Assembly (NCBI GenBank): GCA_963845975.1
Contig: CAWJUD010000002.1
Span: forward strand, 781,646-845,645
Length of the DNA stretch: 64,000 bases
Direction of reading: 5' to 3'
Source: Pirellulales bacterium
Lineage (GTDB): Bacteria > Planctomycetota > Planctomycetia > Pirellulales > Thermoguttaceae
Shown: positions 1 through 64,000 of the stretch, in pieces
Layout of the letters: each line of letters begins with the position of its first letter
Position numbering within the stretch: position 1 is the stretch's first letter
Position numbers and translations under genes: made by a program
Notes under the pieces: generated by a model
What the model saw: only the letters and a program-made list of their open reading frames with translations
Told to the model about the DNA's origin: nothing
Databases searched by the model: none

Positions 1-461
1 GCAACGAGAATCGCCCCGCTGGTGTCGCGATCCAATCGGTGCACGATTCCCGGTCGCGATGGCCCGCCAGTGGTGCTCAACGTTCCGCCGAAACGAAATT
101 GCAGCGCACTGGCCAGCGTGCCGGACCAATGCCCCCGTGCCGGATGCACGACCATGCCCGGCGGCTTGTTTACGACCGCCAAATGCTCGTCTTCATAAAG
201 GATATCCAGCGGAATATTCTCCGGCCGCGGCGCCTGGCGTGGAATTTCCGGCAGAACAATCCTTACCCGTTGCCCGGGTATCAACCGATACGCCGGCTTT
301 CCTCCCCGCCCGTCAATACTCACCCCGCCCGCCGTAATCACCCGCCGTAGATGCACCCGGCTGTAATCGGTAAAATGATGCGCAAGAAAAACATCCAGCC
401 GCCACCCCGCCTGAGCGGGCTCAACGGTAAGTTCAACAGGTTCTAATGAAATTGGTTTCAT
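1..461 (-). CDS. RluA/RluD-family 23S rRNA pseudouridine synthase, partial (C-terminus lies beyond window edge)
   Basis: Reverse-strand translation from ATG at 459-461 gives MKPISLEPVELTV... (S4-like N-terminus) and the catalytic motif GIVHRLDRDTSG; the listed + strand ORFs 39-350 are antisense artefacts. Confidence 0.8.
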   Translation of the reverse strand, partial: MKPISLEPVELTVEPAQAGWRLDVFLAHHFTDYSRVHLRRVITAGGVSIDGRGGKPAYRLIPGQRVRIVLPEIPRQAPRPENIPLDILYEDEHLAVVNKPPGMVVHPARGHWSGTLASALQFRFGGTLSTTGGPSRPGIVHRLDRDTSGAILV

Positions 462-469
462 TATTGAGT

Positions 470-505
470 CCCCTCTCCCTTTGGGAGAGGGTTAGGGTGA
501 GGGCC
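470..505. repeat. Partial copy of dispersed palindromic repeat (hairpin cccctctccc-tttg-ggagaggg followed by ttagggtgaggg)
   Basis: Same core as in the full 120-bp elements at 5775-5894 and 15226-15344 and partial copies at 4156-4213 and 8291-8356. Confidence 0.6.
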
Positions 506-686
506 TTGCTGATTGCTGAAAGCCAACCGTAGATCACTTATTTCTAATCCCTATCTACTATACACTGACAACCAACCACTGACCACTGTGCATTTGAGTA
601 GTTCAAAATGTATGTTGTTTAGCTATAATGCATGTAATCCTGACTGCCCGAAATTTCTTAAATATTTTTGAAAAGCTGAATAAACA

Positions 687-1835
687 ATGTTTAACTATGT
701 ACCTGTAAAATTAGCAGTTAATGATTTACCTATCGAAAGCTGTGATTTCTTACAGCATTATTATTTCTTAAAAGCTGCTTTTCTCATATCCCGTGACTTT
801 ATAATTGTTCCAGGTGTTGAAAATTTAAAAAGAGATCCTGGGCTTAATATTTGGAAAGAAATTCAGCCATGCAAAGGAGAGTATGAGTTTGAGCTAGCAG
901 TGCAACTCCCATTCTTTCTGCCAAGTTATAGGCAGGCAGATGAATATGCATTGACTGTAAACGGAAAAAAATACATTATCTCCAATAGACACTGCGAGGT
1001 CATCCTAGATGGTAAGTATCATGAGTATTTTCTAGTTCATTATTTGGGGCATGTGTCTCTATCCAAACAGATGAATACTAAAATTAGCCAACTTATTATG
1101 TCGAAATCACTTGTTATCACAAAGTTTACTGCAAAAGATATATCCGCCTCCTTGGCGATTGAAGAACATTTTTGGGATTGGTTAAATATTCTCAATCGTG
1201 ATATTCCGCAAATTATATGCGCACTCCGCTATCATCTGGATGATGAGTCTTACGAATTGCCAGAATGTAATGATGTAGGTAAATTCTGTCCTATTTATGT
1301 TCTATGCTGTGGGGAAAAAACCAGTAATGTCCTTCGCTTTGCTTCACATATTGCAGCACATCAGATTCGACCATTTTGCAGATTCTCTAGTGAAATAGCA
1401 GATTTAGAGGATTTCTGTGCAGGAAAACGCCCTATCAACATGTGCAAAGTCCTCCTTGACAGGGCCACATTTCTAATTCGATCGGGTGAAATATCTTTAT
1501 CTTGTGTGCTCGCATGCACAGCCTGTGAAACCTTATTGACGGAATATGTTCGTACCAATCTTTTCAGTCGAGGATTATCTAAGTCGAAGGAAAAAGAAGC
1601 ATTCCATGATCTTACTTTTTCACAAATGCTAAACCTTCTTTCTTATTTCTTATTTGATATGAAAGAAGGCAACAAAAAAGAGCTTATAGGGAAGGTGAAT
1701 GCCATTAGAAAATTACGTAATGACATTGTTCATGAGGGAAAATGGCTTACTATAGATTCACGCGATATTGTGAATAATGGCATAATAGCTATCAAACAAC
1801 TCAAACAAGAGATTTTAGCACAGCCAAAATTATAG
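687..1835 (+). CDS. Hypothetical protein on a low-GC (about 35%) foreign segment; C-terminal HEPN-like R-x4-H motif (KLRNDIVHEG)
   Basis: 382-aa ORF with very AT-rich codon usage compared with the roughly 60% GC flanks; AT-rich non-coding leader 540-686; preceded by a repeat fragment; Rx4H motif near C-terminus. Confidence 0.55.
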   Translation: MFNYVPVKLAVNDLPIESCDFLQHYYFLKAAFLISRDFIIVPGVENLKRDPGLNIWKEIQPCKGEYEFELAVQLPFFLPSYRQADEYALTVNGKKYIISNRHCEVILDGKYHEYFLVHYLGHVSLSKQMNTKISQLIMSKSLVITKFTAKDISASLAIEEHFWDWLNILNRDIPQIICALRYHLDDESYELPECNDVGKFCPIYVLCCGEKTSNVLRFASHIAAHQIRPFCRFSSEIADLEDFCAGKRPINMCKVLLDRATFLIRSGEISLSCVLACTACETLLTEYVRTNLFSRGLSKSKEKEAFHDLTFSQMLNLLSYFLFDMKEGNKKELIGKVNAIRKLRNDIVHEGKWLTIDSRDIVNNGIIAIKQLKQEILAQPKL

Positions 1836-1936
1836 CAGATTATTAATCACTTTCTATAAGCTCCCTTATTCAATATGTTTGCATCGTTGCTACAGTGAGA
1901 TTGTCGAGCGTTATAGAGTTTAATAACTTGAATGCC

Positions 1937-2398
1937 ATGAAAATAATTCAAGTAACTACTCCGGAAGAAATCGCCCAGGCGCGTTTCCTGTTCGAGGAGT
2001 ATGCGGCCTGGCTCAAGGTGGACCTTTGTTTTCAGGGATTCGCCGCCGAATTGGCCGGGCTGCCGGGAGTTTATGCGCCTCCGCGGGGGCGATTACTATT
2101 GGCTCTGGCTGGCGACGAGGCCAAAGGTTGCATCGCTCTGCGGTCTTTAGATGGCAGTATTTGCGAGATGAAGCGACTGTTTGTGCGGCCTGATTTTAGA
2201 AGACAAGGCATAGGTAGAATGTTGGCCGAAAGTATCGTTGCGGAGGCGCGGATTATAGGCTATACCGTTATGAAACTGGATACACTGCCGATTATGCTGG
2301 TGGCTACGCAGCTTTACGAGTCGCTGGGCTTTGTGCCCTGCCCGGCTTATTACGACACGCCCCTTGCGGACACGATTTTCATGGAGCTAAAATTGTGA
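1937..2398 (+). CDS. GNAT family N-acetyltransferase
   Basis: RQGIGRMLAE acetyl-CoA binding motif (R/Q-x-x-G-x-G/A), size about 150 aa; ATG at 1937 chosen over upstream in-frame extension. Confidence 0.75.
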   Translation: MKIIQVTTPEEIAQARFLFEEYAAWLKVDLCFQGFAAELAGLPGVYAPPRGRLLLALAGDEAKGCIALRSLDGSICEMKRLFVRPDFRRQGIGRMLAESIVAEARIIGYTVMKLDTLPIMLVATQLYESLGFVPCPAYYDTPLADTIFMELKL

Positions 2399-2434
2399 CC
2401 CAGCCGCTCGATATTTTGGATTGATTATCTATAA

Positions 2435-3337
2435 ATGGGACGGAACCAAATGGATGCTCTTTCTTTCTTCATCGTCGATGTCTTTGCCGAAGAAAAATAC
2501 GCCGGGAATCAGTTGGCGGTGTTCCGGGGCGGGGGCGCGCTTGCCGATGTTGAAATGCAACGCATCGCCCGGGAAATGAATTTCTCCGAAACCACGTTTA
2601 TTCTCTCTGAAACACAACGCGACGGCGGTTTTGACGTGCGAATCTTTACGCCCCGCGAAGAAGTCCCCTTTGCCGGCCACCCAACGCTGGGAACCGCCCA
2701 TGTTATCCGGCATGAGATTATGCAAATCGCCGCGGGCAAAATCGTGCTGAATTTAAAAGCAGGGCAGATTCCCGTTACTTTCGGCGATGACGCCGGCAAG
2801 GAAAACATCTATTGGATGAAACAGATCGAGCCGGTTTTCGGCCGTCAATTCAGCCCGGAGATCATTTCGGCGGTATTGAATTTGAAACAGAGCGAGATAG
2901 ACGATCGCTTTCCAAGCGAGGAAGTTTCAACCGGACTTCCACTTATAATTGCGCCGCTTCGCAGCCTGGAATCGTTGAAACAGGCCAGGGTGGATAAAGA
3001 AAAGTATTTCCACCTGATCCAGGATAATTGGGCAAAAGCGATTTTAGTTTTTTGTCCCCGGCCGCACAGGCCGCAAAACGATATCAGCGTACGGGTGTTC
3101 GGCGATTATTACGGCGTACCCGAGGATCCTGCCACGGGCAGCGGGAACGGCTGCCTGGCGGCATATCTTGTACGGCGGCGATATTGGGGGCAAGATAAAA
3201 TCGACATCCGCGCCGAGCAAGGATATGAAATCGGCCGGCCCTCGCTTCTGCTTTTAAAGGCCGAGGAAAAGGATGGAAAGATAGACGTCCGGGTCGGCGG
3301 CCAGGCAATCACGGTGGCAAAAGGCGAATTCGTGTAA
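2435..3337 (+). CDS. PhzF-family phenazine-biosynthesis-like isomerase
   Basis: 300 aa; N-terminal FxVDVFA...GNQLAV and overall PhzF/YddE-like pattern. Confidence 0.7.
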   Translation: MGRNQMDALSFFIVDVFAEEKYAGNQLAVFRGGGALADVEMQRIAREMNFSETTFILSETQRDGGFDVRIFTPREEVPFAGHPTLGTAHVIRHEIMQIAAGKIVLNLKAGQIPVTFGDDAGKENIYWMKQIEPVFGRQFSPEIISAVLNLKQSEIDDRFPSEEVSTGLPLIIAPLRSLESLKQARVDKEKYFHLIQDNWAKAILVFCPRPHRPQNDISVRVFGDYYGVPEDPATGSGNGCLAAYLVRRRYWGQDKIDIRAEQGYEIGRPSLLLLKAEEKDGKIDVRVGGQAITVAKGEFV

Positions 3338-3578
3338 AATAATAAAAAATCCCGCCCTGGAGAGCGGAAACAACGAAAAAAACATTTATTTGAATTACGC
3401 CAGCCTGGACCGGAGAATCTTTAATGTGCAAAATATCGAAATCGACTATCGTACTTGGTACAATAATCATTTGCGTCTTTGCATATACAAAGTTTAATAT
3501 CAGTCGGTCCGAATCGAGAGAAATGGAAACGCCGCCGAATAACCGGCAGTCGCCGCAGAATATTAATGGAATGTAAAT

Positions 3579-4064
3579 ATGAAAATCGAGTTTCGTCCAA
3601 TCGGTGTTGTCCGTTCAGCATTTAAAGAGCAGCAAGGCACGCCGATCCAACCGGTTTTTGCACAAAATGCCCGGGGAAAGATAGAGATCTTTGAGCCCTA
3701 TCGCGGGGCATTAAAAGATTTGAATGGTTTTTCGCGGGTGTGGCTGATTTACTACTTCGACCGGGCAAAAACCTGGCAACCAATGGTCGTGCCTTATAGC
3801 GACGTTCACCAGCGCGGCCTGTTTGCCACCAGGGCCCCGGCAAGGCCCAATGCCATCGGAATCTCAGCGGTAAAATTGCTTTCGGTCGAACAAGGAGCAA
3901 TCGAAGTAGAAGAGATTGACATTCTCGACGGCACGCCGGTGCTGGATATAAAACCGTACGTGCCCAAGTTCGATTCATATCCAAACGAAAGGGCCGGTTG
4001 GCTCGATAATGAATCGGTCAATAAAAAAACCGCTGACGAGCGCTTTGATAAGAATCAGGAATAG
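3579..4064 (+). CDS. trmO: tRNA (adenine37-N6)-methyltransferase TrmO/TsaA (YaeB family)
   Basis: MKIEFRPIGVVRS...FSRVWLIYYFD...GLFATRAP.RPNAIG...VLDIKPY, the typical YaeB-fold signature. Confidence 0.7.
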   Translation: MKIEFRPIGVVRSAFKEQQGTPIQPVFAQNARGKIEIFEPYRGALKDLNGFSRVWLIYYFDRAKTWQPMVVPYSDVHQRGLFATRAPARPNAIGISAVKLLSVEQGAIEVEEIDILDGTPVLDIKPYVPKFDSYPNERAGWLDNESVNKKTADERFDKNQE

Positions 4065-4155
4065 CGTTGACGATTGGTAATCCTTAGGAACTCTAACCAA
4101 ACCGCTTTCTTCCTTAGAGGAGCTTGGCGGTGGAGAATAAATAACAGTACATTTT

Positions 4156-4213
4156 GCCCTCACCCTAACCCTCTCCCAAAGGGAGAGGGGAGGTTTTGTT
4201 AGAGTTCCTTAAT
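4156..4213. repeat. Partial palindromic repeat copy with ttgttagagttccttaa tail
   Basis: ccctcaccctaaccctctcccaaagggagaggggagg; the same tail motif recurs at 8340-8356. Confidence 0.6.
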
Positions 4214-4264
4214 CTAAATTGGCGGCGTTAAATTGACGTGAAAAAACCGGCCGGGAGGTTAGTT

Positions 4265-4630
4265 ATGAATGCGAATGAACTCGTCGCCTATTGCGGCTTG
4301 ACGTGTCAAGGCTGCCCGATCTACTGGGCGACGCGCGAGGATGATCCGGTGAAAAAACAGAAAATGAGGGCTGCCATTGCTCGGCTTGGCCGGGAACATT
4401 ACGGCGTGGAGATGCGCCCCGAGGAAATAACCGACTGCGACGGATGCATAAGCGGAGATGATCGGTTATATCCCGGCTGTAAAAAGTGCGAGATCAGGAT
4501 TTGTGCAAGGCAGCGGAAGATTGAAACTTGCGCCCATTGTCCCGACTATGCCTGCGAAAAACTGCAAAAATCCTTCGCAATGGAGCCAAGTTCCAGGATA
4601 AAACTTGAAGTGATAAGAAGCGTGATTTAA
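4265..4630 (+). CDS. Cysteine-rich DUF3795-like protein
   Basis: CGLTCQGCP...CDGC...CKKCEIRIC...CAHCPDYAC cysteine pattern; start moved to MNANELV. Confidence 0.5.
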   Translation: MNANELVAYCGLTCQGCPIYWATREDDPVKKQKMRAAIARLGREHYGVEMRPEEITDCDGCISGDDRLYPGCKKCEIRICARQRKIETCAHCPDYACEKLQKSFAMEPSSRIKLEVIRSVI

Positions 4631-4740
4631 TCCGAACTATAAATGCGGATTTGCTTTTCTACATTCCAGCAATCCCTAGGTCAAGCTGTGCCTGACTTAT
4701 GCCGGAGTCATGGTCACACTTTTGTGAGGCAGAGCCCGAC

Positions 4741-5595
4741 CTACTTATTTGCCCCGGGCGCAGGTTGAGCATCGGCCGGTTTTTCGCCGCCGCTCGATTG
4801 TCCTTGATCGGCGGGTTTCTCGGTTTTTTCGGTCGGTTTGGGCGCTTCTGTTGTATTTTCCGCCTTTTCGGCTTTCTTTTCCTCGGCTCCCCGCTCGTTG
4901 ATCGCGCCCGGAGTGAAAACCGGACCTTCCTCGGGCAATTTATCAAGACTAGGATTACCGCCGGGCGGCTGGGTGAATACCGGCTTGGGATCGAACCGGG
5001 CGAATTTGTCGTAGACTTCCTTAGTTGAAAGCCGCTTCAGATCCTCCACACGCCGCGAAGACATCCGGGCGTAGACCGTGTCCGGCCATTCGGTAGTCAC
5101 TTCCGTATAAAATTTGATCGCCGTATCCAGTTTACCCAGCGATTCCCAAGCCCTGGCCAGCCCAAAAGCGGCTTGGGCGCGTAAAGTGGGCGATGGGCTT
5201 TGCTCGCGAACCGTTTGATACAGTTTCAAGGCCTTGTTCAATTGCTGATTGGCGGTGGCTTTGTTTATAAAGAGCATGTTACAACCTTGGGCAAGTTGAA
5301 GGTCGGCCGCCACAAGATCGGCCGCCGGTGCGGCGCGAGAGCGGGGGTTGTCTTCCGCGACTTTTTCCAGCGCCGAGGGATTAGCCCCGCCAGATGCCAT
5401 GAAAAATTGCGTCCAGCCCCTGCTCGCCGAAGAGGCCGATTCGCTTGTCCACCAGGTCGCGAAAATCAACGCTAATATCACCATAATTATCACTGCCAAG
5501 ATGGCGTTCTGATAGGGTTTTATCGCGGCAAAGGTTTGGGAAAGCCATAGGGCCAGGGCATTTTGGTGCAGCTTGTGGCGTTCTTCGCTTTTCAT
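4741..5595 (-). CDS. Hypothetical N-terminally membrane-anchored TPR-like protein with low-complexity Pro/Glu/Lys tail
   Basis: 284 aa ORF, one TM helix, TPR-like helical region, disordered C-terminus. Confidence 0.5.
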   Translation of the reverse strand: MKSEERHKLHQNALALWLSQTFAAIKPYQNAILAVIIMVILALIFATWWTSESASSASRGWTQFFMASGGANPSALEKVAEDNPRSRAAPAADLVAADLQLAQGCNMLFINKATANQQLNKALKLYQTVREQSPSPTLRAQAAFGLARAWESLGKLDTAIKFYTEVTTEWPDTVYARMSSRRVEDLKRLSTKEVYDKFARFDPKPVFTQPPGGNPSLDKLPEEGPVFTPGAINERGAEEKKAEKAENTTEAPKPTEKTEKPADQGQSSGGEKPADAQPAPGANK

Positions 5596-5774
5596 ATTTT
5601 CTCGCCTTTTTCTGATCGAGGTTTAGCTTGATCCGGATGAATAATATCCATTCAAACATGAATAGAGAAGTATAAATCCCTGATCCAAAATTCGCAAGGT
5701 CTACAAAAGCACGGGGAAAATCCCGCTAAAATCGCGAAAAATACCCGCCCGCCGACGGCCCAAAGCCGGATTAA

Positions 5775-5894
5775 GAGCCTATCCCAAAACATAAAACTTC
5801 AATTATAGCAAGAGATTATAACAATGAATTCGTGGCGATTTAGCCCTCACCCTAACCCTCTCCCAAAGGGAGAGGGGACTTTTGGGATAGGCTC
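5775..5894. mobile_element. MITE-like 120-bp element with about 15-bp terminal inverted repeats (gagcctatcccaaaa ... ttttgggataggctc) and internal palindrome
   Basis: Reverse complement of 15226-15344 aligns over the whole length; internal hairpin ccctctcccaaagggagaggg. Confidence 0.6.
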
Positions 5895-6112
5895 TAAATA
5901 CATACCGTTATTGACGCCGACATGGCGTGCCTGCTTGACAATCTCCCCAAAAATCTCCCATAATCCCTTGGCGCCGTATCAAAACAACCCGAACAATTTT
6001 CAACAGGAGGACAGGCATTCTTGCCTGTCTTTTTCCAGCCGGACAAGAATGTCCGGCCCTCCTGATTTGGTTAATTAAGTGACAATCCGCGCAAGTCATT
6101 GTTTCAATCTCC

Positions 6113-8283
6113 ATGAATCTCAACGCCGCCCAACTCGATGCCGTCCACGCGCTTTCCGGCCCGTTGCTAGTGCTTGCCGGGGCAGGAACGGGAAAAACAA
6201 GGGTCGTAACTTATCGCATTGCCGAACTGATCCGCAGCAGGGTTCGGCCTGAACGCGTGTTGGCCGTCACTTTTACCAATAAAGCCGCCGACGAAATGCA
6301 AGAGCGCTCGGCCGCCCTGCTGGGCAAAGGCCTTAAGCAGCGCCCGGAGATCTCCACTTTTCATTCGCTTTGCGTGCGGATATTGCGCCGGCAGATTCGG
6401 CATCTGGGCTATCCCGCACAGTTCGCCATATACGACCGGGGCGATCAGGAAGGCGTCGCCCGGGGCGTGCTCAGGGAAATCAAGGCGGCAGAGGCCCTGT
6501 TGCGGCCCGGCGACCTGCTGTATTGTGTCAGCCGTTGGAAAAACACCGGCATCCGACCCGAGCAAGCCGCCAACCTGGCTCAAACCGACAAGGAACATCT
6601 TGCCGCCACGGCCTATCGCCGATACCAAAACACGCTAAAAGCGGCCGGGGCATTGGATTTCGACGACCTTCTGCTTTTCACCGAAGATCTTTTTTCCCAG
6701 TTCCCCAAAATCCGCCGGGCCGAGGCCGACCGCTTCGATCATCTCCTGGTGGATGAATATCAGGACACCAACGGCAGCCAGTATCGAATCATTAAAGCCC
6801 TGGCCGCCAAACATAGAAATATTTGCGTGGTGGGCGACGACGATCAATCGATTTACGGCTGGCGCGGGGCGGAATTGACCCACATTCTCGGCTTTAAAAA
6901 CGATTGGCCCGAGGCAAAGATCGTGCGCCTGGAAATGAATTACCGCTCAACCAGGGAGATTGTCGGCTGGGCGAACCGGCTTATCGCCTTCAATAAACTA
7001 CGCCACGACAAGGTCCTGCGAGCCATGATAAGCGGCGAGACTCCGCGAATTTTGCAGCTCCAAGACGAAACGGCGGAAGCAAAAACGGTTGTCGATGAAA
7101 TAGCCGCCCGGATTCTTGCCCATAAACGCAGGCCCCGCGATTTCGCCCTGCTCTGCCGCACGAACGAGCAACCACGGGCCTTCGAGACCGAACTAAGGCG
7201 GGCGAAGATCCCCTATGTCCTTCTCGGTGGCATGTCGTTTTACGACCGCAAGGAAGTCCGAGACGTGCTGGCATACTTGAAATTGCTGGCCAATCCGGCA
7301 GACGAAATCTCGCTTTTACGCATCATCAACACGCCGCATCGGGGAATCGGCCGGCGCGCCGTTGAACGCCTGTTGGAAGAAGCCGTCGGCAAGAGTCAGA
7401 CCATTTGGAACATATTGCCGCGGCGGGGCAATTGGATAATCTATCTCCGCTGGCGGTCGAGGCCGTGCAAAAATTCCGCGGCCTTATCGAGCGCTATCAC
7501 AAACAAGCCGACTCTGCAGGAAAAGCCCGCACGGCGCCCGCCAACCACTGGTGGGTCTTGTCAAAGAACTATTGCAGGAAATCGGTTATAAACAAGAACT
7601 AGCCCGGCAATACCCCGACGCCGGAGATCAAGAGTCGCGTTGGGCGAGCGTCGAGGAATTGGTCAATGCCTTGGGATCGTACTCGCGGCGTTCGTCGCCG
7701 GCCACGCTGGCCGGATTCCTGCACGAGGCGGCCCTGGCCGGCAACGAGCCAGATCGCGACAGACAATCGCAACTCGATCGCGACGCCGTAGCGCTTATGA
7801 CGCTTCATGCCGCCAAGGGTTTGGAGTTTACCGAAGTTTACATGGTCGGCATGGAAGAAGGCCTGCTGCCCCATCACCGCTCGGTGGCCGGCGGCGGCTC
7901 GGCCCTGGACGAAGAACGCCGCCTGTGCTACGTGGGAGTTACCCGCGCCAAGCGCCGCCTGACGCTTACCATGGCCTTAAGCCGCAACAAATGGGGCAAG
8001 CCCCGGCCGACAGTCCCCAGCCGTTTCCTTTTTGAAATCACCGGCCAAGCTGATAATCCAAAATATCTGGAAATCAAACGAAAAATACATCAGCCCCATG
8101 CGGCAACAACCTCAAAAAAGAGCGAAATCAGGGCAAAAAAACCGCCGCTTTCAACCCGATCTCCTTCCGGCAGTCGGCGAAATCCATCATCCAAAAGGTC
8201 TGATCGTGGGGCGTAAAACGATCGGCGATCATTCGTTCGGTGTTGCTTTTGATGCCGGCAAAACATATATTAAGGGACTCTAA
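6113..8283 (+). pseudogene. uvrD: UvrD/PcrA-family ATP-dependent DNA helicase interrupted by three frameshifts (near 7400, 7540 and 8130)
   Basis: Walker A GAGTGKT at N-terminus; UvrD-like sequence continues through frames 2, 1, 0, 1 (ORFs 6113-7591, 7405-7602, 7551-8216, 8032-8283); last frame carries the C-terminal Tudor-like VGEIHHPKGLIVG motif. Confidence 0.75.
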
Positions 8284-8290
8284 AAATACT

Positions 8291-8356
8291 CCCCTCGCCC
8301 GCTCGCGGGAGAGGGGCCGGGGGTGAGGGCGGTTGGGTATTGTTAGAATTCCTAAG
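8291..8356. repeat. Partial palindromic repeat copy (cccctcgcccgctcgcgggagagggg + gggtgaggg + ttgttagaattcctaag)
   Basis: Shares the core and tail with 4156-4213. Confidence 0.55.
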
Positions 8357-8392
8357 ATGATTTGTGGTTTTTTCAATTTATGGGATATTTTT

Positions 8393-8623
8393 ATGCCGCC
8401 GGATTGGGATCGCGACAAAACAGGCCAATGGATAAAACTTTGGGCAAAAACAGCTCCGCTATTGGAAAATATTCGCCGGCGGGAACTTCGGGAAATGACG
8501 TACGAACAGCGCACTAAAGCCATCGCCTCTGTATTGCAAATCGGCGCTTGGGCCCTCATCCCGATACAATCAGCGGTCTGGTCGAACAGCAACGCTTGTT
8601 TCAAAAGGCCCGGAAATGATTGA
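8393..8623 (+). CDS. Small hypothetical protein overlapping the start of the downstream nucleotidyltransferase gene (possible antitoxin-like partner)
   Basis: Stop overlaps the ATG of the 8616 ORF (aaATGAttgatc); start placed at the first Met after the repeat element. Confidence 0.35.
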   Translation: MPPDWDRDKTGQWIKLWAKTAPLLENIRRRELREMTYEQRTKAIASVLQIGAWALIPIQSAVWSNSNACFKRPGND

Positions 8624-9179
8624 TCTTTTAGAAGCAGCTCTTGAGATCCAAAATTTCCTTCTCGATCGCCAATGGCGATTCTGCATCATCGGCGGTTTGG
8701 CGGCGGTGCGCTGGGGTGAACCTCGCGCCACACAAGACGTGGATATTAGTCTTTTAACCGGTTTCGGCGATGAATGTTGCTACATCGAGCCGATACTCTG
8801 CCGTTTTCATCCCCGCATCAAAAACGCGGAAGAGTTTGCTTTGGAAAATCGGGTGTTACTCATAAAGTCCTCCAACCAAGTTCCGATTGACATCGGCTTG
8901 GCTGGAATTCCTTTCGAGGAAAAAGTGATCGCACGCGCTTCGCCATTCGCCTTTTCCAATGATGCAGTGTTGATCACCTGCTCGGCTGAAGATCTCATCG
9001 TGCTAAAGGCCTTTGCTGGGCGAGAACGGGATTGGACTGCGATTCAAGGGATTTTGATTGCTCAGGGAAACCGGCTTGATTGGAACTATATCATAGAGCA
9101 ATTAACGCCTTTGTGCGAATTAAAAGAAGATCCTGAAGCTCTCAACCGTCTAGAAAGACTTCGTCAATCTTCCGGATAA
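8616..9179 (+). CDS. Nucleotidyltransferase-fold protein (AbiEii/MNT-like GG..R.T.DVDI motif)
   Basis: IIGGLAAVRWGEPRATQDVDISLL matches the pol-beta superfamily GG/GS...R...D.D pattern. Confidence 0.5.
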   Translation: MIDLLEAALEIQNFLLDRQWRFCIIGGLAAVRWGEPRATQDVDISLLTGFGDECCYIEPILCRFHPRIKNAEEFALENRVLLIKSSNQVPIDIGLAGIPFEEKVIARASPFAFSNDAVLITCSAEDLIVLKAFAGRERDWTAIQGILIAQGNRLDWNYIIEQLTPLCELKEDPEALNRLERLRQSSG

Positions 9180-9432
9180 AAAAAGGCACATTCCGGTTCC
9201 GTGATTAACACAATCTTTCCGGAATCGAACTTTTTCCTGAAATCCGATCTATCTAAGGCTATGTGTCTCCACAAAAGCTATTGCCCCATTTTATCCATTT
9301 TTATTGTTTTAACAATTGCACACTAGAATTAATGTAGCTCTAGAATTGGAATTTCGCTACACTCCCTTACCACCAACTCCCCAGTTGCCGAAATTCTCCG
9401 GTCACAGGAATATAGTAGTTTAAAATCCGCGC

Positions 9433-10620
9433 ATGGAGGCGCTTATGTCGAACCGGCCTTTTCGATTCGTTCATGCCAGCGACTTTCATTTGGAACAACC
9501 GCTGGCCGGCGTGGCGGAAGTGCCGGAACATCTCAGCGAGCTGTTCCTCAAAGCCCCTTATGCAGCCGCCACGAAGGTGTTCGAAACCGCCCTCATCGAA
9601 CAGGCCGCCTTTTTGATCCTTTCCGGCGACGTCTTGCACCCGCTTTACGCCGGACCGCGGGGGATTATTTTTCTCTGCGAGCAATTCGCCCGCCTGGCCG
9701 AACGCGAGATTCCCGTGTACTGGGCTGGTGGAACAGTTGATCCGCCCGACGCGTGGCCGGCTTCAATCGCTCTGCCTGGTAATGTTCATATTTTTCCCCG
9801 CGGCCGGGTAAATGAATTTATTTACGAGCATGACGGCACACCGGCGGCCCGGTTGCTGGGAATCAGCCGCGACAAGCAATTGACTATCCGGGCCGGCGAA
9901 TTTCATCCGGACCCCAGCGGGCTGCCGACCATCGCCATAGCATACGGCAGCGCAGACGCGGCAGCCTTGCAAGCCCGGGATATTTATTACTGGGCCTTGG
10001 GCGGCCGGCACGATCGCGCAACCCCGGCCTGTACGCCGCATACGATCCATTACTGCGGCAGTCCCCAAGGCCGGCGCCCGGAAGAAAATGGCGTGCACGG
10101 TTGCACCTTGGTGCAGGTCGACGAGCAGCGGCAAATCCGCACCAGTCTCGTTCCCACCGACGCCGTGCGCTGGCTTAATGAGCGGATCCCGGTCGACAAG
10201 GGAGCGATCCAAACCGACCTGGAAACACGCTTTCGCGAACGAATCCACTCGCTCCGAGAATCCGCGCCGAACTTGCATCTGCTAATAACCTGGACAATTG
10301 CCGGCGGCGGCCCCCTGGTCAAGCAATTGCAGCGCGGCAGGCTGGCCGGGGACCTGCTCGATCAACTACGGGCCGACTATGGTTTCAGCACGCCGTCGGC
10401 TTGGAGCCTGTCGATCGAGGCCGAGCCGGCGGATCGCTTGCCCGAGGAGTGGTATGAGCAGGAAACCATCCGCGGCGATTTTCTCCGCGAAATCCGCCGC
10501 CTGGAGATGAATTCCGACGAGCCCTTGGAATTGCAGGCCTACATCTCCGAAGCCCACCAGGCCGGATCGCTGGGCGCAATCCGCAGTTGGCCGATACAAA
10601 CGCCCGCGGACGCGTGCTGA
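9433..10620 (+). CDS. Calcineurin-like metallophosphoesterase, SbcD/YhaO-like DNA repair exonuclease
   Basis: FVHASDFHL N-terminal phosphoesterase motif; immediately upstream of an SbcC/YhaN-like ATPase. Confidence 0.7.
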   Translation: MEALMSNRPFRFVHASDFHLEQPLAGVAEVPEHLSELFLKAPYAAATKVFETALIEQAAFLILSGDVLHPLYAGPRGIIFLCEQFARLAEREIPVYWAGGTVDPPDAWPASIALPGNVHIFPRGRVNEFIYEHDGTPAARLLGISRDKQLTIRAGEFHPDPSGLPTIAIAYGSADAAALQARDIYYWALGGRHDRATPACTPHTIHYCGSPQGRRPEENGVHGCTLVQVDEQRQIRTSLVPTDAVRWLNERIPVDKGAIQTDLETRFRERIHSLRESAPNLHLLITWTIAGGGPLVKQLQRGRLAGDLLDQLRADYGFSTPSAWSLSIEAEPADRLPEEWYEQETIRGDFLREIRRLEMNSDEPLELQAYISEAHQAGSLGAIRSWPIQTPADAC

Positions 10621-10687
10621 CCGAGGCGGCCTTATTAGGCGCTGCTTTGCTCGGTGGCGATGCGGATGAGATCAGCGAGGGCCGATT

Positions 10688-13600
10688 ATGAAAATCAACG
10701 CCCTGGAAATCGACGGTTACGGCATATGGACCGGGCTGCGGATCGAGCGTCTTTCAGACGGGCTAAGCGTGCTTTACGGCGCCAATGAAGCCGGCAAAAC
10801 AACGCTTTTGCAATTCATCCGCTCGATGCTTTACGGATTTTCGCCGGCGCGACGGCGGTATTTTCCCCCTGTCCACGGCAGTAGACCGGGCGGAATAATC
10901 GACGTATCCGGACCGCCCGGCCGGTTCGAAATCTCGCGCCATCTTCAAGACGGCGGTCCCGGCGAGGAGGTCGTGCTCACCGCCCCAGACGGTACCCGGC
11001 AAAGCGAACATGTCGTCAAACTACTGCTCTCGAATATAGACGAGGCGATATTCAACAACGTTTTCGCGGTTGAGCTCAGCGAATTACAGGAACTGGCCAC
11101 GCTGGGAAACACCCAGGCCGCCGAATTGCTCTACAATTTGACCGCCGGGCTGGACCGCATTTCGCTCGTCGATGTGATGCGGGAATTGGCAGCATCGCGG
11201 AACCGCATTCTGGACGCCTGCGGAAAGCCCTCGCAAGTTACGCAGCTTTGGGCCCGAACGGGAAAAACTGCGGTCGGAAATTGAGGAACTCGGAGAGCTT
11301 ACTCGCCGTTTCAGCCATCTGACCGCCCAGCGCAGCCAAATCGACGACGACCTCGCCCGGCTCGAGGAAGAGAAAAACCAGGCCCAACGCCAACTCCGCG
11401 TGGCAGAGCTTGCCTTGGCGCTGCGCGACCGCTGGATGCAGCGCAAGGACGTTCAGGACCAATTGGCCGCCCTGGGACCGCTGCCGCCGGTCGAGGAAGG
11501 CGAAATCGAACGCCTGGACGCCCTGAACGAGCGGCTAAAAAGACATCAACAACGGATCGGCCGCCTGCAAAAACGGCAGGAAGAACTTATTGCCCAGGCC
11601 TCGGCCTTGAAAATCAACGAATCGCTGCGCCGTCAATCCGCCCGGATCGAAGCCTTGCAGGAGCAAGAATCATGGCTTGTCTCGCTGCAAACGCGGATCG
11701 GCGAAATGGATACCGAAATCGCCAATCTGCAAAATGAACTGACAAACCAATGGCAGCGCCTGGGCTTGGACGAAAATACGGCGGGCACGGCGATGCCGGT
11801 CCTTTCCAGCCGGTCGCTCGCCACATTGAAGTCCCCGGCCGGGGCCTTGCGGCGCTGCCGCGCCAAACTCAAGCAGGCAAAACGCGAGCAAGACGAGGCT
11901 GACAAAACGGCCAAATCGCTTGCCCTGCAGATCGAGACCGCGCTCAGCGCCCGTCAAGAACAGGATCTCGGCGCGGCAATGGAAGGCTGGGGAAACCTGG
12001 TTGCACAGTATCGCCGGCGGCTGCAAATCGACGATCGGCTCGATCAATTATCCCGCCACCGGACAGACTTGGAGGAAAAATGCCGCTGGCTTCTCGATCA
12101 TCAACTCCTGCCCGTGGGCGTTTTGGCCGGCTTGGGTACGGCATTTATATTGGGAGTTGTGCTGATACTGGCCGGCCTGTTCATGCCCGTCTCGATTATA
12201 GGCTCGATAGGTTGGGCCCTGGCCGTCTTAGGATTAGCCGGCAGCGGGGCGGCCGTATTGGGGAAATATCTCGTGGAAAAATCCCGTGCCTCGCGCTTGG
12301 ATTCCTGCCAAAAACAACTAAACATGCTCCAGGCGCAGCAGGAGCAGGCAACAACCGAGCGCGAGCAGTTGGATGCCCAGCTCCCGCGCGGCGGCGGGCC
12401 GATGGTCGGCCGTTTGCAAGCGGCGGAACAGGATTTGGCATCCCTCGAAGAACTGGTCCCCTTGGAAACGCGGCGAAATTCCGCCCGGCAGCAGGCAACC
12501 GCAGCCGAATCGCGCATCGCAGAAGCAAAACAAGAGTACAAGTCAAACCGGCGAACTTGGCGCAAGGCATTAGCCGCCGCGGGTCTGCCAAGCAAGATGT
12601 CCGTCCGCCAGGCATGCCTTTTGTCTCAAAATTGGCGACATCCGGCCGAGTTACAGCGCCGCTTGAACCAATTGCGCGAGGAGGTCGAGCGCCGGCGGCA
12701 GGAATGGGACCTGCTCGCGTCGCGCATCGGACAAGTGGCATCCGACGCCGGAGTTGCACTGGATGGCACTGACGCGATGGAACGTCTCAAACAACTCGGG
12801 GCGGCATCGGCTTTGCAAAAAGCCGACGCAGATCAGCGCGAAACCATTCGCGGGCAAATTCGGCGTTTGCGGCTGGGCCGCGCGAAACACGAAGAGGCCG
12901 CCGCCCGCATTAAACATCGCCGCCGGGAATTGTTCTTCCAGGCCGGAGCCGAAGATGAGACGGAGTTCCGCCGTCGAGCCCTGCAACACACCCGCGCCAA
13001 TGCGCTGCTCAGGGAACGAAACATCCTCAGCGAAGACATAGCCGCGGCAATCGGGAATCAATGTTCCGAAGAGGCCATCGGCATGCAAATCGAGAAGGCA
13101 TCGGCCGGGGGACTTGAGGCTTTAGGCATGGCAACCAAGGAGCGCCTGGCGGCGGTGGAAACACAAATCCGCCAGCGCATGGAAAAACGGGGGGAAATCT
13201 CGGCAAATATACAAAGTCTGGCCCAGGATCGGCAATTGCCCCTCAAACGGCTGGAATTGGCCATGCTCGAAAAAAGGCTGGAAGTGGCGCTCGATCGCTG
13301 GCAAGTATTGGCGGCCGCGTGCGGGATTTTAGAGCATATTCGTTCGGTCTACGAAAGCCAGCGCCAGCCCGAAACCCTGCAAGAGGCCTCCGGATACCTT
13401 CATCGCTTGACTCAAGGGCGATACCGCCGCGTATGGACGCCGCTTGGAGAAAATACGCTCCGCGTGGACGACGCCGAAGGCCGCTCCATGCCGGTGGAAA
13501 TCCTCAGCCGCGGCACGCGCGAACAATTGTTCCTCAGCCTGCGCATGGCCTTGGCCGCCGGTTATGCCAGGCGGGGCGCGGCATTGCCGATGGTGCTCGA

Positions 13601-14162
13601 CGACGTGCTTGTAAACTTCGACACCGACCGGGCCGCCGCGGCCGCCGCCGTATTGCGCGATTTCGCCGCCGCCGGACATCAACTCCTTGTATTTACCTGT
13701 CACCAACATATTTCAAATATATTTGCATCGCTTGGCGTGCCGATCGGCTCTCTGCCATGCGGCGCCGACGCCGGCCCCGCTCTGATTTCTTTTGAAATTG
13801 CCGGGGAAAGGGCGGAAAAAGCGGAGGCCGAAGTCAAACGACCCCGCAATCGTCCGTCCAACAGGCGAAAAACATCCCACAAAGTCAAAACGCTTCCTGA
13901 AGAAGCTGAATTGCCGCCCATACCGGCCGATGGAAACCCAGCCCTTGAAAAACAGGCAACGAAACACAAACCAACACAGATCGTCACACCCAACACCAAA
14001 ACGCACGACGTGTTCGACGCCGACTTTTTCGATTTCACGGAAAACGTCGAAATGGAAGGGCCCGCATCTGATCACGATCAATTACTGTGGGAAAATAATC
14101 CAGACGAGAATGACGAATTTTACCCGTTCAACGACGATGACGACAGCGCTGAAGCGGCGTAG
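10688..14162 (+). CDS. SbcC/YhaN-like AAA ATPase with coiled coils, a central two-helix transmembrane segment and an acidic disordered tail; one frameshift near 11250
   Basis: Walker A GANEAGKTTLL at N-terminus; C-terminal LVLDDVLVNFD D-loop/Walker B; frames 2 and 0 join at gggaaaaactg (A5 homopolymer). Confidence 0.7.
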
Positions 14163-14242
14163 ATGCAAATAGCCGTTGATCTTCAAAAATCGACGCCGCT
14201 AGCCTGCACTTAACGACCGCCCGAAAAGGAGATTGCCAAGCA

Positions 14243-15226
14243 TTGATCGCACCACTTAATTACGAACCTGCGACAAACATTTATGCGGAACCAAGACCCG
14301 TCTTGGAAAATACAAATTGCCCGATGTGCGGAAGCAATCGAACATCATTAGTCGTGGCCGCACCGGACAGGGAGGGGCCGCCGCCGCAACCGAGTTTTAC
14401 CGTAGTCCGTTGTTGCGAGTGCGATTTGTGTTACACGAATCCGCGACCATCTCCGGCCGAAATCGGGCGGTTTTATTACGATGACTATGCCCCGCACCAG
14501 GCGCCTCAAACCCCGCCGAAAACTCCGAAGTCCCGCCATAAATGGCGGCCAAGGATTCTCGGCAAAAAACGACCGAATTGGGAACGCGGCGAGATCGATC
14601 CGGCGGGCCAGTGCCGTTTGCTCGATTTCGGCTGCGGCACAGGGCTGTTTTTGCAGCGCATGCACGATCGCGGCTGGCAGGCGGTGGGCTTGGACCTCTC
14701 GGCCAAAGCGGTGCAATACGTGCGTGAAGAATTAAAACTCCCCGCCTTGGTCGGTACGCTGCCGAATCCGGTTCTGCCGCCGGGCAGTTTCGATCTGGTC
14801 ACGTTTTGGCATGCCTTGGAACACGTGCATCGGCCCCTGGAAGTGCTATGCGAAGTCCACAATTTATTGGCGCCGGGCGGAAAGGTGCTCGTGGCAGTGC
14901 CAAACATCGATAGCGCCCCTTTCCACTGGTTCGGATCGGCCTGGTACGGTCTCGACTTGCCCAGGCATCTGACCCATTTTACCCCGGCGACGTTAAGAAA
15001 AATGCTCGATCTTGCGGGCTTCCAGTTCGAAGCGATGCAAATGGTGCGGCACAGCTATTGGCTGCGACAATCGGCCCAATTAGCAAGTCGCCGCGGCGCA
15101 ATTTCTCCGCCCTTGTCCTTGTTGAAATTCCGCCTCCCCAGCAGCATCATTTCGAAATGGCATCTACTTGCAGGCAAGTCCGACAGTTTTGTCATTATGG
15201 CCCAAAAGGCCGCCACGAATAATTAG
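14243..15226 (+). CDS. Class I SAM-dependent methyltransferase with N-terminal zinc-ribbon
   Basis: CPMCGS...CCECDLC zinc ribbon followed by LLDFGCGTGLF SAM-binding motif I. Confidence 0.7.
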   Translation: MIAPLNYEPATNIYAEPRPVLENTNCPMCGSNRTSLVVAAPDREGPPPQPSFTVVRCCECDLCYTNPRPSPAEIGRFYYDDYAPHQAPQTPPKTPKSRHKWRPRILGKKRPNWERGEIDPAGQCRLLDFGCGTGLFLQRMHDRGWQAVGLDLSAKAVQYVREELKLPALVGTLPNPVLPPGSFDLVTFWHALEHVHRPLEVLCEVHNLLAPGGKVLVAVPNIDSAPFHWFGSAWYGLDLPRHLTHFTPATLRKMLDLAGFQFEAMQMVRHSYWLRQSAQLASRRGAISPPLSLLKFRLPSSIISKWHLLAGKSDSFVIMAQKAATNN

Positions 15227-15344
15227 AGCCTATCCCAAAGTCCCCTCTGCCTTTGGGAGACGGCTAGGGTGAGGGCTGAATCGCCGTGAATTCGTAGTTC
15301 CAATCTCTTGCTGTGATTGAAGTTTTATGTTTTTGGATAGGTTC
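15226..15344. mobile_element. MITE-like element, inverted copy of 5775-5894
   Basis: gagcctatcccaaag ... ttttggataggttc terminal inverted repeats; about 85% identical to the reverse complement of the 5775 copy. Confidence 0.6.
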
Positions 15345-15355
15345 TTAGTCTAAGA

Positions 15356-15943
15356 TTATTTAGAAAGCGACGCCCGGTAACGGCGGCGAAGATCGGCGAA
15401 GATCCAAGTCAAATAGGCATTGCCGCCTAAAGAAGCAAACAAACCCAGCGACACCAGGATAAAAGGCATCCAGGGCTTGGCCGGTTCATCTTTTTTTGCC
15501 TCGGACCGATTTTGTGGAGTCGCCTCGGACTTGGTGGAGCCATCGGCCGGTTCATTGAAGACAGTTCTGGCAGTCAGGGGTTTCATGGCCGGATCTGGTA
15601 TAAGCGTACGGGGAAAGGGAGCTGTTTGCCCCGGCGTTGTCGTTTGGGCCAAGTTTGAAGATGGCATCCGGGCGTCTTCGGCGGCATTAACCGACTGCGG
15701 CTGCGCCGATTTTGCAGGCGGACCGATCCGCTGCGGTTTCTCCGTGCCCAAGTAGAATCTAAAAGAACGTACGTCGCCCGCACCGGGTAGAATGTCGCTC
15801 TGGATCGGCTCGCCGGCCTTTAAGGCTTCCAAAGATTGAGGGTCGAGTTGGATAATATACTCCATACCCCCCTCCTGCAAGGGTTGCCAGCCGACATTGA
15901 TTCCAACAACTGCCGTGCAAAAACACAGGACATGGGCGAACAT
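15356..15943 (-). CDS. Hypothetical membrane protein (Pro/Thr-rich linker, C-terminal TM helix)
   Basis: ORF only; true start may be the internal MEYIIQ. Confidence 0.4.
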   Translation of the reverse strand: MFAHVLCFCTAVVGINVGWQPLQEGGMEYIIQLDPQSLEALKAGEPIQSDILPGAGDVRSFRFYLGTEKPQRIGPPAKSAQPQSVNAAEDARMPSSNLAQTTTPGQTAPFPRTLIPDPAMKPLTARTVFNEPADGSTKSEATPQNRSEAKKDEPAKPWMPFILVSLGLFASLGGNAYLTWIFADLRRRYRASLSK

Positions 15944-16209
15944 CGCAATATCCTCCGGGTTTATAAGAGCGGGGAAAAAATCGGCTTCCCTCGCGGCTTG
16001 CCATGCGACGGGATGGAATTCCTTCTGGGACGAATTACAAATTCGTCTTACATGCGTCTACTTCATGTTAACTTGCCATATGCTGTTAAGTAAAGACGAA
16101 TTGATAATCCCGTCAAAGGATGATATGCTGCCGAAAAACACGACAAATATCTTGATATAAACGGCAACACCCGCGCTTAACATTCGCGTATTTATAAAAT
16201 CAAAGGTTC

Positions 16210-17043
16210 TTGGTACTCATGAATAGGGCCTTGTGGCGAAAGGCGTTTTCGGACGTATGGGTGCAGTTGCTCATCAGCAGTCTGATTCTTGCCGGGTTTA
16301 GCTGGCTTTTTTTGTGGCTTATAAGCATGTTCAAGGCCGATCTGGCCTTTGCCCTGCTTAGGGCGATGCCGGGATTCTTTCAACGCATGTTGGGCATACC
16401 TCTATCCGAATTAGTCACTCCCGCCGGCGCCATCAGTTTGATTTTCGTGCACGTAGTGACTCTGCTGGTTTGTGTGGGCTGGGCGGTGGGACGCGGATCG
16501 GACACTATCTGCGGCGAGATCGGCCGCGGCACCATGGATCTGCTGGTCTCGCTGCCGGTATGGCGGTCCAGTTTAATCCTGGTTCCCGCAGTCGCGGCGA
16601 CTTTGGGGGCGGCCGTGCTGCCGGCCTCGATTATGCTGGGAATCGCCTTGGGCCTGAAAACCGTGGGTTTTCCCCAAGATGTCGTGCTTTTACAGTTCAC
16701 GCCCGGGGCAATCAATCTGTTCTCCATGATTTTCTGCCTCACGGCGATTACCACCTTGCTATCATCGCTCAATCGCGATCGCTGGCGCACAATCGCCATG
16801 GCAGTGGGCTTTTATGTGATCTCCTTGATCATCGAAGCCGTCGCCCGGCTTTGGCCCGCCGGGGCCTGGCTGCATTATTGTACTTTTTTAAGCGTTTTCC
16901 AGCCTCAGGAATTGATTCTTCTGCGGGGAAAGTCCCCGGGAATGCAACTAAGTTACAACGCGGTGTTGCTGGGGATCGGCTTGCTTAGTTACACGGCCGG
17001 AATCGCGATCTTTTCCCGCCGCGACATCCCCGTGGCAAGATGA
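16210..17043 (+). CDS. Polytopic membrane protein, ABC-2-type transporter permease-like
   Basis: 277 aa with about six hydrophobic helices. Confidence 0.45.
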   Translation: MVLMNRALWRKAFSDVWVQLLISSLILAGFSWLFLWLISMFKADLAFALLRAMPGFFQRMLGIPLSELVTPAGAISLIFVHVVTLLVCVGWAVGRGSDTICGEIGRGTMDLLVSLPVWRSSLILVPAVAATLGAAVLPASIMLGIALGLKTVGFPQDVVLLQFTPGAINLFSMIFCLTAITTLLSSLNRDRWRTIAMAVGFYVISLIIEAVARLWPAGAWLHYCTFLSVFQPQELILLRGKSPGMQLSYNAVLLGIGLLSYTAGIAIFSRRDIPVAR

Positions 17044-17094
17044 GACAAGCGGCAGTCGTTCAGCGATGGGTTTTGACCTATCCGATAATTTCTG

Positions 17095-20000
17095 CTACTG
17101 CGTTTTTTCGTGGACTTGAAGCACTACCGGCAGTTCTACGCTGATTGAAGTGCCTGAACCGGGGGCGGATTGGATTTCTGCCCGGCCGCCCAACAGGCGG
17201 GCCCGCTCGCGAATGCTCCGCAGACCGAAGCGCGTTTCCTCGACCGCGTTCGGATCAAAACCGACGCCTTGGTCTTGGATCTTGATATGCAATCGATCGT
17301 CGCGCTGGATTAGTTCCACAACGACGATAGGGCTCCGGCTGTGACGGCATGCATTGGCGACAGCCTCTTGGACGATGCGAAACGCGGCGCTTTCCAGCGG
17401 CGGCGCCAATCGTTTAAACCGCACGTCGTGATGAAAATCGATCTGCATCCCGCTGCGCTCCCTATTCTCGCACACGAGATAATCGATCGCCTCGACAATG
17501 CCGTACTCATCCAGGATCAAAGGCCGCAATCCGCTGATCAAGCGCCGCGTTTCATCCACGCTTTGGCCTATCAATTTCAAGGCGATTTCCAGGGATTTTT
17601 CCGCCGACTTTGTATCGGAATCTCTCATCCGCCGGAAGGCTTCCAAGTGGTATAGCGAGGCCGTAACCTGCTGGGCTATGCCGTCGTGAATTTCATAGGC
17701 CGTTATTTGCCGGTCGCGTTCGTGAAGTTCGATGATCCTTCGCAGCAGTTGCTGTTCCTTTTGAATCGCCTCGGCTGCTTGTTTTTTTTCGGTGATATCC
17801 GTACAGATCACTATCGCGCATCCCCCGGCAATATGATCGATAAAAGGGACAATCCGGCATGACCAATGATGGTCGAACACATCGAAAGAGTCCGCTTCCT
17901 GGACCGTACAAGTGGATATGGCCCTGTAAAAGGCCTCGCGGCATTGCTGTTGATGGGAAGCACGAATAAAGCCGAATCCATCCATGCCTACCATCGTCTC
18001 TTTGGTTGCTCCCGGCGCATCGCGGTTGGCAAAAAGGATTTTTGCGTTTTGGTCGACAAGAATTATGAAATCGGGAAGATTCCCGAACAAACCGCGGAGC
18101 AAGGCCTCGTTTTTCCGCAATTGTTCTTCGGCTTGTTTGCGATCGGTAATGTTCTCGATAATGCCGATGCCGTACAGGGGTGCGCCCTCCGCGTCGCGTA
18201 TTATAGAGATATTGAGCCGGCCCCAGATAATGCCGCCATTCTTGTGAATGTACCGTTTTTCCAATAAGAACTTATCATGCTGGCCTCTAAACAGTTCGTC
18301 TAGAAGTGTTTGTTGGACGCCGACATCCTCGGGGTGGGTGTATTCAGAGTATCTTTTGCCGACCAATTCCTCCGGTGCATAACCCAGCATTTTTGCAAAC
18401 GTGTTGTTGACCACCAGCATTGTTCCCTGCAAATTGCCCAAGGCCAAACCTGTCGCGGCGCTTTCGAATATCGCGCGAAATCGCGATTCGCTTTCATACA
18501 GCGCCAACCGGGCATGATGGCGTTCGCTGAGGTCCCGGGCAATCCCGAATAACGCCTCGATCTCTCCCCATTTGCCGTGGGCCATAATGATTTCCACGGG
18601 AATTTGGCGCCGTCCTTCGCCAGTAAAGGGATATCGCATACTGAAGCCTCCCCGGCCAAGACTCTTCGAAAATAAGTCAAGCACTTCTTGACGCCGCTGG
18701 GGCGGATGAAAATCCGCGACTTCCATATTCGCTAGTTCCGCCGGAGCGTATCCCAGGCGCTTGCCGACCAAATTATTGGCGTATAACAAGCGTCCCGTTT
18801 TATCCATGACAAAGATCATGTCCTGCAGCGAATCGAACAAGGATTGCAAGTTTTGCTGGCCGATTTGTCTTGCCGATTCGGCCACCGCCCGCGCCACGCC
18901 GCCGCCAATTTGCAGGGTTATGGCTTCGATGGCGCACCGAGCGCTAAGCAAAATAGTTTTGTGCGTGTGGGAACCGAGATTCAACGTCCCTATTATTCGT
19001 TCTTGATACGTAATGGGAGCAATCGCTCCTGCTATTATTCCCGCCTTTTCAAAGCCCGGCCTGCTCGAATGCCGGATCATTTTAGTGCTTAAATACAAAG
19101 GCTTCCCCTGCATCATGTATTGCATTTGGGGTTCTTCCAAAGCATATTGTGAAACGGATTGGATAAGCCAATCAGGAAGCCTTATCGAGGCGGCAAGTTC
19201 GAATTTCCGCGAAGCATCGTTAAAAAGATAGATTCCGCCGCAATCCACGCCCTCGATCTGCATTGCCGCGTTGAGGACTTCGTTTAACGTTGTTCGAAGA
19301 TCGAACGTATTTGACAGTTGTAAAGCAAGATTGTATTGAATTCTCAGCAAATTAGGGTCTTTTATCGATGCCGATATGTCTTGAATCGTGCCTTCGAAAT
19401 AGAGAAAATTGCCGGCATCGTCGAATACCCGCCGCCAATTCATTCGTATGGCTATCGGCCTCCCGTCACGGTGCTTACAAAAAAAATCGTGGGTTTTATT
19501 CTCCGTCGAAAGTTCGGTCAACAATTTGATTCGCATCAAAGGATCTACGTAAAAATCCCGGGGAATGTCAATCTGCATCAATTCTTCCCGCGATTCATAC
19601 CCCAGTATTTCCACCAGACACTGATCGACCTCGAGAACCTTCCCCTCCAAGCTGCTGCGAAAATAACCCTTGGGCGCGTCTTTAAAAGAAATTCCATTAT
19701 TTTTTTGCCCAATGCACGGCCCTTGGATCGCCGCGGGATTGGAGGATGTCGAAACGCGAAACTCGGCCAATGCCAGGCGAAATTCGAGTTCGGCTTTGTT
19801 ATTCGGATCGCTCAGGAAATCGTCGACCCCCGCCGCTAAAAGCGCCTGAATCTTATCGCGCCCAGGCACAGCGCCGCAGACCAAAATCTGTAGCGGCTTC
19901 GCCCCCCAGCAGGCGCGTAGTTGCCGGCATATTTCAATTGCCTCTTCGTTAAATTCGCCAATGCCCACGAAAGCCAGCGAACAATCCGCTTGTTCGAGGG

Positions 20001-20115
20001 CAGGACCGATCTTTCGACAATCATTGATGACCGAAAATGTATGGCCTCGCCGAACCAGTAATTCGCGCAAGCACTTTTCCCATTGAGCAACGACAGTTAT
20101 AAGAAGAGAATTCAT
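17095..20115 (-). CDS. Multi-sensor signal-transduction histidine kinase (receiver-like N-domain, several PAS, GAF, HisKA_3, HATPase_c)
   Basis: 1006 aa; YEIHDGIAQQ HisKA_3 H-box; C-terminal GGRAEIQSAPGSGTS ATPase G2 box. Confidence 0.8.
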   Translation of the reverse strand: MNSLLITVVAQWEKCLRELLVRRGHTFSVINDCRKIGPALEQADCSLAFVGIGEFNEEAIEICRQLRACWGAKPLQILVCGAVPGRDKIQALLAAGVDDFLSDPNNKAELEFRLALAEFRVSTSSNPAAIQGPCIGQKNNGISFKDAPKGYFRSSLEGKVLEVDQCLVEILGYESREELMQIDIPRDFYVDPLMRIKLLTELSTENKTHDFFCKHRDGRPIAIRMNWRRVFDDAGNFLYFEGTIQDISASIKDPNLLRIQYNLALQLSNTFDLRTTLNEVLNAAMQIEGVDCGGIYLFNDASRKFELAASIRLPDWLIQSVSQYALEEPQMQYMMQGKPLYLSTKMIRHSSRPGFEKAGIIAGAIAPITYQERIIGTLNLGSHTHKTILLSARCAIEAITLQIGGGVARAVAESARQIGQQNLQSLFDSLQDMIFVMDKTGRLLYANNLVGKRLGYAPAELANMEVADFHPPQRRQEVLDLFSKSLGRGGFSMRYPFTGEGRRQIPVEIIMAHGKWGEIEALFGIARDLSERHHARLALYESESRFRAIFESAATGLALGNLQGTMLVVNNTFAKMLGYAPEELVGKRYSEYTHPEDVGVQQTLLDELFRGQHDKFLLEKRYIHKNGGIIWGRLNISIIRDAEGAPLYGIGIIENITDRKQAEEQLRKNEALLRGLFGNLPDFIILVDQNAKILFANRDAPGATKETMVGMDGFGFIRASHQQQCREAFYRAISTCTVQEADSFDVFDHHWSCRIVPFIDHIAGGCAIVICTDITEKKQAAEAIQKEQQLLRRIIELHERDRQITAYEIHDGIAQQVTASLYHLEAFRRMRDSDTKSAEKSLEIALKLIGQSVDETRRLISGLRPLILDEYGIVEAIDYLVCENRERSGMQIDFHHDVRFKRLAPPLESAAFRIVQEAVANACRHSRSPIVVVELIQRDDRLHIKIQDQGVGFDPNAVEETRFGLRSIRERARLLGGRAEIQSAPGSGTSISVELPVVLQVHEKTQ

Positions 20116-20449
20116 GATGAATTCCTGCCCAAAAATGGACGCGGCTTTGCTTCCCGATTAAAACATGATCAACCCCCGTAGGATTATCTAGCTAATATTA
20201 ACAAATTAATCTGTAAAAATCACCAGTTAAGTGCCATAATTTTTAGGGGAATACCACTCTTGTGAGTGGCATGTAGTCCAAAACTCAATCCTTGACTTCT
20301 TATTCCGGCGGGTAAACAATTTTGCACTCAATGACTGATAAAAAATCTAACCTTCATTTCGCGCCCGCAATTTTTTCAATTTGGTAACCAGATAGTTAAA
20401 ACGATATAAAATTCTCACTCCAACGGCGGGTTTTTATAGAGATACTTGG

Positions 20450-22122
20450 ATGATTATTGCAATCATTTCCCCACTTGTTATGGCTCCTAAGGTTTCAAAA
20501 TGTATCGCTTTCGCGGTAATTTTCTGCGTGTCCGTCCTGGGAACCATTAACTGTATGGCGGCCAAAGAGCCATCCGCGCCGTTTTTCTCCAAACGCCTGG
20601 CCGTTCAGCCTTTTCCGATCTCGGATTCGTGGATCAATACCGCCCGTCCGATTAAACTCGATCAACTCAAGGGCAAATTCGTGCTTTTGGATTTCTGGAC
20701 CCTGGGATGCATAAACTGCATGCACATCATACCCGAACTAAAAAAAATCGAGGCCGCCTGGCCCGACAACTTGGTTGTTATAGGCGTGCATTCCGCCAAG
20801 TTCCAGGAAGAGAAAAACACCAAAATCATAACACAGGCCGTGTTGCGCTACGGAGTGCAACATCCGGTTATCAATGATTCCGACTTCAGCGTCTGGAAAA
20901 GTTTTGGCATCCAGGCCTGGCCCAGCCTGGTGCTTATCGATCCCGAAGGATACGCCGTGTGGGGTCATAACGGCGAAGTCACATTCGAGCAGCTCAACAG
21001 CCTCCTGAAACCCGCCCTCGCGTATTACCGGAAAATGGGGCTGCTCGATGAAAAACCGCTGGTCTTCGAACCCGAGAGCAAACGGGCGGCCGGCACGCCG
21101 CTTAGTTTTCCGGGCAAGGTGTTGGCCGACGAGGCCGGCAACCGCTTGTTTATCGCCGATTCCGGGCATAACCGCATTGTCATCGCCCGGCTCGATGGTA
21201 CGCTCCTGGATACGATCGGCAAGGGCAGTCGCGGACAGTCCGACGGCGATTATGCCCACGCCCAGTTCAACTCCCCGCAAGGGATGGCGCTAAAAGGCAA
21301 TATGCTTTATGTGGCTGATACCGAAAACCACTTGATACGCAAAATCGATCTGTCAAAGAAACAAGTAACCGCCATTGCCGGCGCCGGGCATCAAAGCCGC
21401 GATGCACCGCCCTTTGCCGAATCGGCAAAGCCCCGAAAAACGGCGTTAAACAGTCCTTGGGCCCTCTGGATTCAAGGAAACATGCTTTTCATTGCCATGG
21501 CTGGATCGCATCAAATATGGAAAATGCCCTTGGACGAGACCTCGATCGGCGTTTATGCAGGCAACGGCGTGGAAGACATTGTCGACGGCCCGCTCGCGCC
21601 CGCAAGGCGTATCAAACAGGTTTTGCCTCGTTTGCGCAGCCCAGCGGGTTGGCCTCCGACGGTATCTGGCTTTACGTAGCCGACGCCGAAGGCAGTTCCA
21701 TCCGCGCCGTTCCCTTCGACCACAACAAAAAAGTCCGAACCGTGGTCGGCACCGCCCATCTGCCCGACGCCAGGCTGTTTACATTCGGCGACGCGGACGG
21801 CCTCGCATATCAAGTTAAATTGCAGCACCCGCTGGGCATAGTCTTTCGCGAAGGCAAGCTGTATATTGCCGACACGTACAATAACAAAATCAAGGTAGTC
21901 GATCCCATTCACGGCGACACGCAAACACTGGCCGGAACCGGAGAGGCCGATTATGGCGAAAATCCGCCCGCCTTCAACAATCCCTCGGGCCTATCGCAGG
22001 CCGGCGGCAAACTCTTCGTGGCCGATACTAATAACCATTTCATTCGCGTGATCGATTTGGATAAGGACAACAAGGTATCGACCTTGGAAATCCCCGGCCT
22101 AAAACCGCCTGAATCATTGTAG
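20450..22122 (+). CDS. Thioredoxin-like (TlpA-type CxxC) fused to NHL-repeat beta-propeller; one frameshift near 21600
   Basis: WTLGCINC CxxC motif; repeated NHL-type FNSPQGMA / LNSPWAL / FASFAQPSGLA / FNNPSGL motifs; ORFs 20450-21679 and 21457-22122 join. Confidence 0.7.
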
Positions 22123-22153
22123 AGAGCAAACACCGAGGTTGTGATTTTTTGTG

Positions 22154-22205
22154 GGGTGCGTGAAACACACCACCTCCTATGAATTTTGGTGCGTTTCACG
22201 CACCC
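22154..22205 (+). terminator. Large perfect hairpin (13-bp stem gggtgcgtgaaac / gtttcacgcaccc) between convergent genes
   Basis: Stem seen directly; weak T-rich tract follows on the + strand. Confidence 0.35.
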
Positions 22206-22248
22206 TGCTTTCTTTCCTGCAACCTTTTCAAGGCCATTGCCTACGGCC

Positions 22249-22728
22249 TCAAGAATGATGGGCCAGCTCTTCGCCCACTTTTTCCATGTCTTTCCGGTAG
22301 AATCGAATCGCTTCGGACGGGCTGAGGTTCAGAATCGCCCGGCCGTCGGTCTCCCAATGATCGCGATCGTATCGAAACACCGCGGTGCCTAGTTGCATGT
22401 TGCCCACCGCATCGCCGTTATTGCGGGCGGCGGAATCGGTATCTTCCATGGCAAGTGCAATGGCCACCAGTGCCGATAGTTCGCCGGTGCCGCGATTGCG
22501 GACGTAAGAAACGTCGTCGGCAAAAGTGCAGTCCGAGCAGCGGGGCGATTCGGGCCTGGCTCGCTTGGACGCCAAGTGCACGAATTTTGCCTCCAGGCGC
22601 TCGCGTTGCGTATGGAAAAACTTCCTGGCCTTGGCAAACTGAACTTCCCTGGACATGGCCCGCACCGGCCGCCATAAACAGATCCAGGCGAAAACCAGCA
22701 CGCCCATCCCGGCTATCCACCACCACAT
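22249..22728 (-). CDS. Hypothetical N-terminally membrane-anchored protein
   Basis: ORF only. Confidence 0.4.
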   Translation of the reverse strand: MWWWIAGMGVLVFAWICLWRPVRAMSREVQFAKARKFFHTQRERLEAKFVHLASKRARPESPRCSDCTFADDVSYVRNRGTGELSALVAIALAMEDTDSAARNNGDAVGNMQLGTAVFRYDRDHWETDGRAILNLSPSEAIRFYRKDMEKVGEELAHHS

Positions 22729-23287
22729 TTCATAACCCCCGTGTAAAACACTCCTGGAATCACAATCTTTTATTTTACCATCATTTTATTATGTCCGGTG
22801 GAAAAATTGCAAGCAATTCCCGGACCCGACTTTTTTAATGTGGATAACAGCCCCCCCAATGTAGCTCCGGAATATCTTAACAATAGCCCCAAATGCAACC
22901 TCTCTTTGCATCTCTTGCTAATTCAACTAATTCAGGGTAAACTCAAATACCTGCCATAAAGATGGCCGATTACACACCTGAATCCTTTGCATAGGATACC
23001 CCTGAGATATTGAACAAGCTCATAAGTGCATTCGCCGGGGTAGCCAAAGCAACCGGCGGGTGCCAGCAGAAAGGCCTAATACGGCCGATCTTCACCCACC
23101 AGGGGGTTCACCTGCCACCTTCGCGATAGCCGTTCACCCGGTTGATTTTGTCGAGTGGCCGCAAAGGTTAACAAACTTGATTTAAAATTTATCGCCCTAA
23201 AATATAGTTACACAAGCCGTTTGGGATTGCTCCCTACGACAAGATTGCCGCGCTAACGGCCCGCAGGCCGCCCAAGTATCAACCGCC

Positions 23288-25378
23288 ATGGACATCGCAA
23301 AACTACGCAATATCGGCATCTCCGCCCATATCGACTCGGGCAAGACCACCCTTTCCGAGCGGATCTTGTTCTACACCGGCCGCATTCACCGCATGCAGGA
23401 AGTCCACGGCGACGGCGGCGGCGCTACCATGGACCACATGGAACTGGAAAAGGAACGCGGTATAACCATCACCAGCGCTGCCACGACCGTACATTGGGGC
23501 GATTCCGTTATCAACCTTATCGACACCCCCGGCCACGTCGACTTCACCGTCGAAGTAGAACGCAGCCTTCGCGTCCTCGACGGGGCAATCCTGGTGCTTT
23601 GTGCGGTCGGCGGAGTGCAGGCCCAATCGCTCACCATCGACCGCCAGATGCGACGCTATCATGTCCCCCGCCTGGCGTTCATCAACAAAATGGACCGCAT
23701 CGGCGCCGATCCGCACCAGGTAGTCGAACAACTGCGGGCAAAACTCGGTTGCGACGCCGTTTTGATGCAGTTGCCCATCGGCCGGGAAACCGAATTTCAA
23801 GGCATTATCGATCTCGTAACCCGCAAAGCAATTTACTTCGACGGCTTAAGCGGCGAAACGGTCCGCGAACAAGCCATTCCAGCCGAACTTGCCGCCGAAG
23901 CCCGGGCCGCCCGGCAGCACATGCTCGAAGCCCTCTCGATGTATAGCGACGAGCTTATGGAGTTGCTCCTGGCCGACAAACCCGTGCCCGAACAATTGAT
24001 TTACGATGTAACCCGCTCGGCAGTGGCGGAATTGGAATTTACGCCTGTTTTTCTGGGCTCGGCGTTTCGCAACAAAGGCGTCCAGCCGCTGTTGGACGCC
24101 GTGGTCCGCCTTTTACCCTCGCCTTTGGACGTGGAAATCAAGGCCTTTACCAAAAAAGAACCCGTCCGCGAACTCCAATTAACCCCCAATCCCGATAAAC
24201 CCATGGTCGCCATGGCGTTCAAAATGGTCGAGGATCCATATGGCACGCTTACCTTCATGCGGATCTATCAAGGCAGCATTAAAAAGGGCGAAAGTTATTA
24301 CAATCAGCGGACCGGGTGCAAGGAACGCTTCGGGCGCATTGTCCGCATGCACGCCGACGAACGCAAGGACATCGACGAGGCTACGGCCGGCGACATCGTG
24401 GCCGTGCTGGGCGTGGATTGCGCATCGGGCGACACGTATGCCTCCCAGCCGCACTATTGCCAGTTGCAGGGCATGTTCGTGCCCGAGCCGGTCATCCGCA
24501 TGGCCATAGCACCCATGACCCGCGACGGGGCCGACCGCCTAAGCAAGGCCTTGCACCGCTTCCGCCGCGAAGATCCCACGCTGCACGTATCGACCGACGA
24601 AGAGACCGGCGAAACGATCATTGCCGGCATGGGCGAGTTGCACTTGGACATCTACGTGGAACGCATCCGCCGCGAATACAACGTGGCCGTCGAGGTCAGC
24701 CCGCCCAGGGTCAACTACCGCGAAGCCCCCACGCAACCGGCAAAGTTCAATACCCGCCACAAAAAACAAACCGGCGGATCGGGCCAGTTCGCACACATCG
24801 TCGGCAAACTCGACGTGCTGCCCGAGGATGCCGAGGAAAACTTCGTCTTTGAAGAAGACGTCGTGGGCGGGCGTGTGCCCAAACAATACATCCCGGCCGT
24901 GGAAAAAGGCTTTCGTTCATTGCTCAACAAGGGCCCGATCGCCGGCTATCCGGTCGTCAAACTCTCGGTAACCCTCGAAGACGGCTCTTATCACGAAGTC
25001 GACAGCTCCGATCTGGCATTCCAAATCTGCGCCCAGACCGCCATGCGCGAGGCCTTTCCCAAAACTAAGCCCGTGCTCCTGGAGCCGGTGATGAAGATCG
25101 AGATCGAGTGCCCCGCACAATTCCAGGGCTCGGTCGTGGGCAATCTGACCTCCCGCCGCGGCCTGATATTGGCCGCCGAAGTTCACGGCCCAGACGTCCG
25201 CATCGAAGGCGAAGTCCCCCTGGCCGAAACCTTCGGCTACGCCACCGATCTTAGGAGCATGACCCAAGGCCAAGGCACCTTCACCATGGAATTCGCCCGC
25301 TACAAGCGCCTGCCCAAAACTCTCGAAGAAGAAATCATCGCCGAGCGGAAAAAAGCGGCAATGGCCGGGGCGGTGTAA
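23288..25378 (+). CDS. fusA: Translation elongation factor G
   Basis: AHIDSGKTT G1 box, DTPGHVDF, NKMD, full five-domain length of 696 aa. Confidence 0.9.
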   Translation: MDIAKLRNIGISAHIDSGKTTLSERILFYTGRIHRMQEVHGDGGGATMDHMELEKERGITITSAATTVHWGDSVINLIDTPGHVDFTVEVERSLRVLDGAILVLCAVGGVQAQSLTIDRQMRRYHVPRLAFINKMDRIGADPHQVVEQLRAKLGCDAVLMQLPIGRETEFQGIIDLVTRKAIYFDGLSGETVREQAIPAELAAEARAARQHMLEALSMYSDELMELLLADKPVPEQLIYDVTRSAVAELEFTPVFLGSAFRNKGVQPLLDAVVRLLPSPLDVEIKAFTKKEPVRELQLTPNPDKPMVAMAFKMVEDPYGTLTFMRIYQGSIKKGESYYNQRTGCKERFGRIVRMHADERKDIDEATAGDIVAVLGVDCASGDTYASQPHYCQLQGMFVPEPVIRMAIAPMTRDGADRLSKALHRFRREDPTLHVSTDEETGETIIAGMGELHLDIYVERIRREYNVAVEVSPPRVNYREAPTQPAKFNTRHKKQTGGSGQFAHIVGKLDVLPEDAEENFVFEEDVVGGRVPKQYIPAVEKGFRSLLNKGPIAGYPVVKLSVTLEDGSYHEVDSSDLAFQICAQTAMREAFPKTKPVLLEPVMKIEIECPAQFQGSVVGNLTSRRGLILAAEVHGPDVRIEGEVPLAETFGYATDLRSMTQGQGTFTMEFARYKRLPKTLEEEIIAERKKAAMAGAV

Positions 25379-25575
25379 AACTGAAGCATATCTCTGACTG
25401 CTTGTCATATACTGCCCAGGTTTTCTCGTTCAGAAACTCTCTTTTTAAAATGCCGTCTGCTACGGGTATTTGCCCGCAAATTATATAGAGCGTTAGCGAG
25501 GCGACAGCATTACCCGCCGCATTGACTCGGCCGATATGTAATGCCATACAATGGTCACACTACATGTTGTCTTTA

Positions 25576-26097
25576 TTACTTTGTCAACCAGATAATCAGA
25601 TGGTAGGCGCCGTAAGTGACTGCCAAACCGAACAAAATAAGAAAAATAATAAGGTAGCACAAACCCCAAAACGGTATAGAAGGCAGTTCGTCGATGTACT
25701 CCATGATGACTCTGAATTTCTCTGGATCTGGAACTCTATCTACGCGCTCCCGCAAAATCTCAGGATCTCGCTTAATAAATATAGTGTCTTCAATGGCTAT
25801 TTCGAGCAGCCTTGGATAGTCCCAGATCTCGCCGGTTGGTTCGATGTCATAAAAATCGTCTTGCGAGCGATATACCATGCAATAAGCGCGACCCGCACAA
25901 TCGATGGCCCTATCTTCTGGCATCCAGTCCTGAATCTTTTGGCCCTCGTGCCCCAAGGCGTCGAGGAGGCATTCTTGATCGGGGAAAAAGCCCAGCTTTC
26001 GTTTACAGGCAGGTTCATACGTCACGAATGGCCCCGTGGTGTTGATAATCTTGCCGGGTCCGCCGTCCTGATTATTAGATTGTGTTTTTCCTTCCAT
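25576..26097 (-). CDS. Hypothetical acidic protein with C-terminal transmembrane anchor
   Basis: Preferred over the overlapping + strand ORF on composition grounds; region is lower GC. Confidence 0.4.
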   Translation of the reverse strand: MEGKTQSNNQDGGPGKIINTTGPFVTYEPACKRKLGFFPDQECLLDALGHEGQKIQDWMPEDRAIDCAGRAYCMVYRSQDDFYDIEPTGEIWDYPRLLEIAIEDTIFIKRDPEILRERVDRVPDPEKFRVIMEYIDELPSIPFWGLCYLIIFLILFGLAVTYGAYHLIIWLTK

Positions 26098-26162
26098 ATT
26101 CGAAAACTCCAGTTATAAGGATATTGCCCTATCGGCTAACCAGGTTTAATGTCATTAATGCC

Positions 26163-26567
26163 TTATTTTGCCGTTTCCATGGCCGCCGCGCGTACGAAAT
26201 CCGAAAGTCCGGTGAAACCTTTTCGTTTTGCCGTCGCCTCCAATAGCACTTTTTCTTCCGCCGTTAGTCGAACATTGACTTGCGTTGTACGAGTGCCTTC
26301 CCGTGCCGGTGTCGGCGGTCGTTTACCTTCTTCGAGCAAGTATGCCACCCAACCGGCAAACGCCTCTCGGGTGTTTTTCACGCATTGGTCGACGGTTTTG
26401 CCATCGCCGTGTATGCCGGGCAACTCCAGCCCACGGCCGTACCAGCGGCCATCCTCGAAACTTAGAATGACCTGATACTGATCGGCAATCTTTTTGGCCT
26501 TGGCCATTATCTTGGCATCAAACGGCCGATCAATCGCCTTGGCAGACTTTTTCGACTTGATGGACAA
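26163..26567 (-). CDS. hicB: HicB-family antitoxin-like protein (RNase-H-like N-domain + ribbon-helix-helix C-terminus), no adjacent HicA
   Basis: YQVILSFEDGRWYGRGLELPGIHGDGKTVDQCVKNTREAF...LLEEGKRPP pattern; VNVRLTAEEK RHH. Confidence 0.55.
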   Translation of the reverse strand: MSIKSKKSAKAIDRPFDAKIMAKAKKIADQYQVILSFEDGRWYGRGLELPGIHGDGKTVDQCVKNTREAFAGWVAYLLEEGKRPPTPAREGTRTTQVNVRLTAEEKVLLEATAKRKGFTGLSDFVRAAAMETAK

Positions 26568-26585
26568 AACAGGGCTTCCTTTTGT

Positions 26586-26960
26586 CTATTTGCCTTTCCT
26601 CTTTCTCCGAGTTTCGATCACGTTCATTATCTTATCCACGGTTTTGGGGGCGGCTGTATGCTTTCCTGTTTCAATTCGCGATATGGTTTCCTGGCGTATG
26701 CCTGCCAATTCGGCCAGTTTCTGTTGACTTAGACCGGCGCGTTTTCGATCTCGAATCAAGTCTCGAGCCAAAGAAATGCGAGCATATTCCAAGGCCGAAA
26801 TACGGCCGTTCTTATCCGGCTTAGGCAGCGGCGGCAGTTCTTCATCGTCCACCGATAATGCCTGGCCTGCCTCGCGGCACAATCGTTCGTATTCAATTTT
26901 TGGCAATAACACAAATTGCTTGCCTTCCACTTCGATATGTTGTAATCCGATCATTTTCAT
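26586..26960 (-). CDS. XRE-family helix-turn-helix antitoxin (HigA-like)
   Basis: AGLSQQKLAELAGIRQETISRIETGK HTH; directly abuts the upstream toxin gene. Confidence 0.65.
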   Translation of the reverse strand: MKMIGLQHIEVEGKQFVLLPKIEYERLCREAGQALSVDDEELPPLPKPDKNGRISALEYARISLARDLIRDRKRAGLSQQKLAELAGIRQETISRIETGKHTAAPKTVDKIMNVIETRRKRKGK

Positions 26961-27215
26961 TCACTCCTTATAAAAACCATCGCGGTGTCCCACTCGCTCG
27001 ATAATTACTTCCGCGCCTCGAATGTGAAATTGCAGGCGATAATCTCCCGTGCGTATTCGATATCGCCCTGTAAGGTTTCCGCGCAACGGCTTGGCTCCGC
27101 TTACATTCGGCCAATGTTCCAGGCGTTCGATAATAGTTATGATGCGAGACTTGATTCGCTCAGGCAGTCGAGCGTATTGTTCCGCCGCTTCCACTTCAAA
27201 GGTCACTCTTGCCAT
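26961..27215 (-). CDS. RelE/ParE-family toxin (toxin-first HigB-like arrangement)
   Basis: 84 aa; LTGRYRIRTGDYRLQFHI...IIERVGHRDGFY C-terminal signature. Confidence 0.7.
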   Translation of the reverse strand: MARVTFEVEAAEQYARLPERIKSRIITIIERLEHWPNVSGAKPLRGNLTGRYRIRTGDYRLQFHIRGAEVIIERVGHRDGFYKE

Positions 27216-27272
27216 GACATTATTATGACATCTTTATGACATTTGTCAAGTTGGTTGTTCGCGATTGAGAAG

Positions 27273-28194
27273 TTATAGCCGCCCGGCGGGAGTGTCGGCG
27301 CGAAGCTGGGCGATCATGTCGCGGGTAGCCGATTCCACGGCCTCCTGCCAGCGGGAAGCGCCGAAGCGCTCGGAGTAGGGTTTTATGGCATGGGCGAAGA
27401 TGATGCCCCGGGAATTGTTGATGATCGCGCCTTTTCCCTGCCCATCGAATGCGCCGGCAACATCTCCGGCCGATCCGCCTTGAGCCCCGTAGCCGGGCAC
27501 TAGAAACCATGTATGGGGCATCGCCGCGCAGCTCGGCCAACTGCCGCGGATATGTGGCGCCGGCCACCGCTCCGACTATCCCATACCCGCAATCGCCCGC
27601 GGTCTCAGCGGCCATGCGCTCCACATATTCGGCCACATGGGCGAAAATCGGCTGCCCGCCGGCCAGTAAATCCTGTATCATCCTCCCGCCCGGATTGGAA
27701 GTTTTCACCAATACAAACACCCCGGCCGATCGCTCCCGGGCCACGTCGATAAACGGGCGCAGACTGTCTTCGCCCAGGTAAGGATTTACTGTCAAGGCGT
27801 CCGCGCCCCAAGGGCTTTGTCCGCCGGCCCCTAAAAAACCCTGGGCATAGGCCGTGGCCGTAGATCCGATGTCGTTGCGCTTGCCGTCCAAAATTACCAG
27901 TAGACCTTTTTCCCGGGCGTAAGCCATGATTTCGGCTAAAACCCCCATCCCGCTGGGACCTAGTCGTTCAAAAAAGGCGGCCTGCGGCTTGACCGCCGGG
28001 ACCAGCGGGGCGACCACGTCGATAACTCCCATGCAAAATCGCTTGCAGGCCTGGGCCTGCTCGTTCCAGTCATTCACACCTTCGATGGGCAACAAACCCT
28101 GTGGCAAAGATTCGATCCGCGGATCCAATCCCACCGACACCGGATTTTTCAAACGCCCCACCGCATCGGCCAAGCGATCGATAAACGAATTCAC
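27273..28194 (-). CDS. pyrF: Orotidine 5'-phosphate decarboxylase (type 2); one frameshift near 27530
   Basis: VSVGLDPR and ILDGKRNDIGSTA motifs in ORF 27223-28194; C-terminal WFLVPGYGAQGG in ORF 27273-27521. Confidence 0.75.
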
Positions 28195-28386
28195 GATATG
28201 AGTTCCTGAGTTATCAGTTACCAGTTTTCAGATATCAGTTTACCGCCTCCCGCCTCCGGCCTCCAGCCTTCGGCCACCCCCCGCAGCCTAAAGCCTTACA
28301 GTTCAAAGCCTATAAAAGGGCGTTGCATAATCGGCTTTGATTTGTCATACTGGTAGTCAACGGATATTGATGAGCCCATACCCAAT

Positions 28387-28461
28387 TCGGGGCGTGGCGC
28401 AGTCTGGCTAGCGCGTCTGAATGGGGTTCAGAAGGTCGCAAGTTCGAATCTTGTCGCCCCG
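28387..28461 (+). tRNA. tRNA-Pro (anticodon GGG)
   Basis: Manual fold: acceptor CGGGGCG/CGCCCCG, D stem GCGC/GCGC, anticodon stem TCTGA/TCAGA with loop ATGGGGT (U33, GGG, G37), T arm GCAAG-TTCGAAT-CTTGT, discriminator A; no encoded CCA. Confidence 0.85.
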
Positions 28462-28466
28462 ACAAC

Positions 28467-28509
28467 GCAAGCCCTTGCGTGACAATAAGTTGCGCAAGGG
28501 CTTGTTTTT
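28467..28509 (+). terminator. Rho-independent terminator after tRNA-Pro
   Basis: Perfect 12-bp stem caagcccttgcg / cgcaagggcttg with 12-nt loop, then TTTTTT. Confidence 0.6.
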
Positions 28510-28787
28510 TGGGGGGGGTTCCGGAAAAGAATGATTTCCGCCCCAATTTCGAACCGTTGAAAAATAAGTTTTAGGTTCAAAAGTTCAGGAAAGATATCCT
28601 TGCCGCTGTTCTATTAGTAAGCGGACCACCACGGCCATAGTCCTGGGCATGACCTGCCGGCCTCTGACCGTCAACCTGTACAAATGTTTCATATTGCAAT
28701 GCTGATATAGGGAATTATGTTAGATGATTGATAGGCATTCTTCGGTCGGATTCCCTGCCCCATCCGGCCACCGCCTATCAAATACAG

Positions 28788-28826
28788 CCCCCATGCCCGG
28801 CTAGTCCGGGCATGGGGGTTTTTATT
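28788..28826 (+). terminator. Orphan rho-independent terminator (possible 3' end of a small transcript)
   Basis: cccccatgcccgg-ctagt-ccgggcatggggg followed by tttttatt; no protein gene upstream. Confidence 0.5.
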
Positions 28827-29110
28827 ATTTTACCCGTCGATTACCACAGAATAAAGATCACTCATGCAAAAAACGGCTAAAATAGGTGTGAAAATGGACA
28901 GCTCCGCAGAACACCGGCGTTGGTTTCCGCGTGGTTAGTGTTCCTGAACCCGGTAGGATTACGATGTTGCTTTTTGGTGCCATCAGCCTCTTAACCTAAA
29001 CTTGGCGACCCCGCAAGCAATAACATATCTATTCCGAATTCTAAAATATGAATTGCGGCCGATGGATTCTTTATCCGCTGGCCGTTCATAAGCCTCTGAA
29101 TTGGGTTTAA

Positions 29111-29138
29111 TAGGTCGCAAGTTCAAATCTTATCGACC
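29111..29138. repeat. Degenerate direct repeat of the tRNA-Pro 3' end (att-like remnant)
   Basis: taggtcgcaagttcaaatcttatcgacc versus tRNA aaggtcgcaagttcgaatcttgtcgccc, 24 of 28 identical. Confidence 0.5.
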
Positions 29139-29277
29139 ATACTTTAGTGAGAAATTAGCCCTTCAGCCAAAACGTCGAAAGGCTTTCTCATTTTGGGGAT
29201 TGGAGTTACGACATCGAGACGTGCGGCCGAAAACTAGATGCATATCCGTTTTGAGTCCCTGTTTTCTGAAAATTTGT

Positions 29278-30354
29278 TCAGTCTGAGTATCTTTTTCTCA
29301 TACTCTGCGACCAACGGTATCCCAGTAGCCAAATAGCACCGATGCCGAGCAGAATGATGGCAGAAGGCTCGGGGATAGATTGCGCCAAGATGATCCCTTT
29401 GCTACCATCGCCAAAAGTTGCGTAGAAAGCGATGTCACCAGCGTCGTTCACGGAGGCATTTGTGGTCGTAGTAGCACTCCAAATGAAGCCGCTGATCGTC
29501 TTACCACCGATCACGTCACCTGTCTTGGCGATCACACTGTGTTGAGTAAAAAGGCCCGATCCGCCGGAATACGTCCCGTAAAACACCACAGTCCCAACGT
29601 CGTTCAAGGCAGGATCGGAACCTACATCAGTCAATGTCAAGCCTTCGATGATGTCGCCCGGCTTGGCGATGATACTGTTTTGGGTAAAGATGCCCGAGCC
29701 GCCGGAAGCAATATTCCCGTGAAAAGCCACTGTTCCCATGTCGTTCAAGAATGGTCCGTTGCCAAAACCATTAATTTTTACGCCGCCAATTGTATCGCCA
29801 GGCGTGACGAGTACGCTATCTTGGGAAAAAATTGCAAAGCGGATGCCATTTCCGTAGGTGTAATCGCCCAAGAAAGCCACATCACCCGCGTTGTTCATCT
29901 TACGATCACCTAGATCAGAAACATCCTTCAGAGTGTGGCTGCCAATGGTGTCGCCTGTTTTAGCAATCGCCCCATTTTGGGTGAAAATGCCCGACCCGCC
30001 CGAATACATTCCAACGAACTCCACAATGCCCGCATTATTCACGGAACACGAATCGCCAAAATCAGTTAATGTCAAGCCGCTAATGGTGTCGCCCGTCTTG
30101 GCGATAAGAGCATTTTGGGTGAAAATGCCCGAGCCACCGGAATAAGAACCTTGAAACGCCACAATGCCCGTGTTGTTCAGGGAAGGATTCTCAGGGTAGA
30201 TGTTGTTCAAAATTTTGCCGCCAATCGTGTCACCAGTTTTTGCAACTATACTCAGTTGATATTGTGCCTTTGCTTCTCCAACAGCCAAGGTCAAGAGCAG
30301 TACCATTTCGATTGCCGGCAATCCTGTTAGTCGATTCATTGCTATTGCTCCCAA
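29278..30354 (-). CDS. PEP-CTERM sorting-domain protein with about 45-aa tandem repeats
   Basis: C-terminal PEPSAIILLGIGAIWLLGYRW + basic tail; repeated SGGSGIFTQN.IAKTGDTI motif; N-terminal signal peptide. Confidence 0.7.
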   Translation of the reverse strand: MGAIAMNRLTGLPAIEMVLLLTLAVGEAKAQYQLSIVAKTGDTIGGKILNNIYPENPSLNNTGIVAFQGSYSGGSGIFTQNALIAKTGDTISGLTLTDFGDSCSVNNAGIVEFVGMYSGGSGIFTQNGAIAKTGDTIGSHTLKDVSDLGDRKMNNAGDVAFLGDYTYGNGIRFAIFSQDSVLVTPGDTIGGVKINGFGNGPFLNDMGTVAFHGNIASGGSGIFTQNSIIAKPGDIIEGLTLTDVGSDPALNDVGTVVFYGTYSGGSGLFTQHSVIAKTGDVIGGKTISGFIWSATTTTNASVNDAGDIAFYATFGDGSKGIILAQSIPEPSAIILLGIGAIWLLGYRWSQSMRKRYSD

Positions 30355-30603
30355 AGAGAGTAGAGGAATCCTCTAATTATTCAAGTGACAGCTTGGCCCG
30401 AATAATTCGCCTAAGAAGATAAACAGCTTATTATACTAATCTATTTTTTTGAAAAATCAATAGGCACTACGCCTGGAAAAGCCGGACGGCAGGCTTGATC
30501 GCTCATCAATAATCCGATATAAAGTGGGGGTGAAGGGCCTTTTATGAAGACAAGGATTAGGCGTCGGATATGCGGTTCGATGGCCGCGATACTACACAAG
30601 ATA

Positions 30604-30665
30604 AGTTCAATTGGCATCCTGTCGCCCCGACACTGAAAGCCCTTGCGCGACAATGAGTTACGCAG
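30604..30665. repeat. Second diverged copy of tRNA-Pro 3' end plus terminator stem (att-like remnant)
   Basis: gttcaattggcatcctgtcgccccgaca + aagcccttgcgcgacaatgagttacgcag aligns to 28441-28500. Confidence 0.5.
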
Positions 30666-30699
30666 TGCACACTTTATTAGGGATTTGAGATCGGGGGAA

Positions 30700-30855
30700 T
30701 CAAACTTTTTGCGGCGGGGTAGCGGTTATAGTGCTGTAGATAATATACCCGACCATGAAAATAACCCACGCTGTCCAGCCCACGGCCGACACGTAAACGT
30801 ACCAATTACTGGGATAGGCAATATAGGCCAAAAAAGCTTTTTTTATTGCATCCAT
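30700..30855 (-). CDS. Small membrane protein (51 aa), not in ORF track
   Basis: MDAIKKAFLAYIAYPSNWYVYVSAVGWTAWVIFMVGYIIYSTITATPPQKV; strong Shine-Dalgarno cagaGGAGaatatATG. Confidence 0.4.
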   Translation of the reverse strand: MDAIKKAFLAYIAYPSNWYVYVSAVGWTAWVIFMVGYIIYSTITATPPQKV

Positions 30856-31007
30856 ATATTCTCCTCTGACGTTTTGTTAGATCTCCTTCTTTAGTTGGTT
30901 TACAGAATTAAAACTAATATATTTTAAATTAAAAAAGGCGATTTGCAAAGTCTGTTTATTCACTCTGATTATACAGTCGATTTGATCCTAATTGGTGGGC
31001 TCACAAA

Positions 31008-32993
31008 TTACATTTTCGGTATTTCTTTCGGAGCAGGCGTTGCCGGGTCTGTTGGCGCGGATGGGGAAGCAATCCGCTCGGTTAGAAATTTCATAAGCGT
31101 AGCTCCCACGCCGTCCAGCGTGGCGCCGCCGCCGAGGGCCAATATTTCGGGCATGATTTTTACACCCCGTTCGGCCAAGGCGGTGGTGACGTTGATGATT
31201 GCCGTCGGCCCCTGGCCTAACGCGCGGACCTGGGCCTCAAAACCCTTTGCCCGGGCAAGTCCCACGGCTTCGACCTCGGCCCCTTTGGCGCGTCCCGTTT
31301 CGGCGATATAAGTCGCTTCGCCGTCGGCCTGTCTTTTGCGGGCCTGGGCGGTTTGCGTGGCGATCTCCACGCCCACCTGGGCCTGGGCCAACTGGGCCTG
31401 CATGTCGGCGGTGCCTTTGGTCTTTTCCATGTCGATCCGCAATTGCTGGGCCTCCTGCTGCATCTTGTATGTCGCCTTCTCCTGGTTGGCGATCTCGCGT
31501 TGCGTGAGGACCTTGACCAGGGCTTCGGGCAGGATCACGTCCTGGATGTACACGCCGCGGGTTTCCACTTCGTACTGGCTTAATTGTGCGCGAATGTGCT
31601 CCAGCGCTCTTTCCTGCACCTGCTGGCGGGTCTCGATGAATTGGATGGCCGGCATGCTTTGCAGTTTATCGCGGAAATGATTGCCCACGGCGGCTTGCAG
31701 CACTTCGTTGACAAGGTTGGCGATAGTGCCCACCATGCTGATTACGCGCGGGGCGGTGGTGTCGGGCACGTGGATCTGCACGACCAGTTCGATTTTGAAT
31801 ACGAAACCTTCCCGGCTCTTGGCTTCGATCTGCGACAATCGCTCGTCGAGCTTGTGGGCCATGCTTACCGCCTCGGACCAGTTGAGGCTGAGGATGGCCG
31901 TGGGCACTTTCTCGGCTTCGTAGCATCGCGGATTGATGGCGTATTTGCCGGTCCGCAGCGGTTCCTGCCATATACCGCGATGGCCGGGCCGAACGATCGA
32001 GCCGAATTTGAAAGCCGCGCCCGAGGTGTCTTCGGTGGGCAGCCCGACGTAGGCCTTGATGACTGCCACCTCGCCTTGCTTGACGACCAGCATGGGCACT
32101 TCCTCGACCCGCACCAGGAACGGATTGAGCAAGTATGCCCCGTAAAGCAGCGTATCGTGTTGCAGCCCGATCTTGCCGCCGGCCTTTAAAAACGCGTCAA
32201 AATCCTGATAGTTGTTGTGCTCGGCCGACTTCGATCCGATCAAGGCCTCGATGAGCGTCTGATCGGTGGTTTTTTCAGCTTCGAGTTTTTTGATATCGTC
32301 GAATTCGCCCAGTCGGCCGGCAATTGCCCCGGAGGGCAAAGGTTTGCCTTCCAAAGTCGTGACGATGCCGCAGGTATCGATGACCCCCTCGCCTTCGGCC
32401 GATTGCGGCGTAATCACCGTAACCTTAAGCTGGTCCTCTTCCAAGCCGAAGGATTGAAAAGTAAATTTGCCGTAAAACTGCAATCGCTGAAATTCTTTGG
32501 CCACGGGGACCCCGTATACGCGTTCCCGGGTGATCACCAGAAAGCCCACCGGATGCACGGGCATGAGGCTGCCCGGCGGTAAAACCGGGCGCTGCACGCC
32601 TTTTTGTCCGCCGGCCTTCAGCCATGCCCTAAGGTCGGTGATCAAGTTCAATTCGCTGAGCGACTCGGCCGACTTTGCCCCGACCGGAAGCGGCCGGCCC
32701 ACCTGTGCCACGACCACGCCGATCTCCCCGGCCCGAACCTGGACCCAAGGATGCTTTTCCACCGCGTACACGATCCATAACTTGAAGTGCCAGCCCGGCA
32801 TCAAAAGATCGGCTTGGTAGCCTGCCTCGCCGTGGAAGGCGATTGGGTTGTCGTCGGGGAGTTTTTTTAATGAGAATCGCTTTGTAACCAGCCCGACCGA
32901 CGTCGGTCCGATAATCCTGATCGAAGGCAATACCAAAATCACGATTAGTGCCGCAAGGATCCCTACAGACCAATACAAAACCAACAGTGCCAT
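31008..32993 (-). CDS. SPFH/band-7 domain flotillin-like protein
   Basis: 661 aa; N-terminal TM, SPFH core and long Ala/Gln/Glu-rich coiled coil (QAQLAQAQVGVEIATQTAQARKRQA). Confidence 0.7.
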   Translation of the reverse strand: MALLVLYWSVGILAALIVILVLPSIRIIGPTSVGLVTKRFSLKKLPDDNPIAFHGEAGYQADLLMPGWHFKLWIVYAVEKHPWVQVRAGEIGVVVAQVGRPLPVGAKSAESLSELNLITDLRAWLKAGGQKGVQRPVLPPGSLMPVHPVGFLVITRERVYGVPVAKEFQRLQFYGKFTFQSFGLEEDQLKVTVITPQSAEGEGVIDTCGIVTTLEGKPLPSGAIAGRLGEFDDIKKLEAEKTTDQTLIEALIGSKSAEHNNYQDFDAFLKAGGKIGLQHDTLLYGAYLLNPFLVRVEEVPMLVVKQGEVAVIKAYVGLPTEDTSGAAFKFGSIVRPGHRGIWQEPLRTGKYAINPRCYEAEKVPTAILSLNWSEAVSMAHKLDERLSQIEAKSREGFVFKIELVVQIHVPDTTAPRVISMVGTIANLVNEVLQAAVGNHFRDKLQSMPAIQFIETRQQVQERALEHIRAQLSQYEVETRGVYIQDVILPEALVKVLTQREIANQEKATYKMQQEAQQLRIDMEKTKGTADMQAQLAQAQVGVEIATQTAQARKRQADGEATYIAETGRAKGAEVEAVGLARAKGFEAQVRALGQGPTAIINVTTALAERGVKIMPEILALGGGATLDGVGATLMKFLTERIASPSAPTDPATPAPKEIPKM

Positions 32994-33366
32994 GACAGCG
33001 ACTCCTCGATAATAAGAGGTTTATTAAGATAACGCTCGAAAAACATCTGTGGCTGGGAAAAAAACACCCCGCGCTCAGTGACATCCATTATAATTCCCCC
33101 GTGGTGGACATTCAATCAGTCGGAATACCGATCAGTAGGGGGGGCAATCCGGATCGCGGGGAAATGCAGGCCAATGGGACAAGAAGCGTCGCACACAACT
33201 CTCGCCACTGGAGAAACATTCGGCGGGAATAGGGAATGGGAAACCGCGGTTAAAATCTTCAACGTTTGATGCGAATGGTTATATGCCTGAACGACCAATA
33301 GTAACGTAATACGCCCCGCAAAGCAAGCCGCTCAGCAGTGGCGCCAATGGATAATAGGTTCCTAAT

Positions 33367-36177
33367 CTAATGTGGCGGCGTAGCATATTTGGAAGGGATG
33401 GGTGCATTCAGGATACTCGACTGAGAGGCGCTGTGAGAATTCAACCAATCTTCAATTTTTATGCTCCACGCCGTCTGATTTTTGGATCGAGCAATGCTCA
33501 AAGCCTTCTGAGCCGCGGCAATAGCTTCTGTAGATTGGTGCGTCTTTGTATAGGCCGACGCCAGATTCACATAGGCTTCGATAAAGTCGGGGTTGAACCG
33601 CAGTGCTCGTATGTAATTATCAATTGCCTCCTGAGGCCGACCCATGTTGACGAGTTCATTTCCCAGGTTATAGTAGGCCTCGGCAAAGTCGGGTTGTAGC
33701 TGAACAGCGCGCTCATAGTGTTTGATCGCCTCAGGTATCTTTCCCAAGGAGCCCAAAGCAACGCCCAAGTTGTTGTGGGCGCGCGGATTATATTGGCATT
33801 TATCAACCGTATCCTGCCAAATCGCAATTTCCGACCGATAATCATAATTTCGCATTACAGTGCCGTACCCCAAGGCTATTACCACTGCCCCCAGCACAAC
33901 CACCGGCGCCACCCAATGCACTACACTTCCACGAAGCCTATCTCTCACTAGATCCGTCAGCAGCATTTCCCACAACTCGTAATTTCCCACAACTACGAAG
34001 ACCACTACCGCTGCCAACGATAGATACACGCGATGATCAAAAGCCGGGTCCAATGTGGGCACAAAAAATGAAGTGGGTGATAAAATAAAAAAGAACCACG
34101 CAAGTAGGAATCCCAGAACTGGGCGTTTCACCAGCGCCCAAGCCATCAGGCCGAGCAGACCGATAGTTAACATTATCGCTGGCAGGACTTCAGCAAGAGT
34201 TTTGGCAGGCGGCAACTGCCCATAATCCAGACACAAGCCCGAGGGCCACAACGAAAGGTTAAGGTAATGGATGATCACGCCCGTTTGTGTCAACAAATAA
34301 CGACTCCAATTCCACGTGAGTTGCTGCGTAGCAAAACCAGTAGTAGGGTTAGGCAAGGCAGTCGGGGTCAATAACCACCTCAGCAACCTCCACTTGGTGA
34401 GCCGCCATACCGGCAGCCCTAACGTTGCCGCCAAGCCGAGATATAATCCCCAACGCCGCTTCCAAGCCTCCCGGAATGATCCAGCCAAAAAAGTACGGTC
34501 GTAAAGTAAAACCATGAACGGAGCCGAAACCATCACTTCCTTCGTGCCCATCCCCAGCAGGCATGCCATTACAGCCCCAAGGTACCAAAGAAACACTCTC
34601 CTTGACGTAGCTCCGCGAAGCACGCAATACAGTGTCAGTAGATAAAACAATCCCATCAATGACTCTGCCCGCTGGACCACATACGTCACCGCTGATGTTT
34701 GCAATGGATGGACCGCCCAAATCAACGCTACTGCAAGTCCGAGAAATAACGCCCTTGAACCAAGCAGATCCCGGAGAATGGGTAAAAGCAACGTCCGCCG
34801 CACGATTCCGAACAACACCAAAGCCGCCATCACATGGATGGCCAAGTTTATCAGGTGATAGCCCCAAACGTTGGTTCCACATAGGGCATAGTTGATCGCT
34901 AAAGACAGGTTAAGTATCGGTCGGCCTGAAACAGTTGGCGCCCATGGCGGCGATAGCGCCCGCCAAAGCGGCCAAAGATGGCGGATACTCGGGTTCTCCA
35001 ATATGGCGTATGTGTCATCCAAGATGAATGGCCCCTCGAAACTATTGTGATAAGCCGCGCATACCGCCACTATAATCAGGCCCGCCCCCAGCAATACCCA
35101 CCGCGAAGATGCCGGCCTAAACGACTCGTCTGTCTCGGGAGAAGCGGTTGCTTGTACCACGGGGACGTCGGCAGTATGCCTTGCTTTCCTCCGAACCAGG
35201 TAGTCTACGGTCCCGGCAAGTACGCCAAGGCTCATAACAATCTGATCGAAAAAAAGCACTACGATCCCACATAGTGCAAAGCGGAATCCCTGCTGCTGAG
35301 CCAGATACCAGAGGAATTTCGCGTTTAGGGCTATCGAGGCTGCAAGAAAAATGCCCGGAAACCAGGAGGAAAGCGAACCCAGGGCACATGCCAGCATAGT
35401 GCCCAATGTTACCATGGCCAGACCTAGTCCTGCGATTTGGGTAAGGCTTGCGTGTGCAAACCGGCCTTTTTTTAGCAGTTTTCCCAAACTGAAACGTTCC
35501 AGGAAAATATTGGCCCAGGTATAAGGGATCAAGAAATCGTTCCGATAGAATGACAGAAGCGAGTATTCCTTTAAATGAGTCGCCTTGAGTTCATTACAGT
35601 AGATAATCGCAGTCCCGGTCGAGCTGAGGCGCAAGCCCAATTCCGTGTCTTCTCCCCTTTGGGTTTCCAAAAACTTTACGAAGGATGACCTTCTAATCGC
35701 TGCGACGGAAGTGAACAGGAAGTCAATCCGATTAGGAAGATTGGAAAATATATAGGACATGTAACAATTCTTGTACCGGGAGAAGTATCCCTTGACCGGG
35801 GCACTGGCGTCCAAGCGACCGTTAATGGCTCCCGCCTCGGGTTTTTGCCGAAACATTTCGGCCACCAATTTCAGTCCATCTTTTGGGATGACAACATCTG
35901 AATCGATGAAGACTAATACATTTCCTTTTGCTTGGAGGGCCCCCACATTCCTGGCCGCGCCCGGCCCGGCAGAATTCGGGAGGTCGATGACCATGGCGCC
36001 ATGATCGAGTGCAATTTGACGCGTCTCATCAGTACTAGTGGCGGCCACTACGATGATTTCCAAAGGTGGCAATGACGACTCTCGGATCGCCTTGAGACAA
36101 CTCCCTATGGTACGTGCGGAGTTGCAAGCGGGTACAATCACGCTGATAGACATCTCACCACAACCAGCAACGGTCAC
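33367..36177 (-). CDS. GT2 glycosyltransferase fused to a polytopic membrane domain and C-terminal TPR repeats
   Basis: ISVIVPACNSARTI...DSD GT-A N-terminus; more than ten TM helices; C-terminal AEAYYNLGN-type TPRs. Confidence 0.7.
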   Translation of the reverse strand: MTVAGCGEMSISVIVPACNSARTIGSCLKAIRESSLPPLEIIVVAATSTDETRQIALDHGAMVIDLPNSAGPGAARNVGALQAKGNVLVFIDSDVVIPKDGLKLVAEMFRQKPEAGAINGRLDASAPVKGYFSRYKNCYMSYIFSNLPNRIDFLFTSVAAIRRSSFVKFLETQRGEDTELGLRLSSTGTAIIYCNELKATHLKEYSLLSFYRNDFLIPYTWANIFLERFSLGKLLKKGRFAHASLTQIAGLGLAMVTLGTMLACALGSLSSWFPGIFLAASIALNAKFLWYLAQQQGFRFALCGIVVLFFDQIVMSLGVLAGTVDYLVRRKARHTADVPVVQATASPETDESFRPASSRWVLLGAGLIIVAVCAAYHNSFEGPFILDDTYAILENPSIRHLWPLWRALSPPWAPTVSGRPILNLSLAINYALCGTNVWGYHLINLAIHVMAALVLFGIVRRTLLLPILRDLLGSRALFLGLAVALIWAVHPLQTSAVTYVVQRAESLMGLFYLLTLYCVLRGATSRRVFLWYLGAVMACLLGMGTKEVMVSAPFMVLLYDRTFLAGSFREAWKRRWGLYLGLAATLGLPVWRLTKWRLLRWLLTPTALPNPTTGFATQQLTWNWSRYLLTQTGVIIHYLNLSLWPSGLCLDYGQLPPAKTLAEVLPAIMLTIGLLGLMAWALVKRPVLGFLLAWFFFILSPTSFFVPTLDPAFDHRVYLSLAAVVVFVVVGNYELWEMLLTDLVRDRLRGSVVHWVAPVVVLGAVVIALGYGTVMRNYDYRSEIAIWQDTVDKCQYNPRAHNNLGVALGSLGKIPEAIKHYERAVQLQPDFAEAYYNLGNELVNMGRPQEAIDNYIRALRFNPDFIEAYVNLASAYTKTHQSTEAIAAAQKALSIARSKNQTAWSIKIEDWLNSHSASQSSILNAPIPSKYATPPH

Positions 36178-36245
36178 TTCTGATGCTCCCTTTTTAAACT
36201 CCCGGCCGGCTTTTCCGAGAGAATATCAAACCAGCCCTTGGTCAA

Positions 36246-37709
36246 CTACGCCTTGGGATCGCCGCCAAGCGCTACTAGTCCGACCTCGTGATAGTAAGTA
36301 TCGGCGTTCACGTTCCATATGTCGTTTTTCTCTTGCAGTAAGAGGTTGCGAGCGGCTAGTATTCCCGTCAACATGGCATGATCCTGGTTGTCATATCGGT
36401 GGAGCCCCCCTCGACCTATGGGATAAAAGTTTTTAAACCCGTCCAGGAATTTCTTGAGAATCGACATCGCATGAGCATAGTTGGAATCGTACACGGGATA
36501 GGCCTTTGCCAATCGATACACTCGGCCATCCTCAATCGTGGCGCTGTTCGCAATTCCGATTTGGTCCAACTCGCGCTTGGCAAGCGCAATTAGTTCCTTG
36601 TCATCGGAGTTCCACAGATCGTCGCCCTTGCTGCAGAAATACTCGAGCCCGAGGCAAGTCTTGCTTGTATCGGGAACCATGTCAGTGCTCCAATTCTTGA
36701 AATTCTGTATCCGTGCGACTCTGACCGTCGGATCATGCACGTAGATCCACTGGTCGGAGAACAAATGCTCTTGACCGACGACGAGGCAGACAACGAGAAA
36801 GTCGCGGTATTTTAACATCCGCGCCGCTGCTAGTATCTCGGATGGCGCCGGCGGGTCCAGCTTCTCAATGAACTCGATTAAGGGAATGCTAGAGAGAAAC
36901 GCGTTCCCCTGAATCAAATCCTGGTCTTCATTACGGCGGACCACAATGCCGTCGATGCTATCGCCCGTTCTCTGGATCCGGACTGCGTCGCTATCCAGAA
37001 AGACTGATCCTCCGCAACGTTCAATGCGCTCCCGCATCGCGCGCCACATCATGCCTGGGCCAAGGCGGGGATAATCGAATTCGTTAATCAGGGTCCTGAC
37101 TCTGTTTTTTCGTCTGCCTAACATTTCGAAGACGGCCGTTTTCAGGGACAGTCCCCGGATGCGTTGGGCAGCCCAGTCGGAAGTCAGCTCCGCGCATGGA
37201 ATTCCCCAGACTTTTTCCGTGTATGTCTTGAAGAAAGTAAGAAACAGCCGCCTGCCAAAACGGTTTGTCACCCACTTCTCGAACGTGTTTTCGGGATGAT
37301 AAGGAAACAGCTGCCATCGCACATAGCTTAGACAAATCAATAGACTTTCTAACGGCCCCAGACCCAGAAATGCATTCCACGGTTTCAGCGGGTAATGGAA
37401 CAGCTTCTGTTGATAATAAATCCTCGAAAGACGAGTACGGCGGATCAAATCGCTTCCCAGCACTTCGCACCACATGGCATTCACTTCCTGCGACTTCGTG
37501 AAGAAGCGATGCCCGCCCATGTCAAAGTAGTACCCTCTGTGATTCTCCGTTCTGGCAAGTCCCCCAACCGTATGCGATTTTTCTAGAACGGTCGGTTTGA
37601 CGGCGTGCTTTGTCAATTCGTACGCCGCGGCAAGCCCTGCCGGTCCGGCGCCGATAATCACAAAGTGTTTGTAATTATCCATGCGCAATACTCCAGATTC
37701 TCGTGTCAT
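36246..37709 (-). CDS. FAD/NAD(P)-binding oxidoreductase (amine-oxidase / desaturase-like)
   Basis: FVIIGAGPAGLAAAYEL Rossmann GxGxxG at N-terminus, 487 aa. Confidence 0.7.
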   Translation of the reverse strand: MTRESGVLRMDNYKHFVIIGAGPAGLAAAYELTKHAVKPTVLEKSHTVGGLARTENHRGYYFDMGGHRFFTKSQEVNAMWCEVLGSDLIRRTRLSRIYYQQKLFHYPLKPWNAFLGLGPLESLLICLSYVRWQLFPYHPENTFEKWVTNRFGRRLFLTFFKTYTEKVWGIPCAELTSDWAAQRIRGLSLKTAVFEMLGRRKNRVRTLINEFDYPRLGPGMMWRAMRERIERCGGSVFLDSDAVRIQRTGDSIDGIVVRRNEDQDLIQGNAFLSSIPLIEFIEKLDPPAPSEILAAARMLKYRDFLVVCLVVGQEHLFSDQWIYVHDPTVRVARIQNFKNWSTDMVPDTSKTCLGLEYFCSKGDDLWNSDDKELIALAKRELDQIGIANSATIEDGRVYRLAKAYPVYDSNYAHAMSILKKFLDGFKNFYPIGRGGLHRYDNQDHAMLTGILAARNLLLQEKNDIWNVNADTYYHEVGLVALGGDPKA

Positions 37710-38250
37710 TTACGAGAACGCCATTAAGATATTCCGTTTCTACCTGTTCGTAGCCGATGGATCAAGATTTCGTTCGCAAAAGAGATTCTAGAAGTTGCCA
37801 GCAGAATTTATTGCACGAATATACACCGCTAACCTTCTGAAACCGACGCTTCGGCAACCGTGTTACGAGCTGTTCCCGATCACAACTTACTGGTGTTCGA
37901 ATCACCATCAAAATAATGGCAAAATGACTCATTGACATTCAAACACCAGCACAAATCGGGTATTCAACCCAAACCACACCTTCGTTAATTTATTTGATCC
38001 AAATCGATAAATCAATCCCCCCAGGAATGTTATTAATTGAGGTGTGTGAATCTTCGGATTTTTCATGACTCGCATCTCGCAGACAATTGATCTTTAGCCC
38101 GATGCCTGTTAGCATAGTAATTACTCGTCGTTGTGGTGGTGTATCCTTGTTCTTTGTTTGGACTTGTTGAAACCAATAGGGTGGCCTCCATGGCCAGAAG
38201 TCGCAAGATGTATTCCATGCTGAGCGCTCGGCCGGAGATCGAGCTTCTCC

Positions 38251-39405
38251 TTGCCTGCGCGGACCACTATTGACGCGGATTGGTCTCAACGAATTCAAAC
38301 GCTGCTACGGATAGATCTGGATTGGACATTTCTAATCTCGATGGCATACCGGCACAAGCTCATACCGCTCTTGTATCGGCACCTCAGTAGAATAGGCGCC
38401 GGAATTGTTCCTAAGGACATACTTGATCAACTACGAACCTATTTCCAGAAGAACGTTTGCCGCAGTCTTCTTCTCACTCGTGAACTTCTCAGACTACTCA
38501 AGCTCTTTGAAGAGCACAACATTCCCGCCGTTCCTCTTAAAGGACCGGTGCTGGCGGAAACGGTCTACGGCAATGCTTCGTTTCGGCAGTTCGTAGATCT
38601 GGACATCCTCGTCCATAGGAATGATGCCTTGACGGCCAAGAATCTACTAGCTTCACAAGGCTACCTTCCGCTGGACTCCCAGACTGACGCCGAGGCCGCC
38701 GACACTCTTGGATTGGTACCGGAGCATCACTTTTCTTGCATGCGTGACAGCCAGGTTTTCATCGAGCTTCACTGGAGGAGCGATCCGCCCTTGTTTTCCT
38801 TGTCCCTCGAGTCCGAATACTTGTGGGAACGCCTTGTGCCAATACCGTTTGCCGGCACGAAAGTGCTCGGCTTTCCCTCGACGGATCTGCTCTACATGCT
38901 CTGCGAGCACGGGGCCAGGCACTGCTGGCAACAATTGAGCTTAATCTGCGATGTGGCCGAACTCGTTCGTGATCCGCTATGTATAAATTGGAAACAGGTC
39001 TTGGAGCAAGCGAAAAAGACGGGCGGTCAGCGGATACTCTTTCTCGGCCTTTTTATGGCATGGGATCTCCTGGGAGCAGCCCTTCCGGAAAAGGTATTAC
39101 GCATGACACAGACCGACCCTATGGTAAAAGTTATTGCCAGGAAGGTGTACAAAGGATTTCTTCAGGAGAATTACGCCCCCCAGGGCCCTGTGGAAACGCT
39201 GCTTTTTTGGATCAAGGTGAGGGAACGCTTGAGTGATCAAATCCGAATGTGTATCCTTGCATTGGCCCCTGGCATATACGATCGATCCTTTGTGACATTA
39301 CCAAAGTCGTTGTCTTTCCTCTATTACTTGATCCGGCCGATCCGGTTATTTTGGCAGTATGAACTTGGCCCGTTGAGAAGTTACCTTAAGACGTTACTTT
39401 CGTAA
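38251..39405 (+). CDS. Uncharacterised-family nucleotidyltransferase (NTP_transf_5-like), RiPP-cluster associated
   Basis: 384 aa; PLKGPVLAE...FVDLDILVH nucleotidyltransferase motif; convergent with the maturase operon. Confidence 0.6.
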   Translation: MPARTTIDADWSQRIQTLLRIDLDWTFLISMAYRHKLIPLLYRHLSRIGAGIVPKDILDQLRTYFQKNVCRSLLLTRELLRLLKLFEEHNIPAVPLKGPVLAETVYGNASFRQFVDLDILVHRNDALTAKNLLASQGYLPLDSQTDAEAADTLGLVPEHHFSCMRDSQVFIELHWRSDPPLFSLSLESEYLWERLVPIPFAGTKVLGFPSTDLLYMLCEHGARHCWQQLSLICDVAELVRDPLCINWKQVLEQAKKTGGQRILFLGLFMAWDLLGAALPEKVLRMTQTDPMVKVIARKVYKGFLQENYAPQGPVETLLFWIKVRERLSDQIRMCILALAPGIYDRSFVTLPKSLSFLYYLIRPIRLFWQYELGPLRSYLKTLLS

Positions 39406-39505
39406 TCCATCATGAATGATGCGGCTTCGACGCATCAAGTCATATGTCTGCCGTCTTCGAGCTAAGCGACCTTTGCCCTTTCGTCGCGTGGCTGACCGAA
39501 CTCCC

Positions 39506-39997
39506 CTAGCGCTCACCGATGTCATGTCTCCATTGCTGCAGCCGCCGTAGCGCCACTCTTCCACTTCGCCATATCCGACCAGCCGGCCGGAGCAGCCATA
39601 AACTCCAAGGCGCACAGCGCATCCATATCAATATGGCAAGACGCCACGCGCCGCAATCGAAGACACGGACGCGCCCTCTGTGGTAGGAAACAATTGCCTT
39701 GCCCAAAACGTCGCGTTGGGTAAACGGTCCCTCGGAATCTCGCTGCGAGTCGCCGCGTAGAAAGAACTCGTCGCCGTCGATTTTTACGACGCGGTGTAAA
39801 ACGTAGCAATCTTCCAGATGACACACAAGGATCATGTCGCCAAACGACGGCCGAGAGCGCATTGATTCAAGTTCCACCACGTCGCCGTCGTAAATGAATG
39901 GCTCCATGCTCCTGCCGGTGACGGTCAGGCGCACGCGCTGGCCGCGCTCCAGTGCAGCGCGAATGACGGGCATCAGTTCGCGGCTGGGGACATTCAT
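39506..39997 (-). CDS. S24/S26 (LexA/signal-peptidase-like) serine peptidase, candidate leader peptidase
   Basis: TVTGRSMEPFIYDGDVV...LHRVV...VLGKAIV; paralogue of 51234-51821; start overlaps the upstream maturase stop. Confidence 0.6.
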   Translation of the reverse strand: MNVPSRELMPVIRAALERGQRVRLTVTGRSMEPFIYDGDVVELESMRSRPSFGDMILVCHLEDCYVLHRVVKIDGDEFFLRGDSQRDSEGPFTQRDVLGKAIVSYHRGRVRVFDCGAWRLAILIWMRCAPWSLWLLRPAGRIWRSGRVALRRLQQWRHDIGER

Positions 39998-42171
39998 AGC
40001 ACCGACCTCACGAGCGAAACCACCTCGGGCTCCGGGCGGCAGCGGAGGCGATAGACCGGCACACGCGCCAGAATCGCGTCGAGGTTTGCCATTGCACGCT
40101 GCATGAGCGCTCGATCCCAGTAAGGCAGAAACGCACGGGCGAGCAGCAACGGCGCAGAGGCGGAGGGGGAGAGCCGGTGGATTTCATTCTCAGGCGCTTG
40201 TTCCAGCAGGATGAGAGCGAAGAGCGGCGCACGATAATTGAGGGCTATGTTGGCGGTGCCGGCCCAAGGCGTGCCGTAGCACTCCGCACCGCTGGCTTTC
40301 GGTCGTACGGCGATCCGGTCGTCGTTCATCGCAATCACGCCGGCGAACTGACTCCACAAGCTCGCTTGTGTGCTCTTGCCCACACCGGAGTGTCCGACAA
40401 AGACTATGCCGCGCCCGTTGTCGTCAATTCCGGAGGCGTGGAAAAACAGGCCGTCCGTCAAAAGTATCTTGGTGCGCAGAATCAGATCACCTGCCCAGAA
40501 GTTAAGCAGACTCATCCAGGTTGGGCCGTCCCGCTGTTCGGTCAGTGTCAGGTCGTCCCACGCGGCGTTGGCCCGCAGCACTCCTTGCACGTTTTCGCTC
40601 TTATAACTGAATGCGGAGTAGTACGCCTGGGCCTCACGATACATCCGCCAGATGGAGCCCGGACTGTAGATCAATTCACCGTATGGGGATGGCGCTCGAG
40701 TGCTCTCTTCCCAGTCAAGCGACAGTCGCGCAATTGGATCCTCCGGCGCACCAACAAAAGAGCCAAACCACTTTTCGATTCCCATATCAGCGGCCGAAAG
40801 TGGACTATGCACCTCGATCAGAATATCGGCGATAGTAATAGGGATGTTATGCTGGCTGCTCATAATAATTCTTTGCGCCCGAGCTATTTGACACAGATAC
40901 GGTACTGGTTCGGTCAGTGTGTTTGTTTCTGTCAGCGACCATCCCGGGCAGCGCTTGCAGTAGACTCGCGCATCGCAGGAAAGACAAACGGATGCGATGC
41001 GCAACGAATCAACATATTCCTTCACTTGTTCCCATGCCACCGCGAAGCCGACCTCCAAGGGCTTGGCAGCAGGTCGCGGCAGGGATAGACAAGCATTTAT
41101 TTCTCCCGCTGGATTGATGGCAAAGTGCGCTTTACCGCATAGGCAGTGGAAATTGTAGTCACCGGCTGTGGCGTATCCCATGAGTGTGACATCGCTCCAT
41201 TCGTCGGCGGAGATACGATCAGTCGATTCAAGTTTGATACAGTCCTGTACAGACAGGCGGCATTTCTCAACCTCGGAAGGGGTGCCGTCGGGCCGCTTAC
41301 CGAGCAGCCAGTTCCCTGAAAAAGGCACACCCCAGTTGTGCGCCATCTGTCGCATCGCTTCCAGTTCGCCCACATTTTGTCGAGTGATAGTGATCTTCAA
41401 TTCTAGAGGCACGCGGCGCTTGATGAGTGATTCGATCCCGGCGCAACAGTGTGTGTAACTGCCGATCACGCCGGTAACTGCCTCGTAGGTGGCGGCTGTC
41501 GCGCCGTAAAGGGTTATAGTAGTGCAGTTGGGCGGAGCTTGGGCAAGGCGCTCTGCTACTGCCTCACTGATGAGCGTGCCATTGGTGCGGACAGCGATCA
41601 GCAACCCCAAGCGGGTGAGCGGCTCAAAGATTTCAAAAAAGTCGGGCCGCAAAAAGACCTCACCTCCAGTGAGGATCAAGAAGAGCATGCCATGACCCAC
41701 TGCTTGGTTGGCCAGAGACAACCATGCTGCCGCCGGCAGTTCCTTTGCCCGTCGCGCTACGTCATCAGCCGGATGCCGTACGGCGCACATTCGGCAAGCG
41801 AGGTTGCAGCGGGTAGTCAGCTCAAAACTGGCGCTGATAGGCTGACGGCGATCACTGGCGCGCCTGAAAAGTTCATCCGTCAGTGGACCATATTGGGTGG
41901 GAAGCGTGCTCATGCCAAAAGACCCATGCGCAAGTTCGTCCACAAAATTCCGAACATCGACGGCTGCATGTTCTACATCCACATCAAACCGCTCTGCCAT
42001 GCTGTTTGCCAGATAGTCTGCGGAACATTCTTCTGCAAGGAGGGACCAGATAAAGCACCCCGTGTTATTCAGAATCACCATGCCGTTGAGATCCATGACC
42101 CGTGATCCCAGAGGCACCAGCAGATTCTCACCGCTTATATTATGCAGCAGAAGATCATCATTGCGTTTCAT
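39994..42171 (-). CDS. Tri-domain fusion: PqqD-like RRE + radical SAM/SPASM peptide maturase + HprK-related kinase domain
   Basis: N-terminal LLVPLGSRVMDLNGMVILNNTGCFIW (PqqD-like); CNLACRMC radical SAM cluster with SPASM cysteines (CLCGKAHFAINPAGEINAC...CLSCDARVYCKRCPGW); C-terminal GIVFVGHSGVGKSTQASLW P-loop resembling the HPr kinase C-domain. Confidence 0.75.
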   Translation of the reverse strand: MKRNDDLLLHNISGENLLVPLGSRVMDLNGMVILNNTGCFIWSLLAEECSADYLANSMAERFDVDVEHAAVDVRNFVDELAHGSFGMSTLPTQYGPLTDELFRRASDRRQPISASFELTTRCNLACRMCAVRHPADDVARRAKELPAAAWLSLANQAVGHGMLFLILTGGEVFLRPDFFEIFEPLTRLGLLIAVRTNGTLISEAVAERLAQAPPNCTTITLYGATAATYEAVTGVIGSYTHCCAGIESLIKRRVPLELKITITRQNVGELEAMRQMAHNWGVPFSGNWLLGKRPDGTPSEVEKCRLSVQDCIKLESTDRISADEWSDVTLMGYATAGDYNFHCLCGKAHFAINPAGEINACLSLPRPAAKPLEVGFAVAWEQVKEYVDSLRIASVCLSCDARVYCKRCPGWSLTETNTLTEPVPYLCQIARAQRIIMSSQHNIPITIADILIEVHSPLSAADMGIEKWFGSFVGAPEDPIARLSLDWEESTRAPSPYGELIYSPGSIWRMYREAQAYYSAFSYKSENVQGVLRANAAWDDLTLTEQRDGPTWMSLLNFWAGDLILRTKILLTDGLFFHASGIDDNGRGIVFVGHSGVGKSTQASLWSQFAGVIAMNDDRIAVRPKASGAECYGTPWAGTANIALNYRAPLFALILLEQAPENEIHRLSPSASAPLLLARAFLPYWDRALMQRAMANLDAILARVPVYRLRCRPEPEVVSLVRSVL

Positions 42172-42483
42172 GTTATCTCCAAGTTGTTAGTGTTTCTGCA
42201 ATCGTATGGCCACTTCAAACACCGCGACTCCAACGTGGGATTACAATAGTTGTAGATTTGCTCAGCATGGGTTAGTTGCCATGGTAACGAGTTTAGAAGT
42301 CATGTAAACAATTTTATGCAGTCTTTTAATCAATACTTGATTGAAGATACGAACGAACCATATAAAATTAGACCGTTTTCACCGAAAACATCAATAATCT
42401 CATGCCGGTTATCAACCCAAATAAACGCCAGCAAAGAGTTTCTTCTCCATCTTAAGGGAGGTTTCCTATATCTCGATATCACG

Positions 42484-42627
42484 GTGGATGGGGTCAATCA
42501 GGTTGATAACTAGCAAAAAGTCTCTCTTCTATCCTGAGAGGAACAAAGGTTGCCTTGGGCGGCTCATAGGGCTGTTTGGGGCTCGGCTGCTCTTCATTTT
42601 GCTGGATGACTTCTTTTGGATCATCCG
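42484..42627 (-). CDS. 47-aa Pro/Glu-rich peptide sharing an ATGA junction with the upstream PqqD-like gene; candidate precursor
   Basis: MKNPDDPKEVIQQNEEQPSPKQPYEPPKATFVPLRIEERLFASYQPD; ATG overlaps the upstream stop (acATGAaaa); SD-like aaggga 10 nt upstream; below the 60-aa ORF-track cutoff. Confidence 0.4.
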
Positions 42628-42920
42628 GGTTTTTCATGTTTGTTTCCCTTTCAGTTGAGTTATGTGTAGACTCAGTTCGCTCGCATTGGCGAGGAGGTTG
42701 GTGAAAGCGCGGTCGACTTCCGTTACGAAGTCATCCACAGTGTGCTCCCGTACATCCTCTTCCACACGGCTATGCCCATAGGGTTGATTCCTACTACGGA
42801 GTCGCACCTGTAAGGATTAAACAAGACAGCACAATCGTCGAACTCTTCCCTCAGCACCACCAACGGATTAGCCAACGGTTTTTCAGACTTACTTGTTTGC
42901 ATAACAGAATCCTGATTCAA
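42624..42920 (-). CDS. PqqD-family peptide chaperone (RRE), with a 1-nt deletion frameshift relative to its degenerate paralogue at about 52.5 kb
   Basis: NPLVVLREEFDDCAVLFNPYRCDSVVGINPMGIAVW PqqD pattern; C-terminal part continues in the -1 frame (VDDFVTEVDRAFTNLLANASEL) up to the TGA that overlaps the next ATG. Confidence 0.55.
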
Positions 42921-43112
42921 TAATTGGGGTCACCCCGAAGAGAACCGACGTTAGTCGCGGCTTACAAACACTGCCTCCATGACTAGAGCCAGAAAGACGA
43001 TTAGAAATCTATCATGTCTATAGGAAATGTATATAACCCGGTACAAAACAATGTAGTTATTTTGAAAATAAGCCTGTTGGGGGGGGGCTCTCGAAGAATT
43101 GGCCCAATCGGG

Positions 43113-43412
43113 TTAGGGGCTGATTATGTGTACCGGAATCTGCAGTTCCCATGTACAGGTACGAGTATGTGTACTTCTATGCCGACAACACTCGCCATGA
43201 CCGGCTCGCTTGTCCACCCACTCTGGGCTCCTCTTGTAATGTTTTGCCTTGGTCAATTCGTCTGCCTTGGCCTCCAACAACGTATTGAGCATCTCTTCCA
43301 CCGAGTCCCACACCAAATTGCCCAGGTAGTTCGTTACCTCCTCTTCTTCCTCATTTACCTTATACAATCCCGAAAACTTCTTACATCTGGCATTTTCTGT
43401 CACACTGCTCAT
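43113..43412 (-). CDS. Hypothetical acidic protein with Cys/His/Thr-rich C-terminus (GHGECCRHRSTHTRTCTW)
   Basis: ORF only; possible second precursor type. Confidence 0.3.
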   Translation of the reverse strand: MSSVTENARCKKFSGLYKVNEEEEEVTNYLGNLVWDSVEEMLNTLLEAKADELTKAKHYKRSPEWVDKRAGHGECCRHRSTHTRTCTWELQIPVHIISP

Positions 43413-43774
43413 GGCAGTCTCTTCTGTTGGTAAAGGTTGAGTTTTATTAACATTTTTGTGCGCATGTTTACTATTGGTATTTTTTTGGTATCATTGGATA
43501 TTATAAATCGCTATTTTTAAAGGGAGCTTTCAACCTCGGATTCGGCAACTTCACCGCAACCTTAATATATGTAAGGCGATTTGGTGAATGACATAGCAAT
43601 GCGTATCTTAACCGGTCCGTAGGTTAAGCACTTACCACATTTGTTTTGTCCGCCTTCCGAATGGTTTGTTTTTCAAAAAACACATTAGTGACCGTACTTG
43701 GTTTGTGCGCTTAACTATCTGCCATCTACTATGAGCTATTCGGTTGCGACTGTTAGGCCGCACTAGGATTTTCC

Positions 43775-45589
43775 ATGTCCATCAAAGAAGGTTATCGCAC
43801 AGTTCTGGGCGCATTGCACATTGGTCCCGCCCTCCGTTTAGTCTGGCAGGGATGTCCCGGTTGGACCGTGGCAAGCGTCCTGCTCCTGATCGTACAAGGG
43901 ACGCTGCCGCTTGTGGCGCTTTACGTTCTCAAATTGATCGTTGATGCGGTGGCGGGCGGCCTCCAAGGGGGTGCAGGCGAACACGGATTCGGGCAAGCAG
44001 CCTTCTTGATCGGCATCGCGGGCTTTGTCGCTATTGTCGCGGCTGCCTGCCAGTCTCTGGCGATGCTAGTAGACGAAGCCCAGACGCAAGCCGTTTCCGA
44101 CCACCTGCATCACATTCTCCACGCCAAGTCCGTGGAAATCGATCTCGAGTACTACGAGGATCCGCAGTTTCACGACACATTGCATCGAACCCAGTTCGAG
44201 GCATTTTTCCGGGCCTCGCACATCTTCAGAACGCTATTGCAGTTGGGACAAAACGGGATTTCGCTGGTGGCGATGGTCGTTCTAATCATTTTGTGTCACT
44301 GGCTGGTTGCCGCACTTTTGTTCTTGGCAGCCCTCCCCCTTGCCTTCGTTTATCTGCGGTATGCCAACAAGCTCTATCAATGGCGCCGTGATCGCACTTC
44401 CACCGAACGCCAGGCGACCTACCTACACTGGCTGCTAACCAGGAGCGAACCCGCTAAAGAACTTCGACTTTTTTCCCTGGGTAATCTGTTCATGGAACGG
44501 TTCCGGGAGCTGCGCAAACAGCTCCGCGAAGAAAAAATCCATATTGTTATGGCACGTTCGGTGACGGAGTTGGTCACCCAAATCGGCGCTGCCCTGGGTA
44601 TTATCGGGGCCTATGCGTTTGTGACGTATCGTGCCTTTCAAGGTTTTATGACACTTGGCGATCTGGTGATGTATTTTCAGGCATGCCAGCGGGCACAAGG
44701 TTTTTTCCAACAGTTGCTGAGCGGTTTCAGCAGTCTCTACGAGGACAATCTGTTTCTCGCGGACTTATGCGACTTCTTTGCCCTGAAGCGCAAGGTTCTT
44801 GAGCCTGGTCACCCGAAACCCATGCCCAAGCAAATGGAGACTGGGATCGTATTTGAGGGGGTCGGCTTCCGCTATCCAAACAGCACGAAAGTGGTGCTCA
44901 ACGACATCAATCTGACAATCCGTCCTGGAGAAATTGTGGCGCTGGTCGGCGAGAACGGGGCGGGTAAAACAACGTTGATCAAGCTTCTCTGCCGATTGTA
45001 TGATCCGACTAGCGGCAGTATTCGGCTCGATGGAATCGATCTGCGCCAGTTCCGGACTATTGATCTACGGCGCGACATCAGCGTCGTATTTCAGGACTAC
45101 ATGCAGTACTACACCACCGCGCGGGAAAACATCTGGTTTGGCAATACCGATTTGCCATGCGATCAGGAACGAATTGCAGTTGCGGCGCGGCAGGCCGGCG
45201 CCGACCGCGTGATCGCCAAGTTGCCTCGCGGCTATGACACGATCCTGGGAAAATTGTTCGACACAGGAGAAGAATTAAGCACCGGCGAATGGCAGAAGCT
45301 CGCCCTTGCGAGGGCGTTTCTCCGCGACGCCCAGATCGTCGTGCTGGATGAGCCGACAAGTGCCATGGGAGCCAGGGCCGAATTGCAGGTCTTCAATAAG
45401 TTCCGCCGGCTGATCGAAGGCCGCACGGCAATCCTGATCAGTCATCGGTTTTCGACCGTCCGGATTGCAGACCGGATCTTTGTGCTCGACGAGGGGAGAA
45501 TCATCGAATCTGGCAACCATGAAGAATTAATAGCCCGGGGGGGAACCTATGCTCGACTCTTTGAAATCCAAGCACAATCTTACAGATGA
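43775..45589 (+). CDS. ABC transporter, fused permease/ATP-binding exporter
   Basis: Six N-terminal TM helices; Walker A GENGAGKTTL, signature LSTGEWQKLALARAF, Walker B IVVLDEPTSAMG. Confidence 0.85.
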   Translation: MSIKEGYRTVLGALHIGPALRLVWQGCPGWTVASVLLLIVQGTLPLVALYVLKLIVDAVAGGLQGGAGEHGFGQAAFLIGIAGFVAIVAAACQSLAMLVDEAQTQAVSDHLHHILHAKSVEIDLEYYEDPQFHDTLHRTQFEAFFRASHIFRTLLQLGQNGISLVAMVVLIILCHWLVAALLFLAALPLAFVYLRYANKLYQWRRDRTSTERQATYLHWLLTRSEPAKELRLFSLGNLFMERFRELRKQLREEKIHIVMARSVTELVTQIGAALGIIGAYAFVTYRAFQGFMTLGDLVMYFQACQRAQGFFQQLLSGFSSLYEDNLFLADLCDFFALKRKVLEPGHPKPMPKQMETGIVFEGVGFRYPNSTKVVLNDINLTIRPGEIVALVGENGAGKTTLIKLLCRLYDPTSGSIRLDGIDLRQFRTIDLRRDISVVFQDYMQYYTTARENIWFGNTDLPCDQERIAVAARQAGADRVIAKLPRGYDTILGKLFDTGEELSTGEWQKLALARAFLRDAQIVVLDEPTSAMGARAELQVFNKFRRLIEGRTAILISHRFSTVRIADRIFVLDEGRIIESGNHEELIARGGTYARLFEIQAQSYR

Positions 45590-45874
45590 CAGTCGCATGA
45601 TGATGCCAGAAAGGAAAATGGACAATAAGATTAAAACCGTCTGGAAGTTGAATTTGCCAATCGGTATTGACACCAAGATGTGCACATAGGAGGATGAACC
45701 TGGCAAGGCTTCCCGGAGCCATTGTGTCGTTCCTGCACCAAAGTGAAAGGACCGTCCGACAAGGTAACATTGCATTCTTCAGGGAAATTCACGCATAGTG
45801 AGAAATATATCGGCTTTACCTAGAATCTCGGGCTCATTGTGCGATTCGTTAGGCCATTCTTGGAGGAAACAATC

Positions 45875-46213
45875 ATGGAAACAAGAAAATTACTCTCCCT
45901 CAAACATATTTTATCACTCGGTCTGATCTGCGGGTTAATCCTGATGTTTGCGGGTTGTGCGCACCAACCAGCCCCACCCCTACCCCCACAGAATGTTCCC
46001 GGCTTCTGGTCGGGACTGCTTCATGGGTTACTGATTGTGTTTAGCTTTATTGGCAGCCTATTCATGGATGTCCGGATATACGCATACCCCAATTCCGGGA
46101 TACTTTACGATCTCGGATTCCTAATAGGCGCCAGTGGGGCCCTTGCTGGCGGGGGTGTAAGTGTGTGCCGTAAAAAACGTGCTTCCGACTCCGTCAGTGG
46201 CGGCCGAGATTGA
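45875..46213 (+). CDS. Small lipoprotein/membrane protein
   Basis: Signal peptide with lipobox LMFAGC, then two hydrophobic helices. Confidence 0.45.
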   Translation: METRKLLSLKHILSLGLICGLILMFAGCAHQPAPPLPPQNVPGFWSGLLHGLLIVFSFIGSLFMDVRIYAYPNSGILYDLGFLIGASGALAGGGVSVCRKKRASDSVSGGRD

Positions 46214-46219
46214 GCCGCG

Positions 46220-47198
46220 TCAAGCATTAATTATGGTCTTCATGAGAACATCGACGGTCTGGTCCAAAGGGCCGGGATGTAATTCGTAGCACTCGGCCTT
46301 GCGCAGGGCCGCCCCTAAGGTCGACATGGATCGATAGGCTCGGGCTGGATCGGCGATCATGTTATTGAGCGAGAGCAGCATTGCGGCGGTGATGGCCCGG
46401 GCGCGAGGCATCGGTTCTAATCTGGGCGCGTCTTCGAATCCGCCGAGGAAAAAAAAGTACCGCAGATTACATGGCGAGCCTATTTCGACATCATCAGCAT
46501 GGAGAATGTGAACTCCCAATGAATCATCATAGGCGTTTCGGATTTTGTGTAGCATCTTGTCGTCTATGCAGCCCTCGATCAACGGCAAACTTTCCGGACG
46601 AACCGAGATCGACTTGGGCAAAGGGACCATCCGGTACAACTCCTTGTGGAACACAGTGACATCGTCGGAGAAATATCGAAAGCCCTGGCCCAGTAGTCCC
46701 AGCGTCAGCGTTGTTTTGCCCCGCATTGTTGGCCCCGCCAGCGCCACGCCCTGCCCATTCCATGATAGTCCGGCAGCGTGCAGTAGTTCGTGAGACTGCA
46801 CTTTTGAGAAGCAGAATGGCGAATACTTGCGTTCGGCATAGATTGTAGAGCGATTCGATGGCAAGGATATAGATATTTGCGAGGCCTTCGGAAAAGATGG
46901 CAAGATACGGTTCGCCATCACCGCTGATAAGCATGAAGATGGGAACACTGTTGGCTCGGTTCTCCGTCTTCAGACTTCCGTAAATGGCATCGAGACATCG
47001 GATGACAACACGGTCGTTGGTCTTGACACGGACGAACACGTCCAACAACCGATAGGTTCGTTCCAACTCCTCCTGCCACTTCATGTTCTGGAGTTCCTGC
47101 ACCACCCCAGATACTATCTCCCTATCCGATAGCCTTTTGCATAGCGACATGCCGTCTAGACGCAGCATCTCAGAGACCAACTGTGGTGATTGCATCAT
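46220..47198 (-). CDS. HprK-related serine kinase (stand-alone); one frameshift near 46920
   Basis: GVALAGPTMRGKTTLTLGLLGQGFRYFSDD matches the HPr kinase C-domain P-loop (GxxGxGKS/T...ADD); ATGATG start at 47198 overlaps the last 30 nt of the B12-rSAM gene. Confidence 0.65.
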
Positions 47199-48552
47199 TG
47201 TTCTCCAACAGAAGATTCCACTTCGCCAAGAAATTCGAGTCTTCGAAACGCCAGTAGGGGGCAAAAACCTTGGGATGATCTTTGATCAATTGCAGCATCT
47301 CCGCGCTTCCATTGTTCAGGGCCATCATCGATCCGTCGCCGCGGCATACGAAGCGGACCTTTGCCGCCGCCTCGTCGAAGAGAATGCTGTCTTTGTACTC
47401 CGCGTACAGCGGCGAATTCGGCATCGGCATCAGGTGGTTGAACGCGAGTATCATCGAGCACTTGCCCTCCGCCGCCTGGGAAATGTAAAAGACAAGGAAC
47501 ATGGTCTCCTTGAATTCGATTAACGTTTCGAAGGGAAATCCCCACATCAGGAAAAGTTTGATGGTTTTGAAATGCGACATCGATTGAACGATGGTGTGGG
47601 TGGCCTCCTTGATGCTGAATCCCTTGTGAAGTATCTTCAGGACCGAATCAGACCCGGACTCCAGCCCGTAGCCGATTGCAGTGCAACCCGTTGCAGTCAT
47701 GCACCTTAGCAGCTCCTCGTCCATTAGATCCACGCGTCCCAAGCAGCTCCACTCGCTGCCGGGGGCCGCCCGTTGCAGTCCTTCGCAGAATTGTTGCACT
47801 CGCTGTTTTGATAGCACGAATGTATCGTCATGGATACTGAACTCTTTCTTCCCAAACTCGTGGTACAACAAATGAACTTCCCGGAGGACGTTATCCATGT
47901 CTCGATAACGAGCCCGGCGCCCCCAGTATGTGGATATATCGCAGAACGTACAATTGTGCGGGCAACCCCGGGTTGTTAGAATGCTCGCCCTTTCATATTT
48001 TTCGAGATCCAGAAGTTGATAGGCGGGAAAGGGCCGATGGTCGAGGTCGGAGATCAATTCCCGCGCCGGCGCGGTCCACGCGGAACCATCTTCCTTTCGC
48101 ACTATCACCCCCTTGACGCGACCGCATTCTCCCGGCGCGGACTCCAGGTAATGCATCAGTTCAACAATCGTGTCGTCAGCCTCTCCGCGAACAACCACGT
48201 CGATCCAGGGAAAAGATTCGATGATCGCCTCCGCGACGCCGGACGGTCCCGCCCCGCCGAGCACGAAAACCTTGTGCGGATCGAGCTGCTTCACCTTTTT
48301 CGTAGCGAGGATGACCACCGGCAGCATGTCGTACATGCACCCGATCCCGACTACGTCCGCACAACCGGAGAGAAACGAGACAAACGTATCGACGTCAAAG
48401 GGATTCTCGTATGGGTAGGTCTGGTAGTCCTTGAAGTCCACCTTATAACCGCTTTGTACAAGCGAGGTCGCTATGTGCAAGGGCCCCAAAGGAATGAAGT
48501 GTTTTTTCGGATCAATACGGTCATACGCGGCAACGATTGATATATCGCTCAT
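47170..48552 (-). CDS. B12-binding-domain radical SAM enzyme
   Basis: N-terminal cobalamin-binding Rossmann region followed by TTRGCPHNCTFCD CxxxCxxC. Confidence 0.8.
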   Translation of the reverse strand: MSDISIVAAYDRIDPKKHFIPLGPLHIATSLVQSGYKVDFKDYQTYPYENPFDVDTFVSFLSGCADVVGIGCMYDMLPVVILATKKVKQLDPHKVFVLGGAGPSGVAEAIIESFPWIDVVVRGEADDTIVELMHYLESAPGECGRVKGVIVRKEDGSAWTAPARELISDLDHRPFPAYQLLDLEKYERASILTTRGCPHNCTFCDISTYWGRRARYRDMDNVLREVHLLYHEFGKKEFSIHDDTFVLSKQRVQQFCEGLQRAAPGSEWSCLGRVDLMDEELLRCMTATGCTAIGYGLESGSDSVLKILHKGFSIKEATHTIVQSMSHFKTIKLFLMWGFPFETLIEFKETMFLVFYISQAAEGKCSMILAFNHLMPMPNSPLYAEYKDSILFDEAAAKVRFVCRGDGSMMALNNGSAEMLQLIKDHPKVFAPYWRFEDSNFLAKWNLLLENNDAITTVGL

Positions 48553-48572
48553 AGTTGCACTTGGGATAAATT

Positions 48573-48857
48573 CTAGGAATCGCCTGCGCTGCAACGCCCG
48601 ATCAGTTGCTTGGCCTCTAGCTGCCGGATCAGATCTTCAACGTCCGTTGAAATCGCAACCGCGTCCCCCTGATAGGACGAACAGAGCCCGTTCACGATTT
48701 CGGCGACTGTCCTTTTCCCGTCCAGAAGTCTCCATATACTTGCCGCGATTCGATTAAGCACGGATACTTTGCGGCCCTGGGAATCATACAAAATGACCTC
48801 GTCCTCAAGGTCCTGGCAAGCCACATTAGCATTGTGTTGGTAAATGCCATCGAGCAT
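48573..48857 (-). CDS. PqqD-family peptide chaperone (RRE)
   Basis: VILYDSQGRKVSVLNRIAASIWRLLDGKRTVAEIV...DVEDLIRQLEAKQLI. Confidence 0.7.
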   Translation of the reverse strand: MLDGIYQHNANVACQDLEDEVILYDSQGRKVSVLNRIAASIWRLLDGKRTVAEIVNGLCSSYQGDAVAISTDVEDLIRQLEAKQLIGRCSAGDS

Positions 48858-48921
48858 GGCAGGTCTCCTAAATAATCATAAACGGCCCCGCTTCGTCAAC
48901 CGTGATATCGGGTCCTTTGTA

Positions 48922-49980
48922 TCAGTATAAAAAAGGTACGGCATGTTCCCGAAATCCCCGGGATTTCCGCGAACGCGCAACGATCTCTTCCCGAAGGTGA
49001 TTGATCATCACCGTGGCCGCACATGCAAGCTCTCGACGCCTGGTTTCCGATCCAAGGCGATCGCACAGAGATTGCAAAACCTCCGGGCGAGAGAGCATGG
49101 CCATGCACAGTTCGCATTTAGTGACGCAATTGGTCGGTTTCTCCAGGATCACGCCGCTTCCCTCGAGTTCTTGTAACAAGCCGGCAGGGCCGCCGAGTCG
49201 AAGAATGTTCAGCAGAGGCGACCTGTCTGCCTTGTGCAATATCTCCACTAAGGAAGAACGCTTGGCGTTTCCCAGGATCAAAGGGCTGTCCGGGGTAAAA
49301 GCCAGATAAGGCCCGCAACAAGCGACCACCGTGCCGTCGGGGAGCACGTTTGGCACGAAGGAAACGAAGCAGCCGGAATTCGGGGCATGTGTAGACGTTA
49401 TCATCTCGGATCGCGGAATGGACTTGGCGCGGCCGAATGGAACCACCGGCTGATCGCCGAGGGGAACGCGCTCCTCGGATAAGACGCTGTGGATCTGTTC
49501 CGCCACCGGATCGTCGCGAAGCACCGAAAGATTGACTATAACGTGAATGTCGTTCTTCTTGCAGGCCCTCACGGCGTTCAGAACATTTTCCATCGGCACA
49601 AACTGCACATGAAATTGATCGGTGCTGATGGCAATCATTTTGACGCCACGTTGCTTCAGCATGGCCGTGGTATCTATAGCTTCGCCGAGAGTCCGCGCCC
49701 AATAGGTGTCGGTCTGAACGACCGGTCGCAGGCCGCAATCTCGCGACATTTCCACCAGGTGCAGTACGTCGTCGGGAAACAGCATGGGTTCGCCGCCGGT
49801 GATCCATAACACGCGAAACCCTGCCTTTGCAGCCTCCTCCACGGTCTTTTCTGCCAGAGGCATTGGCATGACTTCAGAACGTTCCGGACCACATTCGAAG
49901 ACGCAATGTCCACATCGAGCATTGCACTTAGACGTATATACCAAACAAAGAATCGCAGGTAATCTTTCTGCAGTCTTCAC
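48922..49980 (-). CDS. Radical SAM/SPASM-domain peptide maturase
   Basis: YTSKCNARCGHC CxxxCxxC; C-terminal SPASM cysteines (CCGPY...CVTKCELCMAM); GTG start. Confidence 0.8.
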   Translation of the reverse strand: MKTAERLPAILCLVYTSKCNARCGHCVFECGPERSEVMPMPLAEKTVEEAAKAGFRVLWITGGEPMLFPDDVLHLVEMSRDCGLRPVVQTDTYWARTLGEAIDTTAMLKQRGVKMIAISTDQFHVQFVPMENVLNAVRACKKNDIHVIVNLSVLRDDPVAEQIHSVLSEERVPLGDQPVVPFGRAKSIPRSEMITSTHAPNSGCFVSFVPNVLPDGTVVACCGPYLAFTPDSPLILGNAKRSSLVEILHKADRSPLLNILRLGGPAGLLQELEGSGVILEKPTNCVTKCELCMAMLSRPEVLQSLCDRLGSETRRRELACAATVMINHLREEIVARSRKSRGFREHAVPFLY

Positions 49981-50218
49981 AAGTACTTTACTTTCCCGGC
50001 GATGCCTTAGTCATAAACCAAGAGTCGTCTAATACATAGTAACATTCATTCCGTCTCTTCACCAAGCAGAGACGATAAAATGTATATATCCACCGCCAAA
50101 CGTATACTTTGCAGCGTTTGATTGTATGCATCCACGTCTTAAAACACGTTCACATGCTGCTTTGACTATGCAACCCACTTATTGGCGCCGCATCGACAAT
50201 ACTTTATCGGCCTGTGCA

Positions 50219-50374
50219 CTAGCTGGTGTAAGTAATTGGTCCAGGGAGGGTGAATATTTGATTTTCAGGGTCAAATTTCGCCGCCACCTTTACCTTCCCC
50301 AGGACTTCATTCTCATCGTACTCCGTGATTTGAGGCTTTTCCCATATCTGCATGTCTATCTTTTCCATATTCAT
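50219..50374 (-). CDS. Precursor peptide A (51 aa)
   Basis: MNMEKIDMQIWEKPQITEYDENEVLGKVKVAAKFDPENQIFTLPGPITYTS; leader shared with copies B and C, divergent core, ITYTS tail; the 87-aa track ORF is an over-extension. Confidence 0.6.
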   Translation of the reverse strand: MNMEKIDMQIWEKPQITEYDENEVLGKVKVAAKFDPENQIFTLPGPITYTS

Positions 50375-50388
50375 AAACCCATACCTTT

Positions 50389-50535
50389 CTACTTCACAAT
50401 CTGTGCCGTCATAAGCACTGGCATGACCTCCGAACGCTCCGGAACACATTCCCAAATGCAATGTCCACATCGAGCATTGCACTTAGACGTGTATACCAAA
50501 CAAAGAAGCGCTGGTAATCTTTCTACAGTCCTCAC
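50389..50535 (-). pseudogene. Duplicated 5' fragment (48 codons then stop) of the radical SAM/SPASM gene
   Basis: VRTVERLPALLCLVYTSKCNARCGHCIWEC... is about 85% nt-identical to 49840-49980, including the upstream region. Confidence 0.6.
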
Positions 50536-50827
50536 AAGTAATTTACTTTCCCGGCGATGTCTTAGTCATAAACCAAAAATCGCCGAATATATAGTAATGC
50601 TCAATCCACCTCTTCACCAAGTACCAACAACATAGTGCATACAAACCCACCACTAAGTGGAGGCTTCATATGCACCATTGGATTGCATGCATCCACCGCA
50701 CAAGGCAGGCTCAATTGTATCTTTCACTACATACTACCCACTTATTGGCAGCGCATTGACATAACTTTATCGATCTGTCGTAAAGCGGCTACTTTTTCCG
50801 GGCGAAGTTTGGGATAAAGCGTAGGCA

Positions 50828-50974
50828 CTAGCTAGTATAATTAATTGCAAAGGAAAGTGTGTATAAATTTTCAGCATCAAATTTCGCCGCCACCCTTACC
50901 TTCCCCAGGACTTCATTCTCATCGTATTCCGTGATCTGTGGCTTTTCCCAAATCTACATGTCGGTCATGTTCAT
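50828..50974 (-). pseudogene. Precursor peptide B, interrupted by in-frame amber (TAG) at codon 7
   Basis: MNMTDM*IWEKPQITEYDENEVLGKVRVAAKFDAENLYTLSFAINYTS; CAG to TAG relative to A and C. Confidence 0.5.
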
Positions 50975-51087
50975 AAATCATCTAAACCTTTCTTAAAGCG
51001 GCTATTGACAGCATATCGACTAAACTTTATCGATCTGTCGTAAAGCGGCTACTTTTTCCGGGCGCAGTTTCGGATAAAGCGTAGGCA

Positions 51088-51237
51088 CTAGCTAGTATAA
51101 GTAATTGAGCCGGCAACTGTCCAAGTTTGACCTTCAGGGTCAAATTGCGCCGCCACCTTTACCTTCCCCAGGACTTCATTCTCATCGTACTCCGTGATCT
51201 GGGGCTTTTCCCAAATCTGCATGTCGGTCGTGTTCAT
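51088..51237 (-). CDS. Precursor peptide C (49 aa)
   Basis: MNTTDMQIWEKPQITEYDENEVLGKVKVAAQFDPEGQTWTVAGSITYTS; ATG overlaps the TGA of the upstream peptidase gene (ATGA). Confidence 0.6.
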   Translation of the reverse strand: MNTTDMQIWEKPQITEYDENEVLGKVKVAAQFDPEGQTWTVAGSITYTS

Positions 51238-51821
51238 AAATCACCTAAACCTTTCTTAAAGTGCCGGAAGGCAGAAACGAAAGTCAGAACCTTTAAACAA
51301 AATTGAAGCACGCCAATGGATACCACACGTAAGCATCGAAATATCGTTCTCGTGATGAGGTTGTGATTGTTAGGCCAGATCCATTCCTTGACGCTCCTTG
51401 CCAGCCGGTAAAAATACCACATTACATATCCATATAGTCCTAAAAACCGATTCACTATTGTCCAGTGCAAGGTCTCGTAATGATGCCGCGATGCGGTATT
51501 CTGCACAACGATCACTTTTCCTAGCACTGCCCCTATATCGAGTTTTCTATACACAAAGGAATTGTCGCCCTTCTCCAGAAGACGATCTCCTTGCCGCCCG
51601 ACAAATCGATGGACGACCAGATGTCCATGTTCCTCGAATACAAGTATGTCTCCGATCGTCAACTTATCGGCTTGTAACGATCTTACGATCAGATTGTCGC
51701 CGGGACGAATAATAGGCGACATGCTTGTACCCATCGATTCGAATGTTGCCTCACCATGGTGGCGAAGGCGCATCTGCGCCACAAGTACTGCCAAGTCTTG
51801 TTCCTTACGATCTCCCGCCAT
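51234..51821 (-). CDS. S24/S26-like serine peptidase, paralogue of 39506-39997; candidate leader peptidase
   Basis: ESMGTSMSPIIRPGDNLIV...GDILVF...HLVVHRFV...VLGKVIVV; stop overlaps precursor C start. Confidence 0.6.
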   Translation of the reverse strand: MAGDRKEQDLAVLVAQMRLRHHGEATFESMGTSMSPIIRPGDNLIVRSLQADKLTIGDILVFEEHGHLVVHRFVGRQGDRLLEKGDNSFVYRKLDIGAVLGKVIVVQNTASRHHYETLHWTIVNRFLGLYGYVMWYFYRLARSVKEWIWPNNHNLITRTIFRCLRVVSIGVLQFCLKVLTFVSAFRHFKKGLGDL

Positions 51822-52335
51822 CTTCTCATTCTTCTAAATAAATGTGTTTTATCGTTGCATAAAAGGCGTGCTCTAGGAAACGCTTCTCGGCACACCCATC
51901 GCTGTAAACATCGAACACGTCTACAGGTTACAGCGGCTCCTTGGCGAACAGCCGAGTCAGTAGAATCACAGTAGCATTAAGTGCGTTGCCTCCGTTGTCA
52001 TTTTCAAGCTACCGCACCTCTGAATAACAATCCGGGTCCTAACATTTCCTGTATGTGATGAGTATGGACCGGATCCAATTTCACCATAAATCTTTTTGCA
52101 TATCCAAAAGGTCACGCTCAGCAGTAATCTTGTGCATTCACGAGCTACAGTAATAAATCACCCTTAATGCCGTTCACTCACGTAGCTTTAGTTTTGCTCA
52201 CCGAACGAGCACAAATATCCCTCTACTAAGCGATAAAACTTTAGATTTTTACCTATGGATCCAAAAGGCGGATCATTTCGTTTAAAACGAATACTACCTC
52301 TTGACATTATTGGAATAGAATTATGATTAAACAGC

Positions 52336-52363
52336 ATTATACTATGCTAGCAAGTCTTGTCAA
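52336..52363 (-). promoter_or_regulatory. Near-consensus sigma70-type promoter (TTGACA-16 nt-TATAAT) reading toward the peptidase/precursor operon
   Basis: On the - strand: TTGACAagacttgctagcatagTATAAT in an AT-rich region about 500 nt upstream of 51821. Confidence 0.4.
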
Positions 52364-52419
52364 TCATTCGGACCGCCAAGTCAAGAAAAATTTTAGGGGG
52401 GGTGCTTTGATTTCAGCCA

Positions 52420-52692
52420 CCGACAGCCGCGTTTGGCGGAGATATCGGCGGAGGCGCGCTCGGCTACCGTTACGAAGTCATCCATGCTGTACTTACCGTA
52501 CACAAGCTACCACACTGCTATTCCAATAGGGTTGATCCCCACTGCGTCGCTCGAGTCGGGATTGAACAAAGGCTCCTCCCTCAGTACCACCAAGGGATTA
52601 GCCGCTGGTTTTTCGGATTTCCTCGTTTTCATAGAAATGCAGACTATATTTTCCATTAATCCCCCGACGCCGCCAATTGACCGCCTCCACAT
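52420..52692 (-). pseudogene. Degenerate second copy of the PqqD-like gene (premature TAG and internal deletion)
   Basis: MKTRKSEKPAANPLVVLREEPLFNPDSSDAVGINPIGIAVW* aligns with 42624-42920 at nt level, including flanks. Confidence 0.5.
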
Positions 52693-53321
52693 GATGTAAA
52701 TTTATGAAGGCCCTTCCGAATTGGTCGACATCGGCCTGAAAAACCAGTCTGATTCCAGAATAGACGCTTGCGGTCCTCACCACGAATAAAATTATTTTTA
52801 GCCGCCGAATACAAACGCTGCCTCCACGACCGGAGCCAGGAGAATTCACAATGTATTTAATTTATTGCATCCTCAGGGAATGTCAATAAAAAACTAGAAC
52901 GAAATCACCACAAATATAGCAAAAAACCTCCGGTCGGGGGATAAAACTGCCGAAGAACTAACCCAAACAGGTTAAGGCTGGATCATGTTTGCTGAGATGG
53001 TGTGTGACCTGTCCATAAGCGTGCGACATAGATGGCTATGCCGACAACACGCATGGTTACCGGCTGATTATAGGATTCGCCGCGCTTCCCGATGAAAACC
53101 AAGACTTTATGCTCGGGATCATTCGGCGTCGGTCTTGTTGATTAGACTAGCATCTTTTTCATTAAGAGCTTCTAACAAAATGACGTGTGCCACTGCTGGC
53201 TTGCAAGCAGTGCCGGGAAAAGCACCAGAAAAACGCTGCTGGCAAGCCGGGCACCGACCGAAGGTTGGTCGTGGCACGCAACTTGCCCTTTTAACTTCAT
53301 TTTGTTAGACGCTCTAAGCCA

Positions 53322-53531
53322 TTATTCCAACGCGGCCTTGCCTTGGGGATCGTCGGCCACCTTGCCAAGGTAAACAAACCGTCCCCGAACCTTTTTGCAC
53401 CACCTACTCGTCTTGTGGATGAATAGAGGGAAATCAGGTCGGGATTTGGCCGGTTTGCTAGACCGTTTCCTTATGGTAGACTTAGGCGTTATGACACCTC
53501 CAATTGGCGCCAATTCAAATCCTTTTTGCAC
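53322..53531 (-). pseudogene. Remnant of a tyrosine-integrase N-terminus
   Basis: PDFPLFIHKTSRWCKKVRGRFVYLGKVADDPQGKAAL aligns with PDFPLIVHSCGYWTKKVRGKVFYFGVLNDPDTALAKW of 61053-61625. Confidence 0.4.
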
Positions 53532-53661
53532 GCCACCAACCTATAGGACAGTTCATCGGTTCCAATACTATCGAGTGGCATGCAACGGGCGTCAAACGGG
53601 TGTCAACCTTTTTATATCGCGGTATTGGGAGTTGTCGATAAGCCCAGATTTATAGGGTTTA

Positions 53662-53748
53662 GGATGGGTGGCCGAGTGGTCTAAGGCGGCAGTCTTGAAA
53701 ACTGCTGTGGGCGTGAGTCCACCGGGGGTTCGAATCCCTCCCCATCCG
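53662..53748 (+). tRNA. tRNA-Ser (anticodon UGA)
   Basis: Acceptor GGATGGG/CCCATCC, anticodon stem GCAGT/ACTGC with loop CTTGAAA (U33-UGA-A37), long variable arm, T arm GGGGG-TTCGAAT-CCCTC, discriminator G. Confidence 0.85.
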
Positions 53749-55051
53749 TTTTTGAGAAACATGAAGCAAGATTGTATTCTTTCGTATCTTTTCGTAAGTC
53801 TTTATTAGGGTTCGTTTTTGCCGCGTTTTTCTCGACCTGATAAGAATCACCCTTAACCGCCTCTAACGATCTATTACTGTGGATTACGTGCGCCGCGCTC
53901 GTAGGATTTTGCGTTACTTGCTGTGGCGTAACTGCCGCCCGAAAATGATCGTCTACAGTACGCGCATAGTGAGCTAAGGCAATTTTTGGTGAGTGTCCAA
54001 GCCACTTAGCAACAGTCTGAATAGGAAAGCGTTCAAGCAAATCTGTTTCACTACTGGCCCTCAACCCGTGGAAAGGTTTTGGCCACGGTCGCAAACCCGC
54101 ACGTCGAATGATCTTTTCAAAGCTTGTTCGCAAGTTACTATTTCGCCACCCGGCTTTAGAATCCGCTTGGGAACGGTGCTTACTAATAACGTATATCGCG
54201 CCGTCTTTCGCCATATCGAAAGCCTCTTGCAGCGGTCCAACTAATTCTGGAAACAGCGGAATAACGCGCTGGCCACCATTGGGATAGTGCTCTGTCTTAG
54301 GGCTGATAACAGTAATCCGTTGCCTGTTCCAGTCAATATGTTCCCACTTAAGCGATAACACTTCACTCGGGCAACGTAGCCCACCAAAACGAGACAAGGT
54401 CACGATCACCCGCCATTCGGTATCAGGGCAGGCGTCTAACACACTCTCTATATCCGCCTTTGAAACGTAGACGTTCCGGCTTTCATCTACAACGGCGGCT
54501 ACTTGTACATCATTAAATGGATTCTCTTGAATTACCCCGCGCCGAACCATTGCATTGAAAAACATTTTAGCCGCCTGTAGACGCTTGCGGACAGTGTAAA
54601 GGGCTAACCCTTGACCGATCAATGCCTGTTTATAATCTTCGGTCTGAGTACGGGTAATTTGTTGGACAAGTCGATCCGCTCCAAAATACTCAATTAGGCT
54701 GCGTTCACCTTGTTTCCACACAGTCTTACTGGCAGGCTTTACATCTTGCCGCTTGTCGATGTAGTCGGCAATGAAGGCCCCTAGTGTCACTAGTTCCCGT
54801 TTAGGCACTAAACCAACGGCCGCAAGTTTAGTGTGTAATGCATCTGTGATTTTACGCAACCAAGCAGCGGTATCACTGTCGATGTTATCGCCCGACTCGG
54901 CCGCGATTAAAAGACGTTCGATATATCCCTTAACTGTTTGGGCTTGTCTGAGGGGCAACCGTTTCCCTAGATAAATCGTCACTCGTTTCCCGTTTGGGGC
55001 TGTAAATTGGATTCGCTTACCGCCACTTTTGTCTAGGTTTAATGAAGACAT
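53681..55051 (-). CDS. Tyrosine-type site-specific integrase; 3' end of ORF runs into tRNA-Ser antisense
   Basis: C-terminal catalytic region FHGLRASSET...LGHSPKIALAHYAR (R, H..R, H, Y); last about 25 codons (KTDGEGFEPP...) translate the tRNA T-arm antisense. Confidence 0.85.
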   Translation of the reverse strand: MSSLNLDKSGGKRIQFTAPNGKRVTIYLGKRLPLRQAQTVKGYIERLLIAAESGDNIDSDTAAWLRKITDALHTKLAAVGLVPKRELVTLGAFIADYIDKRQDVKPASKTVWKQGERSLIEYFGADRLVQQITRTQTEDYKQALIGQGLALYTVRKRLQAAKMFFNAMVRRGVIQENPFNDVQVAAVVDESRNVYVSKADIESVLDACPDTEWRVIVTLSRFGGLRCPSEVLSLKWEHIDWNRQRITVISPKTEHYPNGGQRVIPLFPELVGPLQEAFDMAKDGAIYVISKHRSQADSKAGWRNSNLRTSFEKIIRRAGLRPWPKPFHGLRASSETDLLERFPIQTVAKWLGHSPKIALAHYARTVDDHFRAAVTPQQVTQNPTSAAHVIHSNRSLEAVKGDSYQVEKNAAKTNPNKDLRKDTKEYNLASCFSKTDGEGFEPPVDSRPQQFSRLPP

Positions 55052-55536
55052 TTATAGTGTTCCTATACACGTGAATCATTGTTCCAACACCTTAGCCATT
55101 ACACACAATTGGGTGGTATGCATCAAAACCAGTAAATATGCCGGAAACATATACTATAAAATCAGTTAAGTGTAATGAAGCTATATTAAGGGTGGTATCA
55201 TTTAAATTCATGGTTACTACATTGCTATGAACCCTTACATACCACCTAAGAGCTTATATATTATAGATTTAGTAATTATAAACACCATTTAGGGGTGTAA
55301 TAGTATGCACACGTGGAAAACCACGGGCTAGGCGTGATAAGTACGGGGCCTTCCGGCCGCTTCCCGCCTTACTTTCAAGCATATTCGTTTAAAGCCACTT
55401 ATTCAAACCATTACCCCTAAAGCCTCCAGCTTACCCAGGGATCACAACAAGACTGTTAGGGTCAATTATATCATCCCAACCAGCCGAGCGCCATCAGGGC
55501 GCTATACGCGCTGTCATGCCTTGTAATTCATAAGGA

Positions 55537-55926
55537 TTATGGATTAAACTTCGGGCCTACACCTACTTCGCTGTATGTTTGACCTTCTTTATTCCGCCAT
55601 ACTCGCCCGGCCGGCGGAGGCGGAGCCAAACGATCTTCATCGTAATTGAATGGCAGCGGGGCATGAAACGTTACAATATCGCCTAATCTATCCAAAATAA
55701 CCACAACATTTTTATTCACGATTTCTGATGGGTCCTCAAATTCACCTACGGCACGCTCTAAATGTCTTATCGCCGCATCTTCATCTAGTAAGACAGTAAC
55801 AACCCTTCCATGATTACCTACTAAAACTAAGCGTAGTAAACTAGTGCCCTCTCCCTGATATTCTGCCTTATCAATCTTAGCCAACCATTCAGTAGAATAC
55901 ATAGCCCGCTCAATTGTGAAGATCAT
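55537..55926 (-). CDS. Hypothetical protein (island cargo)
   Basis: ORF only. Confidence 0.4.
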   Translation of the reverse strand: MIFTIERAMYSTEWLAKIDKAEYQGEGTSLLRLVLVGNHGRVVTVLLDEDAAIRHLERAVGEFEDPSEIVNKNVVVILDRLGDIVTFHAPLPFNYDEDRLAPPPPAGRVWRNKEGQTYSEVGVGPKFNP

Positions 55927-56210
55927 ATTAGGTTCCCTCTTGATTGAAATGCTATAGTCATTGCCTTACTGATTATCATTTGAGTAATGAGGTTGTTTTT
56001 TCTCAGGTGTTACCTGTTTCCGGCCATACCCGCGCATACAGGTAAAACAAGGCTCCCAAGGCCGTATAACCGGACTTGCATACACCAATAGTAGTAAAAA
56101 AGTAAATCCGAGGGGCACTATGGGAAACATGGTAACAACGAACCTATTTCTTATCTTCTTCTTCTTCTTAATATATTATAAATAAAGCACTTATGAAAAA
56201 TATAAAAAAC

Positions 56211-56310
56211 CGAATCGTTGTTACTTTTTTCCAGTAACAACAAGGTAACACCTGGAACACCTGGGGTTTCGTTGTCACTTCGTTGTTACCCCCTTTTTGT
56301 AACAACGAAA
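56211..56310. repeat. Iteron-like cluster of TCGTTGT[TC]AC / GTAACAAC repeats next to the primase gene (candidate origin or operator)
   Basis: tcgttgttac (x2), tcgttgtcac, gtaacaacaa, gtaacaacga plus acacctgg x2 within 100 bp. Confidence 0.4.
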
Positions 56311-58634
56311 TCATGCCTGTATCGCTTCATAAATAACTTGTATTTTCCCTGAAATTGGAATAGAGCTAATCTTTATTCTCCCTTGATCCTCAAGTGCCCT
56401 AGCAAATTCATCTAAGGTTTTTACAGGAGCTTTCATCTTCAGGGAAACTTGCCGTCTAGTTGCCTTACCGCCAAGAGCTACAATAATACGATAGAATTTC
56501 TTGCAACCTTCTTGAAAGGCATTATCGGCCCCATATTCCGCCGTAAGAACCAGGGATCGCTTTGCCTGCCACACAGCTACACCTTGACCCCACTCCACGG
56601 CCGACCGGTCGATTCTTGGGTTCAGGTGGTTCTCAGACACCGCGTACAGCGTCGCTAGCTTTAACATCTGCTCATTTACCCTAGACCAGATCGCCGCTGC
56701 CCCGGCGTCGCTAGCCTGCTCTGCCAGCACATATTCCCGATCCGCTGCCTCTTGACAGGCTTCTATCATTTTCCATGCGGCCGGCGTTGCGGGAACCGTA
56801 AACTGAGTTGAACAATTTGCTATCCACAAGTCTCCGGCATCAGGCGGGCGATATTTGATCCAATACCTAACTTCCTCAATTAACCGTGTCGGCAATTCCT
56901 TAGCCCCTAAAGTTCGCCCTTTACCACGCGAATCGGCTTCGATAGCCAATGTACGGGCACAGAATCCGTTTTGCAGTAGCCGATTACCTACGGCCTTATA
57001 GTAATGTTGTGGAATCGCTGATCCGTGCAACACAACATGCGGTTTATGAATGAGCATTGGCTGAGAGCTATCATAGTTATTCTGTTCGGCCTTTACTCTG
57101 CGTGAAAAAGTTATGCCCGATGCAGTATATAATTCGTTTAACAAGGCGGCGATTGCCTGATAACGGGCATCCTTCCCTTTTTCCATAGCCTCAATCATTG
57201 CGTCAAATTCATCCGTTTGAAAAAGCACTACAGGATTAAGCGGGCTACGGAAAAGTCTATCCTCTATGCCTTCCGATGATGCCATTCGCTCTGACAATAA
57301 ATCCCCAGCATCGGCCGCTATTAGTAATTGACTATTAAGGTTTCTTGTAAAGTTCTTGCCGGTTCCAGAGAACGCCAAAGAAACTATATATAAATTAGTC
57401 CCAAGCCCCGTCGGTCCTTGAATCTTTCTTCCCGTGATTGTGGAAAGTAAGGCTAATGCTCCAGCAAGTGCAAGAGGTTTATTTGGATATGGTGCCGCCT
57501 CCATGCAATGTGAAACATACTCGTTAATAAAACCCGGCACGCTTCGTAGATTAGATGGTAGATAAAGGGATTTTGCCGGTCGCATAATTTCCGAGTCTGC
57601 CGTGTCGCTTGTGGTTATCTCTTGCGGTTTAGAAAGTGCCTTTTCGATCAATCCTTTTACGTCGATGCCACTGGTATCTATAGGTGCATAACTGTTATCT
57701 AATAATAACCAGCCGGCCGGCTTCTGTGGACTAAGTTTGCGTGCTTCACTAATTTTTCGTCTAAAATCCTTTTCATCCTTTGAATTGCTCAAGTCCCACG
57801 GCGGAACACAGCGGGAATTGTATTCACGTACCAGCAAGTCATAAGTTTGACTATCGGAGAGTTGAAACCCATGTACAAGGGCCACAGCAGCCCAAAGCAG
57901 TTTGTCATGCCCGCCCTGCCCCTGGATTGCAGGATCGCATTGAGCAAGGTAAAGATTGGCGCGTTGTAAAATATCATTGCCCGCAGGCGAAGACATATTG
58001 ATTGGCGCTTGGGTGGGGTTAGTTTCCCACGGCACACGTCTATTAGATTGAGGTTGCGATATTGGTAAAGAGATCGGGGATGTAGATTGCTTTATGGTTT
58101 CTGAAAAGTATATAGGCTGCAACCATCCAAGGTTGCAAGATTTTATGATGCCTAATCCAGGTAGGGCTTGTCCAGTGATGCAAAAGAATCGGCCATGATC
58201 GTAGATTTCAATACCGGCCTCTTTCTTGCCTTCACCACCGTATTGCGGAAACTTTTTGTTTTTCCCGGTATCAAAAGGTGACTTACCGCGAACGAAAATT
58301 TTAACGCCAGTCCCGCTGGGTGATATTTCAGAGTAGGAATCGAGTTTGTTAATTATCTCTTGCGCCAATCGGAAACCCCATCTCTTGCATGACGGCAACC
58401 ATCCAAATCAATACCGCAAAAAGGATCGTCTTTAGAGAAGACATAGCCAATACCGTCGAAGCCGCCATGATTGTAGGCTGCTAAAACTTTATCGAAGCTA
58501 GTCCAGGTAGATGGATCATTCGACTTTGCCTCGATGCCGCTGACTTGATAAGGAATTTTACCCGATTTATAAAGTACCCATTGGCTGCGTTCCTTTAATT
58601 CGGCAGGGATATTTTTTATATCAACTTTGCCCAT
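56311..58634 (-). CDS. Bifunctional primase-polymerase (Prim-Pol) fused to D5/P4-type helicase; one frameshift near 58370
   Basis: N-terminal GFDGIGYVF...GIDLDGC and SGTGVKIF Prim-Pol motifs; C-terminal SLAFSGTGKN Walker A; ORFs 58353-58634 and 56311-58398 join. Confidence 0.7.
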
Positions 58635-58901
58635 TTATTACCCCTTCCGTCTGAACGCAGCATATTTCAGAGTATGTTCGAGGAAATTATTCACTTATGC
58701 GGCCTCTAATAAGTTAGCGGATTTTCTTAATAAGTCAGGATATTCGGCTAATTATCTTTTCTAAAGATTGCAGCCAGTGTGCCAGTAATAGTTCCCGCCC
58801 CACGGGTATGAAGTGGTTCCATAAGCTATGTACCCAGTAACCATTTTTATTTCCTTTATTTAAAGTTCTGTAACTGTATGTATATTTGAATTATAAGATA
58901 A

Positions 58902-59129
58902 CTAATCTGCAATCTGGCGTGACAATTCTTTATCAGCCCATGCTTGAATCTGATGAACGAAATAAACTACGCGAGAGCCGACCTTCACAGCAGGAATATC
59001 GCCGCGAGGAAAAGTTCGATCAAATAAAGCCTTCTCTGACATGCCGAGAGAGATCGCACATTCGCGTGGCCTCAACGCTAATCGAGGTATCTCAGGAGCG
59101 GATTCATTGGAACTATAAATAGACTTCAC
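58902..59129 (-). CDS. AlpA/excisionase-family HTH DNA-binding protein
   Basis: LRPRECAISLGMSEKALFDR...IPAVKVGSRVVYFVHQIQAW. Confidence 0.6.
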   Translation of the reverse strand: MKSIYSSNESAPEIPRLALRPRECAISLGMSEKALFDRTFPRGDIPAVKVGSRVVYFVHQIQAWADKELSRQIAD

Positions 59130-59335
59130 TCGGCACCCACTTCCGTCTTTGCTGTTTGAGAAGCCAGAGCCGCCAATACTTTCATAACGGCATTAGGCGA
59201 AAAGAGGTATCGCCGCCCTGTTTTGAGACATGGGATAACGCCCACGTCGGCTTGTTCACGTAACCATTTTTGCGTAACGCCAGCCTGGAGCGACATGCGG
59301 GAAAGAGAAAGCAATTCCGACATACATAACCTCAT
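59126..59335 (-). CDS. Excisionase/MerR-like HTH protein
   Basis: LSRMSLQAGVTQKWLREQADVGVIPCLKTGRRYLFSPNAV; 4-nt overlap with the downstream gene. Confidence 0.5.
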   Translation of the reverse strand: MRLCMSELLSLSRMSLQAGVTQKWLREQADVGVIPCLKTGRRYLFSPNAVMKVLAALASQTAKTEVGAE

Positions 59336-59713
59336 TATACGTTTGAAGTAAATTCAATCCTATAACTCTATTATGACTGTTGGTATAGCTGAAGATGGGA
59401 GGAAATGTAGGGAGAACTCAGGTATTTTGCAGATATTTCACAGAGCGCATTTTTTTAGAGCGCATGTTTTCAAAAGGATATATTCCCCCTTCCTTTTCAC
59501 TTTAAATGGGCGATTATTTTTTTGAAAAAATGAATTGATGGTTTTAAGAGCCGGCCCTACCCGTTCGCCAACAGATAGGTTTCATGGCCCAAAGGAATAG
59601 ATTCACCATTTAAAGAAATAGTATCACCTAAAAAATTAACCTTACGCATTCTGGCTGATTTATAAGGGTATATTTTACCATTCAAAATAAACGCAAGTTT
59701 ACACTCCGCAAGT

Positions 59714-60418
59714 TTACACTCCATGAGATTTCCCACCTTTCGTTATTTCTAAAGGTGCATCTTTCAGAAAAATAGAAGTGCCTTTTATTGATGCCTTTAT
59801 CGGAATCTCATGTTGTTTAAAAAATTTATTAACTCCCTTTAGTGTTGTCCCTATTATTTGATTGCTAACGCCAACGGCACGATTTTTCCAAACATATTTT
59901 GTTAAAGTATTATCAATTTCAAGGGCTTGACCTTCTGCTTCCCAAAGTTTTTTTAGAAGACGCCACGGTCGCGGTGACAGCCCATCATACGGCACGCCTT
60001 TCCAATAGAACGAATCGCCCCGGATAGGTCCATCACCAGATTGCGGATTCTTTATTCCTAATTCCCGCTTATCTATTGCCTCTTGTGGCTTCAGGTCAAT
60101 CAATAGAGCCTTGACGTATTCGAGCGTTTGCTTTCTGTCGTTATGATAACATTTTAAAATGTGATCGGCTATAACTGGCCGGTCACATTCTCGCAATACT
60201 TGGTCGGCATTACGAAATACTTCTTGTACTCGGGGGTCAAAAGGTTGATGCACGGGGAGTATCGGGGGTTCATCATCCTTGCATACTTCTACTGGCTTAA
60301 AGTGCATTGCATTAAGTTTCTCAATTAACTCGACTTCACCCTTGAGATAGTCAGCCAGAGCGGAAAGTGCCGGCTGAATAATAAACCATCTTGAATTGGA
60401 TAGCTGTTTCGTTTGCAT
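59714..60418 (-). CDS. Hypothetical protein (island cargo)
   Basis: ORF only, low GC. Confidence 0.4.
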   Translation of the reverse strand: MQTKQLSNSRWFIIQPALSALADYLKGEVELIEKLNAMHFKPVEVCKDDEPPILPVHQPFDPRVQEVFRNADQVLRECDRPVIADHILKCYHNDRKQTLEYVKALLIDLKPQEAIDKRELGIKNPQSGDGPIRGDSFYWKGVPYDGLSPRPWRLLKKLWEAEGQALEIDNTLTKYVWKNRAVGVSNQIIGTTLKGVNKFFKQHEIPIKASIKGTSIFLKDAPLEITKGGKSHGV

Positions 60419-60560
60419 TAGAATGCCTTTCGTGTTTAAGATCAGGCTGCCAACCAGTTATAAGAGCGAAAGGCATGGCCTATAACTGGTTGACAACGAC
60501 GGAAGCGATCCGTCTGCCTGAAAAGATTAGATGACAATATACTTAATTCACTATTATTTA

Positions 60561-60878
60561 TTAAACAGGTTTCGGTAAAGCAGCAAAGAACGGCAAAGGA
60601 GTAATAGCACACTCATACGTCTCTAAGTAATCTTCGTGAACTACTTCCTCTGTTTTTAATTCACTTCCAGTAGCCTCTGCTATTAGTATTCCAACACAAG
60701 ACGCGATCTCTGCTTGCTCCTGTGATTTGCCAAAAGTGATTATACGAGTCAACAAATCTGTGTCATTCCAAGCAGTAATAATTACATAATCTTTGCCGAA
60801 TTGTTCAGCTATGTTTTTAGCTACGGAAACTGGAATTGGAGCCGAAAGTGTCCGAGGATTTGATGCTTGTTGTGTCAT
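60561..60878 (-). CDS. Hypothetical protein (island cargo)
   Basis: ORF only. Confidence 0.35.
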   Translation of the reverse strand: MTQQASNPRTLSAPIPVSVAKNIAEQFGKDYVIITAWNDTDLLTRIITFGKSQEQAEIASCVGILIAEATGSELKTEEVVHEDYLETYECAITPLPFFAALPKPV

Positions 60879-61052
60879 TTACAGAATCTACCTTTCGTGA
60901 ATCAAGTAATGTTAGAAAAAATTAGCGCAATCTGTATTATGTCCAGAGTGCCTAAAAAAATCAAAGAAAAAATAGGCTATTAAAGGAATTTGCAGTTCAA
61001 TAAGCGATGGTGCCCCGACACAATCCATTCAATCAGATTTTTCAGTACTTTT

Positions 61053-61625
61053 TTATATTGCATAAAAACGTGATCTGTCAGCTTCTTCCTGTTCAACTTC
61101 TATATCTATATTGGATGGAGCAACGAACCGGGGGCCATAATTGACTTCACCTATTAGCTCTATACATTGACCCCAATCAAAGACGGATTTTATAGCCATT
61201 ATTACGTTCTTTTGCGACCGAAAGTTGCGGACTGATGCCTCAATACTTCTTTGGACAGCGGCAAATTGCATCGGTCTCATATCTTTGACTGGCAAGGCGA
61301 ATACTGAAGCCGACTTGAGCAACTCAGGCAAGACAAGATAATCCTGCCGCGTCTCATGGCTAAGTTTACCGGCTGTAATAAGTTCGTCCACATATTTTAA
61401 GTGTGCTTTGAATAGTTCCTCCACGGTCAACATCGCGCCAGCTAATAGATAATCCTTTACGACTATCCATTTAGCTAGGGCCGTGTCCGGGTCGTTAAGA
61501 ACGCCGAAATAAAAAACCTTTCCGCGCACCTTCTTTGTCCAATACCCGCAAGAATGCACGATCAGAGGAAAATCTGGGTGAGCTTTCTTCCATTTTCGGA
61601 ACTCTGCAATCTTGTCTTCAGCCAT
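61053..61625 (-). pseudogene. Truncated tyrosine integrase (N-terminal arm-binding and SAM-like core-binding domains only)
   Basis: N-terminal HPDFPLIVHSCGYWTKKVRGKVFYFG motif and SAM-like helical domain; ORF ends before any catalytic domain. Confidence 0.5.
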
Positions 61626-62429
61626 TGGAAAGAGCCTCGTTTGCCTAGTGCGTATTTTTATATAGTCTCATTGTGATTCGCATGGTTGTCAAGAAAGAAA
61701 TATTCATTGTAGGGGCTTACTATTCGATGGAAGATTTTTCTTTGGCAGGCCAAGTATGAAAACTATCTCATTTGGTATCTTAAACCTAAGAATCAGTATA
61801 AGTGATCGCTTACCCCACTAACAGCGACGCGCTAGGATCGCTCCTGTTGCGGTCAAATGCCCCTGAACGACTTCCAGTACCTACCTTTTTTGTTACTTGA
61901 TGGTGGCGAAAAATTATTATATAAATTTTGCATTATGTTTATTTGATCGACATTCTATATCTATTTTTTAGTATTCTGTTCGGGTCCCTTTTTTATGCTC
62001 CCCTTTTTTATTCATTGCCGAGGCCGAGAGTGATTGGGCCCCCTTTGGTTATCGTTTGAAAGTTGGTGTATGGGCGAAGGGGAGATAAGTAAGGTACAGG
62101 CCATAGAATTCAGCGATCTAGGTTTTCGACTTTGGAGTTTTGGGGCCCCACTTGGAAAACTTCCTTATTATCAGTCAATCATTTAAACTCTGCTGCCGTC
62201 GTTGCTATCCTATATCGCACAATGAATCCAAATCGTCCTGCAAGGCAATACAGATATGTCTTTTACCCTTGGATGGTAGCATATTAAAGATGGTAGTCTT
62301 TCGCTCCTTGCCCTGATTATATAGTTGAATATTATTCCAATAGTGCAATAAAAAATGGCCGGAGGGGAACCGGCCGTAGTATTAACAGTTTATTGTGATA
62401 GGCTATTGGTTGGCAATAGCGTACAGAAG

Positions 62430-62729
62430 TTACCCGAATAAAACTGCATTTTTCGGGAGGGAATCCAGGGAGATAATCTTGTGGGCTATGCTGTAAATGC
62501 CGGATTCATACAGCCTGTTATCCAGACAATCTGCAATCCGGGTTATCACACTATCCGGGGCCGACTTATCGAAAACGTGCTTTCGCAATTTGTCATAAGT
62601 GGCTTTGCCGTACTTGCAAAGATATTGCAGCAGGGTAAATTGGTTTTCGGATAGCTTCGCGTGACGTTTGCCACAACGTACAATTCGGGGCTCCAAGAAT
62701 GTAATCGGCAGTGGTAATGAAGTTTTCAT
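62430..62729 (-). CDS. Hypothetical small protein
   Basis: ORF only. Confidence 0.35.
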   Translation of the reverse strand: MKTSLPLPITFLEPRIVRCGKRHAKLSENQFTLLQYLCKYGKATYDKLRKHVFDKSAPDSVITRIADCLDNRLYESGIYSIAHKIISLDSLPKNAVLFG

Positions 62730-63386
62730 TGCTGTTTCTCCGGTGACAAGAGATTAGAAAAGTTTAACAACTTAATTATGTCCACCTAAACACGTAGAGT
62801 CAAAAAAATCTTGCAACTAAAAAAAATTCTTTTTAAAATTCAGTGACACAATTAGACTAAATTGTTTTTGAATGATTCAACCGATCATACCGCCACACAA
62901 GTCACTGATTAGAAATTATACTGGAGTTTTTGTTGCAAATAAATTCCAGTTAGTAATCATACTAGGGTTTTTTATCGAAAGTATTTCAATTAGATAGGGG
63001 TTTTTTTAATATTGAATTTCTAAAATTCAGGTATAGTGAAATCTGTTATCAATCGTTTTAGTGACCGGAGAGCGCAGCTTATCTCTTGAATAAACCGCCG
63101 AGTTTTGGTTTGCGGTTTGCATGATACCGCTGGATTATCTAGGGAATGAAAATCGCCGCCGTAGCCGGGGTATAAAATGGGGCGGTAGTAAATCCGGTCT
63201 ATTTATTTGTATTCTTCCTCTTGGCCGATCTGCCGATCCGCTTTCCAGGTGACAAATAGAGTCTCTGTCCGAAAATCGCTCTAAATCCTTATCCATCGGT
63301 CAAATTTTAATTTGCTTTATGGTGCTTATTAGTGTATACTTTAAATGTCACCATCATAGGAAGTATATAACCAAAGGAGCACACCC

Positions 63387-63959
63387 ATGAAAACAGCTAT
63401 TTATATTCGAGTCAGTACAGCAAGCCAGAATGAAAAGGGCCAAAGGGCAGATATTCAGAAATGGCTTAGGGGCAACGGCATTGCCGATATCAAGTATTAT
63501 ACTGATAAGGAGTCTGGGGATAATCTTGACCGTCCCGCCTTCCAACAATTGCAAGCCGACATATTCAATGGCGAGATTAAAACCGTTGTCGTTTGGAAGC
63601 TAGATCGACTCAGCCGATCTTTACAGGACGGTATTAACACGCTATGCGATTGGCTTAACCGTGGTATCCGGCTTGTCTCTATCACGCAACAACTTGATTT
63701 TCACGGCACGGTAGGAAAGCTAATTGCCTCTGTCCTATTTGCCGTTGCCGAAATGGAACAACAGACAAGACGCGAACGCCAAGCCGTGGGCATTGCTCAA
63801 GCAAAAAATGACGGTAAATATACTGGCCGACAACCCGGCACATTTAAGGCATCTATCACACGCGCCCGACAACTCCGCAAGCAAGGCAATACAATGATCG
63901 AGATAGCTCAGTCACTCGGTATAAGCAAAAGGTCAGTCATTCGATACCTACAATCTTAA
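63387..63959 (+). CDS. Serine recombinase (resolvase/invertase family) with C-terminal HTH
   Basis: AIYIRVSTASQ catalytic Ser motif; C-terminal IEIAQSLGISKRSVIRYL HTH; SD aaaggag upstream. Confidence 0.85.
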   Translation: MKTAIYIRVSTASQNEKGQRADIQKWLRGNGIADIKYYTDKESGDNLDRPAFQQLQADIFNGEIKTVVVWKLDRLSRSLQDGINTLCDWLNRGIRLVSITQQLDFHGTVGKLIASVLFAVAEMEQQTRRERQAVGIAQAKNDGKYTGRQPGTFKASITRARQLRKQGNTMIEIAQSLGISKRSVIRYLQS

Positions 63960-64000
63960 AACGCAGGGCAAGCGCTGGGGTGGCAAGACAGGCCGATTCA

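Follow-up and report, generated by a model that had tools for sequence, protein, structure and literature searches.

[quoted passage not shown] These systems contain one to three precursors with a conserved N-terminus, a variable C-terminus and the motif [Y/W]xxPx[L/V/I/F/A]; the kinase LppK polyphosphorylates the precursors, the phosphorylated Ser is core residue 3, and LPPs are said to be restricted to Bacillota (PMC13381572). HprK-like kinases of paeninodin-type lasso clusters phosphorylate a conserved C-terminal Ser (PMC9266682). W or Y in the leader is reported to discriminate between LPP and paeninodin. Epipeptides (EpeX/EpeE, or YydF/YydG, of Bacillus subtilis) are also described as restricted to Bacillota (PMC13012085). 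In the SynChlorMet (SCM) and HprK-related kinase A systems of NCBIfam, PqqD-like ScmD, the radical SAM/SPASM proteins ScmE/F and ScmC/HprK-like proteins co-occur. These systems are defined only computationally and are not known to have a product; a literature search on SynChlorMet found no paper. The epe operon is not known to contain an RRE, kinase, B12-radical SAM enzyme or signal-peptidase-like enzyme. The leader motif [W/Y]xxPx[LIV] is bound by lasso-type recognition proteins (RREs).

Analysis of the window, i.e., the whole stretch of 64,000 nucleotides, showed the presence of an operon on the minus strand, in which the order of genes is peptidase, ORF C, ORF B, a fragment of a radical SAM gene, ORF A, radical SAM enzyme, RRE, B12-binding radical SAM enzyme and kinase, with the genes of an exporter and of a nucleotidyltransferase in the vicinity (Table 1). 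The small ORFs A, B and C are probably precursor genes of a RiPP operon, C and A being functional and B being a duplicate inactivated by an amber codon.

Table 1. Features of the locus, with positions in the window.
Feature	Positions	Strand	Remarks
NTP_transf_5 nucleotidyltransferase	38251..39405	+	PF14907 2e-62
Second S24/S26 peptidase (module 2)	39506..39997	-	PF00717 1.2e-6; 30% identical to first peptidase
725-aa fusion PqqD + radical SAM/SPASM + P-loop kinase-like domain (module 2)	39994..42171	-	PF05402, PF04055
MsbA-like ABC exporter	43775..45589	+	PF00005, TIGR02203 2e-89
HprK-like kinase	46220..47195	-	reading frame interrupted in the window (extra T at 46810)
B12-binding radical SAM enzyme, presumed C-methyltransferase	47170..48552	-	PF02310 + PF04055
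Discrete PqqD-like RiPP recognition element (RRE)	48573..48857	-	94 aa
Radical SAM enzyme, EpeE/YydG-like, C-terminal auxiliary-cluster domain	48922..49980	-	352 aa
Precursor peptide A	50374..50219	-	51 aa, intact; MNMEKIDMQIWEKPQITEYDENEVLGKVKVAAKFDPENQIFTLPGPITYTS
Radical SAM 5'-end pseudo-fragment	50535..50389	-	147 nt, between B and A; repeat D2
Precursor copy B	50974..50828	-	MNMTDM*IWEKPQITEYDENEVLGKVRVAAKFDAENLYTLSFAINYTS; probable pseudogene
Precursor peptide C	51237..51088	-	49 aa, intact; MNTTDMQIWEKPQITEYDENEVLGKVKVAAQFDPEGQTWTVAGSITYTS
S24/S26 peptidase, ER/archaeal signal-peptidase-I type	51234..51821	-	candidate leader peptidase
Sigma-70 consensus match	52336..52363	-	TTGACA, 16 nt, TATAAT; 12/12

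Precursor ORFs, their relatives and their duplication

The presence of three tandem ORFs of about 50 aa on the strand of the maturase genes, reported in the original prediction, was confirmed, and a repeat finder independently grouped A, B and C as repeat family D1. The leader is near-identical in all three and carries the [W/Y]xxPx[LIV] motif (WEKPQI; W9-x-x-P12-x-I14), while the differences are concentrated in about nine central core residues, followed by the shared end I[TN]YTS. Pairwise nucleotide divergence is 4–9% in the leader versus 27–36% in the core, and the same arrangement of precursor and maturase genes is present in the metagenome contig L001, in agreement with the predicted RiPP leader/core architecture. 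The genomic features generic for RiPP precursors were found: short ORFs that lie beside maturase genes in the same orientation, with a leader that is conserved and a core that varies more. The aromatic-Thr-X triplets FTL, YTL and WTV occur in the cores as described earlier; the C-terminal YTS, described as invariant, is indeed found in all three copies of the window, but not in L001, which has TYTTN.

A Shine-Dalgarno sequence precedes each of the three copies (GGTGAT in C), and the start codon of C and the TGA stop of the peptidase gene before it form the overlap ATGA. The first 23 codons of C are also read in the independent contig L014. The in-frame amber codon noted earlier in B is codon 7, TAG at 50956..50954 (CAG in A and C); it is read from this assembly, and short-read contigs break inside the repeats. 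In addition, the Shine-Dalgarno sequence of B is weakened to GATGAT, its leader has further substitutions, K to R and P to A, and one codon of its core is deleted. B is most likely a pseudogene.

The JGI metagenome contigs L001–L004 contain one homologous 53-aa peptide ORF at the same position in syntenic order. L001 is collinear with the operon genes of the window and encodes a single peptide, 63% identical to C, with the C-terminus CTYTTN; identity to the L001 homologues is 40% for the peptidase, 56% for the radical SAM enzyme, 56% for the B12-radical SAM enzyme, 64% for the exporter and 29% for NTP_transf_5. When peptide C was the query of a word-index search in 5.8 billion proteins, only A and C of the window itself were retrieved, and an HMMER profile search among 1.84 billion representatives retrieved the query's own peptide and repetitive large proteins judged spurious. 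Pattern scans of genome and metagenome contigs revealed no relative with the peptide alignment, and with the radical SAM alignment only homologues of 26–34% identity. The peptide family is very rare, being found in the collections searched in one set of metagenome contigs only.

Among the more distant homologues, the lineage of L005 contains an EpeE-like radical SAM gene (VCC motif) linked with genes of S24, PqqD, a ScmC/HprK-like protein (annotated as PF27840 ScmC) and NTP_transf_5, and its peptide has YKKPSI and a Ser/Thr-rich end. Contigs L006–L008, with more distant radical SAM homologues, and L013, with a B12-radical SAM homologue, have unrelated gene contexts, so that among these five contigs the LPP-like set is present only in L005.

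Comparison of leader and core evolution, suggested along with the original prediction, showed purifying selection on the leader and drift at approximately the neutral rate in the middle of the core. Between the window and L001, dS of the leader is 1.24 and dN 0.10–0.125 (dN/dS about 0.09); between A and C, dS is 0.14 and dN 0.016, i.e., dN/dS of about 0.1 since the duplication. Duplicated ORFs of the neighbouring spacer, with pN/pS of 0.8–0.9, served as the neutral control. Divergence of the leader lagged behind that of the duplicated flanks (p = 0.003 and 0.009); the core did not outpace the duplicated non-coding DNA beside it (Fisher p = 0.32 and 0.49). The description of the core as hypervariable was thus overstated, since only the leader departs from the rate of the flanks. 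Positive diversifying selection on the core was rejected, as core divergence equals flank divergence; gene conversion is not needed to explain the identity of the leaders, the synonymous divergence of which is 0.12–0.25 versus 0.16–0.25 in the flanks.

The peptide array is the product of two segmental duplications, one of the unit [peptide + 113 nt] and the other of [peptide + spacer + first 147 nt of the radical SAM gene]. The pseudo-fragment between B and A, which reads 48 codons before a stop and has 84% nucleotide identity to 49980..49834, is the scar of the duplication of [peptide + spacer + radical SAM start]. This segmental duplication, the 147-nt copy and the match to the LPP gene set had been overlooked in the original prediction. 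Many spurious ORFs overlap the repeat region on both strands. Spacer ORFs ending in WFMTK[AT]SPGK were ruled out as extra genes by their pN/pS of 0.8–0.9. No significant RNA fold was found in the 238-nt spacer (z = -1.35), an Rfam scan gave two tRNAs and no other match, and no convincing terminator was found after the peptides. A candidate promoter of the operon, proposed from consensus agreement only, is the sigma-70 match some 515 nt upstream of the peptidase gene.

Enzymes of the operon and the second module

The family matches of the operon enzymes are all below the curated NCBIfam cutoffs. The peptidase contains the motifs GTSMSP, VVHRF and KGDN (Ser-His-Asp) and matches PF00717 (1e-5) and TIGR02228 sigpep_I_arch (7e-9, below the curated cutoff), with a weak alignment with SEC11A/C over the catalytic motifs. 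The RRE matches PF05402 (3e-15), its best PDB match being the lasso RRE TbiB1 (5.7e-8); the ScmD and lasso PqqD models of NCBIfam match below cutoff. The B12-radical SAM enzyme matches ApyD of NCBIfam (7e-48) and TIGR03975 (1.6e-28), both below cutoff, and its PDB matches include CysS and TokK; a literature search on ApyD found no paper. The kinase matches TIGR04352 (1.5e-18, below cutoff) and has the His/Lys/Asp-Asp residues; contig L012, independent and 99.9% identical, lacks the frameshift and encodes an intact kinase of 324 aa. The exporter gene is inverted relative to L001.

The radical SAM enzyme has the CxxxCxxC motif (C19/C23/C26) and a further motif, DGTVVACCGP. EpeE/YydG is its only full-length family match (TIGR04078, 1e-31, 110.5 bits, the equivalog cutoff of 300 not being reached), and no cyclophane-synthase family is among its 25 best NCBIfam matches. 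In PDB it matches 8ai1–8ai6 (1.4e-13), query residues 15–298 being aligned with chain residues 35–323 of 8ai6. In this alignment DGTVVACCGP corresponds to DGEIYPCCSP, and its Cys-Cys pair to EpeE Cys222/Cys223 if a 25-residue tag is assumed in the 8ai6 chain for native numbering; Cys223 of EpeE is the hydrogen-atom donor (PMC5682303, PMC13012085). Asp210 of EpeE, mutated in 8ai6, is aligned with Val209 at a place of low alignment confidence. The Foldseek match (2e-15) comes from a low-confidence AlphaFold model (pLDDT 63) and is corroboration only.

Module 2 comprises the 725-aa fusion and the second peptidase and has its own candidate precursor, a 47-aa ORF with YEPP. The fusion matches ScmE and ScmF at about 1e-24, below cutoff, its C-terminal domain has faint similarity to HprK, and there are weak matches to crosslinking maturases such as PqqE, WgkB, AlbA and StsB. 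The two RRE-dependent modules may keep their substrates apart by the W (WEKP) or Y (YEPP) of the leader. The locus also contains two pseudo-PqqD copies, the stop codon of one being also present in L014, and a fragment of a Mutator-family transposase. A housekeeping gene of the UvrD family is also split in the window, and the host encodes a PEP-CTERM protein.

Alternative readings of the array

The region is repetitive and full of overlapping spurious ORFs, so that A, B and C could in principle be chance reading frames of a non-coding tandem repeat. This is extremely unlikely: at the corresponding place of the operon, a relative with 40–64%-identical proteins has a homologous ORF, the leader is conserved despite saturation of synonymous sites versus L001, a Shine-Dalgarno sequence precedes each copy, the peptidase stop overlaps the start of C, and spacer ORFs of the same repeats are free of such constraint. 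The homologous peptide in L001–L004 in the same gene order, together with the leader dN/dS of about 0.09, indicates real genes. A reading of the array and operon as a non-functional, decaying relic, with ORFs conserved only through the recency of the decay, is rather unlikely. It would account for the features counted against an intact pathway: the amber codon in B, the truncated radical SAM copy, the two pseudo-PqqD genes (one with its stop also in L014), the transposase fragment, the inverted exporter gene, the distant NTP-transferase gene and the kinase frame broken as assembled. However, the leaders of A and C have remained constrained since the duplication, when the adjacent duplicated DNA and spacer ORFs evolved neutrally, and the ORFs of the peptidase, radical SAM enzyme, RRE, B12-radical SAM enzyme, exporter and NTP transferase are all full-length. 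The kinase is intact in L012, and since the UvrD-family gene is also split, assembly indel errors rather than targeted decay are indicated.

If the array is accepted as functional, its chemistry could differ from that proposed below. Cyclophane or crosslink formation on the aromatic-Thr-X triplets, put forward in the original prediction, could be performed by the adjacent radical SAM enzyme or by the 725-aa fusion, a SPASM-type enzyme with its own PqqD domain 8 kb away and weak matches to PqqE, WgkB, AlbA and StsB. FTL, YTL and WTV resemble aromatic-X-X motifs, and L001 retains an aromatic residue (TYQ) but not the Thr of the triplet. We regard this as unlikely, and for the adjacent enzyme specific support was not obtained: it matches only EpeE/YydG at full length, keeps the hydrogen-donor Cys and has no cyclophane synthase among the 25 matches mentioned above. 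As for the fusion, the 11.5-kb contig of L001 contains the peptide but nothing corresponding to module 2, and module 2 has a candidate substrate of its own.

Predicted pathway and relation to described systems

The interpretation of A and C as functional precursors is compatible with an operon that plausibly joins the LPP machinery to two radical SAM enzymes, every step of its chemistry being inferred from homology. The discrete RRE would bind the leader motif. The EpeE-like enzyme would remove a C-alpha hydrogen and give a hydrogen back from Cys222, with formation of D-residues, the likeliest targets being Ile or Val of the core, and the B12-radical SAM enzyme would C-methylate the core. Ser/Thr phosphorylation by the HprK-like kinase, proposed earlier, has direct precedents in the kinases of paeninodin-type lasso clusters (PMC9266682) and in LppK (PMC13381572); it may be repeated and would involve a hydroxyl of the conserved tail, the best candidate being the invariant C-terminal Ser, the phosphate of which NTP_transf_5 may then decorate. 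The L001 peptide ends in TTN, not Ser, and therefore phosphorylation of a C-terminal Ser cannot be a family-wide rule. The signal-peptidase-like enzyme would cut off the leader at a site conforming to the (-3,-1) rule, either VLG↓K, at the position of LPP spacing, or VAA↓[QK]F, and the ABC transporter would export the product.

Of the described systems, LPP shares with the window the five-gene core set, one to three precursor ORFs, the [Y/W]xxPx[L/V/I] motif and the lack of a lasso cyclase. The window contains all five core genes, which L001 has in collinear order, the kinase frame being broken in the window and intact in L012. The LPP leader consensus YxxPxVLxHQxIxFETxxS is matched by the window peptides only in the [W/Y]xxPx[V/I] part (WEKPQI); LPP leaders have Y where the window has W, and the remainder reads TEYDENEVLGKV. 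There is no Ser/Thr in the window peptides at the place corresponding to the Ser at core position 3 of LPP. The window RRE matches TbiB1 far better than the PqqD-family chains 9x8z_B and 9x90_B, which presumably stem from the LPP work. The operon adds two radical SAM enzymes, none being mentioned in the text or supplements of PMC13381572, and LPPs are restricted to Bacillota according to that paper, whereas the host of the window is probably not a member of Bacillota, as follows from its PEP-CTERM protein.

The precursor of epipeptides is likewise short (about 49 aa), and EpeE shares with the window enzyme the C-terminal auxiliary cluster, the Cys-Cys pair and similarity of full-length sequence and fold, but identity is only about 21–22% and Asp210 is not conserved. 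Phosphorylated lasso peptides (paeninodin, pseudomycoidin) have in common with the window the discrete RRE, the W/YxxP leader, the nucleotidyltransferase homologue and the HprK-like kinase with His-Lys-Asp-Asp residues; the site in paeninodin-type peptides is a C-terminal Ser, and A, B and C all end in Ser. No macrolactam synthetase or B2 protease was found at 38–53.6 kb, where all ORFs of at least 120 aa in the cluster gene set were assigned and neither Pfam nor NCBIfam gave an asparagine-synthase- or transglutaminase-like match. A linear product is therefore expected, and only the RRE and tailoring enzymes are shared with lasso peptides. Proteusins of the polytheonamide type follow the same logic of radical SAM epimerisation and B12-radical SAM C-methylation of a ribosomal peptide (see also PMC5682303). 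Their epimerase is of the PoyD/OspD type, in contrast to the EpeE type of the window, and they have a long nitrile-hydratase-like leader and are not known to have the set of kinase, RRE and signal peptidase. Proteins of the window also match SCM models, every match being well below the curated cutoff.

Taken together, the enzyme set tentatively suggests that an uncultured PEP-CTERM bacterium may possibly produce an undescribed linear RiPP with D-amino acids (EpeE-like enzyme), C-methylation (B12-radical SAM enzyme) and a polyphosphorylated or decorated C-terminal Ser/Thr tail (kinase and NTP_transf_5). As the family is absent elsewhere in the collections searched, the peptides represent an unexplored precursor class and not a repeated find. 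The practical value lies in natural-product mining, and no long-standing question is opened; two intact natural cores on one leader would allow substrate tolerance to be tested readily. A functional operon would represent the first case of radical SAM tailoring in an LPP-type pathway, as well as the first of an EpeE-like epimerase that works with a discrete RRE and a leader protease resembling signal peptidases. If the proposed product is correct, the LPP family, reported in 2026, would extend beyond Bacillota and be joined there to epipeptide chemistry.

Precursor genes and the origin of the array

The tandem ORFs C, B and A, which were also recovered independently as a three-copy family by a repeat finder, are real RiPP precursor genes, two of them intact and one probably dead; the original prediction of ORFs with a leader and a core, a YTS end and an amber codon in copy B was right in every checkable detail. 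In the leader stretch from DMQIWEK to FDPE, 4-8 of 93 nucleotides differ among the copies, while the following 13-14 codons differ by 27-36%, and in all three genes the TAG stop comes directly after I[TN]YTS. A Shine-Dalgarno sequence was found upstream of every copy (GGTGAT in C, a weakened GATGAT in B, GAAAGG in A), and the start ATG of C overlaps the stop TGA of the upstream peptidase gene (ATGA). The amber codon of B is read in the window assembly; short-read contigs of the same strain break off within the repeats. Copy B is most likely a pseudogene: besides the amber codon, it has a weaker Shine-Dalgarno sequence, additional substitutions in its leader and the loss of one codon.

Between B and A, the first 147 nt of the rSAM gene occur a second time (50535..50389; 48 codons, then a stop), with 84% identity to the start of the true gene, and the spacer following B is homologous to that following A; accordingly, the array arose by duplication of an ancestral unit of peptide, spacer and rSAM start. 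C and B are products of a second duplication, of the peptide with 113 nt. The duplicated spacers contain ORFs (49988..50131 and 50543..50653, minus) ending in WFMTK[AT]SPGK, which lie immediately ahead of the rSAM start and the pseudo-copy start, respectively; these were rejected as genes because they evolve neutrally (pN/pS 0.8-0.9) and served as an internal control.

Genes of the operon and the second module

Coordinates of features in the RiPP locus, in window positions
Feature	Coordinates	Strand	Remarks
Degenerate PqqD-like copy	about 52650..52433	minus	homologous to 42686..42798
S24/S26 peptidase	51821..51234	minus	best family archaeal-type signal peptidase I
Precursor peptide C	51237..51088	minus	49 aa
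Precursor copy B	50974..50828	minus	48 codons, TAG at codon 7 (50956..50954)
Precursor peptide A	50374..50219	minus	51 aa
rSAM	49980..48922	minus	YydG/EpeE-like match
PqqD-like RRE	48857..48573	minus	best solved relative lasso RRE TbiB1, 5.7e-8
B12-binding rSAM	48552..47170	minus	best family RiPP enzyme ApyD, 7e-48
HprK-related kinase	47195..46220	minus	
MsbA-like ABC transporter	43775..45589	plus	
Mutator-family (PF00872) transposase fragment	43412..43113	minus	between exporter gene and second module
Degenerate PqqD copy	42920..42634	minus	second module
Candidate 47-aa peptide MKNPDDPKEVIQQNEEQPSPKQPYEPPKATFVPLRIEERLFASYQPD	42637..42494	minus	second module; Shine-Dalgarno and YEPP (YxxP) motif
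725-aa fusion of PqqD, rSAM/SPASM and P-loop kinase-like domain	42171..39994	minus	second module
Second S24 peptidase	39997..39506	minus	second module
NTP_transf_5	38251..39405	plus	

The peptidase aligns weakly with SEC11A/C across GTSMSP / VVHRF / KGDN. A perfect sigma-70 consensus match (TTGACA, 16 nt, TATAAT; 52336..52363, minus) is located about 515 nt upstream of its gene.

Epimerisation is the best-supported activity predicted for the operon rSAM, because YydG/EpeE, the epipeptide epimerase, is its only full-length match, the Cys-Cys motif is aligned (DGTVVACCGP with DGEIYPCCSP of EpeE) and cyclophane-synthase families are not among its best family matches. The cyclophane chemistry proposed earlier thus found no specific support. 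The match to TIGR04078 (1e-31, 110 bits) is below the cutoff of 300; phmmer retrieved PDB 8ai1-8ai6 at 1.4e-13, and Foldseek with a low-confidence model gave 2e-15 to the EpeE fold versus 2e-7 to the next fold. In EpeE, Cys223 of the Cys-Cys pair is the hydrogen-atom donor completing epimerisation (PMC5682303, PMC13012085). Asp210 of EpeE has no matching residue in the alignment.

In the window, the HprK-like kinase is split by a frameshift (extra T at 46810). The independent Logan contig L012, 99.916% identical over 4.7 kb, has no extra T (position 3121) and encodes an intact 324-aa kinase; it is itself one G short in a G5 run (window position 47924), which breaks its B12-rSAM. A UvrD/PcrA-type helicase is likewise split into overlapping ORFs in different frames (6113..7591 and 7551..8216, plus), suggesting assembly indel errors or a pseudogene. 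Because the kinase indel has no counterpart in L012, L012 has an indel of its own and the UvrD-family gene is split, single-base indels are more plausibly noise of the assembly than signs of decay. The PqqD-like copy near 52.5 kb is a genuine pseudogene: both assemblies, the window and the independent contig L014, show the stop W*LVYG within its reading frame.

The second RiPP-like module (39506..42920, minus) lies between the exporter gene and NTP_transf_5; its leader has Y where that of A-C has W. The transposase fragment fits the inverted exporter and the gene order rearranged relative to metagenome contig L001.

Homologous loci, rarity and selection

No relative of the A-C peptide family was found by word-index protein search, by exhaustive profile search of 1.84 billion representatives, or by pattern scans of 185,579 species genomes and of the metagenome collection. 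In species-genome and metagenome DNA collections, the operon rSAM has no relative above 34% identity, and among 5.8 billion proteins its sole close homologue is P0004 (56% identical). P0004 is encoded on contigs L001-L004 of four JGI metagenome samples, which contain in order S24 peptidase, a 53-aa ORF (METTQVDKRPWEQPQIEEYDEDEVLGKVKVAAQFTPEGKTYQASTSTCTYTTN), rSAM, PqqD, B12-rSAM, HprK-like protein, ABC transporter and NTP_transf_5. By tblastn, identities of the L001 proteins to the window were 40% (S24 peptidase), 63% (peptide), 56% (rSAM), 41% (PqqD), 56% (B12-rSAM), 40-52% (kinase), 64% (ABC transporter) and 29% (NTP_transf_5). The peptide expansion is specific to the window lineage, since L001-L004 each carry a single peptide. 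The 238-nt spacer ahead of the rSAM gene corresponds to only 17 nt in L001.

Over 27 leader codons, dS between the window and L001 is 1.24 and dN 0.10-0.125, which amounts to strong purifying selection on the leader protein sequence. Against duplicated non-coding DNA (16-25% divergence) as the neutral yardstick, leaders show significantly higher conservation (Fisher p = 0.003 and 0.009), while core divergence is not significantly higher (p = 0.32 and 0.49). The comparison does not demonstrate diversifying selection on the core. The pattern is one of constraint on the leader and the tail, with a middle of about nine residues that drifts freely.

Beyond the locus, tRNA-Ser(TGA) (53662..53748) abuts a tyrosine integrase (55051..53681), followed by a DUF3987 protein (58398..56311) and a resolvase (63387..63959) at lower G+C (41-46%); 53662..64000 is probably a mobile element integrated beside the RiPP locus. 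A 920-aa ORF (11400..14162, plus) without a Pfam match lies in a stretch with high G+C (about 60%) and pronounced AT skew (0.16).

Relation to linear polyphosphorylated peptides

In the window protein 29278..30354 (minus), NxxGxxAF repeats of the 'choice-of-anchor' kind are combined with a PEP-CTERM-type sorting signal at the C-terminus (IPEPS, hydrophobic helix, RKR). Such a signal points to a diderm bacterium and hints at a host with an exosortase. LPPs are reported as restricted to Bacillota (PMC13381572). LPP clusters encode 1-3 precursors with a conserved N-terminus, a variable C-terminus and a YxxPxVLxHQxIxFETxxS leader (PMC13381572). The entire LPP gene set is present in the window and the leader opens with the RRE-binding part WEKPQI, but it has W in place of Y and lacks the rest of the consensus; moreover, the operon contains two rSAM genes, whereas the text and supplements of PMC13381572 mention no rSAM. 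In lasso clusters, HprK-like kinases add phosphate to a conserved Ser at the C-terminus (PMC9266682); A, B and C all end in Ser and the window kinase keeps the His/Lys/Asp-Asp residues, although the L001 peptide ends in TTN.

The association of an EpeE-like rSAM with the LPP-like set is recurrent, since in the distant lineage L005 an EpeE-like rSAM (VCC motif) is again found with PqqD, ScmC/HprK-like protein, NTP_transf_5 and S24 peptidase (6220..11436) and a 34-aa peptide (MKVYKKPSIKKLNVKMGLTGGTIGIIWSVSTTST). Among the other products of the L005 contig are a proteasome subunit and a KH/beta-CASP protein; we guess that the L005 host is archaeal. Clusters of other distant homologues, with eight B12-binding rSAM, two further rSAM and four methyltransferase genes (L013, 4103..18862) or four rSAM genes, one B12-binding (L008, 3206..8852), are unrelated to the LPP-like set.

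Genes A-C head a rare operon, a variant of the LPP type with rSAM decoration. By homology and precedent, the RRE would capture the leader through WxxPxI, and the peptide would be epimerised by the rSAM, C-methylated, phosphorylated and possibly further decorated at its tail, released from the leader by the signal-peptidase-like enzyme and exported.

Follow-up and report, generated by a model that had tools for sequence, protein, structure and literature searches.

The window, by which we mean the whole stretch of 64,000 nucleotides that was analysed, carries two genes for small peptidases, here called pep1 and pep2, each of which overlaps by four nucleotides a gene of a RiPP pathway. An earlier note on this DNA, made from the letters alone, had placed both genes in one cluster and had proposed that they act as leader peptidases, a role that it considered atypical for their fold. 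Leader removal is often the unknown step of RiPP pathways, and the locus raises the question of what type of peptidase these two enzymes are, what they would cut and how widely such genes accompany the maturation of RiPPs.

Two adjacent cassettes, each with its own peptidase

The region is not one cluster, as the earlier note had read it. Two cassettes of related architecture lie side by side in the window, both on the minus strand, with unrelated precursors and one peptidase each. Cassette 1 (about 52692 to 46220) runs from an RRE-like gene through pep1, the tandem precursor copies C, B and A, a YydG-like radical SAM enzyme, a PqqD RRE and an ApyD-like B12 radical SAM enzyme to an HprK-like kinase:

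52393..52692, minus strand, ScmD/PqqD-like RRE gene ahead of pep1, interrupted at 52509..52507 by an in-frame TAG
51234..51821, minus strand, pep1, SpI-like (ER/archaeal-type S26-like) peptidase of 195 aa, with Ser33, His71, Asp86 (GDN box) and Arg92
51088..51237, minus strand, precursor C (P0227), 49 aa, MNTTDMQIWEKPQITEYDENEVLGKVKVAAQFDPEGQTWTVAGSITYTS, leader motif WEKPQI (WxxPxI), with a homologous precursor in locus L006
50828..50974, minus strand, copy of precursor B, interrupted in frame by a TAG at 50956..50954 where copies A and C have CAG
50389..50535, minus strand, partial second copy of the YydG-like radical SAM enzyme, truncated to 48 aa of its N-terminus, repeat family D2, between precursors B and A
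50219..50374, minus strand, precursor A (P0226), 51 aa, MNMEKIDMQIWEKPQITEYDENEVLGKVKVAAKFDPENQIFTLPGPITYTS
48922..49980, minus strand, YydG-like radical SAM/SPASM maturase (TIGR04078 at E=1e-31, below the cutoff)
48573..48857, minus strand, discrete PqqD-type RRE, by family-model matches
47170..48594, minus strand, B12-binding radical SAM enzyme (ApyD-like), by family-model matches
46220..47195, minus strand, HprK-like kinase, split by a frameshift near 46812

Cassette 2 (42920 to 39506) is shorter in its gene list, an RRE-like gene and a precursor being followed by one fusion maturase and pep2:

42634..42920, minus strand, ScmD/PqqD-like RRE gene upstream of precursor D, with an apparent loss of 1 nt in the G-run at 42749..42747
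42494..42637, minus strand, precursor D, 47 aa, leader QPYEPPKATFVPLRIEERL (YxxPxA)
39994..42171, minus strand, fusion maturase of 725 aa, made of a PqqD RRE, a radical SAM/SPASM enzyme and a ScmC/HprK-like P-loop domain
39506..39997, minus strand, pep2, SpI-like peptidase of 163 aa, with Ser30, His68, Asp83 and Glu89

Two further genes lie on the other strand and, being single, are presumably shared by both cassettes:

43775..45589, plus strand, MsbA-like ABC exporter between the cassettes, without a C39 peptidase domain
38251..39405, plus strand, NTP_transf_5 (PF14907) nucleotidyltransferase at the edge of the cassettes

No further protease gene was found when the larger open reading frames of this region were scanned against families; this and the absence of a C39 domain from the exporter count for a leader-peptidase role of pep1 and pep2. 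The discrete PqqD RRE of cassette 1 retains the leader-binding residues of LppB, namely the Asn (LppB N33) shared by all aligned RREs and an Asp corresponding to D70.

Both of the junctions described in the earlier note are borne out by the minus-strand coordinates. The stop TGA of pep1 (51236..51234) overlaps the ATG of precursor C (51237..51235) in a true ATGA junction, the minus strand reading GGT GAT TTA TGA / ATG AAC ACG, and precursor B is preceded by a duplicate of the last 25 or so nucleotides of pep1. The ATG of pep2 (39997..39995) overlaps by 4 nt the TGA (39996..39994) of the 725-aa fusion, and the TGA of the RRE-like gene of cassette 2 overlaps the ATG of precursor D once its frameshift is corrected. 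Among overlapping genes of bacterial operons, the four-nucleotide ATGA is the commonest arrangement, and by itself it indicates operon membership only. An (A/G)TGA overlap of this length, with the in-frame start on the upstream stop, precedes the peptidase in 18 of 35 non-redundant related loci, and the adjacency of peptidase and precursor recurs in the sole relative of the pep1 cassette (L006).

Several genes of both cassettes are interrupted. In cassette 1, an in-frame TAG interrupts both precursor B and the RRE-like gene ahead of pep1, and the kinase is frameshifted; cassette 2 has a frameshifted RRE-like gene and a truncated precursor D, from which the Cys-containing (Cys-rich) core seen in relatives is missing. 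This may reflect decay of parts of the system or errors of assembly. A related metagenome-assembled locus (L001) is similarly fragmented, so that the indels are possibly of the latter kind; assembly error less easily accounts for the two TAG substitutions.

Fold and catalytic residues

Both proteins have the S24/S26 (LexA/signal-peptidase) fold that had been recognised from the letters. They exceed the gathering score of Pfam Peptidase_S24 (23.3 bits) with 25.6 bits for pep1 and 28.7 bits for pep2, and confident AlphaFold models (pLDDT 91.7 and 85.7, respectively) place the S24/S26 beta-core in each. An N-terminal helix of roughly 15–20 residues stands ahead of the catalytic Ser (residues 2–22 in pep1, 5–17 in pep2), and the core is followed by two C-terminal helices in pep1 and a single long one in pep2. 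Foldseek matches for pep1 include LexA, SpsB and SEC11, with SipA on top. The two proteins are distant homologues of each other, with 30% identity over 100 aa (E=8e-7).

The Ser-Lys dyad that the earlier note had expected is absent from both, the position of the Lys being held by an invariant His. The catalytic pair is Ser-His (S33/H71 in pep1, S30/H68 in pep2), set in SMxP and HR motifs, as in SipW, Sec11 and LppS, the last being a leader peptidase that depends on the RRE and belongs to the linear polyphosphorylated peptide (LPP) clusters, as studied in Paenibacillus alginolyticus (Popov et al., Nat Commun 2026, PMC13381572). The note had also held that a lack of the Ser-Lys dyad in both paralogues would refute its proposal, which was mis-specified, since a missing Lys does not refute catalysis where a Ser-His pair stands instead. 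In an alignment of 56 sequences comprising pep1, pep2 and relatives, M34, P36, G57, H71, R72 and D86 are invariant, S33 is conserved in at least 90%, and a near-invariant Trp (W120) marks the family-specific C-terminal helices. The corresponding invariant residues of the pep2 family are S30, M31, P33, H68, R69 and D83. Across a larger alignment of 170 sequences, the catalytic column holds Ser in 162 and His is present in all 170.

Comparison with known families points in the same direction. The family profile matches the solved structures of SEC11C (7.5e-13) and SEC11A (8e-12) well ahead of bacterial SPase I (3e-5) and LexA (1.5e-3), and the best curated models for both proteins are those of signal peptidase I, led by the archaeal-type TIGR02228. 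Neither reaches the cutoff of that model (51.85 bits), pep1 scoring 35.7 and pep2 30.0 bits, whereas LppS passes it at 62.8 bits, a point against an LppS-like role. As judged from their sequences, pep1 and pep2 are thus assigned to the ER/archaeal signal-peptidase type (SipW/Sec11-like), with His-Arg where bacterial SPase I and LexA have Lys.

A very different reading would take them for self-cleaving S24 regulators of the LexA/UmuD kind that control the cluster, given that Peptidase_S24 is their best Pfam match and that LexA C-domains are among the top fold matches. This we reject as extremely improbable: the catalytic Lys is replaced by the invariant His, the models show one short helix before the core and neither an N-terminal DNA-binding domain nor a cleavable arm, and the profile favours SEC11 over LexA by about nine orders of magnitude.

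Simple Kyte–Doolittle (KD) hydropathy, as distinct from a dedicated topology predictor, shows no hydrophobic stretch at the N-terminus of either protein. On the same simple measure, only the last helix of pep1 (residues 163–185, KD 1.93) is transmembrane-like, the maximum of pep2 being 1.11. With no N-terminal membrane anchor, the enzymes most likely reside in the cytoplasm or associate with the membrane by way of their C-terminal helices.

Relatives and conserved gene order

A word-indexed homologue search with pep1 returned only pep1 itself, whereas an exhaustive HMMER search with the same query gave 2675 relatives at E<=1e-3, the nearest being P0077 with 40% identity. The locus of P0077 (L006) repeats cassette 1 gene for gene and is intact: peptidase, overlapping 53-aa precursor, YydG-like radical SAM enzyme (53% identical to that of cassette 1), PqqD, B12 radical SAM enzyme, kinase, ABC exporter and NTP_transf_5. 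Its precursor shares with cassette 1 the leader PWEQPQIEEYDEDEVLGKVKVAAQF, and P0077 retains the Ser, the His and the Asp of the GDN box. The pep1-type cassette was met in this one other lineage only. A scan of genome contigs for cassette-1 precursors found nothing, a scan of metagenome contigs for the cassette-1 radical SAM enzyme found one short contig, and a search with the precursor profile found only the three known peptides; two peptidase alignments proved too divergent to be used for pattern scanning. Remoter pep1-like proteins, too, adjoin genes for PqqD, radical SAM enzymes, ScmC and NTP_transf_5.

The pep2 type is better represented, with 75 relatives. In thirty-five genome loci, the genes follow one another as one or more small precursors, PqqD, a radical SAM/SPASM enzyme, usually ScmC, the peptidase and often an ABC exporter and NTP_transf_5. 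They come from many phyla, with representatives in Pirellulales, Chloroflexota, Syntrophobacter, Chlorobium, Competibacter, Armatimonadota, Peptococcaceae and others, and the peptidase keeps its position in a RiPP cassette in every one of the 35. The coupling of each peptidase gene to maturation or precursor genes, which the earlier note had seen in this DNA, is therefore a gene order conserved across phyla.

These observations bear on another explanation, by which pep1 and pep2 would be ordinary SipW-type secretory signal peptidases for Sec-exported proteins, their proximity to RiPP genes being incidental. The best family models are indeed those of signal peptidase I, and JGI labels some relatives 'signal peptidase'. 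The N-terminal membrane anchor is nevertheless absent, the scores stay under the curated cutoffs, the leaders of the adjacent precursors are acidic and hydrophilic without a hydrophobic core, and the position in RiPP cassettes is conserved throughout the 35 loci. We reject this explanation as very improbable.

Natural fusions of the peptidase occur with NTP_transf_5 (P0100, P0109 and P0159), which count for a leader-peptidase role, with a GNAT domain (P0154 and P0223) and with a C25 peptidase (P0106).

LppS as an experimental precedent

The family is homologous to an enzyme whose activity on a RiPP leader is proven. Its profile aligns with LppS (WP_029196374.1, sequence taken from Supplementary Data 1 of PMC13381572) at an hhalign probability of 99.3% (E=5e-20) over 111 columns that include the N-terminal helix, and BLASTP against LppS gives 3e-10 for pep1 and 9e-9 for pep2. 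Deletion of lppS abolishes processing, and cleavage by LppS requires the presence of the RRE (PMC13381572). The N-terminal helix alpha-1 of LppS touches the sheet formed by RRE and leader, and the cut falls at the leader-core junction, after F-3 E-2 T-1, with a leader Tyr at -16 and Pro at -13 (PMC13381572). According to its authors, such peptidases had been undescribed in RiPP pathways before (PMC13381572). The statement that a leader-peptidase role is atypical for this fold thus held until May 2026 and has since lost its ground to a published precedent. Our search of the literature on SynChlorMet/ScmC cassettes and S24/S26 leader peptidases retrieved nothing else of relevance.

The homologues also help to place the start of pep1, which is ambiguous, the database copy (P0001) beginning nine codons later. 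As about 29–33 residues precede the catalytic Ser in homologues and in LppS, the ATG at 51821 is favoured.

The mutants S29A, H68A and D93A of LppS are inactive (PMC13381572). Of the 170 aligned relatives, 126 have D or E in the column of Asp93 and about a quarter have no acidic residue there. While pep2 has Glu89 at this position, pep1 has Arg92, its nearest acid being Asp95, and the closest relatives of pep1 likewise have no acid.

An Arg where D93A inactivates LppS speaks against pep1 as an LppS-like enzyme, and it may be asked whether pep1 is catalytically impaired or a non-enzymatic scaffold like the streptococcal pilus SipA, its top Foldseek match, or whether cassette 1 is decaying and the gene non-functional, which would agree with the in-frame TAG codons and the frameshift in neighbouring genes and with the great rarity of the cassette. 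On the other side, Ser33, His71 and the GDN Asp86 are kept in pep1 and likewise in P0077, at 40% identity and within an intact cassette. About a quarter of the aligned family has lost that Asp yet has Ser and His, and the reading frame of pep1 is intact and yields a model of pLDDT 91.7. Impairment or decay of pep1 is in our view unlikely.

The preferred reading is that both proteins are LppS-homologous Ser-His peptidases recruited as dedicated RiPP leader peptidases, each predicted to serve its own cassette. The homology to the experimentally proven LppS and the conserved synteny support it, as they support the original proposal of the earlier note. We regard it as probable overall, with greater confidence for pep2 than for pep1, for which the comparative support is thin because cassette 1 has one known relative lineage only.

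Precursors and predicted cleavage sites

The leaders carry the RRE-binding motif [W/Y]xxPx-hydrophobic, as WEKPQI in precursors A to C and as YEPPKA in precursor D. Where the leader would be cut is less easily read. If the spacing of LppA is applied to cassette 1, with the Trp at -16, the predicted site is EVLG|KVKVAA, with V at -3 and G at -1; an alternative prediction, VAA|QF, fits the rule of small residues at -1 and -3. The LppA spacing also gives a plausible site in L046 (ETVA|GVC), but in cassette-2 precursors it gives EER|LL, which is implausible, with L-L-x|C as an alternative. We therefore reject this spacing (Y/W at -16) as a general rule, since it fits cassette 1 and L046 and not cassette 2. 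The classical A-x-A rule fits VAA|QF of cassette 1 and is kept for that alternative only, cassette-2 precursors having no conserved small-x-small site at the leader-core boundary. Neither candidate site has a Ser at +3, and beyond its [W/Y]xxPx-hydrophobic part the LPP motif YxxPxVLxHQxIxFETxxS is not found.

It is conceivable that the peptidases make another cut, by removing part of the leader with a host protease finishing the work or by trimming a C-terminal follower, or that they cleave another protein of the cluster. The site is not readable from the sequences, the conservation of cassette-1 precursors runs past both candidate sites, and the LppA spacing fails for cassette 2. LppS, however, cuts exactly at the leader-core junction (PMC13381572), and no follower is evident in the precursors, which finish with short conserved tails (TYTS, or a C-terminal Ser). 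A cut elsewhere seems quite unlikely to us, and we retain the leader-core junction as the predicted target.

A predicted order of steps

For these cassettes we infer a dependence on the RRE and the following course. A PqqD-type RRE would bind the [W/Y]xxPx-hydrophobic motif of the precursor leader, and the radical-SAM enzymes would modify the core, probably along with the HprK-like kinase and NTP_transf_5, whose target is probably the C-terminal Ser. The complex of RRE and leader would then dock onto the N-terminal helix of the peptidase, and Ser33/His71 of pep1 or Ser30/His68 of pep2 would cut the leader-core junction before the product is exported, presumably by the MsbA-like ABC transporter.

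Likeness to known systems

LPP clusters are the closest comparison. They share with the two cassettes a homologous small peptidase, in which GTSMxP and HR motifs with the Ser and the His come after an N-terminal helix, and a precursor leader with a [Y/W]xxPx-hydrophobic motif. [quoted passage not shown] The RRE, HprK-like kinase, NTP_transf_5 and MsbA-like exporter of such a set are co-located in the window and also in related loci. The cassettes differ in adding radical SAM/SPASM maturases and a B12-radical SAM enzyme, which LPP clusters do not have, radical SAM being unmentioned for them (PMC13381572). LPP is described as restricted to Bacillota (PMC13381572), whereas the host here is planctomycete-like and the relatives belong to many phyla. 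The precursors, too, are without YxxPxVLxHQxIxFETxxS and its phosphorylated Ser3 and have a C-terminal Ser instead.

With SipW, Sec11 and archaeal signal peptidase I, pep1 and pep2 share the Ser-His pair in SMxP and HR motifs and the GDN box. They differ from these enzymes in having no N-terminal transmembrane anchor, in predicted substrates that are not Sec signal peptides, in the C-terminal helices of their own family (W120) and in their location in RiPP cassettes.

The logic of the predicted pathway is that of the B1/B2 proteins of lasso peptides, where a [Y/W]xxP leader is bound by a discrete RRE and offered to a peptidase dedicated to its removal. That peptidase is a transglutaminase-like Cys protease, whereas the fold and class here are Ser-His and S26-like; the cassettes also have no macrolactam synthetase, and the radical-SAM enzymes are likely the primary modifiers. 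In paeninodin and pseudomycoidin lasso clusters, a C-terminal Ser is the target of an HprK kinase and the PsmN transferase (PMC6993621).

SynChlorMet (ScmC/D/E/F) systems resemble cassette 2 in their PqqD, radical SAM/SPASM and ScmC-like parts, which the window joins in one 725-aa protein. SCM models are among the best matches, and relatives occur in Syntrophobacter and Chlorobium. The scores nonetheless fall far below the NCBIfam equivalog cutoffs (84 for ScmE and 86 for ScmF against 400 bits, 23 against 125 for ScmC, and 50 against 100 for an ScmD-like fragment), so that the two are related and not equivalogs. No NCBIfam model covers the peptidase.

What is new in these loci is that an SpI-like peptidase, with the kinase, transferase and exporter that accompany it, is combined with radical-SAM maturases, here in a planctomycete-like genome and, for the cassette 2 type, across many phyla. 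Together with their relatives, the cassettes of the window indicate a signal-peptidase-like enzyme as a core part of radical-SAM RiPP cassettes in many phyla, including the long-uncharacterised SynChlorMet type. We tentatively suggest, as an idea that falls a little short of probable, that a portable 'finishing and export' module, consisting of the peptidase, the HprK-like kinase, NTP_transf_5 and the MsbA-like exporter, has been joined to differing primary modifiers: none in LPP, a lasso cyclase in the paeninodin type, radical SAM/SPASM enzymes in the SynChlorMet type, and an epimerase-like and a B12 radical SAM enzyme in cassette 1. Were this so, SCM-type cassettes in at least ten phyla would make radical-SAM-modified peptides with a phosphate or sugar on a conserved C-terminal Ser, and a signal-peptidase-like enzyme would release them; this would contradict the published Bacillota-only view (PMC13381572). 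In practice, the enzymes are candidate proteases for the heterologous production of peptides from radical-SAM cassettes, and a small SMxP...HR...GD peptidase adjoining a PqqD gene offers a handle for genome mining, the products being predicted to be modified on the C-terminal Ser.

A further likeness is to SodX, the S26 maturation protease of nickel superoxide dismutase, which is also small and non-secretory and cuts the short N-terminal propeptide of one substrate. Matches to its model TIGR02754 are weak, at 2.2e-6 for pep2 and 3.8e-4 for pep1 (28 and 21 bits against a cutoff of 63), and both context and substrate differ.

Precursor C-termini and predicted tailoring

A C-terminal Ser is very frequent in the precursors of both cassette types, and the precursors in which we list this theme are A-C of cassette 1 and those of the related genome loci L001, L005, L010, L016, L017, L021, L027-L029, L038 and L046. 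In the lasso peptides paeninodin and pseudomycoidin the C-terminal Ser is phosphorylated by an HprK-type kinase, and a hexose is added in the lasso peptide system by PsmN, an uncharacterised nucleotidyltransferase (PMC6993621). By analogy, the C-terminal Ser of the precursors described here may undergo kinase/hexose chemistry of this kind. The B12 radical SAM enzyme of cassette 1 (47170-48594) resembles ApyD most closely; ApyD carries out beta-methylation of the penultimate Tyr in its substrate (PMC10635010). Precursors A-C have in common a conserved T-Y-T motif adjoining the C-terminus, a possible site of methylation.

Precursor D of cassette 2 (42494-42637) keeps the conserved leader QPYEPPKATFVPLRIEERL and ends after ...FASYQPD. 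Because it is devoid of the two-Cys core and of the C-terminal Ser found in its relatives, cassette 2 may be left without a functional substrate in this genome.

Interrupted and duplicated genes

Each cassette starts with an additional ScmD/PqqD-like RRE gene (52393-52692 and 42634-42920), and both of these genes are interrupted. The first carries an in-frame TAG at 52509..52507, where the other copy has AAG. In the second, one G seems to be missing from the run 42749..42747. Once repaired, the latter gene ends with a TGA overlapping the ATG of precursor D, a further ATGA junction. In cassette 1 the gene for the HprK-like kinase (46220-47195) is split in two frames compared with its intact homologue of 319 aa in L006, the one known relative of the cassette; the break near 46812 reflects a true frameshift or else an indel introduced by the assembly.

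Three tandem copies of the precursor gene lie within 50216-51238 (repeat families D1, D3 and D4). In the copy at 50828-50974 an in-frame TAG (50956..50954) stands at the place where the other two have CAG, and ahead of this copy the final ~25 nt of pep1, the signal-peptidase-like peptidase gene of the cassette, are repeated. An additional duplication is found in the same region:

50389-50535, duplicate of the radical SAM N-terminus, 48 aa

The interval that separates pep1 from the interrupted RRE-like gene contains, on the minus strand, a perfect sigma-70 consensus (52336-52363; TTGACA, 16 nt, TATAAT; 12/12), located ~515 nt upstream of pep1 as counted from the end of the second hexamer (52336) to the ATG (51821), in a region where the total of promoter-like sites is not above chance.

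Fusions and genomic setting

Among pep1 relatives outside the window, natural fusions associate the peptidase with NTP_transf_5 (three proteins), a GNAT acetyltransferase (two) or a C25 peptidase (one), taking together P0100, P0109, P0159, P0154, P0223 and P0106.

Beyond a tRNA gene, as seen from the RiPP cassettes, lies what is probably an integrated element; the genes concerned are:

53662-53748, tRNA-Ser (tga), abutting the integrase gene
53681-55051, phage-type integrase gene
56311-58398, DUF3987 protein, after the integrase gene

The cassettes also adjoin genes for a GT2-TPR membrane protein and an FAD amine-oxidase-like protein (33367-37709), and the flanks of the relatives L001 and L002 hold Wzy, Wzz, Poly_export and glycosyltransferase genes. 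These polysaccharide-type neighbours are a likeness to the linear polyphosphorylated peptide clusters (Popov et al., PMC13381572), for which polysaccharide loci have been reported as the setting.
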